Assembly: GCA_963924565.1 (NCBI GenBank)
Contig: OZ004613.1
Location: 24,800,001 to 24,864,000 of the forward strand
DNA length: 64,000 nucleotides
Direction of reading: 5' to 3'
Source: Ascidiella aspersa
Lineage: Eukaryota
The position numbers and the translations under genes were made by a program. Below are positions 1-64,000 of this stretch, one piece after another. How positions within the stretch are numbered: position 1 is the first letter of the stretch; each line of letters opens with the position of its first letter. Below the pieces are notes generated by a model, which saw only the letters and a list, made by a program, of their open reading frames with translations, did not search any database and was not told the DNA's origin.

Positions 1-54
1 GTTGGTCACCCAACAACTGCGCCTGAAGCACCAGGAAGGGTTTTATAGTTTCAT

Positions 55-200
55 ATATTAGGGACTTCCAACCTTTGAGACTAAAAACGTTATTTTGTCC
101 GTCTTAATCCGATTTATTTTGGATTTATTTCGACATGTTTTTTCCTTTTGCTCGCGGCGCACCTAGCAGCCTTCCGCGGCGCACCGGTTGAGAAACGCTG
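55..200. mobile_element. Partial hAT MITE, same family as 27157-27489
   Basis: Shared right end cgcggcgcaccggttgagaaacgctg. Confidence 0.65.
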
Positions 201-651
201 GGCTAGGGACACCAAACTTTTTTTCACGAAGGGCCAGATAATTGTAATTCCTGACCTTCATGGGCGGATAATTTGATAGGACTTACGATCGTGGACCGAT
301 TATTACATTTTATGTCCAAGTTTATTAGCTTAATTACCACTTGGTGAAGGAAATAAACTATATATATGCAATAAAAACTGTGGTGAACCTTATTAAATTG
401 TCATAAATTTTTTTTACAATTTTATCAAAACACTTTACGTATTACAGTCCTTTATCTTGTGATTTTTTTGTTTTAAACACTTCCTAAAATTTCTGAACGG
501 TGTCAAAGTCCTGAAAATAGTACCCTTTTGCCATAACTGATTAGTACTGCCTAGTAGTCGAAGTTTACTCGGTGAAACTGTAAAACGTAGATACTTACGC
601 TTACCTATTTTCACAATAATATTTTGTCTGTACTGTCAAACCTATGCCTAA

Positions 652-922
652 AGGCCCGTTTACACTACAGCTGCACTGAGCGGACGTGAAGTTGTTTTCA
701 CTACAGCTGCAGTGAGCTGCACTGGGCGTAAAAATCGCCCCAAAACGGAACGTGTTTCAATAGCTGCACTGAGGGCTTGAGTTTAGCAAAGCGTAACTTT
801 AAGCTAGCTGCAGCTGCTGCACGGGGCTTGAGTTTAGCAAAGCGTGAAACGCTCGCCACAATAGAATTTAAATGCAAATTACGCTTTGCTCAGCTCAGTG
901 CAGCTGTAGTGTAAACGGGCCT
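652..922. mobile_element. MITE, PIF/Harbinger-like
   Basis: TIR AGGCCCGTTTACACTACAGCTGCACTGAGC; TAA/TTA flanks; absent from the homologous site near 39980. Confidence 0.8.
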
Positions 923-983
923 TTAATCCACAATGTCAGTCCTCACATCAAGCTAAAAGTTTACTTGATTTCTAAGCGCAAAC

Positions 984-1889
984 CAGGGCTCTCACAAATG
1001 AAAACCAGAAAATCCCTAGATAGCATGAAAAATCCCTAAATCATAATTAGCGTCTAGCGCAGTGGTTCTCAACCTTTTTTCTTTAGTGGCCCATTTTGGT
1101 TGCACAAAAATGTTATGAAAAAAAAACTGCAAAATAGGTTTAGAACAAAAAACAGCAGATCATGTTTCAAAACAGATTATTTCTTTCACCGTGCATTAGT
1201 AAGATACTTATTGCTGAACAATAAATTTACATTCCTTCTCAATTCCCCCCAACCCAAGCAATAATTCCTGTAAAATTAAGTATAATGACAAATGAAACTA
1301 AATTCTTCGGTAAATCTAGCTTATTTGAATTGATCTGTTGCCCACCTCAAAATGTTCCCATGGCCCACCGGCCACCAGTGAGTCATGGCCCACTGGTTAA
1401 GAACCGCTGGTCTAGCGCGTTATACTAATACGTTATCACATTACCTCAAGGATGGATAGTAGGGGTAATGACAAACGGATTAACCTGGTTTACATGCTAA
1501 AAGCGAGCTGTAGATATTACCATAAAATTATATCTTTTACCTGACTACATTCGGAAAATTTAATTTACTGAGTTATTAGTATAGTGCATAATGTACAATA
1601 ACGCAATAATTTCTTGCAGAAACACACGTTTTAAATAGGCTAAGCAGTTTCAGTTACTCTTTAAAATTTCAAATAAATTTCCAAATTAACAGAAACAAGT
1701 ATGGCTAGCATATTCTAAACCTGTTTTTTTCGAAATTGAAACTTATTTAACATTTACTAGTTAACAAATTATAGAATACGATTTACAAGAAATTGCAAAT
1801 AATCCCTAGAACATCAAAACCCCTAGATTAGTTCCCCTAAGGGACCAAAAGTTGTAAGTTGGAACTAATACCTAAAAGTGAGAGCACTG
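984..1889. mobile_element. hAT non-autonomous element
   Basis: TIR CAGGGCTCTCAC / GTGAGAGCACTG; 8-bp TSD GCGCAAAC; empty site near 40030. Confidence 0.9.
1060..1409. mobile_element. hAT (Charlie-like) MITE nested in the previous element
   Basis: TIR CAGTGGTTCTCAACC / GGTTAAGAACCGCTG; TSD GTCTAGCG. Confidence 0.9.
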
Positions 1890-4059
1890 GCGCAAACTAT
1901 AAAACTTCTTTAAGCTACAATCTACTTGAAAAAACACAATCCCAATCAACTGTTATTACGTAGTATAATGCATTGTTACAATCTGGCCAAGTTTTTCACT
2001 CATCCGTCAAAATGAAAGAATTACACTTTTAAAAACTAAAATAACAAAAACTTATTTTAGTTAAGTACAAACATTGATACCATCTTTTTTGTCATGATTT
2101 ATTAAGCTAATGCCTGCAATTAAGTTAGTATAAAAGTCAAGCAATAGCCCAATACAGCGGTTCCTAACCGGCGGGGAGGGGGGGGGGGGGGGTTCTCTAC
2201 TACATTATTTAACTTTTTTCAGTAATTTTTTGGTTTATTTCAGTTGGGCACCACTCCAACAGCTGTACAAACTCTGTTTTTTTGCCAACTTTCACATTAA
2301 AACTGCAAAAAAATTTCGTGTATATAACAGCCCGATTTAATTACATTTTTGCTAACTTATAGTTAAACGATAAAAGTAATCCCACTTTCGAACTATTTTT
2401 ATCCATGTTTGATAAATGATAACAGGCTAGCAACAGGGGAACTTTTTTGCGCGAATCTATAATGGCTTTGCAACATTTCCGTTGTATTGTGTGTCGTCAC
2501 ATCTTTTGAAAAACGATAACACAATGTTTAATTTTTGCGCTTGACATTTTTATTTGCGCTCGACATCATAGCCTTACAACTGTGGAGTATATGCTCTCAC
2601 AACACGTGTGTCAAAATAATCTCGATAAAAATCAAAGTGGAGAGCACGAGCAATTTGTTGTGAGCCCAATGCAAAAAGTCTCCTAATTTACAGTTTAGCA
2701 AATTTAACCAAACGAAACTTTAATTGTTTTCGCGCTTCGCGCAACCTACAATACACTTCAATGTGTCCAAGTTGTTTCAGTGATATTCAATTTAAATGCC
2801 GACCTGCTTTTTTTAGGGTGGCGCAAGACATAGGAAGATTACCAAAAAAGGCGCGGCTGATAAAAGGCGCGGCTGAAAAAAGGTCCGAAAACCGACCAGG
2901 CAAAGTAATTTCCAGCAAAACTCATATTATGCCAAATTGTCAATGTTATAATGATTTTACATTTAACTGAAAAACAGATTTCGAGTTTGTATGGATATAT
3001 TTAAATGCCGTTTTGGTGCCATGTCTCCCGCCTTGCCTACGATTTTAAATTATTCATATTTTTAGACAAAATTATTGATTTTAATTGCGTGTTGCGCAGT
3101 AATTTATTTTATGATCCTTCTTTTTGTTGTATTGGCCTTGAACGTCGTTTCCGACCGTTCTCCTGGTCATACGCCAGATTAAAACTTTGTTAATTAGTAA
3201 CCTGGGTCCTGGGTGCTAAGGTCTCTACAAGGTGGCGCGAACCCAGAATGCTTAGGAATCGCTGATGTAGATTTTACGTTATACTTAAAAACGACACATC
3301 TGTAAGAAACTCATTTATACCAATATGGTTTATTAAAGATGACGCAAAACAATCTGTAGAATGGCACATACAAGGTGATAAAATAATGTCGGCACCTTTC
3401 GGAAGCAGAAAGCCAAAGCCACAAGAAATCACGTCTTAAACTGCAAAGGAGGTAGGCAAAAGACAAAGATGGACTCGAATGTAACAGCGCTGATTCACAA
3501 ATCTAAATCATTAGACTTTTTTTGTCTCACAGGTCAACTTTGTGGTTGCAATGTCCACTTTGAAATCATTACCACGTCAAATTCGGGATGTACTACAGTA
3601 CGTGGTGGGTTCAATGAGCCTACAAGAATGCTCCAACCCTCATATCAACCTTAATCCATTGGTTAATCAAAATTTTTAATTATTCCCACCCCAATAATTG
3701 ATGACTCTTGTACTCTCATACATTTTTATCTTTTTTTTAAGGTATTGAGTCGAATGCCTTAGTTTGAAGTTATGTGTTTTATTTAAAATTTTATTATAAA
3801 TTTGAACTCTTTTATCTCAAGTTTTGGACTTAAAACGATTAGATTGTTGCATGAGGTTTTTTGGTATTTTTAGTTTAAAATTGCTTATTTAGACGACAAT
3901 TTTATTGGTTTAAAGTTTTATAATAATGATATATAAGTGGTTATAGGGGATGCCTTGCTTAATGACTTGGCTGACTCGGGCAATTTGATTTGACTTTGAC
4001 CAACCCGATTTAAAGCCTAAAGTCATCCTTAGGTAAACTGCTAAACCAACCAATGCCGT

Positions 4060-5850
4060 TAACTGTAGCATATTACTAAATCAACCCCTAATCGAACCTT
4101 TAACCCTAAATGAACTAATAATATTAAAAAACGAAAAACCTCAAACCACCTCTAGCTTAGCCCACAGTCTTAATCAATTTTAAATCTATAACTAAACCTG
4201 AACACTCCTAACCCAGCCACTGACAAAACCCTGACCAAAGCATGAACTATTCCTTTACCTACTCTAAAATAAATTTTCTCAACCTAAACAGTAATATATA
4301 GTCTACTTTATCTCACCATTTAATCTACCGTTAACCCGAGCAACTTCCTAAATCAAACATTTAGCCTATCCTTAATTGGATTACTCTATAAAACCCCAGC
4401 AAACTTTTAACCCTACCATTGCCTGAAATTTAACTGCCCCCCTAGCACAAACAGCTAACCTAAAAATAAACCGAAAACCCAACCAAATTCCTTATTGCAA
4501 ACCCTTATCTTAACCATATAGCTTAAATGGCTAAAAGTAACCCTACCTCAACCCGGCACCCATTGTTATCCCACCCCACCCCTTACTCTATCATTAAATA
4601 AATTCTGATCTTAATTACAAACTAATTTCTTATCCTATCCCTAACCTGAGCATTGACAACTCACCTAATTTTTAAACCCTAACCGTAAGCCTTACAATTA
4701 ACCTTAACTAAACCCGATAGCGAAATCCCTAACCTAATCATACACTAACTTAAATTTAGTAAATAATCTAATCATTTATCCTTAAATTTAACCCTTATGC
4801 AAAACCCTAAACTAACCTTAACTAAACCCAATAGCGAAACCCCCAATATGATAATAAACTCATGACCTTATCCCTAATGGAAAACCCTAACTAAACAGAT
4901 AGGAAACCCTTAACCTAATAATTATGCCATAATCTTAACCCTTAAGCAAAACTCTAAACTAACCTTAAATAAACCCGATAGCAAAAGCCCTAACCTAACC
5001 CTAGTGCAAAACCCTAAACTAACCCTAACTAAACCCGATAGCAAAAGCCCTAACCTAACCCTTGTGCAAAAGCCCTAACCTAACCCTTGTGCAAAACCCT
5101 AAACTAACCCTAACTAAACCCGATAGCAAAAGCCCTAACATAACCCTTGTGCAAAACCCTAAACTAACCCTAACTAAACCCGATAGCAAAAGCCCTAACC
5201 TAACCCTTGTGCAAAACCCTAAACCAACCCTAACTAAACCCGATAGCAAAAGCCCTAACCTAATAGTCAACCTCTAACCTAACCTTATAAAAACCCTAAA
5301 CCTACCCTTAAACAAATCTGATAGCGAAACCCTAACCTAAACCTTATGAAGACCCTAAACTAACCCCCTAACCTAATAATTAACCCCTAATCTAACCATA
5401 ATAAAAATCCTAAACTAACCTTAAATAAACCCGGTAGCGAAACCCCTAACTTAACACTTAACCCCTTACCTACACCCCTAACCTAATAATTAATCCCTTA
5501 CCTAATCCTTACGAAAACCCTAAACTAAACCTAACTAAACCCCTGAGCGTAACCCCTAACCTAATAATAACCCCCTAACATACCCCCCTAACCTAACCCT
5601 TATGAAAACCCTAAACTAACCCTAACTAAACCCCTGAGCGTAACCCCTAACCTAATAATAAACCCCTAACATACCCCCTAACCTAACCCTTATGAAAACC
5701 CTAAACTAACCCTAACTAAACCCCTGAGCGTAACCCCTAACCTAATAATAAACCCCTAACATACCCCCTAACCTAACCCCCTAACCTAACCCTTATGAAA
5801 ACCCTAAACTAACCCTAACTAAACCCCTGAGCGCCCCTAACCTAGTCCTA
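4060..5850 (+). repeat. CCCTAA-rich minisatellite (includes a 60-bp unit at ~4960-5270)
   Basis: Unit aacctaacccttgtgcaaaaccctaaactaaccctaactaaacccgatagcaaaagccct; strong A/C skew. Confidence 0.9.
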
Positions 5851-8376
5851 AAACTAAACTTTATTCACCAAATTGATATAGTAACCATGCAATTGCAACG
5901 GCCACTTACTGACAAACAGCCCCAACTCCACCACTCACCACAGTCGACATTGCGTGACAGTTAAAGCTACGAATGTAATAAACCTGCCGCAGCACCAAAC
6001 CCCAAACATCCACTTGCCGGCCCCTCTCCAGATTCCACAGCACGTCGAACGGATCAGCTACCTGACGAATGGCATGGTAACAAGGCGTCGGCATTGCATC
6101 TTTGGGAAATAGTCTGACAAAGCTCTTCGGCAAACAAAGAAGCAACATTTCCGGCGGAAGCGACATATCTGGCGAACAGAGCAGCAAGACGATGGAACAA
6201 ATCTTGAGGGTTTAAGCAAAATATCTCGTTGAACAGCTTACTGGCAAACAGCATGGCAAAATGCCAAATGGTGCAGTGACTTGGAAAACGGAATCACGAC
6301 ATGGCAAATTTAAATTAAGCATTTGTTGTTTTTGGAAAATGCCAAATGTTATATGATAGCTATAAGGTAAATGACAACAAGTTGCAGGGCGACGGAGTCG
6401 GAGTCGGGCTTGGGACTCCAGTAAAACTATGTATGGCAAGCCCCAAGGCCACAAACTGTAATTGTACAGGTGAAAAAAAAAGATACTGGAATATTTTTCA
6501 ACCAAGTTTTGTAGGTTGATTATAGATACGCTGTTTTAGACACGTAACGCTATTTTAGACACGTGCCGGACGCGGTGTCCGATGGATTTGATAAATTTGG
6601 ATAAAGTCGGACAGGAATTGTTTTGTTCGACTCCGCAGTCCTGACAAGTTGTTAAATGATAAAGCTATTTTAAAAAACAGTAAAAATGGCGAAGTTCTAA
6701 CAAGTAATTTCAAAACGACTGAAACTCAAGGTATTTGCAAAACTCGCTTTTTTTTGAGTTTTTTTCATAAAACATGACCTTGTCATTCCACAAAGAAATG
6801 TAATAAAATTTTGAAGTAAGTCGCAGTTAGGTAAATAAACACGAAAGACGAACCAAATGGCAAGCAAATTTTTCTGCGTGTAAACGTTGAGCTATAGCAC
6901 AATTTTAAGAAAATATATATTCAATTAAAATATTTATTTTAATGTTGAATCTGCAAATTTATTGCCGGAAATTTGTTTTCGGTCATTTGGTGATTTAGGA
7001 GTGCATGCTTTTTTAATAATTGTTTTTGATTTGGTAATATGTGGATGATTTTTAGGGGTTTAGGGATCTGCGCCTTTTGGATCTTTCAATTGGGGAAAAA
7101 CCTAATATTTAGTATTATTATTACGTTTGGGATCGTGACCAAGGTTTAAGTCTTTATTTTGGAAAGTCGTACATTTAGTTTTATTAAAAATTTACGTATA
7201 ATGGCCTCGTAGGCCTTTTGATATAGTTGGCAAACATATTTTTTGGGGAAAGGTTAGGCGAATTTTCTGGTGGTGAAGTTGCAGGGCTTAGTGGTGATTT
7301 GGTATAGAGGCTGTTAACACTTGTTAAAAAAATGATTTTTGGAGATAAAGAACATTTTTGTGGCATGGCAAGCATAGGATTGGGTTAGGGGAGGAAATAA
7401 TATGGAAAATATAATTTAATCTTTGAGAACATAAATTGGGAAATTTTATTGCAGGATTTACGGGCTATTTATATTAATAATAATTTAAATATTTAAAAGA
7501 CATTTATTAGAGTATGGATCCTTAATGTGACACCTGAGCAGGTTTTTGAAGATTTTTGGAATAAATGTAGGGTTTTTGGCGGAGGGTGAAAACCAAATAT
7601 TGAAATATACACTACATTATAATTTGGATAGTATGAGACAGGATTGAATTGGTGAGGAATATATTGTGGGATATAAATTTGTCAGTTTATTGTGGTAAGA
7701 AAATCAGAATTAACACAGAAAATCGCTGTCCATTTGATTTGTCGCTCTGTAAATTTGATAAAAAAGTTCAATTCTGCTTCGCTCGTTGCCAAAATCCAAA
7801 ATTTTGTTTTTCTTTCGCCATTTTCCTATATGGTAAAAATAATTTGTCCGACATTACAAAAATTTACTTCCATGTTATTCTGTAAGTCAATTTACCAAGC
7901 AGCTATCATATGTTAAAATGCTAGTTTACTATGGCGTCATTCCATTAGTCAAGATACTGTGTCATTCGAAATGTCACCATGTTGTTTGCCAATTAGCAGT
8001 CTACTCGACATTTTACTCGAATCCTAAAGATTCTGTTCCATTCGCCATGTTGCTGCTTTGCTCGCCAGGTGAAGTCGCTCCCACTGGATTTGTTGCTTCT
8101 GTATTTGCCAATGTAGCTTTGCCCCCAAAGATGCAATACCGATCGCCTTGTAACCATGACAAACGACAAGCAGCTATCCGTTCGATATGCTGTGAAAAAA
8201 GGAAAGGTGCCTTGACAAGCAGACGTTCGAGATCCAGTGCCCGCAGATCTAAAACAAACGCAGCCCTAACGCCACGCAATATCTTCCATGGTTCGTGGCA
8301 AAGTTAGGACTGCTCGCCAGTTAATGACCGCTTTAATCGCACGATTACTGTCAATTTAATGAACAAAGTCTAGTTT
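5851..8376 (-). ncRNA. Candidate long-hairpin RNA, inner stem, copy A
   Basis: Arms 5851-6360 and 7896-8376 are diverged inverted repeats with G-U-biased mismatches on the minus strand; putative intron 7895-6360; 1-2 nt indels argue against coding. Confidence 0.55.
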
Positions 8377-8389
8377 CTGGGTTGGGTGA

Positions 8390-10150
8390 CCCTAACCTAA
8401 CACCCCCTCCCCATATCCCAAGCCCTAACCCTAAACCAACCCCTAATCAAACCCCGAGACTAATCCCCAACTTAACCCTAAAACAAGCCCCTAACCTAAC
8501 TTAACCTAAACCCTAACCCAACCTTTAACCCAACCCCTAACCCAACCCCTAACCCAACCCCTAACCCACCCCCTAACCCACCCCTAACCCACCCCCTAAC
8601 CCACCCCTAACCCACCCCCTAACCAAACCCTTTACCCAACCTATAATACAACCCCTAAACAAACTTCTAACCCACCCCTAACCAACCCTTCACCCAACCC
8701 ATAGTGCAACCCCTAACCCTCCCTCTAACCCACCCCTAATCCTAGTCTAAACCTAACCCATAATACAACCCCTAACCCAACTTTTAACCCACCCCTAATC
8801 CTAGTCTAAACCTAACCCATAATACAACCCCTAACCCTACTTGTAACCCACCCCTAATCCTAGTCTAAACCTAACCCATAATAGAACCCCCAAGCCCACT
8901 TGTAACCCACCCCTAATCCTAGTCTAAACCTAACCCATAATACAACCCCTAACCCACTTGTAACCCACCCCTAATCCTAGTCTAAACCTAACCCATAATA
9001 GAACCCCCAACCCCACTTGTAACCCACCCCTAATCCTAGTCTAAACCTAACCCATAATACAACCCCTAACCAACTTCTAACCCACCCCTAATCCTAGTCT
9101 AAACCTAACCCATAATAGAACCCCCAACCCCACTTGTAACCCACCCCTAATCCTAGTCTAAACCTAACCCATAATACAACCCCTAACCCCACTTGTAACC
9201 CACCCCTAATCCTAGACTAAACCTAACCCATAATACAACCCCTAACCCAACTTCTAACCCACCCCCAATCCTAGTCTAAACCTAACCCATAATACAACCC
9301 CTAACCCCACTTGTAACCCACCCATAATCCTAGTCTAAACCTAACCCATAATAGAACCCTTAACCCAACTTCTAACCCACACTTAACCCTAGTCTGAACG
9401 AACCCGTAATACAACTCCTAACCCCACTTGTAACCCACCCCTAATCCTAGTTATAACCTAACCCATTTTACAACCCCTAACCCAACTTCTAACCCACAAT
9501 TAATCCTAGTCTAAACGAACCCGTAATACAACCCCTAACCCCACTTCTATCTTACCCCTAATCCTAGTTTTAACCTGACCCATTTTGCAACCCCTAACCC
9601 AACTTCTAACCCACTATTAATAAAACCTAACCCATAACACAAATCCCTAACTTAATTTTACCCGTAATCTTTAACACAAACACAAACTATATTTTAACCT
9701 TAACCCTTAACACAAACCCTAAATAAATTTTAATCCGTAAAACAAACTCAATTTAATTTAAACCTAACCCACACTACAACCCCCAACCCAACTTCTGACC
9801 CACACTTAAAAAAACCTAACCCATAACACAAACCCCTAACTAAATGTTTACCTTGTAACCTTTAACATTAACCCTAACTAAATTTTACCTCTAACCCTTA
9901 ACACAAACCCTAAATAAATTTTAATTTTTAAAACACAAACCCTAATTAAATTTAATTTAATCCTCAACACAAACCCTAACAAAATTTAAACCTTGTAACC
10001 TTTAACACAAACCCTAACTAAATTTTAACCTTGTAACCTTTAACACAAAGCTTAACTAAATTTTAACCCTAACCTTTAACACATACTTTAAATCACTTTT
10101 TATGAACTTGAAACCCTAACAAATTTTTACCCCACAATATTTCAAACCCA
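8390..10150 (+). repeat. CCCTAA-rich minisatellite (~59-bp unit at ~8740-9600)
   Basis: Unit aatcctagtctaaacctaacccataatacaacccctaaccccacttgtaacccacccct. Confidence 0.9.
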
Positions 10151-10969
10151 ATCCAAATATAACCTCTAAAATTGACAATAAATTTCTGAGCTAAAGTCCA
10201 AGGTTTAGTGGTTGGTTTAGCAATTTGTATAGGGATGCTTATTGTTAATTAGCAAACCCAATGCCCAATTCAACCCATATATTTCAACCCTTATACCAGC
10301 CCACACTAAACAAAGTTCCCACATAACCACTAAACCATATCAAAATGTACTTCTAACTCGTCCCTCCACTTCGAGCACTTCCATGGATCCCTTGGGGTAC
10401 GTGGGCTAGTTTTAGGGCCCCAAGAAGGCCTACTCAATTTTTTAGGTTGTTCAATTTTTAAATGGACAATTTTATTTTAAAAAGAGTTTAATTAAAACAA
10501 ACGTTTTGGGCCTTCTCCTTATAATGTATTTAGACTTAATTTAGGTTTGACATTTGTTGGACTGAGCCTACACCCTTCGTTACCCCCCATAATTCCGGAC
10601 TAAGCTTTGGAAACCCCGAATGCCAACCCCAGTAGCACACAGTTTACCTTATCTCTCAAGTTAAAGTACGCCTTGAACCCACAGATATAGCAATCCATTT
10701 GAGGCTGGATCCCCTGAAGCTGGATGAAAGGTTGCGAACGAAAGGCAACGCTGCTATTTCTCTAATGATTAAGTCTGTTTATCAGCACTGTTACATTAGA
10801 AGGCACCTTTGTCTTTGTGTACTTCCGATTACAGGCCAAAAGTGAAGTCTTGTCGGGGTTGCCTTTCTTATTCCCGACACAGCCTGCAAACATAGTCAGA
10901 ATTACTAGCGTGTTTGCTAAAACATTTTTTGGGAATAATGATTTAAAATGTTCGACAAAATCGTTAACC

Positions 10970-10975
10970 TTTATT
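10970..10975 (-). promoter_or_regulatory. Candidate polyadenylation signal AATAAA for gene copy A
   Basis: Minus-strand AATAAA ~210 nt after the stop codon; also present in copy B near 50833. Confidence 0.4.
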
Positions 10976-11184
10976 GTGCATTGAAGTCGTGAAATTGTGC
11001 ATACGTTACTAGAGGAAACTTTTTGTTTGTTCAATATATGACACTTCCGTCAAGCCTTAGGGGCCCGCCCGCAATTGTGTTGTGTTGGCCTTGGCTTGTT
11101 TGTTTAATGAACGACATACACCCAGTACACTATACAGCATTGGCTGACATAATACTTTATCATACTTTTTGTAGTTTTTACCAT

Positions 11185-14100
11185 TTAGATAGTTCTGCGA
11201 GGCGAACAGCAGCCGAAGCAGCACACCATCTTTCGAAAGAATGAAAGCGTTCTTCTTATAGGTCCTTTCTGTAAAAAAGTTAACAAGTAAATAAACGATG
11301 CCTACCTTTTATAAACAAATAAGTATTACAAACTAAAAAATTTTAAATTACTCATATAAAAGGCAAATTATTTTTGAAATAACTCAAACATAAAACATAA
11401 CTAAATTCTCAGAACTTAAAATTATTAAATTTAAAAAAATAATTGAAGTCCCTAACAATTTTCAGTTACGACCCAACAAATTGCTTTATAACGTTAAGTC
11501 CCAAAACAAGAATACGTAAGAAGTGCTCGCTCGTAACTGGTGTGCAAATATGCAACTATATACATATGTAGAGGTACTATAATCGAAAAAATGTTAAAAC
11601 TTAGATTTATTTGAAAAACTAGACCTCTGCCTGGACAGCCAACGTAAGGTGTAAATTTGAAATGACCAATGTTGAACTACAATTATCTAATTTGAAAAAC
11701 GGAAATAAAAGCAATCAAACAATCGCTGCCTGAGATAACAAAACAATGCCAAATAAATAAAATACGCCTGGCGAAATTAGGCAAAACACAAATAAATAAA
11801 TCAATATGATACGAGTTAAACAGATTTCAAACGAACATAACGAAAGAACGTTTTCAAAAATAGTTTTTGACAGATTTCATATGTGCATACTTTATTCTTT
11901 CTGGTAGAGGAAAGTGTTTTCTCAAATTGAAAATATACCATAAAACCCTACTCTCCTATACAAAATGTTTCTTCGTTTACCCATGATTACTGTTTTTATA
12001 TGAAAGTCTTTATGGCATTTGAATATCACGGTAACACAAGCTTAAAAATACAGGATTATTGCGAATGAATTTTTAGTGTTATAAATGTATGGGTAAGTGG
12101 GTTATAGTATAGATAGAGTATACCTTTTGCTTTTTTTGTGTGCCGGAATCGGCTGCTGTGGAGTTGTCGACGTAGACCGTTGCCGCACTGGCTTCGTTTG
12201 AAGCGGCAACGGCCACAGAATGGTTGGCGGCTTGAATTGATGCCGCATTAATGAAGGGGCTGCTCGGCCTCGGTATTATGGCCTGTTGTAGAGCAGCCCC
12301 TACGGTGAATGTAGCCAAATCTTGAAGTTCTTCCTCAAACTGTTAAAAAAGCACGTTAAACCTTAGCGGGATACCTGTGTTGAACAGATGTCTCTTAACC
12401 TGTATGCTACATTAGATTTAGAAAGTCGTTTTAGCGTAGTTCAAGGTCGATGGTTGCAGATATAAAAGCATATCCATTAATAAGGTAACGAAATGTTCGA
12501 GATAACTTCAAAGTTACTTACTGCTTCCTCGTCTGTCTCGGAGCCTTGTGGCGTTTCCGTCCCACTCGATGTTGTTTGCTACAAAGTATAACACAACGTT
12601 AAACAGGACAAAATGAATTCGTCTAGCATCTATTTTGATAGTTGCATATATGAAAGCGTATTTATCAATAGAAACAAGAAATACGTAGGCTAAGAAGTGC
12701 TCGCTTGTAACTGGTGTGCAAATATGCAACTATATGTATATAGAGGTACTATAATCGAAAAAATGATAAATCTTAAATTTATTTGAAAAACTAAACCTCG
12801 TATAACCCGCCTGGACAGCCAACGTAAGGTGTAAATTTTAATTGACCCATGTTGGACTACAATTATCTAATTTGAAAAACGGAAATAAAGGCCTTTCCAA
12901 CGAAAAACGAACATAGTTAAAAAACGTTTTCAAAAATAGTGTTTGACAGATTTCATATGTGCATACTTTATTCTTTCTGGTAGAGGAAAGTGTTTTCTCA
13001 AATTGACAATATACCATAAAACCCTAGTCTCCTATACAAAATGTTTCTTCGTTTACCCTTGATTACTGTTTTTATATGAAAGTCTTTATGGCATTTGAAT
13101 ATCACGGTAACACAAGCGTAAAAATACAGGATTATTGCGAATGAATTTATAGTGTTATAAATGCATGGGTAAGTGGGTTATAGTATAGAGTATACTTTTT
13201 GCTTTTTTTGTGAGCCGGAATCGGCTGCTGCGGAGTTGTCGACGTAGACCGTTGCCGCACTGGCTTCGTTTGAAGCGGCAACGGCCACTGAATGGTTGGC
13301 GGCTTGAATTGATGCCGCATTAATGAAGGGGATGCTCGGCCTCGGTATTATGGCCTGTTGTAGAGCAGCCCCTACGGTGAATGTAGCCAAATCTTGAAGT
13401 TCTTCCTCAAACTGTTAAAAAAGCACGTTAAACCTTAGCGGGATACCTGTGTTGAACAGATGTCTCTTAACCTGTATGCTACATTAGATTTAGAAAGTCG
13501 TTTTAGCGTAGTTCAAGGTCGATGGTTGCAGACATGAAAGCATATCCATTAATAGGTAACGAAATGTTCGAGATAACTTCAAAGTTACTTACTGCTTCCT
13601 CGTCTGTCTCGGAGCCTAGTGGCGTTTCCGTCCCACTCGATGTTGTTTGCTACAAAGTACAACACAACGTTAAACAGGACAAAATAAATTCCTCTAGCAT
13701 CTATTTTTCAGGTTTGCATTTCTTTGAACATAAAATTGGATTGTCGTTTTAGTCACTGCGTCACGTGAGCCATCCATACATCTATCGTTTGTAGAATTTT
13801 GCCAGAGTATTTTTATTGGCCACAATACAAAGATATTTTTGTTGGGTATGAAAAATATAAAAGTAACCAAGAAATTCAAAATTTTAATATAAAAACATCG
13901 TCATCATATTAAGTTATCAATTTACATGAATTAAGACTTAAATCGTTAAATTAAAATATTTATGTCAAACCATAAAGTCTGCTATTGGAGTTGTTTTATG
14001 AGTAAAAATAGTTTTCTATGAATACTGTTGTATTTCGGTTTCATGTGTTTCACTGTGGGGTTGTTTATTTTTTGTTAAATTGAAGTGTACAACATTCATA

Positions 14101-17100
14101 GCATAACAACTAACAAAAAACTCCTTTCACTTAAAATTATACAAATTTTTTTTTTTTGTTTTATTATAGTTAGTGTAAATTTATCTTTCACTTGAGATGG
14201 CTTAATTGAAGTAGATGACTCTTAATCTGTGTGTCACATTATATTCAGAAAGTGGTTTTAGGACGGTTTAATGTCCTTGATTTTAAAACATCACTTAGTT
14301 TGTTCGAATTGGCTATAAAGCTTGTAGGCTGTCACTAATTTTTTTCGCTTTTTTCTTCTCAAGTTTGTAAGAGTCACACTTTAACCACATAGACATACTG
14401 TTTCACACTTTTTTATGAACCAACATTGTTTTGACCTGTGGTATTTGAGTGAGCTTTAAACCAAAATGTTTGAGAGGTACTGTTGTAGAAAGTAAGTTAC
14501 TGTTTGACGGTTGCATATATGAAAGCGTATTTATTAATAGAAAAATAAGTGTTCGAGAAAATTTTCAAGTTACTTACTGCCTCATCTACTTCAGAGCCTT
14601 CTGTCGTTTCATTGTTGGGCGGTATTGTTTGCTTCAAGGTATAGCACTATGTTAGACAGGACAAAATGACATTTGTCAATTTTCTGTAATTACTTTTTAG
14701 TTTCCGGTAGCGCAAACTGGTTTGCATTTCTTTGAGACATAAAATTAAATTGTCGTTTTAGTCACAGCGTCACATAAGTTACAAAGACATCTCACGATCT
14801 TTGTGGAATTTTGCCAGAGTATTTTTATTGGCGACAAGCTAAAGATATTTTTGTTGGGTACGAAAAATATAAAATCAACGAAAAAATTCAAAGTTTGATT
14901 ATAAAAACATTGTCATCCTAATTGATCAATTTGCATGAACTAAGACTAAAATCGTTGAATTTTATTTATATCAAACAATAAAGTCTGCTAATAAAGTTGT
15001 TTTATTGGTAAAAATATATTTCTATAAAGATTTTGGTGTTGTTTGTTTTTTTGGTAAATTCAAGTGTACAATATACATAGCATAGCAATTAACGCACGTT
15101 TATGGCATGTAATAACCAAAATATAAGATGAAGAAGAATTGGAATCCTTTTTTTTTTCTTCACTTAAATTTACACAAATTTTTTGATTGATAATATTAAG
15201 TGTAAATTTATATTTCAATTGAAATTGTTTGAGGCAAACCGAAATAAAGATTTTGAAAAATAGGCGTTTAAACGTTCTCGCATAAATATTTTTAAACCGG
15301 GTGGTTTAAGTGGGTCAAACCATAATAAAACGTAAATTTTGACATTGCTTTTTTTAGTACATTTAAAAATAAGTTAGAATAATGATTCAAAAAATCTTCG
15401 ACAAAAATATATTTCTTTCGTTTACCCATAATTACTGTTTTTATAAGAGGTTCTTTACGACATTTATATTTTAACAGCTCAGGGTAACATAAGCTTTACA
15501 ATAAACGACTATTGCTAATAATTTATGGTGTTTTAAAAGTATGGGTAATTAAGTTATAGTATAGAGTATACCTTCGGGTGCTGTGATGATGGTGCGCAAT
15601 GGTCGACGTCGACCGGCGCCTCTGCAATTTCTTCCAAAGCGGCAAAGGCCGCGGGGTGGTCGACGTCGACCGGCGCCGCCCTCATCTCATCCAAAGCGGC
15701 AACTGCCGCGGAGTTGTCGGCGGCTGCGACTGATGCCGCCTCATCATAGGGGCTGCTCGGCCTCTGTATTGTGCGGGCCTCGCACAAGGTAGCCCCTACA
15801 ATGAAGGCGGCCAACTGGTCGCATGCCGCTTCCAATTCTTCCTCATTCTGTTAAAAATGCACTTATTAAACCTTTGCGGGACATGTGTATAGAACAGGTG
15901 GCTCTTAACCTGTGTGCTACATTAGATTCAAGAAAATATAAAGATTTTCATAGTTAAAATTAGCTGTTATCAATTTACAACTGTCTAAAAACTGTGGTAT
16001 CAGTAAAAGCATTTGTGTTTTGCAATAAAAAACTCTCAGTTTGCAATAAAAAACCCTGACCCGGCGAATTCACAGATCAAATTTTAAGAAGCTCCGCTCT
16101 ATACACTGTTCGCGTGTTGCAATGCTTACTTTTATACCTGCCTCACACTTTAAAAGTATTTGTATGGTTAAGTTACTTTTACATCACAGAAATGTAGTAA
16201 ACGTCCTAGCCGGTAGCAACTATTAGTTAGGCTTGCCGATAGTTTACTCGGTTTGACATCGAAAAATAAGCCACGCTTATAGTTAGCTGTTAGTTGTGTT
16301 TGAACCATACTTTGTTATAAATGACAAAATGAATTCCTCTAGCATCTATTTCTGTTGCTACTTTTCAGTTACCGGAAGCCCAACCAGGTTTGCATTTCTT
16401 TGAACATAAAATTGGATTGTCGTTTTAGTCACTGCGTCACGTGAGCCATCCATACATCTATCGTTTGTGGAATTTTGCCAGAGTATTTTTATTGGCCACA
16501 ATACAAAGATATTTTTGTTGGGTATGAAAAATATAAAAGTAACTAAGAAATTCAAAATTTTAATATAAAAACATCGTCAACATATTAAGTTATCAATTTA
16601 CATGAATTAAGACTTAAATCGTTAAATTAAAATATTTATGACAAACCATAAAGTCTGCTATTGGAGTTGTTTTATGAGTAAAAATAGTTTTCTATGAATA
16701 CTATTGTATTTCGGTTTCATTTGTTTCACTGTGGGGTTGTTTATTTTTTGTTAAATTGAAGTGTACAACATTCATAGCATAGCAACTAAAAAAAATCTCC
16801 TTTCACTTAAAATGATTCAACAAATTTTTTTTCTGTTTTATTATATTTAGTGTAACTTTATCTTTCAATTGAGATGGCTTAATTGAAGCAGATGGCTCTT
16901 AATCTGTGTGTCACATTATATTCAGAAAGTGGTTTTAGGACGGTTTAATGTCCTTGACTTTAAAACAGCACTTAGTTTGTTCGAATTGGCTATAAGCTTG
17001 TAGGCTGTCACTAATTTTTTTCGCTTTTTTCTTCTCAGGTTTGTAAGAGCCACACTTTAACCACATAGACATACTGTTTCACACTTTATGCCCAACATTG

Positions 17101-20100
17101 TTTTGACCTGTGGTATTTGAGTGAGCTTTAAACCAAAATGTTTGAGAGGTACTGTTGTAGAAAGTTTGTTACTGTTTGATGGTTGCATATATGAAAGCGT
17201 ATTTATTAATAGAAAAATAAGTGTTCGAGAAAATTTTCAAGTTACTTACTGCCTCATCTTCTTCAGAGCCTTCCGTCGTTTCATTGTTGGGCGGGATTGT
17301 TTGCTACAAGGTATAGCACTATGTTAGACAGGCCAAAATGACATTTGTAGCATCAATTTTCTGTAATTACTTTTTAGTTTCCGGTAGCGCAAACTGGTTT
17401 GCATTTCTTTGAGACATAAAATCAAATTGTCGTTTTAGTCACAGCGTCGCATAAGTTACAAAGACATCTCACTGTCTTTGTGGAATTTTGCCAGAGTATT
17501 TTTATTGGCGACAAGCTAAAGATGTTTTTGTTGGGTACGAAAAATATAAAATCAACGAAAAAATTCAAAATTTGATTATAAAAACATTGTCATCCAAATT
17601 GATCAATTTGCATGAACTAAGACTAAAATCGTTAAATTTTATTTATATCAAACAATAAAGTCTGCTAATAAAGTTGTTTTATTGGTAAAAATATATTTCT
17701 ATAAAGATTTTGGTGTTGTTTGTTTTTTTGGTAAATTCAAGTGTACAATATACATAGCATAGCAATTAACACACGTTTATGGCATGTAATAACCAAAATA
17801 TAAGATGAAGAAGAATTGGAATCCTTTTTTTTTCTTCACTTAAATTTACACAAATTTTTTGATTTATAATATTAAGTGTAAATTTATATTTCAATTGAAA
17901 TTGTTTGAGGCAAACCGAAATAAAGATTTTGAAAAATAGGCGTTTAAACGTTCTCGCATAAATATTTTTAAACCGGGTGGTTTAAGTGGGTCAAACCATA
18001 ATAAAACATAATATTTGACATTGCGTTTTTTAGTACATTTAAAAATAAGTTAGAATAATGATTCAAAAAATCTTCGACAAAAATATATTTCTTTCGTTTA
18101 CCCATATATACTGTTTTTTATAAGAGGTTCTTTACGACATTTATATTTTAACAGCTATATATCAGGGTAACATAAGCTTTACAATAAACGACTATTGCTA
18201 ATAATTTATGGTGTTTTAAAAGTATGGGTAATTGAGTTATAGTATAGAGTATACCTTCGGGTGCTGTGATGATGGTGCGCAATGGTCGACGTCGACCGGC
18301 GCCTCTGCAATTTCTTCCAAAGCGGCAAAGGCCGCGGGGTGGTCGACGTCGACCGGCGCCGCCCTTATCTCATCCAAAGCGGCAACTGCCGCGGAGTTGT
18401 CGGCGGCTGCAACTGATGCCGCCTCATCATAGGGGCTGCTCGGCCTCTGTATTGTGCGGGCCTCGCACAAGGTAGCCCCTACAATGAAGGCGGCCAACTG
18501 GTCGCATGCCGCTTCCAATTCTTCCTCATTCTGTTAAAAATGCACTTATTAAACCTTTGCGGGACACGTGTATAGAAAGGTGGCTCTTAACCTGTGTGCT
18601 ACATTAGATTCAGAAGAAAATATAAGACTTTCATAGTTAAAATTAGCTGTTATCAATTCACAACTGTCTAAAAACTGTGGTATCAGTAAAAGCATTTGTG
18701 TTTTGCAATAAAAATCTCTCAGTTTGCAATAAAAAACCCTGAACCTGCGAATTCACAGATCAAATTTTAAGAAGCTCCGCCCTATACACTGTTCGCTTGT
18801 TACAATGCTTACTTTTATACCTGCCTCACACTTTAAAAGTATTGTGTATGGTAAAGTTACTTTTACATCACAGAAATGTAGTATACGTCCTAGCCGGTAG
18901 CAACTATTAGTTAGGCTTGCCGATAGTTTACTCGGTTTGACATCGAAAAATAAGCCATGCTTATAATTAGCTGTTAGTTGTGTTTGAACTATACTTTTTA
19001 CAACCAGGTTTTGATAACTTTTTTTAGCATTATCTGACATGGCTGTGTGTTAAAAATGTACTTTATTTGTGCCAGGGCTGTTGAGTCGTTTAAAAATGAA
19101 CCCCGCAGTCCACTCCCGAGTCCAGAGTCCCGCTAAAATATGCGATTATCATCAAGTTCCGAACCTGGATTCGACCCTAAAGTCCATATTCCACCCATTT
19201 ACGCATCTGAAATAAGAATGATATTGTCTAATCCACTCATATAATATAATTCATTCATAAAAAATTCATGGTTTGAAAATATTCGACCATAAATTAGTCT
19301 ATATCTTTACAGTCAACAGTTTGCGGCCTTATTAGTTTCAAAATTCGGCACGGCGCATGCGCACGTAAGACTCGGGACTCGCGTAAGACTCGGGACTCCA
19401 GCAAAATAATCCGACTCCGTCGAGTTCCGTTTTACCAGTCCAGAGTCGAACTCCGGCTTTTAACCCTGGTTTGTGCATGGGGTTGATCCAACTACTAACT
19501 TTAGGTTAATAAATGATTTAAAGTGTGAATCTCATTTACGTATACGTACAGTAAAACATGTTAACGAAAAGCAAACCCCAAAATATCGTTATTTTTATGA
19601 CGCTTTCCATATAGCCGCCATATAGTTGTTGGGACCCTTGGTATTACTCAAATATTTATAAAAGTTTTGTTCTTAATTTGTTAACGTTATGTAAACACTC
19701 TGCAGGTAAAGAAAAAATAAAACTTTAATCAAAAGGTAATATATGCTTGTTCCAGCAAAATTAACTACAATGCGTCGGACACAGTTTGCAATTTACGCAT
19801 ACCAAATACAACGGTAAAGTTCTACCAAGATAGCCTAATCAAACCAAATAAGCTATCTTTTTGCTTTCGAGGGGTACGTGGCGTACTGAGCACTGAGCAC
19901 AGATAAAAAATGTACATTGCTTGATATATTGACGTTTATTAAGTTGTGGGGCGCCTAGACTCAAAAGTTACGATTAAAATACGCAAAACTTCGTAAAAAA
20001 CCTTACAATGTTTTCAGTGTTAACAAACAGTCGGTATTTCATTCATATTTTAAAGACGGAATACTTTCGACCGAAAACATTTTCCGTGTTAGTATTTAAG

Positions 20101-23100
20101 ACAGGCTAAAATTCCAATTTCGCAGGTTCATGACTAGATTGCTTTCGCGGTATGTTGCCCAGATTTGCTCTAAACACTTCAATAGGGTAATATTAAAATT
20201 AGGATAGCAGCAATTTAAATACATTTGACCGAAAATGTTAATTCTCATTGTTGCAAGAATTATGAAAAATATATCTCAATATTGTAGCGTTAACTGCACT
20301 GTTATGATTAAGAATTAAACCTTACGTATTCTGGCCAGATATTCAAGGTTTCCATCTCAATGACGTCAAAGGTACCTTCTTGCATCTAAGGATGGATTGG
20401 CCGTATAAAAAACAAATATTTAGTTTTTGTAGTGAATATTAATTATATATATACTTGTTTTATTGAAACGGGAAAACTGTCCCTTTTTACTCATTTTTTG
20501 CACATGGGAACTAATTCCATGAAATTTCAAATTAAAACTAGTGCTGAAAAGTTGTTAGACATCAGATCGTATCTTATGTTTTATTGCACATTATTTAGTT
20601 TAGGCCATGATTGAATACATTGTTCTAACAGCGTGCCGCTACGTCGAGGATCACTGCGTATTTGTTTTTTTTATATTGTGGTCTTATTGATATGGTAAAA
20701 ACAATATTCTAATATACACATTTTGCACTGTTATAGTTACGAATGAAACCTTACGTGTTCTGGCCAGGTGTAGAACATCACTACATCAGCAGTTGAGCCT
20801 TCTTGCTTCTAAAAATGGAAGGCGACACAAAAATAACAAGAAATATTGATTGCAAGACTTAAAGTAAACAAAGAAGAAGCGACAGTTAAATTACTTAAGT
20901 TTTCTTCGTATTTCTTCGTATTGCTTCAATTTTGGTCAAATAAGGAAAAATCTTGCTAATAACTAATCGCATCAAATCTATAATCATATAGAACTACTTC
21001 AGTCGGCGACCCAACCAAATCAAACGGTGACCCAATTGTGGGTCGCGACCCATAGGTTGTGAAACAAACATTTGTGCATCGCATTGTTAAAAACTATTTT
21101 TACTGCGTGCTAACTACGCCGTAGACATCACCGCGCATTTGGCTTCTTTATGTTGTTATCTTATTAATATGATATTATCATTCCGATTTTAGATATGCTA
21201 TCTTTATAAGTAGGTAGCGGAACAGTGGCTTTAATCAGCAGGCGAGATTAGCTTTCATGGTTAACTTAATAACTTACCCCCTGCTGCTTCGAGTTTGCTG
21301 CGGACAGCGTTAACGGGGACCGCGCTCGTTGCTAGAAAGAAATACAAAACATTAGTAGGTACTACATCTTGTTTGTAACATATTAGGGTATACTTTTTAG
21401 TGTAAATTTGAATTGATTTTTCATTATTATATTTACAATTACCAAAAGGGCGTTATAAAATATATATAATTATATTTGACCTGTTATGGTAGTATTTTAA
21501 GCGCGGAAAATATCACACAACAAACAATATACCATTTATAATTTTATGAAACATGCTAAAAAATATTCAAAAAATAAAACTTTACAATAAACAAAATATA
21601 TAGTTATGTAAAGGTTAGCAAAATATACACAGAGCCAATATATAGTCCAAGCTTAAACTTTAATTTACAACAAAGAATTAGTTTGTTAGATCATTATTTC
21701 GGGCTTAGGATTTTAAACAAAACAACACGAATGTCTTTAATAGTAAAATGGACTCCAGCTATATGACATAAATTTGAATAACATCATCGTCAGGAAAAAG
21801 CATATTTCGGAATAACATTAAAATGGGACTAATGTGTAGAAATTCAAATAAGATCTAAATTATAACAAGACATGAATGACCAGAATGAGGTCTAACTAAC
21901 CTTTTATCTAGCCCCAAGCCCCACCCACAACCTTAAACCCTAAATATTTCAACTCCAAATTTAACTTGAACTTCACCAATTAACCCAGTGGTTCGCAACC
22001 TTTTTTGGCACACTAGAGAAATTATAAATAGTTCGCGGCACCCTTCCTAGTTTTTTTACTAAGTGGTTAACTGTAACGTTACAACAACGAGATTAATAGC
22101 AAACTTTTACTGTGCAACATGGTTGAAAAAACGTTTCTGATCTTTGGCACTTTTATCGTACACAAATAAAAAGTTGTATCAAAAATCTTACCAATAGAGC
22201 AATAACTGGAATACGAAATAATTTGAAACATCTAGCCCTAGTGGCACTCTTGGGCGTTAAAAATGGCCTAAAGTGCCACGGCCCCTGGTTAAGAACCAAT
22301 ACTGCATTAAGCCTAACAAGGGCAAACAAACAGCGGCGCAGTTTGATGTGTTTTATAGGCTATTTAGGTCGCATTTGGAGCAGTTTGGGACGTATTCCGT
22401 CTTCAATATAACAAATACGAATATTTAAGTATCAAGAATTTAAAAACAATGCGCGACTCATATTATTTAAGTATATTCAACTTGTGTGCAGTGGTTAAGT
22501 AAACCTGAACGATCTGTTTAAAAGATTTCATCTAAAAAAATTTAGTTGCATATTTGTGAACTGCATCGAACGATGTCTCCGGTTTAGGTTATACAGAAAA
22601 GCATGCAAGACTTGATGCCTACAACTTTTAAGGAATTAATGTTATTAAGGTGTTTGCCGTCACAAATAACTTTTCTAATTTCTAAGGCCAAAAAAGTTTG
22701 AGTGCCACTGGTTTTCATAACTAATATTGGCATAGAGATTAAGTTGGGATCAAGTCCTACTGTCCAGAAACAGTTTATGCGTATCAAACAAAATAGTTAA
22801 CATATATATTTGCTTTACTGAAATATAACCTAGCTAGCTCCTAGCTCCGCAGGCATTTATAACTTGTGCAGCCAGAAAGATAATCAAGAGACGAATGTAG
22901 TTTTAATTTAACAACATTCGTGTGTAGAGCCATTTTTTTACCAACCAAGTCTAGTTAAGTAATTGATGTGAATAATTTTTGTATAAAATCAATCGTAAAT
23001 TTAAAAGTCATGAGTTCCATATTTGTCTTTTTACACAAATATACCATATCAAAATGTCTTCTTTGGCTCTATGCATTGCATATATGTAATATTTACGTAT

Positions 23101-23593
23101 GTTTTAGCTCTATGAGGTAACAATGGCCGTTCATTAAAGTGCAAAAAAATAACTGATATTAAAAAAAGTGTTGCCAAAAAGTTACATTTAATGAGGTTTA
23201 CTAAAAGAAATACATAAAGTGGGACGATATTATAGCGTTTCACTTCTATTCTGCGATGAATTGAACCTTACTTGTTCTGGCGAAGTATACAACATAACTT
23301 CATCTAATTCCGAAGAGTCGGTTTGCACCTGAAAATGCATTGGTCATAAAATAAAACAACTCTTATATTATAATTAAAATTATTCCGTTCAGGGCAGGGT
23401 TTAAATCGTTATTTTTCGATAAGAAATACCTATAATACAGAGTTAAACAACATCGAGGTAAAGTAATTATTTCTATTTATCAAAATATGTCAGCGATATT
23501 TTTGTTTAGTAGCCTATTTTGTTCTTAAACCAAAAAATGTTAAGAAAATTGGTAATATGGTCATTTGTTAGAGCTTACCTTGGATCGTTGCAT
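11185..23593 (-). CDS. Multi-exon gene, copy A (~509 aa): acidic Ala-rich repeat protein with 4 AKAP-like helices and a C-terminal Cys-cluster anchor
   Basis: Manual GT-AG assembly, every exon a multiple of 3 with no internal stops: 23593-23579 MQRSK; 23328-23272 VQTDSSELDEVMLYTSPEQ; 21331-21278 QRARSPLTLSAANSKQQG; 20808-20755 KQEGSTADVVMFYTWPEH; 20385-20326 MQEGTFDVIEMETLNIWPEY; 18530-18255 NEEELEAACDQLAAFIVGATLCEAR...HPK; 17303-17250 QTIPPNNETTEGSEEDEA; 15847-15572; 14631-14578; 13649-13593 QTTSSGTETPLGSETDEEA; 13411-13196 FEEELQDLATFTVGAALQQA...QKKQK; 12578-12522; 12339-12124; 11268-11185 KGPIRRTLSFFRKMVCCFGCCSPRRTI*. Small exons could be missed. Confidence 0.8.
19073..19468. mobile_element. 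hAT MITE in a gene intron (also ~58438-58851)
   Basis: CAGGG...CCCTG termini; TSD ATTTGTGC/GTTTGTGC; internal GACTC repeats. Confidence 0.75.
21986..22304. mobile_element. hAT MITE in a gene intron (also 61390-61708)
   Basis: CAGTGGTTCGCAACC left TIR, degenerate right TIR; TSD AATTAACC/CATTAACC in copy B. Confidence 0.7.
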
Positions 23594-24084
23594 TTTTTTA
23601 ATGAGATTCGGAAAGAAAATAACTCTTGAATATTTGAAATTTGCTTTAAATCAAAGCAATTTGTATTCGAATATATTTTTGCAAATAAAATGCGAATACA
23701 TGTCAAAAAAATTGTACTTATAGATATCAAATCATCCATTGTTACATAACAATATCAATTTATGATCCAATATGTGAACTTTGCTATTTATTTGGTTTGG
23801 ACCAAATATATTCTATGCGGGGATTATTATCTGCGTCTATTTGTTCACCAATTTTTTTTTTATGGAACTTTTTAGGCCAAAGGCGGCCGTGTAAACCATG
23901 ACACTTTCAAATACCTTTTTTGTATTTTGCGAGAATGTTTTCTGTTTTTTCAATTACAACAAAACGTCGAAAGTTCAACAGCACTATTCGAATTACAATT
24001 TTTGTCAACCTAAAGTGGATTAACGATAAAAAAAGTATGCCTATTGCACTTTTCTTTATAACTGAAAGCTAGAGCGCCACTCCA

Positions 24085-24605
24085 CTCTTAAACTGCCTTC
24101 AAAATGNNNNNNNNNNNNNNNNNNNNNNNNNNNNNNNNNNNNNNNNNNNNNNNNNNNNNNNNNNNNNNNNNNNNNNNNNNNNNNNNNNNNNNNNNNNNNN
24201 NNNNNNNNNNNNNNNNNNNNNNNNNNNNNNNNNNNNNNNNNNNNNNNNNNNNNNNNNNNNNNNNNNNNNNNNNNNNNNNNNNNNNNNNNNNNNNNNNNNN
24301 NNNNNNNNNNNNNNNNNNNNNNNNNNNNNNNNNNNNNNNNNNNNNNNNNNNNNNNNNNNNNNNNNNNNNNNNNNCTAAGTCTAACCATAACTAACATTAA
24401 CTCTAACCTAAAATGTGCACACATTTTGAAGGCATTTTTAGGGCATTTCAAAAATGTGCGCACATTGTTAAAAAAGTGCGCCGATATTTGAAAGCAGTTC
24501 AAAATGTGCGCACAATTGTTAAAAAAGTGCGCACATTTTTGAAGGCAGTCAAAAATAAGCGCACATTGTTGAAGGAATGTGCGCACTTTTTTGAAGGCAG
24601 TTTAA
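24085..24605. repeat. Palindromic AAATGTGCGCACATTT tandem repeat element spanning the gap
   Basis: Inverted ends AAACTGCCTTCAAAA / TTTTGAAGGCAGTTT. Confidence 0.6.
24107..24373. other. Assembly gap (N run)
   Basis: Run of n characters. Confidence 1.
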
Positions 24606-25899
24606 AAAAAGAATCTTCTCATCCCCGTCTCCGGTCGCGGGTTGCCGGACGGTTGTTCGTTGCACTCATAAAATACTCTTAAACATAAAAACGCCATTTT
24701 CTTCAAGACAGAAAAAAATGGCTGTTTCTATTTAAGTATTGCACACGCTTAAGACGCGATTTTACTCGGCAATAAAGAGTATACTTCCCCAATGATTGTT
24801 TCAAATCATCGGCTATAAAGGGTTGGTAAAACCGCAGCTTTCGGGTGGCATGCGACTCTTTCATTTAGATTTCATTTTTTAGGTTGTTTTCTGTCAATTC
24901 TCGTATGCATTTAGCCCTGTATTGTTAATTTGTCTAACAAATTGTCTAAATGTAGCCTACGCAATATTGTTTGTGTGCAGTTTTTTATAGTAAGTCTGCT
25001 GAACAAAGGTATGTGTCCGAGTGCGAAAAAAACATGATATTTATTTCTGTCAATGTATAATGTTTGACTCTTTGCGGTTAACCAAGTTAAAAATATGTCT
25101 ATTGGTCTTTAACTTTTTGGCCACCCCTAAAGGCAATAATATGGTGATCGCGTCTACCCTATTTGTAATGACATTATAAACTAAGGCTCGACACAGCGCA
25201 CAACACTGCTTTACGAAGTTATATTATAATTTTAAATTCTACACTGTTTTGGCAAAACGCAAAATTAAAAAAAAATGTTTTAGGACAAAGAAATTAATTT
25301 TACTATTTACACTCAATTAATTATAGCACGACGGTGGATTAAATGTGGCTTTTACATAGGCCGTATCCTTATAACGTGTTATATTATTGTGGGTAGAGGG
25401 TGGATCCAGAATTTTAAATTGGGGGCATAAAAAGTTATAGGAATTGCGTTAAAAAGTTACGTCATATCGTGACGTTGCAAAACAAGTAATCTCAAAAAAA
25501 CTATTGTTCTCAAACGAACAGTGCACAAAATACAACTCTAATCCAGTGTAATCGCGTAATGCGCTAAAAAATTAGCACAACAGTTATTTAAAAGGAGACG
25601 TGACGCCAAAATTAAAAAAACTCTCCAATTATGCTCGAAATAATCATTTAAAGTCTAATTTAACAAAAATTGCGCTTTGTAAATCTGAGGCAAACTTCGC
25701 ATTACCAAAGTATGCGTCTTGGGCTGAATGGTTTTCTTAAAACGGACAAAGTATAGTAACACATTAATAGAATTTCGAGCAAATAGCAGATTTTTTTTGT
25801 ATATAGATAGTCAGAGTAGCAAATAACATAGTAGTTTTATTTTTTGCATTATGTAAAAATTTAACTTTTTCGCGAACGCTTTACCACCGCATCCTTGAA

Positions 25900-26480
25900 T
25901 GTATTCCACATACCACAATAATACCTACATGGCAAACAATATTGGAACATAATAATACCTACATGACAACAATATTTAAAGCAGAATAATCTATAATACC
26001 ATAGTATTAAATCCAACGACATAGTAATATTCAATACATAATGAGTTAAATCGCCTAACCAAGACCCAAATCTGTCGGAATACGTCATAAATTAATCAGA
26101 ATAAGGCCTAAATGGCCTAAATAACGCCCGAATCTGCAGGTAGAGGGTATGGGACGATCAGAGGCCGATGCCGTCAGGACGTCGCTATTTTTGGCACTGC
26201 TTGGGTTATTGGGGGTAATGATAGGGGTTAGAAATTAAGTTAGGGTTACAATTTTTTTTTTTTAAGTTAGTGCTGTAATTAAAGGTAAGGCTTGGGGTTG
26301 GGTAAAATGTTGTATAGGCCTGATTCTGTCCATTTAGATCTTATTCCAGCGAATTTAGAACTTATTGTGATTTGGACGTTATTACCACTATAGTATAGTC
26401 CTATTTTGGTCTTATTCCGAATTGTGTTTTATTCTGACGTTGATGTGGTTCTTATATAGGTCTTATGAGTTTTTCCTACT
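25900..26480. mobile_element. Second copy of the fold-back-like family
   Basis: Collinear with 30880-31690 but without the expanded array. Confidence 0.6.
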
Positions 26481-26925
26481 TTTTAGTTAAACAATTGCAC
26501 AAAACTTCGACCGAAAATATATGTTGTTGTGCTAAGATCAATGTTTTTTTCCAGATATAAACCTTTAACAACATATTAATAACCTTGTACACCTCACAAA
26601 TAGAAATGCACAGAAACTTAATATATAAAGTGACGTCTCAAATTTACGTCACAACGTGATGCAATAACACGAGTAACCGTACGAACATTATGTTCTCGCA
26701 ACTAAAGAATTCGAGTCCAAATACATTTAAAGAGGAAAAGCATTCGCGCGAAGCAAATTTTTTGCATTTACTAGATATGCCAATATATTGAGCACTTAAG
26801 ACAGGATTAATGCACTTTGTACGCCTAAAAATTGCAAATTATTTCAAAGAAAGCAGTTAACTTGGTCGTATGCCCAAAATAAATAAATTGTTTTGTAAGC
26901 CAAATCTGTGAACCGTCCTTTAAGT

Positions 26926-28224
26926 CAGGGGTGGGCAATTATTTTTAACCGCGGGCCACATGAGAAACTTAAAATGTTGTCGCGGGCCGGGTCAAAAAAG
27001 AGGATCTCAAATGCACGTAATATGACGTCATACTACGACGCTAAAAAATAAATTAGCTAACGAACTTGTTATTACGTTAGGAGTAGTGAGCAAATGTTCA
27101 ATTTATGTCGAATTTAAAACAAAGGAAAAAAATGTGACTAGGCCTATAGGCTATTTCAGTGTTTCTTAACCTTTTTTACTTGGGCGCACCTTTTACTTTG
27201 GCGCACCTACATTTTTTTATTATATAGGTTTTATATATAGTTGCATATCTTTAAAGGGACTCCAGCCTTTAAAACTAAAAACCTTATTTTGTCCATTTAA
27301 GTCTTGTCCCGATTAACTTTGGACTTAGTTCGTGTTTAGGTCTTATTTAGACTATTTTAGATCTTATTCCGTCGTGGTTATTACTGCGAGTATGGCGTTA
27401 TTATGTCGGTGATCTCAATAGGTCTACTATGGTAGCCGCGGCGCACCTGGCAGCCTTCTGCGCCGCGGCGCACCGGTTGAGAAACGCTGGGCTATTTGTT
27501 AAAACGAAAATTTTAATTTAGACATAGAGGGGTACGTCAAGCACTGAGCACAGATAAAAAATGTACATTGCTTGAAATATTGGCGTTTATCAAGTTGTGG
27601 GTCGAGTTGATTAAGGTTAAATACGTAAAAATTTCCCACAAAAAACTTACAATGTTTTTTGGCTTTTGAGGCTTAAGTTACCGATGTGTTATACTTTGGT
27701 GCAATGGCCATATTGAAAAGAAGGCATAAATCGGGAGAAATACACAATATGGCATTAACTAAATTTGGCTGACAAACGTGAATTTGTATGTTTCAGAGTT
27801 TAGAAAACGGCATGTATTTCGTCCATATTTTAAAGTCGGAATACATTCGAAAGCAGCGCAATATATCTATATATATTAGGGTTAAGTTTGTTAAACTTTT
27901 GTTGGAGAAAGTGCCACAGTGCAGAGGACGCTTTTAATCTGTAAATATGGGCAAATAATTTGTGGAAGATACGAAAAAGACAGAAAAAAAAAAAAGATTC
28001 GCGCGAAGCGCGAAAAAAAAATCATTTTAATCTTTAAAACAGGCTTAAAATAGAGTTTGGATCCGTCCCTAGAAATGGTGTTAACGATACAACACAACTA
28101 AACATGTAGAAATTCCCCCTTGTTTTCGCTCGGCTTATGTATTTTAAGAAAACTAAGCCGCGGGCCGGATTAAACTGCCTGGCGGGCCGGATCCGGCCCG
28201 CGGGCCTTATGTTGCCCAGGTCTG
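26926..28224. mobile_element. hAT non-autonomous element
   Basis: TIR CAGGGGTGGGCAA / TTGCCCAGGTCTG; subterminal GCGGGCCG motifs; TSD CTTTAAGT. Confidence 0.9.
27157..27489. mobile_element. Nested hAT MITE
   Basis: TIR CAGTGTTTCTTAACC / GGTTGAGAAACGCTG; TSD GGCTATTT. Confidence 0.9.
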
Positions 28225-28338
28225 CTTTAAGTTATAATACTGAAACACTATATTCGAGAAAAACCAGAATAAAGTGCAATTTAAAAGGAATATGGTTGGC
28301 ATATAAAATAAATTAAAAAACACTCCATTGCTTTTGAT

Positions 28339-28926
28339 CAGGGAGTCGAACCGGAACCGAACCGGAACTTTATGAACCGGTTTTGGGTCAATTTTTTCCG
28401 AACCGTAACCGAACCTGAATCGGTTTTTATAAGATTTTAAGAATCGGAACTGAACCGAATAATTTGAAAGTACCTGAACCTTAACTGAACCCGAACCTGT
28501 AAACAAAAGCGGTTCGCTCCAGCATGACGTCACAACTTCTATTTTACCGAGTCAAGTTACGCGATGTTCGAAATTTTGTGAAAAAAATATGAATATTGAA
28601 TAAAAAATTCGTTCATTTTTTATTTTTTAGATATTTCAATATTAAGTTGGTGTTTTTTTAGTAAGTCACGGAACTTAGATTAAATGACTTACAATTTAAA
28701 CATTATTCTCTACATTTGTCGACCCACATTTTGAGATTTAGCGCAAATTTTATTGTATCTGAACCGGAACTTTATGAACCGGTTTTGAAATAACGATGTT
28801 CGAACCGGAGCTGAACCGGAACTTTTAAATTACTCCGAACCGAAACCGGAACTGAACCGGATTCCGAAAAAATCCTTGAACCCGAACCGAACCTGAACCG
28901 GAAAAGTCAAACGGTTCGACTCCCTG
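28339..28926. mobile_element. hAT MITE with GAACCG subterminal repeats
   Basis: TIR CAGGGAGTCGAACCG; TSD CTTTTGAT/CTTTTAAT. Confidence 0.9.
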
Positions 28927-29519
28927 CTTTTAATACATTTGCACAAACTAAATTAAAGTAAAATAAGTCCTACAAATCGTATGCTCGTACCACAAATAAA
29001 TGGGAATTCTTCACAAACAGTGAAAGATAGACACACACATACGTGCACAACAACTGTCATCTATAGCCTTCCCAAAGCTGCTTTCTTATCAACGACCACA
29101 GCCCAGGTATTATAGTAGGCCTACACCGAAGCCATAGTAGACCAAACAGTTTCTTATAAACAATTTGCAATTTAGACGTACCAAGTGAAATAGTTGACGT
29201 TAACTGTCTTTAAAGCCAAAGTTTTTTGTCGATTTTAGTCGAAAAAGCCTAACTGCGCCAACTTTTAATCAATTATTATACTGTAAGGTCAACAAGATAC
29301 ACACAAGGCATATATAGTTTAAGGAAACAACACCCGTTTACTATGCCACTGTTTTCTGAACCAAGTGTATTTAGGTATATAAAACAAACGAAAATTTGGT
29401 ATTTAATAAGCCTTAAATAAAATAGTCATAAGTTCCATGTTTGTACGATTTTTTGAGACGAATTTACCCACTATAATGTATTCTATGCATTAAAATAGTA
29501 AGTAAATTTTAATTACGTT

Positions 29520-29990
29520 TCAGCTATGAGGTAACAATGGCTTCATAAAGTGCAAAAAAATCAATTAATAATAGAAGTTAACAAACCTGTTACCAAATCT
29601 CGTTTCCAACGAGATTAGTTAAAACAGTGAATTATTATAAGGCTATACAGTTATCTAATGTTTTAGTTCATTTTATATGTAATTATTTCTATTGATTAAA
29701 ATAGACGAGTGATATTTTTGGTAATATTCATTATATTCCTAAACCGAAAAATGTTGAGAAAACTAGTTACAGTCAATTGCCAGGTCTTACCTTGGATCGT
29801 TGCATTTTTTGAATGATGTTCGGAATAAAAATAACTCCCAAATATTTCAAAATTTGCTTTAAATTGTTGCAATTTATATTCGTATATATTTTTGCAAATA
29901 AAATGCGAATACCATGTCAAAAAATATGTACATAGATATCAAATCATCTATTGTTACATAACAATGCACATTGATGACGAATTTACGTGA
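29520..29990 (-). pseudogene. Orphan 5' fragment of the gene family (exon 1 MQRSK plus upstream and intron sequence)
   Basis: ATGCAACGATCCAAG|gtaag at 29805-29791; flanks resemble 23100-23780; exon 2 is absent. Confidence 0.6.
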
Positions 29991-30879
29991 ACTTAGTTTA
30001 AAAAAATTGTGCATATAGTTTTTCGTTTAATTTTCTTCCTAGAAATGAATTTGTCACTAAATTTAGTCAGATTATGCAAATTGTAAAACATAAGAATAGG
30101 AATAAATTGGAATTTTTTTATAACACAACAACAGAGATTTTAAATTACTTGTTTATAGCACTGCGAAGTACATAAAATAAATCAGAAACCAGGAATTCGG
30201 ATAAATAAATACATGTTTTATTTATATCACGTTGGTGACCTGTACCGACTAGTTTCAGGTTGTTTTATACGCTAGCTTTGGTTCGAAATACACTTGGGTA
30301 TTCACAGTATAATAGGCTACCAGGCTGAAGAGCTATTATAAAAGGCCCAACATGCAGTTACTTACCGATAGTCATCCAATAAGGATAAACATATTGCCAC
30401 ATTCCTTCCAAAAACCACGTTTCGATTTGTGACTGTTTGTTGTAAACGTTTTGTAACTAAGAAGTGTGTTGAAAACCAATAACGCGGCAGCAAATTTCGA
30501 TGCAACGTGTTAATTGCCCACGCCGCTGCCTTGATTGTTAGCCCTGTGGATAATCAGTAGCTTAATCTTCGCGCCACGAACTGCTACAATTTTGTCTTTC
30601 GCACTTTACTTTAATTAATTATTTAAGTTCAATCTCATATTATAGAGATTGATAAGTAGAATGCTACAGAAAAATTGTTGTATTTCAAATAAAGCGTATA
30701 TAGGCATACTCACAAGCTGAGGTCGACAAGTTTATTGAGTTTCAGTTTTCTAATTCATTGAATTAGAGCAAAATGCGGCTAATTGTAATTCTAATCTAAT
30801 TTATGAATTGTCTGTGTGCTCTAATTCTAGTTCTAATCTAATTCGGATTTTTCCAAAACTGCTACTTTGTCCAACGACA

Positions 30880-31690
30880 TTTTTAGGGGAACACACAATA
30901 AGACCTAAAAAGCAACAATACCAAAAGCACCAAAATCTATAAAACCATAGTATTAAGACCAACGGCATAATAAAGCCAAATACGCAGTAATTTCTAGTAC
31001 AGCATAATATCAAAATCGTCTGAATAAGACCTAAATATGTCGGAATAAGGTCTAAATTCATCGGAATAAGGCCTAAATTCATCGGAATAAAGACTAAATT
31101 CATTGAAATCAGTCCTAAATTCATAGGAATAATGCCCAAATTCATCGGAATAAGACCCAAATTCATCGGAATAAGGCCTAAATTCATCGGAATAAGTCCT
31201 AAATTATTGGGAATAAGGCCTAAATGCATCGGAAAAAGGCCTAAATGGACAAAATAACCCCCGAACCTGTAGGTAAAAAGCATGGGACGATCGGGGGCCA
31301 TCGGACTGGCATCGGCCCTTTTGGTGACTACGTTTGGACGCCCTAGTCTGACCGGCGCCGTCAGGGCGCCGCTGTTTTGGCACCGGATTTTTGGTCCTGT
31401 TTGGGATTATTGGTGGGGAATGGGTTAGATTAGAAAATGGGTTAGTGTTGAAATTATTAGGGGAGTTAGTGATGTACTTAGGGGTGGGGTTTGGGGTTGG
31501 TTAAAGTGTTGTTTAGGCCTGATTCTGACTTTTTAGGTCTTATTCCGAAGGATTTAAGACTTATTCAGATTTAGACGGTACTAGTACCATTAGGTATAAG
31601 TCCTATTTTGGCCTTATTCCCAATTGTGTTTTATTCTGACGTTGGTGTTGTTCTTGTCTCGGTGTTATATCTGGAGTCCATTTTTAGTCA
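30880..31690. mobile_element. Fold-back/MITE-like interspersed repeat with a 21-bp internal tandem array
   Basis: Unit GGAATAAGGCCTAAATTCATC at ~31020-31250; complementary AGGTCTTATTCC motifs in the right half; related copies at ~25900-26480, ~41570-41960 and ~21750-21960. Confidence 0.7.
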
Positions 31691-32270
31691 CTTAGTTGAA
31701 ACACAGAATTTAAATTAAAACCCTTTGGTTGGAACGACTTATATGTAATTTTTACTGTCTAAAAAGCATAAAAAGGCTTAAAAACTAGCACACACATATT
31801 TACCATTCACATTCTTATAAGAATACTTTGCGATTAATTTAAATTGGTTGTATGTGATTCTAGTTCAAATTCTAGTTGAAATTTTTTTTAGGAATTCGGT
31901 AATTCTAATTCTAATCTAATTTGAAAAAACTCAAAACAATTTAATTTAGAAAAACTAAAATGCTCTAATTTTAATTCTAATCTAATTTTGAAAAGCTAAA
32001 ATAAATCTAGTTGTCCCTTTAAAACAGTCTACAGGTACACTCTGTTAACAAAGCTTGCATTAAATAAGAGTGGTAAACTGCTACGTCATCACAGAACAGC
32101 GTGTTCATTTTAGGCTATTAGGCCATCTGTTCTTAACCTATGGGCACACAAGTGGGTAATTGAGGATAACCGGTGGGTAATCAGCTGAACCAGAATATTT
32201 AGAATTATAGATGTAACTGTAAGTGGCAAACTTGCTTTATAACTTTTTTGATGTTTTAAAACCGTTTAAA

Positions 32271-32886
32271 CAGGGGTCGGCAACCTTTTTCTAAGCGCGG
32301 GCCAAAACCAAACTCAGAAAGGTCTTTGCGGGCCGCACAAAATGCTAATTGGGAATTGTTGTATTAAAATGTTAGAACAACTGTAAATCAGGCGGGGCTC
32401 GGATATTTTTTGCACTTAAAAACGTGTTTAATTACATTTACAGAGGCAGTTAAGTGTTGACGCATCTAGCTCAGTGTCAGTGCTTGTTTTTCGCATTTTA
32501 AGTCAAAGCGCATCTATCGAGCGAGGCGAGCGAGTCTATTTTGGGGGTATACCGATATTTCTTTCAATTTCTTGGAAGTTTGTATTACATTAACGAAATT
32601 AAAAAATAAAATAATGTTTAAACATATATGTCCAACATTTTTTAATACGTTTTCCGTTTTTGCTCGACGCACTTGGCAGCCTTCCAAGACGCACCGGTAA
32701 AAAATCGCTGATATAGTTGAAAACGTAGCATAAAAACGTAAACAAACGGAACCCAGAATAAACTTTCGCGCGAAGCGCGAACATTTTTCACCATTACTCA
32801 ATAGTTAAGTTAAAATAGTCAAACAGTTTGTGAAATAGACTCGTGTCTAAGATTTACATCGGCGCGCAGTAGGTTGCCGTCCTCTG
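32271..32886. mobile_element. hAT MITE (duplicated at 34368-34983), nested in an older hAT at ~32124-33224
   Basis: TIR CAGGGGTCGGCAACC / GGTTGCCGTCCTCTG; GTTTAAA on both flanks. Confidence 0.8.
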
Positions 32887-35800
32887 GTTTAAAACAACCA
32901 AACAAGCACAGTGATATTTTTCTTTTTAAAAAATGTTTCGTCATAGTGTTTGCCTTTAAATCAAAATCGCGAAACAAGCTGTTTGGTTTGGAGTTGTGCA
33001 GTATCTAAAATCGAACTTTGCATCAATTGTATACAAAAACAACAGCAAATGTCTTACTGCACTATTGATTTTGTTCTTGAAATTAAACCTTGTTTTCGTT
33101 AAATAACGCTGTTTTATATTTTCAGTATGGCAAAATACCAAAATAGATAAAATTAGACTTTGGGTATTGGGACTTTGATCTTGACAGAAATGGGTTAATA
33201 AGCGTAACATGGTTAAGAACCCCTGTGCTAGGCAGATTGTAACCTTGTCTGTATGTTTATCTGTAAAACCAAAAATGCATTGTTTATATACCAATATTGT
33301 TAAAAGTTTTGTAGCACAATTTTACGGATCTTAACACATGTGTACAGTGGCACACGACTGGCATAAGGCAGGTCACCAAACTGCGGCACGCCGAGACCCG
33401 CAGTTCGTTGAAATGTCGAATACAATTCAAACTAGAATTAGACAAAATTGTATACTGTATGGCAATTTATTCAGATTCACTACAGTTTTTATTGCATATT
33501 ATAGTTTCTTTCTTTTCGCTGAACGGTAATTGCCCAAAAAAAGTTTTGCCTATTTTACCAAACAAACGCATTTTTTTTTAGCTTCACGCCATTATGGTAC
33601 GTTTTGCGCAGAAAAAAATTGGTATATGTATACTTTTTACGTTATTTCAGAAAATTTGAATACCGCCCTCCAAATCACCGATCAGCCCCGAGTTATCACT
33701 AGCGTTCTTATTTTTTTGGATTAGCGTGCTTATATTGTGTTTTAGCAGATGGTAACCCTGCCTATAAAGCAAGCGTAACTAAAGCGCAATGATTTAAAAT
33801 ACTATATATTTGCAAGAAAACGGCATAAAAAACTAAACAAATAGTGATATCTACGACGTAGTCGGCACGCAGTAAAAAACAGTGTATTCACAATGCAATA
33901 AACGAAATAGTGTGCAATAAAACATTAGTTAGGATCTGATATCTAACAATTTTTTTGTAAGCAAGCCTTTCAATTTGAAATATCAAGGAATAAATTACCA
34001 TATTTGTGCGAAAACGGAGTAAAAAGGGACTGTTGTCCAGTTCCAATGAAAAAAGTGAATGATCAATATTCACTACAAAAAATAAATATTTGTTGTTTTT
34101 TATTAGGCCATACCATTTTTAGATGCAAGAAGGCTCATACGACCCAAACGAGGATACGATCTCGCATAGCTGGCCAGAACACGTAAGGTTTAATTCGTAA
34201 CTATAATAATGCACTTAACGCTAGAATATTGGGATATTTTTATCCATTTTAATAAGATAACAACATAAAGAAACTAAATACGCAGTAATATGATTGATAT
34301 CTACGATTTAGTTGGCACACAGCAAAAAAACGATGTATTGAACCATGCCTTAAACGACATATTTGTGCAGGGGTCGGCAACCTTTTTCTAAGCGCGGGCC
34401 AAAACCAAACTCAGAAAGGTCTTTGCGGGCCGCACAAAATGCTAATTGGGAATTGTTGTATTAAAATGTTAGAACAACTGTAAATCAGGCGGGGCTCGGA
34501 TATTTTTTGCACTTAAAAACGTGTTTAATTACATTTACAGAGGCAGTTAAGTGTTGACGCATCTAGCTCAGTGTCAGTGCTTGTTTTTCACATTTTAAGT
34601 CAAAGCGCATCTATCGAGCGAGGCGAGCGAGTCTATTTTGGGGGTATACCGATATTTCTTTCAATTTCTTGGAAGTTTGTATTACATTAACGAAATTAAA
34701 AAATAAAATAATGTTTAAACATATATGTCCAACATTTTTTAATACGTTTTCCGTTTTTGCTCGACGCACTTGGCAGCCTTCCAAGACGCACCGGTAAAAA
34801 ATCGCTGATATAGTTGAAAACGTAGCATAAAAACGTAAACAAACGGAACCCAGAATAAACTTTCGCGCGAAGCGCGAACATTTTTCACCATTACTCAATA
34901 GTTAAGTTAAAATAGTCAAACAGTTTGTGAAATAGACTCGTGTCTAAGATTTACATCGGCGCGCAGTAGGTTGCCGTCCTCTGGTTTAAAACAACCAAAC
35001 AAGCACAGTGATATTTTTCTTTTTAAAAAATGTTTCGTCATAGTGTTTGCCTTTAAATCAAAATCGCGAAACAAGCTGTTTGGTTTGGAGTTGTGCAGTA
35101 TCTAAAATCGAACTTTGCATCAATTGTATACAAAAACAACAGCAAATGTCTTACTGCACTATTGATTTTGTTCTTGAAATTAAACCTTGTTTTCGTTAAA
35201 TAACGCTGTTTTATATTTTCAGTATGGCAAAATACCAAAATAGATAAAATTAGACTTTGGGTATTGGGACTTTGATCTTGACAGAAATGGGTTAATAAGC
35301 GTAACATGGTTAAGAACCCCTGTGCTAGGCAGATTGTAACCTTGTCTGTATGTTTATCTGTAAAACCAAAAATGCATTGTTTATATACCAATATTGTTAA
35401 AAGTTTTGTAGCACAATTTTACGGATCTTAACACATGTGTACAGTGGCACACGACTGGCATAAGGCAGGTCACCAAACTGCGGCACGCCGAGACCCGCAG
35501 TTCGTTGAAATGTCGAATACAATTCAAACTAGAATTAGACAAAATTGTATACTGTATGGCAATTTATTCAGATTCACTACAGTTTTTATTGCATATTATA
35601 GTTTTTTTCTTTTCGCTGAACGGTAATTGCCCAAAAAAAGTTTTGCCTATTTTACCAAACAAACGCATTTCTTTTTAGCTTCACGCCATTATGGTACGTT
35701 TTGCGCAGAAAAAAATTGGTATATGTATACTTTTTACGTTATTTCTGAAAATTTGAATACCGCCCTCCAAATCACCGATCAGCCCCGAGTTATCACTAGC

Positions 35801-36463
35801 GTTCTTATTTTTTTGGATTAGCGTGCTTATATTGTGTTTTAGCAGATGGTAACCCTGCCTATAAAGCAAGCGTAACTAAAGCGCAATGATTTAAAATACT
35901 ATATATTTGCAAGAAAACGGCATAAAAAACTAAACAAACAGTGATATCTACGCCGTAGTCGGCACGCAGTAAAAAACAGTGTATTCACAATGCAATAAAC
36001 GAAATATTGTGCAATAAAACATTAGTTAGGATCTGATATCTAACAATTTTTTTGTAAGCAAGCCTTTCAATTTGAAATATCAAGGAATAAATTACCATAT
36101 TTGTGCGAAAACGGAGTAAAAAGGGACTGTTGTCCAGTTCCAATAAAAAAAGTGAATGATCAATATTCACTACAAAAAATAAATATTTGTTGTTTTTTAT
36201 TAGGCCATACCATTTTTAGATGCAAGAAGGCTCATACGACCCAAACGAGGATACGATCTCGCATAGCTGGCCAGAACACGTAAGGTTTAATTCGTAACTA
36301 TAATAATGCACTTAACGCTAGAATATTGGGATATTTTTATCCATTTTAATAAGATAACAACATAAAGAAACTAAATACGCAGTAATATGATTGATATCTA
36401 CGATTTAGTTGGCACACAGCAAAAAAACGATGTATTGAACCATGCCTTAAACGACATATTGTG
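32271..36463 (+). repeat. 2097-bp tandem direct duplication
   Basis: 32271-34367 is nearly identical to 34368-36463; ORF track entries repeat at +2097. Confidence 0.95.
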
Positions 36464-38050
36464 CAATAAAACATAAGTTACGATTTGATGTCAAATTTTT
36501 CGTAAGCACGACTTTAAATTTGAAATATCAAGGAATAAGTTACCATATTTGTTCGAAAACAGAGTAAAATGGAACTGCTGTCCAGTTCCAATGAAAAAAG
36601 TGAATGATCAATATCCATTACAAAAACTAAATATTTGTTGTTTTTTATTAGGCCATACCATTTTTAGATGCAAGAAGGCTCATACGACTTAAATGATGAT
36701 ACAATCTCGTATACCTGGTCAGAACACGTAAGGTTCATTTTGTAACTTTAATAATGCAAGTAACGCTATTTTATTGGGATGTTTATTTACCATAATAATA
36801 AAATAAATATAAAGATACCAAATATGCAGTGATATTTTCAACGGAATCGGCATACAGTAAAAAAAAACAATGTATTGAATCATGCCTTAAACGAAATATT
36901 GTGCAATAAAACATTAGTTATAATTTCATGTCTAACAATGTTTTGTAAGCAAGGCTTTTAAATTGAAATATCAAGGAATAAAAAATGTGCGCAACAGAGT
37001 AAAAAGACTGCTTTGTCGTTCCAATAAAACAATAGAATATAATTGATATTCACTACAAAAATCTAAATATTTGTTGCGCTTTCATACGGCCATACATTTT
37101 TAGATGCAAGAAGGCTCATACAACTTAAATGATGATACAATTTTGCATACCTGGCAAAAATTCGTATAAGGTTTAATTCGTAACTTTAAAAGTGCAGTTA
37201 ACGCTATAATATTGGGACACTTTTATGTTTTATTTGCTTTGTAAAATTCTTGTAACTATATGAGAATTTATATAACCGTTGAAATATATTTAATTTAACT
37301 TATAACGGACTTTCGGTCATGTCTGCGAGACTGTGACCCATACCGTAATGGTAATGTTACCCTTTGTGTATCTAATGTGAAACACAGGTAAAGATGCGCC
37401 TGTCGACGTCCGGCCATTCCCAGCAGCCGATTCAGCATCACCGCAGCAGCCAAAGGTAAACTCTATACTATAACCACCTTACCCATACATTTATAACAAT
37501 ATAAATTTATTAGAAATATTCGTCTGTTGAGGCGGCATCCGTTCCTGCCGACCATTCCGCGGCCATTGCCGCCTCGGAAGAAATTGGTGTGGCGCCGGTC
37601 GACGTCGGCCATTCCGCAGCCATTGCCGTCTTGAGCGAAGTCTGTGAGGAGCCGGTGGACGTCGGCCATTCCGCAGCAGCCGATTCAGGCACACAAAAAC
37701 ACCAAAGTTCGTCTATTGAGGCGGCATCCGCTCCTGCCGACTATTCCGCGACCATTGCCGCCTGTGAGGAAAGTGATGTGGCGCCGGTCGACGTCGGCCA
37801 TTCCACTGCCCTTGCCGCCTCTAAAGAAATTGGTGCGGCGCCTCTCAACGCCGTCCATTCCGCGACCGTTCCGTCGATGCACGACCTAAACTTTTGTCTG
37901 TCTGCGACAATTTGGACGCCTTCATCGTTGGGGCTGCATAAGCATTACTAAAGCCCGAAAAATAAATATGTCAAGCTGCCATTTCGATGCGTACCTGTTT
38001 CTGTCGGACAATCCGCGGCCGCCGATCAAGGCACAGCGAAGCAGAACAAC
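34123..38050 (+). pseudogene. Inverted, diverged paralog of the same gene, probably degenerate
   Basis: Four 60-nt AG/GT-bounded exons (34123-34182 and 36220-36279 MQEGSYDPNEDTISHSWPEH; 36668-36727; 37104-37163) homologous to the MQEG..WPEY exon. APVDV repeat segments at 37388-37455 (68 nt, out of phase) and from 37514. The helix remnant CDNLDAFIVGAA* (37903-37941) is frameshifted and stopped. No terminal exon found. Confidence 0.65.
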
Positions 38051-38371
38051 GTACATTCTATACAATAACCCCTATCCATCACGTAACATTTCTCTAAAAT
38101 AAAAAATGCGTTTATTTGGTTAAATTGGCAAAAATTTGTATTTATGAGGAGGCGTGGCGCCTTAGGCTAGGGACAACACGCTTTTTTCATCGAGGACCAG
38201 ATGATTGCAAGTCGTGACCATCGGCGACCTGCTAACTCTTAGAATTCACCACCGTGGGCTGATAATAACATTTGTTGGACGTTTATTAACTTAATTACCG
38301 TTAGCAAAGAAAAGAATTACGCAAAAAGAAAAACTGTAGTGAGCTTAATAAATTGTCATAAGGTTTAAAGT

Positions 38372-38513
38372 TGAAACATATGTACACACATATATGTGTG
38401 CTTACAACTGAGATCTAGCCTTTCTGAAGCTGCTTTTCTAGCCCTTCTGAAGCAGCTTCAGAAAGGCTAGATCTCAGTTGTAAGCACACATATATGTGTG
38501 TACATATGTTTCA
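38372..38513. repeat. Perfect 64-bp inverted repeat with a 14-nt spacer
   Basis: Arms 38372-38435 and 38450-38513. Confidence 0.95.
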
Positions 38514-38620
38514 TTGTATTATGATATGATACTGGCGATCCCCTTCGTTATGAAGCTGCTTGTACTAACAGATTGAGCAAGCATTGACGTATGGTTGTTT
38601 CTCGACTCGTTCCCTTCTGA

Positions 38621-38695
38621 GCCTGCATAGCTCAGTTGGTAGAGCGACGGTCCCGGCTTGACCGGAGGTCGTGAGTTCGAACCTCACTGCAGGCT
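38621..38695 (+). tRNA. tRNA-like sequence (pseudo-tRNA or SINE head), isotype unassignable
   Basis: Acceptor GCCTGCA/TGCAGGC, D arm GCTC/GAGC with A box, T arm GTGAG-TTCGAAC-CTCAC. The anticodon arm is 2 nt too long and its loop CCGGCTT lacks U33. Confidence 0.65.
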
Positions 38696-40574
38696 AGTTG
38701 TTTTTCTAGTCTGCTCTGCTTGCATCATTGATCGACAGATTCGGTGAGTCTGCAATGGCTTTTCGGTGTAAGGTTTAAAGTTTTATCAAAATTTAGTTTT
38801 AAATTGCATTTGACAACATCTCAACAGCAGTTTATCTTTATTTAAAAAATAAGTTGCGAGCCGGATTAATTGAGTTTGGTGACACCTGCCTTAGGTTAGT
38901 TATTCTCACACTGTGAGCCGCGGCACTATGGTGCGCTCTATAAGACTCTTAAATGTGCCGCGATTTGGTAATATTGGACAATATAGTTTTGCATTTACAG
39001 AACATACAAGACCCAAAACGAACACGCTGCCCAGTGATGACGTGTAACTTAGCAGTCTAATACAGCGCTCCGCGATCTTTTTCCACTTGCGGCACAACAG
39101 AGCTAAAACAATTCGGCGACCACCTTCTAAATATATATTTCGAACGACATCAGGCATCAGCAAATATCCTATTGACAGTCATGAGAAAACAAGGATTGAT
39201 TTCGGATGAAACGCGCTAAAGGCGCACAAAGTTTTACGTAGTACATTCCTTTGTCTTGTGATTTTGCGTTTTTTATGACTTCTAAAATTTCTTCTTTGTT
39301 TAGTCAAAGTCCCACTTGCCATAGCTCATTAGAAAACAGAGGGATTTTGATTAACATTCGAAAAATGAAACCTGTCGTTGGTGTTTTTATTTTTTTGCCC
39401 AATTTATTTTTCAAAACAGCTAACTGCAATCACAAAACGCCAATAATATATTTACAATGATTTTTTAAGGGTCTTAAGCGCATGGTTGATCTCTGTTTCC
39501 ACTTTAGTGTCTTGGTTTGAAAACAATTTTAATTATTGCATGTTTATACTGGTAGTTAAGTCAGAATATTATGGAAAGTTTATAAAAAAAACTTATGGAT
39601 TATTAAAGATATACATTTTTCGCGTCTCTATTGATTATTAAAGTTACCCTTAAAAACTAAGTAGCACACCTCTGGCGCGTCGCGGCACACCGGTTTGCTG
39701 AGCATTGCTCTAAGTCTAATATATTGCAAGTTGTGTTATTTTGTTAACCTTTTCACGACAGATTGCACTTGTAGACCGTTTACAAATCATTTTGATTTAA
39801 AAATCGTTAAAAAGAAACGATTGCTGGTGTTTGACAAAATGAAACACCCAAGCATTCTCAAGCAGCCCGAGCTGTTCACTTGGTAAAAGCTGTAACGTGC
39901 TTAGTACGCTTACCAACGTGCTTAGTACGCTTACCCATCCTATAAATAATTTTTGTCTGTACTGTCAAACGTATATCTAAACCTACAATGTCAATCTCAC
40001 ATAAAGCTAAAACCTTACTTGATTACTAAGCACAAACTACAACACTTCTTAACTTCGTTCTTTAAGCTACAATGCACTTGAAAAAACACAATCAACTGTT
40101 ATTACGTAATATAATGTATTGTTGTTATAATCTGGTCAAAGAAGTTCGTGATATGAATAAATGAAGTTTTCACTCATCCGTCAAAGTAAAAGAATTGCAC
40201 TTTTAAAAGCTAAAATAAGACAAAATAAGCACAAATCTTAGAAACAAGCATGGTATGGTAACCTGTCTATTTTAAACGGTAGTGTAACCTGTCTAGACTA
40301 GATCAAACGTTTAGTTTTACGCATGTTATTAAATTAACGGTTAATCAACAAGGGTTGCATTTGCATCTAAGATTTTTTGGCATAAAATAGCTTAATTAAA
40401 TTTAAAAAGGAAAACGCAGACAACTTTATGCTAAAAACTAGTAATTTAAAATATGTGGTAATCAGGCATTTTATAAACATAATTTGGACTTTTTACAACA
40501 GTTAACACTATAAGAATGTTATTGTCACATCTTAATGAGATATTGGGTGCTGCTTTAGTGTTTTAGGCTTAAAG

Positions 40575-41086
40575 CATGGAGTCGAACTGGAAGTTTATGA
40601 ACAGGTTTAGGTTTAATGTTGACCGAACCGTAACCAAACCTGAATCATTTTTTGTAAGATTTTAAGGAGCCGAACCGGAACTGAACCTAATAATTTGAAA
40701 GAACCTTAACCGAACCCGAACCGGTAAACGAAATCGGTTCACTCCAGCATGATGTCACAACTTGTATTTTACAGAGTCAAGTTGCGCCATGTTTTATATT
40801 TTATGTTTTTTAATACGTCACGTAACTTAGATTAAATGACTTACGACTGAAATATTAAACTCGTCTACATTTATTAACCCACACTTTTAGATTTAACGCA
40901 ACTTGTATTGTATCCGAACCGGAACTATATGAACATGAACCGATTTTGAAGTAACAACGGTCAAACCGGAGCTGAACCGAATCTTTGAAACTGCTCGAAA
41001 CCGAAACCGGATCTGAACCGGATTCCGAAAAAATCCATCAACCCAAACCCTACCTGAGCCGGAAAAATGAACGGTTCGACTCCCTG
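40575..41086. mobile_element. hAT MITE, same family as 28339-28926
   Basis: Collinear homology; TSD GCTTAAAG/GCTTGAAG. Confidence 0.85.
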
Positions 41087-43639
41087 GCTTGAAGATGGGT
41101 TATGGTCCGGTGATTATTTAAAATTGGCCAAAAGCATTACATGCTGCAAGTGTCTATCTCTAAGTTGTGTTCTACACTTGCTCTTGAAAAATTTTATTGA
41201 CGAAAACAACTGTTCGCATACATAAGTGCTGCTAAACATTGACGCCATCTTTTGTTATGATTTAAAGTTATTGCTTGAAATTAAGATATTGAAAGTCAAG
41301 CTATACCGCTAATACAGCTTCGGTGCTAATGACTTTGATTTGAATTCTGCGCACTGCAGCTCATAGCTCTGCACAGCAGCTAATTTTATGAAGAGTAAAG
41401 ACACAACACTCTTATGGAGGAGTTTTACTAGGAATCAGTTCTACAAACTCTTCGAAAACATGAATCTTTTTCCCTATTCTACACAAGAATACTGCCAACT
41501 AACTGTGGTTTTGCTGTGTAGACAGTTATTTATACGTGAGAAAAAACTAGGCTACACTATATGGATGATAAAAACCGGGGAACATACAATACGACCAACA
41601 AGGCAACAATATCTAAAGCAGAATAATCTATATATTAGATCACAATTCTACATAGCATTACGTAAACGACATGACAAAGCCAAAAACACAATAATATCCA
41701 GGACAGAATAAGATCTGAATTGTCTGAATAAGATCAAAATATGTTAGAGCACCTCCTAAATCGGAATATATACCGTAGCCTAAATGGGCAAAAAACGCCT
41801 AAAAGTAAGGGGAAATCATGACACGATGGGGGCCGCCGGTGGCCATTATTGTTCGTATTCCAAAAGGTTTAAGACTTATTCAGCTTTATACTTTATTACG
41901 ACTATAGGTCCTATTTTGGTCTTATTCCGAGCTGTGTTTTATTCCGATAAGACAAAGTATAATTTGCAGCCAAACATGTATTACGCCAAAATCGTCGATG
42001 TGGGTTTTGATTTGTTGACTTGAATTTAGCTACAGGCACCAATGAAAAATTGGCAAATGCGAAATTTTTTAAAAAACTGTGAACATGCAAAGGATTTTTA
42101 GCCAATTGTCTGGTCGCAGTTGTGCAGTTGCGCAGTTGCGCAGTTGCGCAGTTTAGAGGAAACTATGACCACAATGCCAGCTAACTTCACCAAATCGATA
42201 GTATAGTAAACAAACTTCCATTGCTTGTCAAAGCCTACATTTATTACGCACCACCTTGTGGAATTTTTGTTCGCAGTATTCAGTTGCACGTGGAAATTAG
42301 CTATTATTGCTTAACTGTAAGTATATATATTAAAATATTTAAAAACAACCGTTATGTTTTGCATTTCTATACCGGCCGCTTACAACATCTGAAACATAGC
42401 GATTTACATTTTGTCAACCTAATTAATGATTGCATATTAAACCAAATAGCCGCGATTTTTTCGCGCTATACGTACGTTAATTTTTTTTTGTCTTTTCTTC
42501 AAATCGGGTTCAGTTGCGAATTTGGGCACAACTTTCAAAGAGTAACAGGACTTTATCTTACTTGTTTTATAGCGTCATAAAGAATAACGTCATATTGCGT
42601 GTATTTAATGTTAGATCTTATTTTTGACCCGGCCTGCCACAATATTTTATGTTTCTTATGCTGCCCGCGGTAAAAAAATCATCGCCCACCCCTTGTTCTA
42701 ATGGAATGTTAACTAGAGGGGCGGGTACGTAAAATGGCATGGAACGCTGAATATGACAGTTCATATTACTTATCTTTTGAACGGAAAATCAAAACCTTTA
42801 AATCACTTGAGGTTGACATAATACAAATGTTTTTAACAGAGCAATATGTAAGCAACATATTTATACCAATATGGTTTATTAAAGATGACGCAAAACAATC
42901 TGTAGAATGGCACATACAAGGTGATAAAATAATGTCGGCACCTTTCGGAAGCAGAAAGCCAAAGCCACAAGAAATCACGTCTTAAACTGTAAAGGAGGTA
43001 GGCAAAAGACAAAGGTGGACTCGAATGTAACAGCGCTGATTCACAAATCTAAATCATTAGACGAAGTATAGCAGTAATGCCTTTCGTTCACTAACTCATC
43101 AGTCAGCAATACTACGTTGTACCCGAAAACTTTTGTTTCACAGGTCAACTTGGTGGTTGCAATGTCCACTTTGAAATCAGTAACACGTCAAATTCGGGAT
43201 GTACTACAGTACGTGGTGGGTTCAATGAGCCTACAAGAAAGCTCCAACCCCCATATCAACCCTAATCCATTGACTCTTCTACTCTCATACATTTTTATCT
43301 TTTTTTAGGGTATTTAGTCGAATGCCTTAGTTTGAAGTTATGTGCTTTATTTAAAATTTTATTATAAATTTGAACTCTTTTATCTCAAGTTTTGGACTTA
43401 AAACGATTAGATTGTTGCATGAGGTTTTTTGGTATTTTTAGTTAAAAATTGCTAATTTAGATGACAATTTTATTGGTTTAAAGTTTTATAATAATGATAT
43501 GTAAGTGGTTATAGGGGATGCCTTGCTTAATGACTTGACTGACTCGGGCAATTTGATTTGACTTTGACCAACCCGATTTAAAGCCTAAAGTCATCCTTAG
43601 GTAAACTGCTAAACCAACCAATGCCGTTAACTGTAACAT

Positions 43640-45460
43640 ATTACTAAATCAACCCCTAACCGAACCTTTAACCCTAAATGAACTAATAATATTAAAAAAC
43701 GAAAAACCTCAAACCACCCCTAGCTTAGCCCACAGTCTTTATCAATTTTAAATCAATCTATAACTAAACCTGAACACTCCTAACCCAACCACTGACAAAA
43801 CCCTGACCAAAGCATGAACTATTCCTTTACCTACCCTAAAATAATGTTTCTCAACCCAAACAGTAATATATAGTCTACTTTATCTCACCATTTAATCTAC
43901 CGTTAACCCGAGCAACTTCCTAAATCAAACATTTAGCCTATCCTTAATTGGATTACTCTATAAAACCCCAGCAAACTTTTAACCCTACCATTGCCTGAAA
44001 TTTAACTGCCCCCCTAACACAAACAGCTAACCTAATAAACCGAAAACCCAACCAAATTTCTTATTGGAAACCCTTATCTTAAAGTAACCCTACCTCAACC
44101 CGGCACCCATTGTTATCCCACCCAACCCCTTACTCTATCATTAAATAAATTCTGATCTTAATTACAAACTAATTTCTCAACCTATCCCTAACCTGAGCAT
44201 TAACAACTCACCTAATTTTTAAACCCTAACCGTAAGCCTTACAATTACCCTAACTAAACCCGATAGCGAAAACCTCTAACCTAATCATACACTAACTTAA
44301 ATTTAACAAATAACCTAATCATTTATCCTTAAATTTAACCCTTATGCAAAACCCTAAACTAACCTTAACTAAACCCGATAGCGAAATCCCTAACCTAATC
44401 ATACACTAACTTAAATTTAACAAATAACCTAATCATTTATCTTTAAATTTAACCCTTATGCAAAACCCTAAACTAACCTTAACTAAACCCGATAGCGAAA
44501 TCCCTAACCTAATCATACACTAACTTAAATTTAACAAATAACCTAATCATTTATCCTTAAATTTAACCCTTATGCAAAACCCTAAACTAACCTTAACTAA
44601 ACCCGATAGCGAAATCCCTAACCTAATCATACACTAACTTAAATTTAACAAATAACCTAATCATTTATCTTTAAATTTAACCCTTATGCAAAACCCTAAA
44701 CTAACCTTAACTAAACCCGATAGCGAAATCCCTAACCTAATCATACACTAACTTAAATTTAACAAATAACCTAATCATTTATCCTTAAATTTAACCCTTA
44801 TGCAAAACCCTAAACTAACCTTAACTAAACCCGATAGCGAAATCCCTAACCTAATCATACACTAACTTAAATTTAACAAATAACCTAATCATTTATCCTT
44901 AAATTTAACCCTTGTGCAAAACCCTAAACTAACCCTAACTAAACCCGATAGCAAAAGCCCTATAGTCAACCTCTAAGCTAACCTTATAAAAACCCTAAAC
45001 CTACCCATAAACAAATCTGATAGCGAAACCCTAACCTAAACCTTATGAAGACCCTAAACTAACCCCCTAACCTAATAATTAACCCCTAATCTAACCATAA
45101 TAAAAATCCTAAACTAACCTTAAATAAACCCGGTAGCGAAACCCCTAACTTAACACTTAACCCCTTACCTACCCCCCTAACCTAATAATTAACCCCTAAT
45201 CTAACCCTTACGAAAACCCTAAACTAAACCTAACTAAACCCTTGAGCGAATACCCTAACCTAATAATAAAGCCCTAACATACCCCCCTAACCTAACCCCC
45301 TAACCTAACCCTTATGAAAACCCTAAACTAACCCTAACTAAACCCTTGAGCGAATACCCTAACCTAATAATAAAGCCCTAACATACCCCCCTAACCTAAC
45401 CCCCCTAACCTAACCCTTATGAAAACCCTAAACTAACCCTAACTAAACCCCTAACCTAGT
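43640..45460 (+). repeat. CCCTAA-rich minisatellite (114-bp unit, about 6 copies)
   Basis: Unit recurs at 44362, 44476, 44590, 44704, 44818. Confidence 0.9.
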
Positions 45461-45464
45461 CCTA

Positions 45465-48001
45465 AAACTAAACTTTATTCACCAAATTGATATAGTAACC
45501 ATGCAATTGCAACGGCCACTCACTGACAAACAGCCCCAACTCCACCACTCACCACAGTCGACATTGCGCGACAGTTAAAGCTACGAATGTAATAAACCTG
45601 CCGCAGCACCAAACCTCAAACATCCACTTGCCGGCCCCTCTCCAGATTTCACAGCACGTCGAACGGATCAGCTACCTGACGAATGGCATGGTAACAAGGC
45701 GTCGGCATTGCATCTTCGGGAAATAGTCTGACAAAGCTCTTTGGCAAATAAAAAAGCAACATTTCCGGCGGAAGCGACATATCTGGCGAACAGAGCAGCA
45801 AGACGATGGAACAAATCTTGAGGGTTTAAGCAAAATATCTCGTTGAACAGCTTACTGGCAAACAGCATGGCAAAATGCCAAATGGTGCAGTGACTTGGAA
45901 AACAGAATCACGACATGGCAAATTTAAATTAAGCATTTGCTGTTTTTGGAAAATGCCAAATGTTATATCATAGCTATAAGGTAAATGGACAACAAGTTGC
46001 AGGGCGACGGAGTCGGAGTCGGGCTTGGGACTTCAGTAAAACTATGTATGGCAAGTCCCAAGGCCACAAACTGAAATTGTACAGGTGAAAAAAAAGATAC
46101 TGGAATATTTTTCAACCACGTTTTGTAGGTTGATTATAGATACGCTATTTTAGACACGTAAATCGGCGAAAAACAGGCTGTACAGGCGCAGCCGGACGCG
46201 GTGTCCGATGGATTTGATCAATTTGGATAAAGTCGGACAGGAATTGTTTTGTTCGACTCCGCAGTCCTGACAAGTTGTTAAATGATAAAGCTATTTTAAT
46301 AAACAGTAAAAATGGCGAAGTTCTGACAAGTAATTTCAAAACGACTGAAACTCAAGTTATTTGCAAAACTCGCTTTTTTGAGTTTTTTTTATAAAACATG
46401 ACCTTGTCATTCCCCAAAGAAATGGAATAAAATTTTGAAGTAAGTCGCAGTTAGGTAAATAAACACGAAAGACGAATCAAATGGCAAGCAAATTTTTCTG
46501 CGTGTAAACGTTGAGCTATAGCACAATTTCAAGAAAATATAGATTCAATTAAAATATTTATTTTGATGTTGAATCTGCAAATTTATTGCCGGAAATTTGT
46601 TTTCGGTCATTTGGTGATTTAGGAGTGCATGCTTTTTTAATAATTGTTTTTGATTTGGTGATATGTGGATGATTTTTAGGGGTTTAGGGGTCTGCGCCTT
46701 TTGGATCTTTCAATTGGGGAAAAACCTAATATTTAGTATTATTATTACGTTTGGGATCGTGACCAAGGTTTAAGTCTTTATTTTGGAAAGTCGTACATCT
46801 AGTTTTATTAAAAATTTACGTATAATGGCCTCGTAGGCCTTTTGATATAGTTGGCAAACATATTTTTTGGGGGAAGGTTAGGCGAATTTTCTGGTGGTGA
46901 AGTTGCAGGGCTTAGTGGTGATTTGGTATAGAGGCTGTTAACACTTGTTAAAAAAAATGATTTTTGGAGATAAAGAATATTTTTGTGGCATGGCAAGCAT
47001 AGGATTGGGTTAGGGGAGGAAATAATATGGAAAATATAATTTAATCTTTGAGAACATAAATTGGGAAATTTTATTGCAAGATTTACGGGCTTTTTATATC
47101 AATAATAATTTAAATATTTAACAGACATTTATTAGAGTATGGATCCTTAATGTGACACCTGAGCAGGTTTTTGAAGATTTTGGGAATAAATGTAGGGTTT
47201 TTGGCGGAGGGTGAAAATCAAATATTGAAATATACACTACATTATAATTTGGATAGTATGAGACAGGATTGAATTGGTGAGGAATATATTGTGGGATATA
47301 AATTTGTCAGTTTATTGTGGTAAGAAAATCATAATTAACATAGAAAATCGCTGTCCATTTGATTTGTCGCTCTGTAAATTTGATAAAAAAGTTCAATTCT
47401 GCTTCGCTCGTTGCCAAAATCCAAAATTTTGTTTTTCTTTCGCCATTTTCCTATATGGTAAAAATAATTTGTCCGACATTACAAAAATTTACTTCCATGT
47501 TATTCTGTAAGTCAATTTACCAAGCAGCTATCATATGTTAAAATGCTAGTTTACTATGGCGTCATTCCATTAGTCAAGATACTGTGTCATTCGAAATGTC
47601 ACCATGTTGTTTGCCAATTAGCAGTCTACTCGACATTTTACTCGAATCCTAAAGATTCTGTTCCATTCGCCATGTTGCTGCTTTGCTCGCCAGGTGAAGT
47701 CGCTCCCACTGGATTTGTTGCTTCTGTATTTGCCAATGTAGCTTTGCCCCCAAAGATGCAATACCGATCGCCTTGTAACCATGACAAACGACAAGCAGCT
47801 ATCCGTTCGATATGCTGTGAAAAAAGGAAAGGTGCCTTGACAAGCAGACGTTCGAGATCCAGTGCCCGCAGATCTAAAACAAACGCAGCCCTAACGCCAC
47901 GCAATATCTTCCATGGTTCGTGGCAAAGTTAGGACTGCTCGCCAGTTAATGACCGCTTTAATCGCACGATTACTGTCAATTTAATGAACAAAGTCTAGTT
48001 T
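45465..48001 (-). ncRNA. Candidate long-hairpin RNA, inner stem, copy B
   Basis: Near-identical to copy A; putative intron 47520-45974 keeps GTAAAT and TTATAG. Confidence 0.55.
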
Positions 48002-48009
48002 CTGGGTTG

Positions 48010-50010
48010 GATGACCCTAACCTAACACCCCCTCCCCATATCCCAAGCCCTAACCCTAAACCAACCCCTAATCAAACCCCGAGACTAATCCCCAACTTAA
48101 CCCTCAAACAAGCCCCTAACCTAACTTAACCTAAACCCTAACCCAACCTTTAACCCAACCCCTAACCCAACCCCTAACCCACCCCCTAACCCAACCCCTA
48201 ACCCACCCCCTAACCCACCCCTAACCCACCCCCTAACCAAACCCTTTACCCAACCTATAATACAACCCCTAAACAAACTTCTAACCCACCCCTAACCCAA
48301 CCCTTCACCCAACCCATAGTGCAACCCCTAACCCTCCCTCTAACCCACCCCTAATCCTAGTCTAAACCTAACCCATAATACAACCCCTAACCCAACTTTT
48401 AACCCACCCCTAATCCTAGTCTAAACCTAACCCATAGTACAACCCCTAACCCCACTTGTAACCCACCCCTAATCCTAGTCTAAATCTAACCCATAATAGA
48501 ACCCCCAACCCCACTTGTAACCCACCCCTAATCCTAGTCTAAACCTAACCCATAATACAACCCCTAACCCCACTTGTAAACCACCCCTAATCCTAGTCTA
48601 AACCTAACCCATAATAGAACCCCCAACCCCACTTGTAACCCACCCCTAATCCTAGTCTAAACCTAACCCATAATAGAAACCCTAAGCCCACTTGTAACCC
48701 ACCCCTAATCCTAGTCTAAACCTAGCCCGTAATACAACCCCTAACCCCACTTGTAACCCACTCATAATCCTAGTCCAAACCTAACCCATAATAGAACCCC
48801 CAACCCCACTTGTAACCCACCCCTAATCCTAGTCTAAACCTAACCCATAATACAAGCCCTAACCCCACTTGTAACCCACCCCTAATCCTAGTCTAAACCT
48901 AACCCATAATACAACCCCTAACCCAACTTCTAACCCACCCCCAATCCTAGTCTAAACCTAACCCATAATACAACCCCTAACCCCACTTGTAACCCACCCA
49001 TAATCCTAGTCTAAACCTAACCCATAATAGAACCCTTAACCCAACTTCTAACCCACACTTAATCCTAGTCTGAACGAACCCGTAATACAACTCCTAACCC
49101 CACTTGTAACCCACCCCTAATCCTAGTTATAACCTAACCCATTTTACAACCCCTAACCCAACTTCTAACCCACAATTAATCCTAGTCTAAACGAACCCGT
49201 AATACAACCCCTAACCCCACTTGTAACCCTACCCTAATCCTAGTCTAAACCTAACCCGTAAAACAACCCTGAACCCCACTTCTATCTTACCCCCAATCCT
49301 AGTTATAACCTGACCCATTTTGCAACCCCTAACCCAACTTCTAACCCACAATTAATCCTAGTCTAAACGAACCCGTAATACAACCCCTAACCCCACTTGT
49401 AACCCTACCCTAATCCTAGTCTAAACCTAACCCGTAAAACAACCCTTAACCCCACTTCTATCTTACCCCTAATCCTAGTTATAACCTGACCCATTTTGCA
49501 ACCTTTAACCCAACTTCTAACCCACTATTAATAAAACCTAACCCATAACACAAATCCCTAACTTAATTTTACCCGTAATCTTTAACACAAACACAAACTG
49601 TATTTTAACCTTAACCCTTAACACAAACCCTAAATAAATTTTAATCCGTAAAACAAACTCAATTAAATTTAAACCTAACCCACACTACAACCCCCAACCC
49701 AACTTCTAACCCACACTTAATAAAACCTAACCCATAACACAAACCCCTAACTAAATTTTTACCTTGTAACCTTTAACATTAACCCTAACTAAATTTTACC
49801 TCTAACCCTTAACACAAACCCTAAATAAATTTAAATTTTTAAAACACAAACCCTAATTAAATTTAATTTAATCCTCAACACAAACCCTAACCAAATTTTA
49901 ACCTTGTAACCTCTAACACAAGCCCAACTAAATTTTAACCTTGTAACCTTTAACACATATTTATGAACTTTAAACCCTAACAAATTTTTTCCCCACAATA
50001 TTTCAAACCC
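48010..50010 (+). repeat. CCCTAA-rich minisatellite (~59-bp unit)
   Basis: Counterpart of 8390-10150 with more units. Confidence 0.9.
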
Positions 50011-51047
50011 AATCCAAATATAACCTCTAAAATTGACAATAAATTTCTGAGCTAAAGTCCAAGGTTTAGTGGTTGGTTTAGCAATTTGTATAGGGATGCT
50101 TATTGTTAATTAGCAAACCCAATGCCCAATTCAACCCATATATTTCAACCCTTATACCAGCCCACACTAAACAAAGTTCCCACATAACCACTAAACCATA
50201 TCAAAATGTACTTCTAACTCGTCCCTCCACTTCGAGCACTTCCATGGATCCCTTGGGGTACGTGGGCTAGTTTTAGGGCTCCAAGAAGGCCTACTCAATT
50301 TTTTAGGTTGTTTAATTTTTAAATGGACAATTTTTTTTTTAAAAAGAGTTTAATTAAAACAAAAGTTTTGGGCCTTCTCCTTATAATGTATTTAGACTTA
50401 ATTTAGGTTTGACATTTGTTGGACTGAGCCTACACCCTTCGTTCCCCATCATAATTCCGGACTAAGCTTTGGAAAACTCCGAATGCCAACCCCAGTAGCA
50501 CACAGTTTACCTTATCTCTCAAGTTAAAGTACGCCTTGAACCCACAGATATAGCAATCCATTTGAGGCTGGGTCCCCTGAAGCTGGATGAAAGGTTGCGA
50601 ACGAAAGGCAACGCTGCTATTTCTCTAATGATTTAGTCTGTTCATCAGCACTGTTACATTAGAATGCACCTTTGTCTTTGTGTACTTCCGATTACAGGCC
50701 AAAAGTGAAGTCTTGTCGGGGTTGCCTTTCTTATTCCCGACACAGCCTGCAAACATAGTCAGAATTACTAGCTTGTTTGCTAAAACATTTTTTGGGAATA
50801 ATGATTTAAAATGTTCGACAAAATCGTTAACCTTTATTGTGCATTGAAGTCGTGAAATTGTGCATACGTTACTAGAGGAAACTTTTTGTTTGTTTAATAT
50901 ATGACACTTTCGTCAAGCCTTAGGGGCCCGCCCGCAACTGTGTTGCGTTGGCCTTGGCTTGTTTGTTTAATGAACGACATACACCCAGTACACTATACAG
51001 CATTGGTTGGCATAATACTTTAACATACGTTTTGTAGTTTTTACCAT

Positions 51048-54000
51048 TTAGATAGTTCTGCGAGGCGAACAGCAGCCGAAGCAGCACACCATCTTTCGAA
51101 AGAATGAAAGCGTTCTTCTTATAGGCCCTTTCTGTAAAAAAGTTAACAAGTAAATAAACGATGCCTACCTTTTATAAACAAATAAGTATTACAAACTAAT
51201 AATTTTTAAATTACTCATATAAAAGGCAAATTATTTTTAAAATAACTCAAACATAAAACATAACTAAATTCTCAGAACTTAAAATTATTAAAATTAAAAA
51301 AAATAATTGAAGTCCCTAACAATTTTCAGTTACGACCCAACAAATTGCTTTATAACGTTAAGTCCCAAAACAAGAATACGTAAGAAGTGCTCGCTCGTAA
51401 CTGGTGTGCAAATATGCAACTATATATATATATATAGAGGTACTACAATCGAAAAAATGTTAAAACTTAGATTTATTTGAAAAACTAGACCTCTGCCTGG
51501 ACAGCCAACGTAAGGTGTAAATTTGAAATGACCCATGTTGGACTACAATTATCTAATTTGAAAAACGGAAATAAAAGCAATCAAACAATCGCTGCCTGAG
51601 ATAACAAAACAATGCCAAATAAATAAAATACGCCTGGCGAAATTAGGCAAAACACAAATAAATAAATCAATATGAACGAGTAAAACAGATTTCAAACGAA
51701 CATAACGAAAGAACGTTTTCAAAAATAATTTTGACAGAGTATTGCATATGTCCGTACTTTAATCTTTCTGGTAGAGGAAAGTGTTTTCTCAAATTGACAA
51801 TATACCATAAAACCCTACTCTCCTATCAAAATATTTCTTCGTTTACCCATGATTACTGTTTTTATATGAAAGTCTTTATGGCACTTGAATATCACGGTAA
51901 CATTGCGAATGAATTTATAGTGTTATAAATGCATGGGTAAGTGGGTTATAGTATAGAGTATACCTTTTGCTTTTTTTGTGTGCCGGAATCGGCTGCTGCG
52001 GAGTTGTCGACGTAGACCGCTGCCGCACTGGCTTCGTTTGAAGCGGCAACGGCCACAGAATGGTTGGCGGCTTGAATTGATGCCGCATTAATGAAGGGGC
52101 TGCTCGGCCTCGGTATTATGGCCTGTTGTAGAGCAGCCCCTACGGTGAATGTAGCCAAATCTTGAAGTTCTTCCTCAAACTGTTAAAAAAGCACGTTAAA
52201 CCTTAGCGGGATACCTGTGTTGAACAGATGTCTCTTAACCTGTATGCTACATTAGATTTAGAAAGTCGTTTTAGCGTAGTTCAAGGTCGATGGTTGCAGA
52301 TATAAAAGCATATCCATTAATAGGTAACGAAATGTTCGAGATAACTTCAAAGTTACTTACTGCTTCCTCGTCTGTCTCGGAGCCTTGTGGAGTTTCCGTC
52401 CCACTCGATGTTGTTTGCTACAAAGTATAACACAACGTTAAACAGGACAAAATGAATTCGTCTAGCATCTATTTTGATGGTTGCATATATGAAAGCGTAT
52501 TTATCAATAGAAACAAGAAATACGTAGGCTAAGAAGTGCTCGCTCGTAACTGGTGTGCAAATATGCAACTATATGTATATAGAGGTACTATAATCGAAAA
52601 AATGATGAAACTTGAATTTATTTGAAAAACTAAACCTCGTATAACCCGCCTGGACAGCCAACGTAAGGTGTAAATTTTAATTGACCCATGTTGGACTACA
52701 ATTATCTAATTTGAAAAACGGAAATAAAGGCCTTTCCAACGAAAAACGAACATAGTTAAAAAACGTTTTCAAAAATAGTTTTTGACAGATTTCATATGTG
52801 CATACTTTATTCTTTCTGGTAGAGGAAAGTGTTTTCTCAAATTGACAATATACCATAAAACCCTAGTCTCTTATACAAAATGTTTCTTCGTTTACCCTTG
52901 ATTACTGTTTTTATATGAAAGTCTTTATGGCACTTGAATATCACGGTAACACAAGCGTAAAAATACAGGATTATTGCGAATGAATTTATAGTGTTATAAA
53001 TGCATGGGTAAGTGGGTTATAGTATAGAGTATACCTTTTGCTTTTTTTGTGAGCCGGAATCGGCTGCTGCGGAGTTGTCGACGTAGACCGTTGCCGCACT
53101 GGCTTCGTTTGAAGCGGCAACGGCCACTGAATGGTTGGCGGCTTGAATTGATGCCGCATTAATGAAGGGGCTGCTCGGCCTCGGTATTATGGCCTGTTGT
53201 AGAGCAGCCCCTACGGTTAATGTAGCCAAATCTTGAAGTTCTTCCTCAAACTGTTAAAAAAGCACGTTAAACCTTAGCGGGATACCTGTGTTGAACAGAT
53301 GTCTCTTAACCTGTATGCTACATTAGATTTAGAAAGTCGTTTTAGCGTAGTTCAAGGTCGATGGTTGCAGATATAAAAGCATATCCATTAGTAGGTAACG
53401 AAATGTTCGAGATAACTTCAAAGTTACTTACTGCCTCCTCGTCTGTCTCGGAGCCTTGTGGCGTTTCCGTCCCACGCGATATTGTTTGCTACAAAGTATA
53501 ACACAACGTTAAACAGGACAAAATGAATTCGTCTAGCATCTATTTTGATGGTTGCATATATGAAAGCGTATTTATCAATACAAACAAGAAATACGTAGGC
53601 TAAGAAGTGCTCGCTCGTAACTGGTGTACAAATATGCAACTATATGTATATAGAGGTACTATAATCGAAAAAATGATGAAACTTAAATTTATTTGAAAAA
53701 CTAAACCTCGTATAACCCGCCTGGACAGCCAACGTAAGGTGTAAATTTTAATTGACCCATGTTGGACTACAATTATCTAATTTGAAAAACGGAAATAAAG
53801 GCCTTTCCAACGAAAAACGAACATAGCTAAAAAACGTTTTCAAAAATAGTTTTTGACAGATTTCATATGTGCATACTTTATTCTTTCTGGTAGAGGAAAG
53901 TGTTTTCTCAAATTGACAATATATCATAAAACCCTAGTCTCCTATACAAAATGTTTCTTCGTTTACCCTTGATTACTGTTTTTATATGAAAGTCTTTATG

Positions 54001-57000
54001 GCATTTGAATATCACGGTAACACAAGCGTAAAAATACAGGATTATTGCGAATGAATTTATAGTGTTATAAATGCATGGGTAAGTGGGTTATAGTATAGAG
54101 TATACCTTTTGCTTTTTTTGTGAGCCGGAAGCGGCTGCTGCGGAGTTGTCGACGTAGACCGTTGCCGCACTGGCTTCGTTTGAAGCGGCAACGGCCACTG
54201 AATGGTTGGCGGCTTGAATTGATGCCGCATTAATGAAGGGGCTGCTCGGCCTCGGTATTATGGCCTGTTGTAGAGCATCCCCTACGATGAATGTAGCCAA
54301 ATCTTGAAGTTCTTTCTCAAGCTGTTAAAAAAGCATGTTAAACCTTAGCGGGATACCTGTGTTGAACAGATGTCTCTTAACCTGTATGCTACATTAGATT
54401 TAGAAAGTCGTTTTAGCGTAGTTCAATGTCGATGGTTGCAGACATGAAAGCATATCCATTAATAGGTAACGAAATGTTCGAGATAACTTCAAAGTTACTT
54501 ACTGCTTCCTCGTCTGTCTCGGAGCCTAGTGGCGTATCCGTCCCAGGCGATATTGTTTGCTACAAAGTATAACACAACGTTAAACAGGACAAAATAAATT
54601 CCTCTAGCATCTATTTTTCAGGTTTGCATTTCTTTGAACATAAAATTGGATTGTCGTTTTAGTCACTGCGTCACGTGAGCCATCCATACATCTATCGTTT
54701 GTAGAATTTTGCCAGAGTATTTTTATTGGCCACAATACAAAGATATTTTTGTTGGGTATGAAAAATATAAAAGTAACTAAGAAATTCAAAATTTTAATAT
54801 AAAAACATCGACATCAAATTAAGTTATCAATTTACATGAATTAAGACTTAAATCGTTAAATTAAAATATTTATGTCAAACCATAAAGTCTGCTATTGGAG
54901 TTGTTTTATGAGTAAAACTAGTTTTCTATGAACACTGTTGTATTTCGGTTTCATTTGTTTCACTGTGGGGTTGTTTATTTTTTGTTAAATTGAAGTGTAC
55001 AACATTCATAGCATAGCAACTAAAAAAAAACTCCTTTCACTTAAAATTATACAAATTTTTTTTTTCTGTTTTATTATAGTTAGTGTAAATTTATCTTTCA
55101 TTTGAGATGGCTTAATTGAAGTAGATGGCTCTTAATCTGTGTGTCACATTATATTCAGAAAGTGGTTTTAGGACGGTTTACTGTCCTTGATATTAAAACA
55201 TCACTTAGTTTGTTCGAATTGGCTATAAAGCTTGTAGGCTGTCACTAATTTTTTTCGCTTTTTTCTTCTCAAGTTTGTAAGAGTCACACTTTAACCACAT
55301 AGACATACTGTTTCACACTTTTTTATGAACCAACATTGTTTTGACCTGTGGTATTTGAGTGAGCTTTAAACCAAAATGTTTGAGAGGTACTGTTGTAGAA
55401 AGTAAGTTACTGTTTGACGGTTGCATATATGAAAGCGTATTTATTAATAGAAAAATAAGTGTTCGAGAAAATTTTCAAGTTACTTACTGCCTCATCTTCT
55501 TCGGAGCCTTCTGTCGTTTCATTGTTGGGCAGGATTGTTTGCTACAAGGTAAAGCACTATGTTAGACAGGACAAAATGACATTTGTAGCATCAATATTCT
55601 GTAATTACTTTTTAGTTTCCGGTAGCGCAAACTGGTTTGCATTTCTTTAAGATATAATATTAAATTGTCGTTTTAGTCACAGCGTCACATAAGTTACAAG
55701 AAATCTCACTATCTTTGTGGAATTTTGCCCGAGTATTTTTATTGGCGACAATATAAAGACATTTTTGTTGGGTACGAAAAATATAAAATCAACGAAAAAA
55801 TTAAAAATTTGATTGTAAAAACATTGTCATCTTAATTGATCAATTTACATGAACTAAGACTAAAATCGTTGAATTTTATTTATATCAAACAATAAAGTCT
55901 GCTAATAAAGTTGTTTTATTGGTAAAAATAAATTTCTATGAAGATTGTGGTGTTGTTTGTTTTTTTGGTAAATTCAAGTGTACAATATACATAGCATAGC
56001 AATTAACGCGTTTATGGCATGTAATAACCAAAATATAAGATTAAGAAGATTTGGAATGCTTTTTTTTTCTTCATTTAAATTTACACAAAATTTTTGATTT
56101 ATAATATTAAGTGTAAATTTATATTTCAATTGAAATTGTTTGAGGCAAACCGAAAAAGATTTTGACAAATGGGCGTTTAAACGTTCTCGCATAAATATTT
56201 TTAAACCGGGTGGTTTAAGTGGGTCAAACCATAATAAAACATAAATTTTGACATTGCTTTTCTTAGTACATTTAAAAATAAGTTAGAATAATGAATAAAA
56301 AAATCTTCGACAAAAATATTTTTTTTTCGTTTACCCATAATTACTGTTTTTTGATAAGAGTTTCTTTACGGCATTTATATTTTAACAGCTATATATCAGG
56401 GTAACACAAGCTTTACAATAAACGAATATTGCTAATAATTTATGGTGTTTTAAAAGTATGGGTAATTGAGTTATAGTATAGAGTATACCTTCGGGTGCTG
56501 TGATGATGGTGAGCAATGGTCGACGTCGACCGGCGCCTCAGCAATTTCTTCCAAAGCGGCAAAGGCCGCGGGGTGGTCGACGTCGACCGGCGCCGCCCTC
56601 ATCTCATCCAAAGCGGCAACTGCCGCGGAGTTGTCGGCGGCTGCAACTGATGCCGCCTCATCATAGGGGCTGCTCGGCCTCGGTATTGTGCGGGCCTCGC
56701 ACAAGGTAGCCCCTACAATGAATGCGGCCAACTGGTCGCATGCCGCTTCCAATTCTTCCTCATTCTGTTAAAAATGCACTTGTTAGACCTTTCCCGGCAC
56801 ATGTGTCGTGTATACAACAGATGGCTCTTAACCTGTGTGTCACATTATATTTAGAAAGTCGTTTTAGGGTAGTATATTACAATTTACCCATACTTTGTTC
56901 TACAAAATATTTCTTTGCTACTTTTACAAATAACTTACTGTTTTTATTTTGAAGTATTTAAGGCACTTATATTTCAACAGCTATATCAGGGTAACAAAAT

Positions 57001-60000
57001 CTTTACAATAAACGAATATTGCTAATAGTTTATGGTGTTTTAAAAGTATGGGTAAGTGAGTTATAGTATAGAGTATACCTTCGGCTGCTGCGTTGATGCT
57101 GCGTCATGGTCGACGTCGACCGTCGCCTCAGCAATTTCTGCCAAAGCGGCAAAGGCCGCGGGGTGGTCGACGTCGACCGGCGCCGCCCTCATCTCATCCA
57201 AAGCGGCAACTGCCGCGGAGTTGTCGGCGGCTGCGACTGATGCCGCCTCATCATAGGGGCTGCTCGGCCTCTGTATTGTGCGGGCCTCGCACAAGGTAGC
57301 CCCTACAATGAAGGCGGCCAACTGGTCGCACGCCGCTTCCAATTCTTCCTCATTCTGTTAAAAATGCACTTGTTAGACCTTTCCCGGCACATGTGTCGTG
57401 TATACAACAGATGGCTCTTAACCTGTGTGTCACATTATATTTAGAAAGTCGTTTTAGGGTAGTATATTACAATATACCCATACTTTGTTCTACAAAATAT
57501 TTCTTTGCTACTTTTACAAATAACTTACTGTTTTTATTTTGAAGTATTTAAGGCACTTATATTTCAACAGCTATATCAGGGTAACAAAATCTTTACAATA
57601 AACGAATATTGCTAATAGATTATGGTGTTTTAAAAGTATGGGTAAGTGAGTTATAGTATAGAGTATACCTTCGGCTGCTGCGTTGATGCTGCGTCATGGT
57701 CGACGTCGACCGTCGCCTCAGCAATTTCTGCCAAAGCGGCAAAGGCCGCGGGGTGGTCGACGTCGACCGGCGCCGCCCTCATCTCATCCAAAGCGGCAAC
57801 TGCCGCGGAGTTGTCGGCGGCTGCGACTGATGCCGCCTCATCATAGGGGCTGCTCGGCCTCTGTATTGTGCGGGCCTCGCACAAGGTAGCCCCTACAATG
57901 AATGCGGCCAACTGGTCGCATGCCGCTTCCAATTCTTCCTCATTCTGTTAAAAATGCACTTATTAAACCTTTGCGGGACACGTGTATAGAACAGGTGGCT
58001 CTTAACCTGTGTGCTACATTAGATTCAGAAGAAAATATAAACATTTTCATAGTTAAAATTAGCTGTTATCAATTCACAACCTCTCAGTTTGCAATAAAAA
58101 AACCCTGACCCGGCGAATTCACAGATCAAATTTTAAGAAGCTCCGCCCTATACACTGTTCGCTTGTTGCAATGCTTACTTTTATACCTGCCTCACACTTT
58201 AAAAGTATTGTGTATGATTAAGTTACTTTTACATCACAGAAATGTAGTAAACGTCCTAGCCGGTAGCAACTATTAGTTAGGCTTGCCGATAGTTTACTCG
58301 GTTTGACATCGAAAAATAAGCCATGCTTATAGTTAGCTGTTAGTTGTGTTTGAACTATACTTTTTACAACCAGGTTTTGATAACTTTTGTTAGCATTATC
58401 TGGCATGGCTTGTGTTAAAAATGCACTTTATTTGTGCCAGGGCTGTTGAGTCGTTTAAAAATCCACCCCGCAGTCCACTCCCGAGTCCAGAGTCCCGCTA
58501 AAATATGCGATTATCATCAAGTTCCGAACCTGGATTCGACCCTAAAGTCCATATTCCACCCATTTACGCATCTAAAATAAGAATGATATTGTCTAATCCA
58601 CTCATATAATATAATTCATTGACAAAAAATTCATGGTTTGAAAATATTCGACCATAAATTAGTCTATATCTTTACAGTCAACAGTTTGCGGCCTTATTAG
58701 TTTCAAAATTCGGCATGGCGCATGCGCACGTAAGACTCGGGACTCGCGTAAGACTCGGGACTCGCGTAAGACTCGGGACTCCAGCAAAATAATCCGACTC
58801 CGTCGAGTTCCATTTTACCAGTCCAGAGTCGAACTCCGGCTTTTAACCCAGGATTGTGCATGGGGTTGATCCAACTACTAACTTTAGGTTAATAAATGAA
58901 TTAAAGTGTGAATCACATTTGACGTATACGTATAGTAAAACATGTTAACGAAAAGCAAACCCCAAAATATCGTTCTTTTTATGACGCTTTCCATATAGCC
59001 GCCATATAGTTGTTGGGACCCTTGGTATTACTCAAATATTTATAAAAGTTTTGTTTTCATTTTGTTAACGTTATGTAAACACTCTGCAGGTAAAGAAAAA
59101 AAAAACGTTAATCAAAAGGTAATATATGCTTGTTCCAGCAAAATTAACTACAATGCGTCGGACACAGTTTGCAATTTACGCATACCAAATACAACGGTAA
59201 AGTTCTACCAAGATAGCCTAATCAAGCCAAATAAGCTATCTTTTTGCTTTCGAGGGGTACTTTAAGTTAACGATGTGTTACGTGCGGTACTACGGCCATA
59301 TTGCAAAGACGATATTAATCAGGAGAAACACACAACATTAACTAAATTAGGTTGACAAAATGTAAATCGGTATATTTCAGTGTTAACAAACAGTCGGTAT
59401 TCCATTCATATTCTAAAGACGGAATACTTTCGACCGAAGCGCACAAAATATACTAATATAAGGCTAAGTTTGTTAAACTTTCGTTGGACAGAGTGCCACA
59501 GTGCATAGGACGCTTTTTGTCTGTAAAGATGACAAAAACGCGGTATGTTGCCCAGGTTTGCTCTAAACACTTCATTAGGGTAATATTAAAATTAGGATGG
59601 CAGCAATTTAAATACATTTGACCGAAAATGTTAATTCTCATGGTTGCAAGAATTATGAAAAATATATCTTAATATTGTAGCGTTAACTGCGCTGTTATGA
59701 TTAAGAATTAAACCTTACGTATTCTGGCCAGATATTCAAGGTTTCCATCTCAATGACGTCAAAGGTACCTTCTTGCATCTAAGGATGGATTGGCCGTATA
59801 AAAAACAAATATTTAGTTTTTGTAGTGAATATTAATTATATATATACTTGTTTTATTGAAACGGGAAAACTGTCCCTTTTTACTCATTTTTTGCACATGG
59901 GAACTAATTCCATGAAATTTCAAATTAAAAGTCGTGCTGAAAAGTTGTTAGACATCAAATCGTATCTTATGTTTTATTGCACATTATTTAGTTTAGGCCA

Positions 60001-63000
60001 TGATTGAATACATTGTTCTAACAGCGTGCCGCTACGTCGAGGATCACTGCGTATTTGTTTTTTTTATGTTGTTGTCTTATTGATATGGTAAAAACAATAT
60101 TCTAATATACACATTTTGCACTGTTATAGTTACGAATGAAACCTTACGTGTTCTGGCCAGGTGTAGAACATCACTACATCAGCAGTGGAGCCTTCTTGCT
60201 TCTAAAAATGGAAGGCGATACAAAAATAACAAGAAATATTGATTGTAAGACTTAAAGTGAACAAAGAAGAAGCGACAGTTAAATTACTAAAGTCATTTTA
60301 TTCAATATCGGTCATGTCTTCGTTTTGCTTCAATTTTGGTCAATTAAGGAAAAATCTTGCTAATAACTAGTCGCATCAAATCTATAATCATATAGAACTA
60401 CTTTAGTCGGCGACCCAACCAAATCAAACGGTGACCCAATTGTGGGTCGCGACCCATAGGTTGTGAAACAAACATTTGTGCATCGTATTGTTAAAAAATA
60501 TATTTACTGCGTGCTAACTACGCCGTAGATATCACCGCGCATTTGGCTTCTTTATGTTGTTATCTTATTAATATGATATTATCATTCCGATTTGGATACG
60601 GTAGCTTCATAAGTAGGTAGCGGAGCAGTGGCTTTAATCAGCAGGCGAGATTAACTTTCATGGTTAACTTAATAACTTACCCCCTGCTGCTTCGAGTTTG
60701 CTGCGGACAGCGTTAACGGAGACCGCGCTCGTTGCTAGAAAGAAATACAAAACATTAGTAGGTACTACTTCTTGTTTGTAACATATTAGGGTATACTTTT
60801 TAGTGTAAATTTGAATTGATTTTTCATTATTATATTTACAATTACCAAAAGGGCGTTATAAAATAAATATAATTATATTTGACCGGTTATGGTAATATTT
60901 TAAGCGCGGAAAATATCACACAACAAACAATATACCATTTATAATTTTATGAAACATGCTAAAAAATATTCAAAAAATAAAACTTTACAGTAAACAAAAT
61001 AAATAGTTATGTAAAGGTTAGCAAAATATACACAGAGTAAATATATAGTCCAAGCTTAAACTTTAATTTACAACAAAGAATTAGTTTGTTAGATCATTAT
61101 TTCGGGCTTAGGATTTTAAACAAAACAACACGAATGTCTTTAATAGTAAAATGGACTCCAGCTATATGACATAAATTCGAATAACATCATCGTCAGGAAA
61201 AAGCATATTTCGGAATAACATTAAAATAGGACTAATGTGTAGAAATTCAAATAAGATCTAAATCATAACAAGACATGAATGAACAAAATGAGGTCTAACT
61301 AACCTTTTATCTAGCCCCAAGCCCCACCCACAACCTTAAAACCCTAAATATTTCAACTCCAAATTTAACTTGAACTTCACCAATTAACCCAGTGGTTCGC
61401 AACCTTTTTTGGCACACTAGAGAAATTATAAATAGTTCGCGGCAACAATCCTAGTTTTTTTGCTAAGTGGTTAACTGTAACGTTACAACAACGAGATTAA
61501 TAGCAAACTTTTACTGTGCAACATGGTTGAAAAAACGTTTCTGATCTTTGGCACTTTTATCGTACACAAATAAAAAATTGTATCAAAAATCTTACCAATA
61601 GAGCAATAACTGGAATACGAAATAATTTGAAACATCTAGCCCTAGCGGCACCCTTGGGCGTTAAAAATGGCCTAAAGTGCCACGGCCCCTGGTTGAGAAC
61701 CAATACTGCATTAACCCTAACAAGGGCAAACAAACAGCGGCGCAGTTTGATGTGTTTTATAGGCTATTTAGGTCGCATTTGGAGCAGTTTGGGACATATT
61801 CCGTCTTCAATATAACAAATACGAATATTTAAGTATCAAGAATTTAAAAACAATGCGCGACTCATATTATTTAAGTATATTCAACTTGTGTGCAGTGGTT
61901 AAGTAAACCTGAACGGTCTGCTTAAAAGATTTCATCTAAAAAAATTTAGTTGCATATTTGTGAACTGCATCGAACGATGTCTCCAGGTTTAGGTTATACA
62001 GAAAAGCATGCAAGACTTAATGCCTACAACTTTTAAGGAATTAATGTTATTAAGGTGTTTGCCGTTACGAATAATTTTTCTAATTTCTAAGGCCAATAAA
62101 GTTTGAGTGCCACTGGTTTTCATAACTAATATTGGCATAGAGATAAGTTGGGACCAAGTCCTACTGTCCAGAAACAGTTTATGCGTATCAAACAAAATAG
62201 TTAACATATATTTGCTTTTCAAACTGAAATATAGCCTAGCTAGCTCCTAGCTCCGCAGGCATTTATAAATTGTGCAGCCAGCAAGATAATCAAGAGACAA
62301 ATGTAGTTTTAATTTAACAACATTCGTGTGTAGAGCCATTTTTTTACCAACCAAGTCTAGTTAAGTAATTGATGTGAATAATTTTTGGATAAAATCAATC
62401 GTAAATTTAAAAGTCATGAGTTCCTCATTTGTCTTTTTACACAAATATACCATATCAAAATGTCTTCTTTGGCTCTAGGCATTGCATATATGTAATATTT
62501 ACGTATGTTTTAGCTCTATGAGGTAACAATGGCCGTTCATTAACGTGCAAAAAAATAACTGATATTGAAAAATGTGTTGCCAAAATGTTACTTTTAATGA
62601 GGTTTACTAAAAGAAATACATAAAGTGGGGCGATATTATAGCGTTTCACTTCTATTCTGAGATGAATTAAACCTTACTTGTTCTGGCGAAGTATACAACA
62701 TAACTTCATCTAATTCCGAAGAGTCGGTTTGCACCTGAAAATGCATTGGTCATAAACTAAAACAGCTCTTACATTATAATTAAAATTATTCCGTTCAGGG
62801 CAGGGTTTAAATCGTTATTTTGCTACTGACTACACGTTTCGATAAGAAATACCTATAATACAGAGTTAAACAACATCGAGGTAAAGTAATTATTTCTATT
62901 TATCAAAATATGTCAGTGATATTTTTGTTAAGTAGCCTATTTTGTTCTTAAACCAAAAAATGTTAAGAAAATTGGCAATATGGTCATTTGTTAGAGCTTA

Positions 63001-63016
63001 CCTTGGATCGCTGCAT
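51048..63016 (-). CDS. Multi-exon gene, copy B (~674 aa): same protein with 6 AKAP-like helices
   Basis: Exons 63016-63002, 62734-62678, 60734-60681, 60201-60148, 59778-59719, 57944-57669, 57354-57079, 56764-56489, 55541-55488, 54559-54503, 54321-54106, 53488-53432, 53250-53035, 52417-52361, 52179-51964, 51131-51048 (TAA). All phase 0 and GT-AG, with frames conserved relative to copy A. Confidence 0.8.
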
Positions 63017-64000
63017 TTTTTAAATGAGGTTCGGAAAGAAAATAACTCTTGAATATTTGAAATTTGCTTTAAATCGAAGCAATTTGTATTCGAATATATT
63101 TTTGCAAATAAAATGCGAATACATGTCAAAAAAATTGTACTTATAGATATCAAATCATCCATTGTTACATAACAATATCAATTTATGATTCAATATGTGA
63201 AATTTGCTATTTATTTGGTTTGGACCAAATATATTCTATGCGGGTATTATCTGCGTGTATTTGTTCACCAAATTTTTTTTTTCATATTAGCGACCTAAAC
63301 GCAAAAATATTTCACATTTTACAGAAATTCAATTTGGCTGGGTAGTAGGTTTTTGGAACTTTTTAGGCCAAAGGCACCGTGTATACCAGGGTGGTCCAAA
63401 CCCAGACCCGCGGGCCGACATCATTGTTTGTGGCCCGCAAAGCACAGCTGAATTATTGTAATATGTAAAGTTGAGGGTTTAATCAAAGAAATATAATAAA
63501 CCAATGATCACCAAGCATATAACAATTGTTTTGTTATAGGCCTAGTTACATTATTAAATAAATTAACCGGGTTTTAATCCAGGGGTGGCAAGAACGCCTA
63601 ATTTTGGTATGTGTTAGACCGGTTTGAAAGTCGCAGTACGTCCTATATGGAACTTTTTAAAATGGCTGTTTTGCGAACTTATATAGGTTACTTTTGCGTT
63701 TTGTTTTACGTCTTTTTAATGTACCGGTAAACATAACATAAAAAGTACGACCCTATATAAATTACTATTTTGCCACTTCAAGGTAAATGAACGATGAAAT
63801 ATATAGCGCTTCGGAAAAGTATTGTTTTACAGGATTTTACTGTGACTAAAGGTTAACGCCCTGGACTTTTCCATCGTGCAATTTTAGCCAAATATATCTA
63901 GTTAAAAAACATTTTACGCTTATAAATGCAGTATTCTGTTTTGTCAAATACACAATTTTTTCGCGCTTCGTGCGCACTATATTGTCAGCAGCCTCATCAT

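Follow-up and report, generated by a model that had tools for sequence, protein, structure and literature searches.

The window analysed here, a 64,000-nt stretch of the Ascidiella aspersa genome (contig OZ004613.1, positions 24,800,001 to 24,864,000), contains two copies, A and B, of a minus-strand gene together with a nested fold-back at its 3' end, and an inverted paralog, D. Coordinates refer to the window and, unless stated otherwise, to copy A; the features are given in the order of transcription, followed by D and copy B.

11182-11268, minus strand: last coding exon, from the joints 11268-12124 (10 reads) and 10882-11181 (14 reads) and from translation
10884-11181, minus: 3' UTR intron, 298 nt, GT-AG, from the joint; contains AATAAA 10975-10970
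10130-10883, minus: start of the 3' UTR exon, from RNA depth; the lower limit is the end of the tested stretch
10761-10893 (copy B 50582-50756), minus: outer arm O1, 5' side in the RNA, exonic from 10883
10343-10760, minus: unpaired spacer with two dispersed-repeat fragments (~10380-10417 and ~10523-10562)
10190-10342, minus: outer arm O2+O3, 5' side, within a 289-nt run identical between A and B
8390-10185, minus: satellite 2, with 59-bp and 37-bp units, G/U-rich in RNA
7890-8387 (copy B 47515-48012), minus: inner stem, 5' arm, overlapping a 669-nt A/B-identical run (7717-8385)
6341-7889, minus: central loop, with pairing not above shuffles and six minus-strand AATAAA
5840-6340 (copy B 45454-45954), minus: inner stem, 3' arm, from alignment and duplex energy
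4075-5839, minus: satellite 1, with 60, 90 and 110-bp units (114-bp in copy B)
3927-4069, minus: outer arm O2+O3, 3' side, from local alignment and duplex energy
3386-3515 (copy B 42932-43107), minus: outer arm O1, 3' side, from local alignment with the 5' side
3329-3334, minus: candidate distal AATAAA, ~50 nt beyond the far arm (that of copy B ends at 42880)
33800-38070, plus: paralog D, inverted and 3'-degenerate, facing copy B across the fold-back
42844-63388, minus: copy B, fold-back and gene, with 96-98% identity to copy A in unique DNA

The encoded protein and the arms have no recognizable relatives in the collections searched. The 92-aa exon has no match among longer proteins, Pfam returns no family for two exons and four ORFs in the arms, and the top score in the ESM Atlas (0.76) is under the level taken as a lead. 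One search of PDB sequences gave no match and another two chance matches (E 0.5-0.7). In metagenomes the exon protein meets a single locus, whose 27-residue match was judged to be chance, and the inner-arm pattern has no match.

The RNA evidence comes from one RNA-seq run, of which ~6% was read and 326 reads were placed, and covers the stretch down to 10130. The stop codon lies at 11187-11185, with a splice donor 3 nt beyond. A cis-splice joint (10882-11181; 14 reads from 12 starts) links the last coding exon to an exon starting at 10883, and RNA depth amounts to 14-57 over 10130-10894 versus 0.75-2 in the intron bins (10895-11149) and 6-38 in the coding-exon bins. First mates of the 3' UTR exon reads fall on the plus strand, as in the coding exons, and the opposite direction is near 0. 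Splice joint and exon-level depth identify the 5' outer arm O1 as the beginning of the mature 3' UTR exon, starting ~4 nt past the stop in the spliced RNA. The preliminary description had put the outer arm close to the candidate AATAAA of the gene. The distance is indeed ~80 nt, but the hexamer at 10975-10970 was rejected as the main poly(A) signal, since it lies inside the spliced, sparsely covered intron.

Three forms had been proposed for the RNA of the fold-back. A long structured 3' UTR gains support from the cis-spliced minus-strand exon that holds the right arm, and from A/B differences that keep minus-strand pairing. Read-through past a poly(A) site lacks support: the 14 joint reads equal the depth at the exon start (13.7), and no start or end sites were called in RNA over the stretch covered. 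An operon-like downstream cistron does not fit an acceptor at 10883 that is cis-spliced to the coding exon; none of the loose ends listed lies near 10960. Splicing-out of the arm within 10130-10883 was found neither among the joints nor among the loose ends listed. Many contigs have loose ends in the spacer (10343-10760).

Among the RNA changes listed over the whole stretch covered, at an arm depth of 14-25 and with the reservation that heavily edited reads may have dropped out, there is no excess of A-to-G editing: T>C occurs at 12 places, A>G at 10, C>T at 11 and G>A at 12. The changes listed in O1 also occur in contigs. O1 does not show the clustered A-to-G changes of an ADAR-edited 3' UTR hairpin.

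Below 10130, we infer that transcription continues as far as the AATAAA at 3334, which would serve as poly(A) signal. Two observations speak indirectly for 3' arms in this transcript, namely the 14 pair-preserving changes that they carry and the distal AATAAA itself. The match between A and B stops 20-35 nt downstream of this candidate. Against it, the interval from 10883 to 3334 holds 12 other AATAAA on the minus strand.

Nested outer arms are present in both copies, each as separate, patchy blocks. The preliminary description had them as arms of ~670 nt (~3390-4060 and ~10200-10880); the nesting stands, while the continuity does not, as the arms consist of two blocks with an unpaired middle. 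In copy A, O1 (3386-3515/10761-10893) reaches a local score of 70 against a shuffle maximum of 35 and a duplex energy of -113.9 kcal/mol against -48.8 +/- 5.9 in 20 shuffles, and O2+O3 (3927-4069/10190-10342) a score of 49 against 39 and a duplex energy of -107.5 against -60.3 +/- 7.6. The middle segment of ~400 nt (3516-3926/10343-10760) aligns no better than shuffles, and its duplex is not above shuffle level in copy A (-124.8 versus -104 +/- 10) and copy B (-98 versus -95; 6 shuffles each); continuous arms were rejected on this ground. In copy B, the outer arm had been drawn from 42770, but 42770-42930 lies outside it. The O1 stem of copy B is longer owing to a stretch of 65 nt at 3516 that is absent from copy A. 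Stem O1 of copy A is short of ~45 bp and contains two private pair-breaking changes.

The three stems measure about 130-175, 140 and 500 bp, and the arms are 73-80% alike. Duplex energy favours the minus strand over the plus strand in all six stems tested (inner stem, -571 versus -401), and the longest helices comprise up to 28 bp on the minus strand versus 15 on the plus strand. Local hairpins in O2+O3 are not above expectation (z -0.46 and -0.93), and Rfam covariance models run against 2500-12000 have no match at E up to 1. The central loop shows the opposite skew at 6950-7700.

Both satellites are rich in TTAGGG (49 occurrences in satellite 2 versus 3 in shuffles; 46 in satellite 1) and carry 82 and 85 UAGG words. 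They are homologous in the same orientation (score 341 versus a shuffle maximum of 80). Pairing between the satellites was rejected, as 3 of 3 windows were no better than shuffles, and so was, on comparison, pairing of the satellites with the central loop.

Differences between A and B were compared over 734 aligned stem columns (1468 sites) in these two copies only. Of the 19 differences, 15 turn a Watson-Crick pair into a minus-strand G-U pair and none into a plus-strand G-U pair (15:0, p=6e-5), two turn a mismatch into a Watson-Crick pair and two exchange one mismatch for another. The 5' arms differ at 4/734 and the 3' arms at 15/734 positions, and 14 of the 15 G-U swaps fall on the 3' arms. 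Transversions affect 2/1468 stem sites versus 155/11160 other sites (p=1.8e-6), a tenfold deficit against a background rate that leaves out the poorly aligned edges 3516-3520, 6546-6569 and 20012-20199; transitions in stems are not depleted (p=0.41). Polarised changes in the gene body lack a strand bias (28 versus 32 among 128 singletons), and strand-biased mutation was rejected on these counts as source of the G-U lean. Since the gene body is free of mutation bias and the stems are short of transversions, pairing looks selected in RNA; from the comparison of two copies, stem pairing looks to be under selection on the transcribed strand. The stem counts exclude the weak central alignment 6833-6934/7658-7756, where the five A/B differences depart from the pattern, with one minus-strand G-U, one plus-strand G-U and three others.

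The standing G-U pairs lean in the same direction. Under strand-neutral scoring the inner stem holds 62 minus-strand versus 22 plus-strand G-U pairs (p=1.5e-5), and the pooled outer blocks 22:8 in copy A (p=0.016) and 22:10 in copy B (p=0.05). A minus-strand lean of the outermost blocks, as described earlier, is thus seen in the pooled blocks but not singly (8:2 and 14:6, not significant); the block at 4020-4055 is mixed, as was noted, with 2:4 over 4020-4069. Among 15 control inverted pairs, a lean to minus-strand G-U at p<0.05 never occurs, and one pair leans to the plus strand (p=0.016).

The duplicated block extends from 3298 to at least 23898 in copy A and from 42844 to at least 63388 in copy B, whose UTR exon would start at 50746. 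An N gap (24107-24374) lies between the copies, and in other samples the arm is represented by a single B-like sequence; the duplication is therefore no evidence of functional coupling. The "co-duplicated cassette" of the preliminary description is literally true of the assembly, but fails as an argument that gene and hairpin work together. The two copies appear to be either alleles or a private duplicate.

The explanation that we tentatively place first is a structured 3' UTR of ~7.6 kb, which would fold into a selected double-stranded rod, compact the mRNA and bring the stop near the predicted poly(A) site. The fold-back begins within the spliced 3' UTR exon. The initial 120-170 nt of the UTR would pair with the block ending ~50 nt ahead of the AATAAA at 3334, and the TTAGGG-rich satellites would remain single-stranded as an internal loop of 1.8 kb + 1.8 kb. 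Through its compactness and its binding of double-stranded-RNA proteins of the Staufen type, the rod may shield the very long UTR from nonsense-mediated decay and may set mRNA stability or storage. Conservation of the 5' arms exceeds what pairing alone needs, and compaction gives no account of it. Also counting against this explanation are the incomplete O1 stem of copy A with its pair-breaking changes and the lack of an A-to-G excess, as editing might be expected of a long duplex.

Precedents for such a mechanism are found in two reports. Engineered 3' UTR foldbacks, made with artificial 26-nt inserts in human cells, suppress nonsense-mediated decay (PMC2689704). There, as here, post-stop sequence pairs with sequence just ahead of a poly(A) signal (here the AATAAA candidate), but the present arrangement is natural, with 120-170 bp of pairing, a span of ~7.5 kb, nested stems and satellite loops, and an effect on decay is only proposed. 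The 3' UTR duplexes bound by Staufen1 have a mean long span of 252 nt and a median pairing of 20 nt (PMC10164587), compared to spans of 1.5-7.5 kb and stems of 130-500 bp here, where Staufen binding is only proposed. Natural long-range UTR duplexes mostly span hundreds of bases, and the earlier fold-back of a poly(A) tail to the stop used artificial inserts; a natural multi-kilobase case in which selection on the RNA strand is clear would directly test whole-UTR folding as a stabiliser of very long animal UTRs. A literature search, mostly outside subscription journals, turned up no description of a locus of this kind. The giant microRNA hairpins known from invertebrates are likewise of kilobase scale and well paired (PMC12553114); the Rfam search of 2500-12000 (E up to 1) identified no conserved microRNA in the arms.

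Inverted Alu pairs in human 3' UTRs form a long imperfect duplex as well; in contrast, O1 is not high-copy in the runs examined, its pairing appears selected and an editing excess is absent.

The main rival to compaction is a role as siRNA precursor, which we regard as rather unlikely: Dicer would cut the stems, chiefly the 500-bp inner stem, and guides from the 5' arms would silence paralogs or the gene itself. Near-invariant 5' arms opposite 3' arms that take the G-U changes would be expected where one strand of the duplex is read for its sequence; yet the invariant tracts could also reflect gene conversion or recent common ancestry. The predicted stems contain helices of 26-28 bp, and the inverted paralog D adjoins, but the arms match no coding exon within the window, so that no target is identified, and the precursor RNA equals the coding exons in abundance. 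Hairpin RNAs of flies are located among the paralogs that they target, and transcription across oppositely oriented copies has been proposed as their origin (PMC10317233). The Drosophila examples (hp-pncr009/825-Oak, Nmy, Tmy) are long imperfect inverted repeats in one transcript, as predicted for the present locus, and likewise adjoin oppositely oriented gene-family members; however, each of them is a non-coding transcript of its own, for which siRNAs and targets have been demonstrated, whereas the present fold-back belongs to the UTR of a gene that is coding and intact. Still less probable is a combination in which the UTR ends (150 nt each) would clamp the stop to the poly(A) tail, the two telomere-like UUAGGG single strands, each of kilobase length, would act as protein or G-quadruplex scaffold, the 500-bp stem would feed Dicer and the whole would derive from a tail-to-tail duplication axis; if true, mRNA, architectural RNA and siRNA source would coincide in a single transcript. 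Quite improbable, in turn, is a role in the pre-mRNA, where the stems would loop out more UTR introns, comprising satellites and central loop, or hide internal poly(A) signals and leave a much shorter mature UTR. One 3' UTR intron is already shown, the six AATAAA cluster in the central loop, and the UAGG words of the satellites recall hnRNP A/B sites, which in introns reportedly promote the splicing of long introns. Donor-like (9888, 9851, 9555) and acceptor-like sites (8189, 4890, 3440) exist on the minus strand, though as consensus matches only. Against this role, the stretch 10130-10883 is covered as exon at full depth, and none of the joints and loose ends listed points to its removal.

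That the arms are relics, either foldback-transposon ends or an old inverted-duplication axis lying in the UTR by chance, with a G-U lean due to mutation bias, we hold to be similarly improbable. The homologous satellites share one orientation, as if an insertion had split one array; the inner unit is flanked by a 10-nt direct repeat, a word that is however frequent in the satellites as well; the window contains small inverted-repeat elements whose G/T-rich segments are similar; and the arms diverge as much as D and the gene. Against a relic stand the unbiased gene-body mutations, the scarcity of transversions in the stems and the controls, none of which shares the lean at p<0.05; moreover, the 5' arm of O1 meets a single contig per run, in two runs, at a likeness of at least 85%, and is therefore not a young dispersed repeat. 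Foldback transposons (Drosophila FB, sea urchin TU, a Ciona element) have modular arms and, like the present locus, long terminal inverted repeats enclosing tandem repeats; here, however, the arrays are not inverted, the arms are only 73-80% alike, and neither a clear target-site duplication nor a sign of dispersed O1 was found. The possible target-site words are one 5-nt word at the outer unit and the 10-nt word at the inner unit.

Concerning origin, the relic explanation may be right. For the compacted UTR, a tail-to-tail inverted gene duplication would have been followed by extension of one transcript through the axis, with a possible later insertion of the inner unit into one of the satellite arrays; the locus would then show the axis of an inverted gene duplication turning into a structured exon. 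Inverted duplication leaves the same orientation of both satellites without explanation. Five inverted matches between D and gene B have midpoints at 45245-48450, surrounding the fold-back axis (46733-46845), and are similarly diverged (72-80%).

The DNA is eukaryotic, AT-rich and rich in introns, and carries a minus-strand gene of repeated phase-0 exons, which starts with an ATG exon near 23590 and extends down to 11182. The nested fold-back 3' of this gene is a real RNA structure in the 3' UTR, partly expressed and apparently selected, with a putative far half and a predicted function. Inverted-strand BLAST and pairing dot-plots revealed nested arms in both copies of the gene and fold-back (A and B). 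The preliminary description had outer arms bracketing the satellites and the inner stem; such a nested pair exists, but as two blocks (O1 and O2+O3) rather than one continuous arm, and pairing across the ~400 nt between them did not exceed shuffles.

Gene copies, paralog and paired arms
3298 to at least 23898: copy A, gene and fold-back
42844 to at least 63388: copy B, gene and fold-back
33800-38070, plus strand: D, inverted paralog of the gene, facing gene B across the fold-back
3386-3515 with 10761-10893: O1, copy A; score 70, shuffle maximum 35
42932-43107 with 50582-50756: O1, copy B; score 114, shuffle 29
3927-4069 with 10190-10342: O2+O3; score 49, shuffle 39
5840-6340 with 7890-8387: inner stem; 73% Watson-Crick over 485 columns

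Under strand-neutral scoring, the inner stem holds 62 minus-strand and 22 plus-strand G-U pairs (p=1.5e-5). The same lean had been proposed for the outer blocks and was borne out by pooling (22:8, p=0.016 in A; 22:10, p=0.05 in B), as was the mixed character of the block near 4020-4055 (2:4 over 4020-4069); of 15 inverted pairs in the window that served as controls, none leaned this way at p<0.05. The satellites, tandem-repeat arrays on either side of the inner stem, are homologous and of the same orientation (score 341 vs 80) and contain 46 and 49 minus-strand TTAGGG motifs, compared with 2-3 in shuffles. No pairing between the satellites was found, and the fold-back region matched no Rfam family. 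A family of small elements (21745-21960, 26000-26470, 27280-27420 and 30990-31690) carries a segment rich in G/T on one of its strands, and its inverted ends contain sub-repeats of 21 bp; the minus-strand G-U lean is absent from it.

Four runs were available: three sets of contigs, plus one of raw RNA-seq data that bears the species label of the best-matching runs; about 6% of the latter run was read, and 326 reads were placed on 10130-12660, where they support three joints.

Splice joints
12339-12522: GT-AG, 3 RNA reads
11268-12124: GT-AG, 10 RNA reads
10882-11181: GT-AG, 14 RNA reads with 12 starts

The intron excised by the last joint is 298 nt long (10884-11181) and starts 3 nt past the stop codon. 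Depth in the coding direction is 14-57 over 10130-10894 but 0.75-2 over 10895-11149; bins in coding exons have 6-38. The peak at 10385-10469 stems partly from repeat-derived reads, and opposite-direction depth over the arm is near 0. An AATAAA does lie near the outer-arm start, as described (10975-10970), but joint and depth place it within the intron and show that the 3' UTR exon begins with the outer arm. The earlier reading as a structured 3' UTR is supported: the arm opens a spliced exon, at coding-exon depth over 10130-10894. The operon-like, trans-spliced cistron also envisaged has little room, since the 14 junction reads match a depth of 13.7 at the exon start. At the low depth available, the RNA displayed no surplus of A-to-G changes. 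Antisense reads reach a depth of 8 within 11150-11234 and 11915-12169, and the ones at 11186-11206 bear variant letters shared by one contig set. Six reads connect 12578 backwards to 12124; splicing between tandem exon units is the simplest explanation, with a circular RNA as a possible alternative.

Predicted 3' end
3334-3329, minus strand: candidate distal AATAAA, about 50 nt past the far arm

The transcript, mapped by RNA down to 10130, probably ends near this motif, 20-35 nt beyond which the A/B match ceases; 12 further AATAAA lie between the exon start and 3334. The unspliced exon would then measure 7574 nt (A) or 7891 nt (B).

Selection on pairing was assessed from the two copies: of 734 aligned columns in the stems, 19 differ between A and B, leaving aside a weak central alignment with five mixed differences. 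Fifteen are swaps between Watson-Crick and minus-strand G-U pairs, with no plus-strand G-U swaps (15:0, p=6e-5); two exchange mismatch and Watson-Crick, and two are mismatched in both. Transversions affect 2 of 1468 stem sites versus 155 of 11160 elsewhere (p=1.8e-6); transitions are not depleted in stems (p=0.41). Strand-biased mutation as the source of the swaps is ruled out, because the transcribed gene body, compared across its repeated units, has singleton changes in a ratio of 28 to 32 by strand. The far (3') arms hold 14 of the 15 swaps, indirect evidence that they, too, may be transcribed. The near (5') arms are even more conserved (4/734 differences, p=1.8e-5; A/B-identical runs of 669 and 289 nt), which pairing alone is insufficient to explain. 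From copy A, 65 nt of O1 have been lost, and two changes private to this copy break pairs.

The fold-back may serve as a compaction rod, a prediction that we prefer with slightly less than even confidence. Two papers describe a poly(A) tail folded to the stop codon by 26 nt of pairing, which made decay substrates more stable in human cells (PMC2689704), and UTR-spanning, Staufen1-bound duplexes associated with lower degradation (PMC10164587); the present structure is far larger than the long-range UTR duplexes we found described. A precursor of siRNAs, akin to the fly hairpin RNAs described in PMC10317233, is a rather unlikely alternative. Looping of further introns in the pre-mRNA seems improbable, and to the same degree so does a neutral relic.

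Copies A and B, separated by an N gap (24107-24374), differ by 2.1-4.4% substitutions across six unique segments. Each of two contig sets covers 10555-10979 with a single contig; both have the B letter at 10771, 10780 and 10802, as do the RNA reads (20/20, 20/20 and 12/12), and one has the A letter at 10582 and 10615. These letters are better explained by a private duplicate, or by two alleles at one locus, than by fixed paralogs. Simple allelism is countered by the left flanks (201-2158 and 38165-41318), which match in only six collinear pieces; their likeness of 70-82% falls well short of the 96-98% within the block itself, a pattern that suggests older paralogous clusters with a putative crossover or conversion edge at 3298/42844.

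Intron and exon matches between D and the gene are 72-80% alike, and the fold-back arms fall in the same range. Five midpoints of D/gene B matches (45245-48450) flank the fold-back axis (46733-46845). The last exon of D that can be recognised contains a stop near 37940; a search beyond D turned up neither the last coding exon nor its introns. The O1 alignment reaches into the acceptor region, a pattern that would follow from a far arm left over from the beginning of D's UTR exon, as may be the case. The inner unit may have split one satellite array, as suggested by the shared orientation of the satellites and by a 10-nt direct repeat that flanks the unit. D includes 60-nt microexons in tandem as well as exons rich in Ala/Ser.

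Exon sequences of the gene gave no Pfam family, no ESM Atlas match at lead level (best score 0.76) and no PDB hit beyond two at chance level (E 0.5-0.7); one 92-aa exon, compared with longer proteins, likewise had none. An acidic amphipathic segment, similar to PKA-anchoring (AKAP) helices, opens the repeated exons (12124-12339, 18255-18530 and repeats, minus strand; 2+2 in A, 3+3 in B), and the C-terminus carries a cysteine cluster; neither feature had a database hit. A third copy of the first exon and flanks lies at 29294-29994 (minus strand, 67-81% alike), with no exons found downstream. A 2.1 kb tandem duplication (32271-36465, 99.6% identity) is recent or an assembly artefact. A tRNA-Ala-like gene (38620-38696, plus strand), possibly a SINE, has GGC as its anticodon, which is uncommon in eukaryotes; it lies beside a perfect 64-bp inverted repeat at 38372-38513.

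What the first reader, a model, noticed from the sequence alone, without database searches (positions are those of the whole stretch)
5851..8376. Long diverged hairpin with mismatches that are G-U wobble pairs on one strand only
Seen: 5851-6360 aligns to the reverse complement of 7896-8376. In the first ~165 aligned nt I count about 38 transitions of type left C/right-revcomp T or left A/right-revcomp G, against 1 in the opposite direction. These are G-U pairs in a minus-strand RNA and A-C mismatches in a plus-strand RNA; many of the transversions are U-U. Neutral decay of transposon TIRs should give roughly 50:50. Established: one-sided G-U enrichment marks selected RNA duplexes such as Drosophila hpRNA endo-siRNA precursors. 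Inference: a ~450-500 bp structured non-coding RNA gene, present twice (copy B 45465-48001).
Basis: partly seen in the sequence, partly recalled or inferred. Interest (0 to 1): 0.9.

Follow-up and report, generated by a model that had tools for sequence, protein, structure and literature searches.

The report
Wobble-rich long hairpin RNA gene candidate
A 480-bp inverted repeat split by an intron-like spacer evolves the way a double-stranded RNA read from the minus strand would, so it is probably a long hairpin RNA attached to an amplified gene family, but no expression data could be obtained.

Summary
Window 5851-6340 aligns to the reverse complement of 7890-8376 at about 70% identity. Transition mismatches are strongly one-sided: 60 give G-U on the minus strand and 17 on the plus strand (p 9e-7). 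In the outer 200 nt the count is 40 against 3.

It is not a transposon. There are only five copies, all on one chromosome, and each lies downstream of one copy of a tandem-exon gene and in the same orientation.

The best new evidence comes from comparing the five copies:
- The right arm is almost invariant.
- The left arm takes transitions at the neutral rate but almost no transversions and no indels.
- The spacer and flanks change freely.

This is a base-pairing constraint. Other inverted repeats of equal divergence in the window have symmetric transitions. No deaminase sequence context and no regional strand skew was found. Minus-strand splice signals sit exactly at the stem tip, and an AATAAA sits at the stem's 3' end.

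My reading is a selected minus-strand hairpin RNA, possibly the 3' end of the neighbouring gene, at about 0.58 confidence.

First readers noted this same stretch under three other headings. The scan has not reported it on other DNA.

The parts
7896..8376 (-). Right arm. It would be the 5' arm of the proposed minus-strand hairpin RNA. Its sequence is nearly invariant among the five copies, with no variable site in 7974-8321.
   Evidence: Observed 4 transitions, 0 transversions and 0 indels in 481 nt, against about 15 and about 14 expected from neutral neighbours (P 8.5e-4 and 1e-6).
6360..7895 (-). Spacer, a putative intron on the minus strand. The 5' splice site is CTTG|GTAAAT (last exon base 7896). 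The 3' splice site is TTGTTGTCATTTACCTTATAG|C (first exon base 6359). The spacer evolves freely.
   Evidence: Among the copies there are 87 variable sites and 15 indel events in 1510 nt. The splice signals are kept in all five copies, except that copy C has a 1-nt insertion in the 5' splice site.
5851..6359 (-). Left arm. It would be the 3' arm of the proposed hairpin RNA. It carries most of the wobble-making changes and is A+C-rich on the plus strand in its outer 200 nt.
   Evidence: Among the copies: 16 transitions (16.1 expected), 3 transversions (14.6 expected, P 3e-4) and 0 indels (4.8 expected, P 0.008).
5860..5865 (-). AATAAA on the minus strand, at the 3' end of the left arm. It and the roughly 30 nt downstream of it are identical in all five copies.
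4000..5850 (.). Left telomere-like minisatellite, rich in the CCCTAA motif on the plus strand. Repeat units are 60, 85, 90 and 110 nt.
8390..10121 (.). Right telomere-like minisatellite, also C-rich on the plus strand, so it is in direct and not inverted orientation. Repeat units are 12, 59, 117 and 176 nt.
3308..3614 (.). Outer left relic of a larger old palindrome. It pairs weakly with 10673-10944 and evolves neutrally among the copies.
   Evidence: 10 transitions, 8 transversions, and a 68-nt deletion in copy A.
10673..10944 (.). Outer right relic of the old palindrome.
45465..48001 (-). Copy B of the whole hairpin. Its right arm is identical to that of copy A, its left arm differs at 11 sites, and its spacer differs by about 2.5% plus indels.
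12125..18530 (-). Upstream gene of tandem exons, in the same orientation as the hairpin. Its last recognisable exon ends in a phase-0 5' splice site, AAG|GTATAC, near 12125, and so needs an acceptor further downstream, towards the hairpin.

Best explanation
The locus encodes a long hairpin RNA read from the minus strand.

Proposed transcript: it runs through the right arm, from 8376 down to 7896. It loses the 1.5-kb spacer as an intron (7895 to 6360). It continues through the left arm, from 6359 down to about 5850, and ends after an AATAAA. The spliced RNA would fold into a duplex of about 480 bp closed by a 10-bp perfect stem and a 5-nt loop.

Origin: the hairpin arose from an old tail-to-tail inverted duplication of the 3' end of a tandem-exon gene. 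It has since been amplified together with that gene.

Selection: the right arm is held at the level of its sequence. The left arm is held only at the level of pairing, so it has drifted to wobble partners. This leaves the DNA arms about 70% identical while the RNA is 81% paired overall (WC plus minus-strand G-U over all 503 alignment columns) and about 88% paired in the basal 200 bp.

Likely role: a double-stranded RNA that regulates the co-amplified gene family, by Dicer processing into endogenous small interfering RNAs or by binding double-stranded-RNA proteins.

What is shown: the pairing-type constraint, the asymmetry and the anatomy. What is inferred: transcription, strand, splicing and the downstream pathway.
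For: 1. One-sided wobble pairs. There are 60 against 17 overall and 40 against 3 in the outer 200 nt. The predicted duplex energy is -571 kcal/mol with 406 pairs on the minus strand, against -392 kcal/mol with 347 pairs on the plus strand. Randomising the direction of each transition gives a difference of -12.5 +/- 29.5; the observed difference is -175.

2. Five-copy comparison, corrected for base composition and with columns near gaps masked.
- Left arm: transitions 16 against 16.1 expected; transversions 3 against 14.6 (P 3e-4); indels 0 against 4.8 expected (P 0.008).
- Right arm: transitions 4 against 15.0; transversions 0 against 13.9.
The result holds after removing dense-variation blocks.

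3. Recent transitions lean the same way: 9 compatible with minus-strand pairing and 3 not, against 7.3 and 6.6 expected; p 0.10.

4. Controls.
- Other inverted matches of equal divergence in the window have symmetric transitions and a transition-to-transversion ratio below 1. The hairpin has 75 to 39.
- The outer relic repeat evolves neutrally.
- The loop (A+C 44.6%) and non-satellite flanks show no A+C skew.
- The local mutation spectrum predicts that C-to-T would be the commonest change in the left arm, yet T/C pairs are the rarest class (rates, counts).

5. No sequence-context signature. There is no depletion of G 5' of the changed base, as ADAR editing would give, and no TC, CC or CpG enrichment, as APOBEC or methyl-CpG deamination would give.

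6. Anatomy. Minus-strand GT and AG signals lie exactly at the stem tip, and AATAAA lies at the stem's 3' end; all are conserved in the copies.

7. Gene context. The hairpin is co-oriented with an upstream gene whose last exon needs a downstream acceptor.

8. Not coding as far as can be told. No reading frame in either arm has relatives or looks protein-like. The left-arm variable sites show no three-base periodicity.
Against: - There is no RNA evidence of any kind.
- The wobble excess forms a gradient that falls away from the left satellite. Pure pairing selection does not predict a gradient.
- The inner third of the stem has symmetric mismatches and is only about 65-75% paired.
- The splice-like signals are nearly symmetric on the two strands, because they lie inside the repeat.
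- The strand-specific signal among recent changes is not significant on its own (p 0.10).
- No trans target with extended complementarity exists elsewhere in the genome.
- The five copies share ancestry, so the comparison covers a short evolutionary span in one genome.
Confidence: 0.58

Rival explanations
1. This is a decaying inverted duplication with no RNA function. A past strand-specific deamination of the minus strand changed C to T and A to G near the left satellite. One way this could happen is exposure as single-stranded DNA at a resected or telomere-healed break. That event would have produced the one-sided transitions. The right arm would be conserved for an unrelated reason.
For: - The A+C content falls smoothly from the satellite (0.77) through the left arm (0.69, 0.60, 0.58, 0.54, 0.46), while the right boundary is abrupt.
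- The bias is limited to the 200-250 nt nearest the satellite.
- Both satellites have the orientation expected of telomere repeats added to a left-facing end.
- The outer relic repeat shows a weak bias in the same direction: 6 to 3 in the BLAST core and 17 to 5 in a gappy extension.
Against: - It needs two different deaminations at equal and near-saturating intensity. T-to-C hit about 33% of eligible sites and G-to-A about 42%. The reverse changes hit only 2-4%.
- No sequence context was found.
- The equivalent flank of the right satellite (10150 onwards) and the other satellite boundaries show no gradient.
- Recent changes in the outer left arm run mostly the other way, C-to-T.
- It does not explain why the left arm has lost transversions and indels but not transitions among recent copies.
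Confidence: 0.2
2. The two arms are homologous terminal exons or untranslated regions of two convergent paralogous genes: the minus-strand tandem-exon gene and a diverged plus-strand paralogue to the left. Each arm is constrained for its own gene. The resemblance to a hairpin is a by-product of a tail-to-tail gene duplication.
For: - Diverged paralogues on the opposite strand point at hairpins A, B and C. They lie just left of the window, at window 37529-37867, and at 24447819-24448532 on the contig.
- The tandem exons of these paralogues are about 64% identical in protein, which fits arms that are 70% identical in DNA.
- The outer relic repeat shows that the duplicated block was once larger.
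Against: - No such paralogue was found beside copies D and E, yet their left arms are equally constrained.
- No reading frame spans the left arm, and its variable sites have no codon periodicity.
- Both arms would be sense strands, so transcription-linked mutation bias would act on them alike and could not give 60 against 17.
- Independent constraints do not predict that the tolerated changes are exactly those that keep G-U pairs on one strand.
Confidence: 0.14
3. It is a transposon with long terminal inverted repeats, or a foldback element.
For: - The element has long inverted termini around a non-coding interior.
- Short dispersed repeats occur inside the spacer.
Against: - There are only five copies. 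All sit inside two local segmental-duplication clusters on one contig, with homologous flanks that extend for kilobases.
- There is no target-site duplication at 5851 and 8376.
- There is no transposase reading frame.
- The arm divergence is one-sided, and the right arms are invariant.
Confidence: 0.03

Closest known systems
Drosophila hairpin-RNA (hpRNA) endogenous siRNA loci, such as hp-Nmy, hp-tHMG and hp88 (PMC10317233, PMC10292708)
   Same: - It is a long inverted repeat inside a single transcription unit, born by inverted duplication of gene sequence.
- Those loci can be spliced, can lie in the 3' part of an existing transcript, and can be amplified in tandem clusters together with paralogues of the related gene (passages read).
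   Different: - The Drosophila loci are young, with near-perfect arms, and have identifiable trans targets. They are defined by Dicer-2-dependent small RNAs.
- Here the DNA arms are old, with 30% divergence. Pairing is kept through wobble pairs, one arm is frozen, no trans target was found, and no small-RNA data exist.
Engineered G:U hairpin transgenes and intron-spliced hairpin constructs in plants (PMC9263138; Smith et al. 2000, cited there)
   Same: - One arm is kept exact while the other is changed by transitions, so the DNA is no longer a good palindrome but the RNA still pairs through 18-26% G-U. Here the figure is about 20% in the basal 200 bp.
- An intron sits exactly in the loop.
   Different: - Those are man-made, and only C is changed to T in one arm. 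Here both C-to-U and A-to-G equivalents occur.
- This is an analogy of design, not a family relationship.
- Whether wobble pairs were favoured here or merely tolerated is unknown.
Young plant microRNA and siRNA hairpins formed by inverted duplication of the target gene
   Same: A hairpin that starts as an inverted gene fragment and then decays except where pairing matters.
   Different: - That is a plant pathway.
- Those hairpins shrink towards a single microRNA duplex, whereas this one keeps about 480 bp.
Inverted-repeat double-stranded structures in 3' untranslated regions, such as inverted Alu pairs (recalled from memory)
   Same: A long intramolecular duplex at the 3' end of a messenger RNA. 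It can be edited, can retain the RNA in the nucleus, or can be bound by double-stranded-RNA proteins.
   Different: Those are built from dispersed repeats and are not conserved at the pair level. This one is locus-specific and under pairing constraint.

Membership tests
hpRNA / endogenous siRNA hairpin locus | Long inverted repeat able to form a duplex of hundreds of base pairs within one strand | tested here: met
   406 predicted intermolecular pairs and -571 kcal/mol on the minus strand.
hpRNA / endogenous siRNA hairpin locus | Single-stranded primary transcript that spans both arms | not testable with these tools
The only support is indirect: splice and poly(A) signals, and co-orientation with the upstream gene.
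hpRNA / endogenous siRNA hairpin locus | Dicer-dependent small RNAs of about 21-23 nt from both arms | not testable with these tools
   No small-RNA data could be reached.
hpRNA / endogenous siRNA hairpin locus | Target gene with extended complementarity to one arm | tested here: not met
   Genome searches with each arm found only the five hairpin copies, plus one 54-nt match at 83% on another contig. Only transcripts of the locus itself could match perfectly.
hpRNA / endogenous siRNA hairpin locus | Evolutionary constraint on pairing and not on coding | tested here: met
Terminal-inverted-repeat or foldback transposon | Many dispersed copies with target-site duplications | tested here: not met
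Terminal-inverted-repeat or foldback transposon | Transposase gene, or membership of a family that has one | tested here: not met
Rfam RNA families | Match to a curated covariance model | tested here: not met
   no match at E up to 1 in 5700-8500.
Hyper-edited or hypermutated retrocopy (ADAR or APOBEC footprint) | Neighbour preference at the changed sites | tested here: not met
   G 5' of the changed base is 33% at changed sites against 22% at unchanged sites, the opposite of ADAR. There is no TC, CC or CpG enrichment.

The most novel reading that the evidence does not exclude
Selection may have actively favoured wobble-making transitions in one arm. That would break the DNA palindrome, avoiding cruciform breakage, recombination or self-silencing, while keeping a long double-stranded RNA with an intron exactly in its loop.

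This would be a natural counterpart of the engineered G:U, intron-split hairpin design. Here it would be built into the 3' end of a tandemly amplified, fast-changing gene family that it regulates, possibly as part of a genetic conflict.
Probability: 0.15. Interest if true: 0.8.

Novelty: new variant of a known kind. Interest (0 to 1): 0.6.

Why it matters
If it is transcribed, this would be an old hairpin RNA gene kept by RNA-level selection, in an animal outside the fly and mouse models.

Its evolutionary signature can be read from one genome alone: one arm frozen, the other drifting only through wobble partners. That combination could serve as a general in-silico screen for functional long hairpins, and it tells which strand is used.

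It would also give a natural test of the idea behind engineered G:U hairpins, namely that weakening the DNA palindrome stabilises a double-stranded-RNA source.

Tried and rejected
- Transposon reading: rejected on copy number and context.
- Regional or transcription-linked strand bias: rejected. The loop is G+T-rich on the plus strand, non-satellite flanks are unskewed, and recent loop changes show no consistent direction.
- ADAR, APOBEC and CpG context: none found.
- Coding arms:
  - The plus-strand frame of 129 codons (7918-8307) has no Pfam match, no homologue and a low protein-likeness score.
  - The minus-strand frame of 96 codons gave only two spurious hits, inflated by tandem repeats in the subject proteins.
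  - The exact sequence is not in the protein collection.
  - No relative was found in metagenome contigs.
- Rfam: nothing.
- Parent or target gene elsewhere in the genome: none. The 54-nt match on contig 3 does not extend.
- The bacterial-type promoter and terminator scan is irrelevant for an animal genome.
- Outer repeat as part of one long hairpin: it evolves neutrally, with transversions and a 68-nt indel, so it is a relic.
- Organism identity: not established. A mitochondrial cox1 piece gave only a generic animal answer.
- First cofold script: timed out. I replaced it with RNAduplex on the two arms as separate strands.
- Spliced model: I did not build or search the joined model.

Full report
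**The observation**

The window comes from a 308-Mb animal genome (contig C7, 24,800,001-24,864,000). A local alignment of 5851-6340 with the reverse complement of 7890-8376 gives 349 identities, 77 transitions, 48 transversions and 29 gap columns.

I write each mismatch as (left-arm base, base in the reverse-complemented right arm). The transitions are C/T 31 and A/G 29, against T/C 5 and G/A 12. The first two classes are G-U pairs in a minus-strand RNA and A-C mismatches in a plus-strand RNA. The split is 60 to 17 (p 9e-7).

The bias is regional: 40 to 3 in 5851-6050, 14 to 5 in 6051-6250, and none in the innermost 100 nt.

I folded the arms as two separate strands. The predicted duplex is -571 kcal/mol with 406 pairs on the minus strand, and -392 kcal/mol with 347 pairs on the plus strand. 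Randomising the direction of each transition gives a difference of -12.5 +/- 29.5, against -175 observed. I did not build or search the joined, spliced model.

**What it is not**

- Each arm finds only five hairpin copies in the genome, all on C7. Two are in this window, 40 kb apart. Three are at 24.38-24.44 Mb, 28 kb apart and in the opposite orientation.
- Homology between copies runs for kilobases on both sides. There is no target-site duplication and no transposase. So this is a locally amplified segment, not a mobile element.
- Rfam has no match.
- The right arm holds long open frames on both strands, 129 and 96 codons. Neither has a Pfam match or a credible homologue. The plus-strand frame scores low for protein-likeness, and the two hits for the minus-strand frame are artefacts of tandem repeats in the subject proteins.

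**Is the bias mutational?**

It is absent. The spacer is 44.6% A+C, which makes it G+T-rich on the plus strand, and the non-satellite flanks are unskewed.
- Polarised recent changes in the spacer show no consistent strand direction.
- Eight other inverted matches in the same window, 400-680 nt long and 71-76% identical, have symmetric transitions and more transversions than transitions. The hairpin has 75 transitions to 39 transversions.
- The changed sites show no neighbour preference of the ADAR, APOBEC or CpG kind.
- Rates measured on the five copies make C-to-T the commonest local change. Yet T/C pairs, which a C-to-T change in the left arm would create, are the rarest class.
- At positions where a wobble partner is available, 33-42% of outer-arm sites have switched. 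Where it is not available, only 2-4% have.

One feature does favour a mutational contribution. The A+C content of the left arm falls as a smooth gradient away from the left telomere-like satellite, while the right boundary is abrupt. A past exposure of the minus strand as single-stranded DNA next to that satellite could give such a gradient. It would, however, need two kinds of deamination at equal, near-saturating intensity.

**The five-copy test**

This is the main new result. I aligned the five copies and used the spacer plus the unique flank 10150-11500 as a neutral reference: 2843 nt, 82 transitions, 93 transversions and 27 indel events. Expectations were corrected for base composition, and columns near gaps were masked.

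| Region | Transitions (observed / expected) | Transversions (observed / expected) | Indel events (observed / expected) |
|---|---|---|---|
| Left arm | 16 / 16.1 | 3 / 14.6 (P 3e-4) | 0 / 4.8 (P 0.008) |
| Right arm | 4 / 15.0 (P 8.5e-4) | 0 / 13.9 (P 1e-6) | 0 / not computed |

- No site varies in 7974-8321 of the right arm.
- The result survives removal of dense-variation blocks.
- The left-arm variable sites show no three-base periodicity, and no frame spans the arm, so the constraint is not a coding one.
- A sequence that accepts transitions freely but rejects transversions and indels is behaving as one strand of a duplex.
- Among the recent transitions at pairable sites, 9 keep or restore minus-strand pairs and 3 break them, against 7.3 and 6.6 expected. 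The direction is right but p is 0.10.
- The weak outer inverted repeat (3308-3614 with 10673-10944) evolves neutrally, with 10 transitions, 8 transversions and a 68-nt indel. It serves as an internal control and marks the remains of a once larger palindrome.

**Anatomy**

- On the minus strand the right arm ends in CTTG|GTAAAT, with 7896 as the last exon base.
- The left arm is preceded by TTGTTGTCATTTACCTTATAG|C, with 6359 as the first exon base.
- Removing 7895-6360 would leave a 10-bp perfect stem and a 5-nt loop, as another first-reader note suggested (s1-801790). I checked this by reading the sequence.
- These signals are conserved in the copies, apart from a 1-nt insertion in the 5' splice site of copy C. 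Because they lie inside the repeat, similar signals exist on the plus strand, so they are weak evidence for strand.
- An AATAAA sits on the minus strand at 5865-5860, at the very end of the left arm. The plus-strand counterpart in the right arm reads AACAAA.
- Both arms abut telomere-like minisatellites that are C-rich on the plus strand. They are therefore direct, not inverted.

**Context**

Upstream on the minus strand lies a gene of tandem, phase-0 exons. Each exon ends in AAG|GTATAC. The last one, near 12125, therefore needs an acceptor further downstream, in the direction of the hairpin.

This gene family is confined to the same two clusters on C7. Every hairpin copy sits downstream of one gene copy and in the same orientation. 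Diverged paralogues on the opposite strand converge on hairpins A, B and C but were not found beside D and E. This fits an origin by tail-to-tail duplication of the gene's 3' end, followed by loss of one partner while the inverted arm was kept.

**Most likely mechanism**

A minus-strand transcript, possibly the 3' terminal exons of the tandem-exon gene, folds after splicing into an imperfect duplex of about 480 bp.

- The right arm is held at the sequence level. It may be the strand that has to match something, or it may have a second function.
- The left arm is held only for pairing.
- The duplex probably feeds an RNA-interference-type pathway or binds double-stranded-RNA proteins and regulates the amplified family.

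The constraint and the asymmetry are shown. Transcription, strand, splicing and pathway are inferred. I put 0.58 on a selected minus-strand RNA duplex, and about half of that on a small-RNA-producing hairpin specifically.

**Comparison with what is known**

The nearest natural kind is the Drosophila hpRNA. Those loci also arise by inverted duplication of gene sequence, can be spliced, can sit in the 3' part of existing transcripts, and can be amplified in clusters with related genes (PMC10317233). They are young, near-perfect, have trans targets, and are defined by Dicer-2-dependent small RNAs. None of that could be met or tested here, and no trans target was found.

The nearest design analogue is the engineered G:U hairpin with an intron in the loop. 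There one arm is changed by transitions, so the DNA palindrome is broken but the RNA still pairs through 18-26% G-U (PMC9263138).

I could not confirm from the papers I read that one-sided G-U enrichment is an established mark of fly hpRNAs.

**Limits**

- The organism was not identified.
- All comparative evidence comes from paralogous copies within one genome.
- First readers noted the same stretch under three other headings (s1-801790, s1-801914 and s1-802530). The scan has not reported this element on other DNA.

Noticed in passing
window 12125-18530 (-), 51964-57944 (-); G000 C7 24.37-24.45 Mb: A family of genes built from tandem, phase-0 exons of about 280 nt, each with TTTTTAACAG|AAT at the start and AAG|GTATAC at the end. 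Exon numbers differ between copies. The family is confined to two clusters on one chromosome, plus a distant relative at 21.239 Mb.
   Followed up: partly
window 4000-5850 and 8390-10121: Two telomere-like (CCCTAA-derived) minisatellites with different higher-order units flank the hairpin at symmetric positions but in direct orientation. Their orientation is the one expected of telomere repeats added to a left-facing DNA end.
   Followed up: partly
window 3308-3614 and 10673-10944: A weak outer inverted repeat (about 73% identity in a 117-nt core) lies symmetrically about 2.2-2.3 kb outside each arm. It evolves neutrally among the copies, and copy A has a 68-nt deletion at about 3517.
   Followed up: yes
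window 6385-6433 and 6445-6520: Two short stretches of the spacer match dispersed repeats of about 45-75 nt on many chromosomes (78-90% identity). They are probably fragments of a small mobile element.
   Followed up: no
window 20212-20851, 33814-34289, 35911-37296, 59605-60244: A repeated block of about 650 nt is present in both orientations at about 72-76% identity, with symmetric transitions. I used it as a control.
   Followed up: partly
window 38620-38696 (+): A tRNA-Ala gene with anticodon GGC (ARAGORN; Rfam 55 bits) lies between a diverged paralogue of the tandem-exon gene and hairpin copy B.
   Followed up: no
window 24107-24374: A run of 268 N. I left it untouched.
   Followed up: no
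G000 C75:23317-24654 and C7:30046519-30046731: A mitochondrial contig of at least 26 kb carries cox1, with two TGA codons read as Trp. A short cox1-like fragment lies on chromosome contig C7 and is probably a nuclear mitochondrial insert.
   Followed up: no

What the first reader, a model, noticed from the sequence alone, without database searches (positions are those of the whole stretch)
12124..18530. Candidate multivalent AKAP: tandem exons each starting with a PKA-R docking-like helix
Seen: each large repeat exon opens with EEELEAACDQLAAFIVGATLCEA or EEELQDLATFTVGAALQQA (LEKELQDLATFIVGDALQQA at 54321), followed by a disordered Ala/acidic linker. Established: AKAP helices follow A-x-x-[IL][VA]-x-x-[AIV][ILV]-x-x-A, as in AKAP-IS QIEYLAKQIVDNAIQQA and RIAD LEQYANQLADQIIKEA. 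The two exon types resemble these two peptides. Inference: a scaffold carrying 4-6 sites for D/D-domain proteins (PKA RI/RII or ropporin/DPY30-type).
Basis: partly seen in the sequence, partly recalled or inferred. Interest (0 to 1): 0.75.

Follow-up and report, generated by a model that had tools for sequence, protein, structure and literature searches.

The report
Repeated hydrophobic-helix exons in sea-squirt gene
A real, transcribed gene of a young sea-squirt gene family strings four to six copies of one conserved helix along a floppy acidic protein, but the helix lacks the two-faced character of a protein kinase A anchor, so that reading stays unproven.

Summary
On the minus strand, 4 of 4 large exons in 12124-18530, and 6 of 6 in the second gene copy at 51964-57944, open with the quoted helix motifs. 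All 14 modelled exons are whole-codon, phase 0. RNA reads from run X4 lie in one orientation, consistent with a minus-strand RNA. They show GT..AG junctions at 12124|11268 and 13196|12578, and loose ends join exon B to the small exon b and to an upstream exon.

The motif xxELxxACDxLAAFIVGAALxEA is the conserved core of a family found only in this genome plus one unnamed protein. pN/pS is 0.28 in the core against 0.80 and 0.90 in the flanks. AlphaFold gives one confident helix, residues 2-26 at pLDDT about 95, then low-confidence chain.

The AKAP reading is not established:
- No Pfam hit.
- The degenerate consensus also matches 8-62% of shuffles.
- The helix is not amphipathic in 0 of 20 variants.
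- Conservation goes all round the helix.

Best reading: a membrane-tethered acidic scaffold with multivalent docking helices whose partner is unknown; a D/D domain is one candidate. Earlier scan notes on other DNA of this genome give other AKAP-like readings, but not for this family.

The parts
18255..18530 (-). Large exon type B (276 nt, phase 0): 25-residue helix, then RPSSPYDEAAS, then an Ala/Asp/His-rich tail with two PVDVDH sub-repeats
   Evidence: acceptor aacag, donor gtatac; near-identical to 15847-15572
17250..17303 (-). Small acidic exon b (54 nt): QTIPPNNETTEGSEEDEA
   Evidence: The loose end of 8 RNA reads leaving exon B ends exactly at this exon's 5' edge (3 mismatches here, 1 mismatch at the copy-2 exon 55541)
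15572..15847 (-). Large exon type B (276 nt)
   Evidence: RNA depth 5.1-5.6. Loose ends at both edges: 15572 (8 reads, to exon b) and 15847 (3 reads, to an exon like 20326-20385). AlphaFold helix at residues 2-26, pLDDT about 95
14578..14631 (-). Small acidic exon b (54 nt)
   Evidence: splice sites predicted, no joint listed
13593..13649 (-). Small acidic exon a (57 nt): QTTSSGTETPLGSETDEEA
   Evidence: splice sites predicted, no joint listed
13196..13411 (-). Large exon type A (216 nt): helix ELQDLATFTVGAALQQA plus Ala/Ser tail
   Evidence: RNA joint 13196|12578 in 5 reads at 5 starts. The call lists it as 12579->13197 because the reads carry C at 13196
12522..12578 (-). Small acidic exon a (57 nt)
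   Evidence: its 5' edge is fixed by the RNA joint
12124..12339 (-). Large exon type A (216 nt)
   Evidence: RNA depth 16 in bin 12085-12281. Joint 12124|11268 in 8 reads at 7 starts, with ends CT..AC on the + strand
11182..11268 (-). Last coding exon: KGPIRRTLSFFRKMVCCFGCCSPRRTI, stop at 11187-11185. It is a basic tail (+7) with an R-x-x-S site and a CCFGCC cluster
   Evidence: Conserved in 5 gene copies and, more loosely, in an array on contig C2
10884..11181 (-). Intron in the 3' UTR, starting 3 nt after the stop codon
   Evidence: 14 RNA reads have a loose end at 11181 whose letters lie at 10853-10882. GT..AG was read
20326..20385 (-). Upstream small exon u4 (60 nt): MQEGTFDVIEMETLNIWPEY
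   Evidence: Three reads join a 2-mismatch variant of it to the start of exon B
20755..20808 (-). Upstream small exon u3 (54 nt), predicted
   Evidence: no RNA laid there
21278..21331 (-). Upstream small exon u2 (54 nt), predicted
23272..23328 (-). Upstream small exon u1 (57 nt), predicted
23579..23593 (-). Putative start-codon exon MQRSK, predicted only
   Evidence: similar copies at 29785-29811 and 62996-63022
51964..57944 (-). Same part of the second gene copy. Three B exons (57944-57669, 57354-57079, 56764-56489), exon b (55541-55488), three A exons (54321-54106, 53250-53035, 52179-51964) and exon a (52417-52361)
37519..37940 (+). Degenerate inverted paralogue: 189-nt tail repeats (PVDVGH...) ending in a helix motif cut by a stop (LSVCDNLDAFIVGAA*)

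Best explanation
This is an expressed protein-coding gene of a recently amplified family known so far only from this sea-squirt genome. Copy 1 runs on the minus strand from about 23593 to 10850 and copy 2 lies about 39.4 kb further on. If all 14 phase-0 exons are used, the product is about 509 residues long and strongly acidic (net -55). It is predicted to be mostly disordered. It carries four (copy 1) or six (copy 2) copies of a 25-residue helix. The helix core, LAAFIVGAAL, is the only part of the repeat under clear purifying selection. Each helix is followed by a conserved RPSSPFDEAAS stretch and a variable Ala/Asp/His spacer. The protein ends in a basic tail with an R-x-x-S site and a CCFGCC cluster. 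I infer a stickers-and-spacers scaffold. The Cys cluster and basic tail would hold it on a membrane, by palmitoylation, which is inferred and not shown. The repeated helices would act as multivalent docking sites that bury most of their circumference in a hydrophobic groove or helical bundle of a partner, or of each other. Shown here: the exons, splicing at the 3' half, the strand, the conservation pattern and the predicted helix. Inferred: the membrane anchoring, the docking role and the identity of the partner. A D/D domain of a PKA R subunit or an RIIa-type protein is one candidate, not the default.
For: Gene model: all exons are multiples of 3 with AG/GT sites. RNA: 134 reads laid from about 6% of run X4, almost all with the first mate on the + strand. 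Canonical joints 12124|11268 (8 reads) and 13196|12578 (5 reads). Loose ends B->b (8 reads), u4-like->B (3 reads) and the 3' UTR intron (14 reads). Family: 42 six-frame matches in the genome, 11 of them B exons at 93-100% identity, which means five near-identical gene copies plus diverged paralogues at C7 24.797, 24.447 and 21.239 Mb and C2 28.50 Mb. Conserved core: V invariant, L, F, A and L at 90% or more, in 20 variants. pN/pS is 0.28 in core codons 8-17 against 0.80 and 0.90 in the flanks. AlphaFold: helix 2-26 with pLDDT block means 94, 95 and 75, the rest 55 or below, pTM 0.29. A paralogous exon with two motifs gives two separate helices, pTM 0.31. Conservation covers all faces of the helix, which fits a buried docking element. 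The tail exon is conserved and has charge +7 against -55 overall.
Against: No partner, binding or membrane association has been shown. No homologue of known function was found. Only the 3' half of the model has RNA junction support. No joint was listed for a->A, b->a or any exon upstream of B. Some intronic bins have depth like the exons, for example 15237-15433 at 5.0. Reads come from several near-identical copies and cannot be assigned to one. The pN/pS values rest on 190 non-independent pairs of 23 codons. Several paralogues look degenerate, with stops or frameshifts, so part of the family is decaying.
Confidence: 0.45

Rival explanations
1. Multivalent A-kinase anchoring protein. Each helix docks the D/D dimer of a PKA RI or RII subunit, or an RIIa/DPY-30-type protein, so that four to six holoenzymes are clustered at a membrane next to the R-x-x-S site in the tail.
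For: In the family consensus the residues at the paired positions (AC, LA, IV, AL, A) are small aliphatics spaced four apart. This is the arrangement described for AKAP helices (PMC12083921 section 5 and PMC3682517 Results, passages read). 17 of 20 family variants fit the recalled RII-binding pattern. The helix is confidently predicted and is followed by disordered chain. The flanks are acidic. The genome has at least three RIIa-domain exons above the Pfam cut-off. Two-helix AKAPs (SKIP, AKAP220) are on record (PMC12083921 Discussion). A lipid anchor and a basophilic kinase site in the tail would fit.
Against: The window's own main exon types B and A do not fit the pattern, because each has Thr at one core position. 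The pattern matches 8-62% of composition-preserving shuffles, so a fit carries little weight. Phe and Gly on the face that would point away from a D/D groove are among the best-conserved residues, and the conservation moment is 0.09 with permutation p 0.31. AKAP polar faces, by contrast, are reported as poorly conserved (PMC12083921). There is no Pfam RII_binding_1 hit (low power). R-R-T-L-S is R-x-x-S, not the optimal R-R-x-S (from general knowledge).
Confidence: 0.2
2. Membrane-dipping or self-associating hydrophobic helices. The contiguous 10-residue block LAAFIVGAAL, with its small-xxx-small spacing, inserts shallowly into a bilayer or packs helix against helix. This would drive clustering or condensation of the protein rather than recruit a separate partner.
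For: It is conserved all round. The tail suggests membrane proximity. The tandem copies resemble stickers in an acidic spacer.
Against: AlphaFold does not pack the two helices of a paralogous exon into a confident fold (pTM 0.31). The block is too short to span a bilayer, and its strongly acidic flanks would be repelled by anionic membranes (inference). There is no direct test.
Confidence: 0.2
3. A young, transcribed but functionless or decaying orphan family, possibly a selfish amplified array. The motif looks conserved only because the copies are recent or homogenised by gene conversion.
For: The family is absent from protein collections except for one 109-residue open frame. Copies differ in exon number. 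Several paralogues carry stops or frameshifts. Telomere-like minisatellites and fold-backs flank each copy.
Against: Among paralogues diverged to pS about 0.4, the core keeps pN/pS 0.28 while the flanks are near 0.8-0.9. All 11 B exons are open. Splice sites and phase are kept in all modelled exons. The RNA is spliced canonically.
Confidence: 0.12

Closest known systems
AKAP anchoring helices
   Same: A helix of about 18-25 residues with small aliphatic residues in pairs spaced four apart (LA, IV, AL, A). It has acidic flanks and sits in an otherwise disordered scaffold.
   Different: It is not amphipathic. Conservation includes the would-be exposed face, with Phe and Gly. The window's two main exon types have Thr at a core position. 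There is no Pfam match. Binding is untested.
SKIP and AKAP220, AKAPs with two anchoring helices (PMC12083921, Discussion passage)
   Same: More than one candidate docking helix in one polypeptide.
   Different: Here there are four to six near-identical helices made by tandem exon duplication, in a family with no detectable relation to either protein.
Lipid-anchored small AKAPs (smAKAP in PMC12083921; AKAP18alpha recalled, not checked by a call)
   Same: A short disordered protein with a candidate docking helix and a likely acylation site.
   Different: Those proteins are N-terminally myristoylated or palmitoylated and have one helix. Here the Cys cluster is C-terminal and follows a basic stretch, and acylation is only inferred.
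Stickers-and-spacers disordered scaffolds with tandem short linear motifs (general class, from general knowledge)
   Same: A conserved short motif under selection is embedded in fast-evolving low-complexity spacers, and copy number varies between paralogues.
   Different: No partner or condensate behaviour is known for this family.

Membership tests
AKAP (functional class) | [quoted passage not shown] | tested here: met
   AlphaFold helix at residues 2-26 of exon B with pLDDT about 95. The same helix is predicted in a paralogous exon.
AKAP (functional class) | The helix is amphipathic: one hydrophobic face and one polar face | tested here: not met
The hydrophobic moment is 0.08-0.23 (Eisenberg scale) and is not above shuffles. 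0 of 20 variants beat 95% of their shuffles on the Kyte-Doolittle or Fauchere-Pliska scales.
AKAP (functional class) | Conserved small aliphatic side chains in pairs on the binding face | tested here: inconclusive
   The family consensus has LA/IV/AL/A, and 17 of 20 variants fit the recalled pattern. The window's B and A types carry Thr at one position, and 8-62% of shuffles also fit.
AKAP (functional class) | Less conservation on the face that does not contact the D/D domain (PMC12083921 section 5) | tested here: not met
   The conservation moment is 0.09 with permutation p 0.31. Phe (19 of 20) and Gly (17 of 20) lie on the other face.
AKAP (functional class) | Binds the D/D domain of a PKA R subunit and is displaced by an anchoring-disruptor peptide | not testable with these tools
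   No multimer prediction or bench assay is available. RIIa-domain exons do exist in the genome.
Pfam RII_binding_1 (PF10522) | Match to the family HMM | tested here: inconclusive
   0 families at E<=10 for four exon translations. 0 matches in the six-frame genome, but the control genomes were silent too and the model has only 19 positions.
Any known protein family or solved structure | Sequence or fold similarity | tested here: not met
   Pfam gave none. Of 1.84 billion representatives there was 1 hit, an unnamed 109-residue open frame. The profile search gave none. The PDB profile search gave only chance-level hits at E 0.09 and 1.1. Foldseek against PDB gave 0 matches. The ESM Atlas gave no usable hit.

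The most novel reading that the evidence does not exclude
A four- to six-valent anchoring protein, tethered to a membrane by a C-terminal Cys cluster, for PKA R subunits or other D/D-domain (RIIa/DPY-30-type) proteins. It would be built by tandem exon duplication and encoded by a gene family that has recently amplified in one sea-squirt lineage. The array could therefore be a fast-evolving, RNAi-policed signalling scaffold, for example in gametes.
Probability: 0.15. Interest if true: 0.7.

Novelty: new variant of a known kind. Interest (0 to 1): 0.4.

Why it matters
If the helices do dock D/D domains, this would be the most multivalent AKAP described. It would also be an example of anchoring valency being tuned by exon copy number between near-identical paralogues. 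If they dock something else, the family is still a clean natural case of a short helix motif under selection inside freely evolving spacers, in a locally amplified, expressed orphan gene. The practical lesson for the scan is that an AKAP-like residue pattern in Ala-rich sequence is weak evidence by itself. Here 8-62% of shuffles match it.

Tried and rejected
Pfam scan of four exon translations at E<=10 gave nothing. A six-frame search of the whole genome with PF10522 gave nothing, and its controls were silent too.

phmmer of exon B against 1.84 billion representatives gave one unnamed 109-residue open frame, 63% identical, which reads through into intron-like sequence. A profile search with alignment A2 gave no hit at E<=0.01, and did not return that same protein either. 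The ESM Atlas gave no usable hit.

A PDB profile search with the 23-column motif gave two chance-level hits, a fatty-acid oxidation subunit and a TetR regulator, and no AKAP peptide. Foldseek of the exon-B model against PDB gave 0 matches.

I considered and rejected a compact helical-bundle domain per exon. pTM is 0.29 and 0.31, only the first helix is confident, and the tails are not conserved. I considered BH3, LIR, FFAT, WH2 and NES-type motifs by eye; none fits the register, and this was not tested by a call.

I looked for the published RII-binding consensus pattern in three papers and in one full-text search and did not find it. The pattern used is therefore recalled. A search for ascidian AKAP literature listed 12 of 22 papers, and none describes this family (listing and abstract starts only).

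Rows dropped: of the 26 motif variants, alignment A1 used 20. Three were dropped for a stop inside the motif, and three for being near-duplicates of the window's types. The Leu-for-Phe exon at 53250 was not caught by the regular expression.

The joined spliced protein was never built, searched or folded. All searches were run exon by exon, and only summed residue counts. Figure S2 of PMC12083921, which aligns AKAP helices, could bear on whether Phe or Gly occur at these positions in natural AKAPs.


Full report
WHAT IS THERE

The window is AT-rich eukaryotic DNA. Earlier notes of this scan call the genome a sea squirt; I did not verify that. The window holds two copies of a block about 39.4 kb long, at 97-99% identity. 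In the region of the finding the coding strand is the minus strand.

Four large exons lie at 18530-18255 and 15847-15572 (type B, 276 nt) and at 13411-13196 and 12339-12124 (type A, 216 nt). Each follows a ttttaacag acceptor and precedes a gtatac donor. Each is a whole number of codons.

Between the large exons lie small acidic exons of 54 nt (b: 17303-17250, 14631-14578) and 57 nt (a: 13649-13593, 12578-12522). The last coding exon starts at 11268 and reads KGPIRRTLSFFRKMVCCFGCCSPRRTI before the stop. Upstream are four small exons at 20385-20326, 20808-20755, 21331-21278 and 23328-23272, and a possible start exon MQRSK at 23593-23579. These are predicted from splice sites only.

All 14 exons are phase 0. 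Their lengths sum to 509 codons, with 17.5% Ala and net charge -55. The last exon alone has charge +7.

The second gene copy has three B exons 590 bp apart and three A exons, giving six helices against four in copy 1.

IS IT EXPRESSED

One RNA-seq run of the same species label (X4, raw reads, about 6% of the run read) gave 134 reads on 11100-17000. Nearly all had the first mate on the + strand, consistent with a minus-strand RNA in the usual stranded library.

Two joints passed the tool's threshold:
- 12124|11268: 8 reads at 7 starts, CT..AC on the + strand, which is GT..AG on the minus strand.
- 13196|12578: 5 reads at 5 starts. The call lists it one base off because the reads carry C at 13196.

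Loose ends add further support:
- 8 reads run from the 3' edge of exon B (15572) into letters that end exactly at the 5' edge of exon b (best match 55512-55541, 1 mismatch).
- 3 reads run from the 5' edge of exon B (15847) into a 2-mismatch variant of exon 20385-20326.
- 14 reads cross a 3' UTR intron, 11181-10884, that starts 3 nt after the stop codon.

Points against a tidy picture:
- No joint was listed for a->A or b->a.
- Nothing upstream of exon B was laid.
- Some intronic bins have depth like the exons; 15237-15433 has 5.0.
- The reads clearly come from several near-identical gene copies.

HOW WIDE IS THE FAMILY

A six-frame search of the whole assembly with exon B gave 42 matches. Eleven are B exons at 93-100% identity. 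They define five near-identical gene copies: two in the window, and three on the + strand at C7 24.374, 24.403 and 24.431 Mb.

More diverged units lie at C7 24.797 Mb (just outside the window), 24.447 Mb and 21.239 Mb, at window 37.5 kb, and at C2 28.50 Mb. The tail exon is present in the five copies. On C2 it forms an array of eight looser copies, five of them without internal stops.

Outside this genome, a search of 1.84 billion representative proteins gave one hit. It is an unnamed 109-residue open frame, 63% identical, that runs on into intron-like sequence. A profile search found nothing. Pfam, the ESM Atlas, a PDB sequence profile and Foldseek also gave nothing usable.

WHAT IS CONSERVED

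Twenty variants of the motif were aligned. Six of the 26 found were dropped: three with a stop inside the motif and three near-duplicates. The consensus is LxxACDxLAAFIVGAALxEAxxI. Val is invariant, and L, F, A and L are at 90% or more.

Aligning whole units extends the conserved stretch to ...IxRPSSPFDEAAS. After that the units diverge into Ala/Asp/His-rich spacers with a looser PVDV[DG]H-SAAxAAL sub-repeat.

Nei-Gojobori counts over all 190 pairs give pN/pS 0.28 for the ten core codons. The seven codons before give 0.80 and the six after give 0.90. The pairs are not independent and the stretch is short, but the contrast points to the hydrophobic decapeptide as the selected element.

STRUCTURE

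AlphaFold2 on exon B with 18 aligned units predicts one helix at residues 2-26. The pLDDT block means are 94, 95 and 75, everything after is 55 or below, and pTM is 0.29. A paralogous exon that carries two motifs gives two separate helices (2-26 and 55-84) with pTM 0.31. The picture is helices on a flexible string, not a folded repeat domain.

IS IT AN AKAP

If the motif is written in pairs spaced four apart, the family consensus has AC, LA, IV, AL, A. These are small aliphatics, as the literature describes for AKAP helices (PMC12083921 section 5 and PMC3682517 Results, passages read).

Four tests weaken the inference:
1. The recalled degenerate RII-binding pattern fits 17 of 20 family variants but not the window's own B and A types, each of which has Thr at one core position. 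It also fits 8-62% of composition-preserving shuffles of the units, so a fit means little in Ala-rich sequence.
2. The helix is not amphipathic. Its hydrophobic moment is 0.08-0.23 and no higher than in shuffles. 0 of 20 variants beat 95% of shuffles on either of two further scales. I took those peptides from the finding; no tool verified them.
3. Conservation is not one-sided (moment 0.09, permutation p 0.31). The near-invariant Phe and Gly would sit on the face pointing away from a D/D groove, whereas AKAP polar faces are reported as poorly conserved.
4. Pfam RII_binding_1 hits neither the exons nor anything in the six-frame genome. That search was also silent in its controls, so it has little power.

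Nothing excludes D/D binding. The putative contact residues are intact in most paralogues, and the genome has RIIa-domain exons. But the defining property, binding, cannot be tested here, and two defining sequence features were tested and not met. I therefore do not file this as an AKAP.

MOST LIKELY MECHANISM

I read the product as a membrane-tethered, acidic, disordered scaffold. The tether would be the basic tail plus the CCFGCC cluster, with palmitoylation inferred. Its four to six identical hydrophobic helices would be multivalent docking elements buried on most sides by their partner. The RPSSPF stretch after each helix and the R-x-x-S in the tail are possible phospho-switches; this comes from general knowledge and is untested. 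The partner is unknown.

My rough odds are:
- generic docking scaffold: about 0.45
- D/D-domain anchor: about 0.2
- self-associating or membrane-dipping helices: about 0.2
- functionless young family: about 0.12

These overlap, because the AKAP case is a special case of the first.

NOVELTY AND VERDICT

The gene family appears undescribed. No named relative was found in any collection searched. A full-text search for ascidian AKAPs listed nothing like it (listing only). It is a new variant of a known kind of protein: a tandem short-motif scaffold.

Interest is moderate.

Noticed in passing
window 1-24000 and 39400-64000: The whole gene with its downstream flank is present twice, about 39.4 kb apart, at 97-99% identity. 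The copies differ in exon number: two B exons 2.68 kb apart in one copy against three B exons 590 bp apart in the other, and two against three A exons. Three more copies lie 0.4 Mb away on the other strand.
   Followed up: partly
window 4600-5850, 8530-9615, 9817-10120 and 44150-45450, 48050-49525, 49728-49957: There are C-rich telomere-like (CCCTAA-derived) minisatellites with periods of 59, 110-114 and 37-38 nt downstream of each gene copy. They cause the strong GC skew in those bins.
   Followed up: no
window 10884-11181: The gene has a spliced 3' UTR. An intron starts 3 nt after the stop codon (14 RNA reads), and the transcript continues toward the fold-back region that earlier notes read as a hairpin RNA. 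This is RNA evidence at the gene's 3' end, which the earlier follow-up said it could not obtain.
   Followed up: partly
window 20326-20385, 20755-20808, 23272-23328: Three upstream small exons share a second short motif ending in an aromatic or Thr residue, x, Pro, Glu and then Gln, His or Tyr: ...VMLYTSPEQ, ...VMFYTWPEH, ...LNIWPEY. Its function is unknown.
   Followed up: no
window 37519-37940 (+) and L034 4684-5789 (-): A paralogue type is made of 189-nt tandem repeats that encode only the PVDVGH/SAAIA tail motif. It ends in a helix motif cut short by a stop (…DAFIVGAA*) and looks degenerate.
   Followed up: partly
L033 1-3200 (G000:C2:28498001-28501200): An array of eight copies of the Cys-cluster tail exon, including three of those that the genome search placed just before L033. 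Several copies have in-frame TGA stops. The array lies upstream of three helix-motif units on the same strand. It may be gene fragments or a differently ordered paralogue.
   Followed up: partly
window 29785-29811 (-): A third copy of the putative start-codon exon (2 mismatches) lies between the two gene copies, away from any helix exon.
   Followed up: no
window 12873-13069 and 15237-15433: These intronic stretches have RNA depth similar to the exons. At 13026 there is a 5-read loose end that leads elsewhere. This may be a transcribed repeat or an unannotated exon.
   Followed up: no
window 24107-24374: A run of 268 N (gap or masked stretch) lies just upstream of the putative first exon. It was left untouched, so the true 5' end of copy 1 cannot be read.
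   Followed up: no
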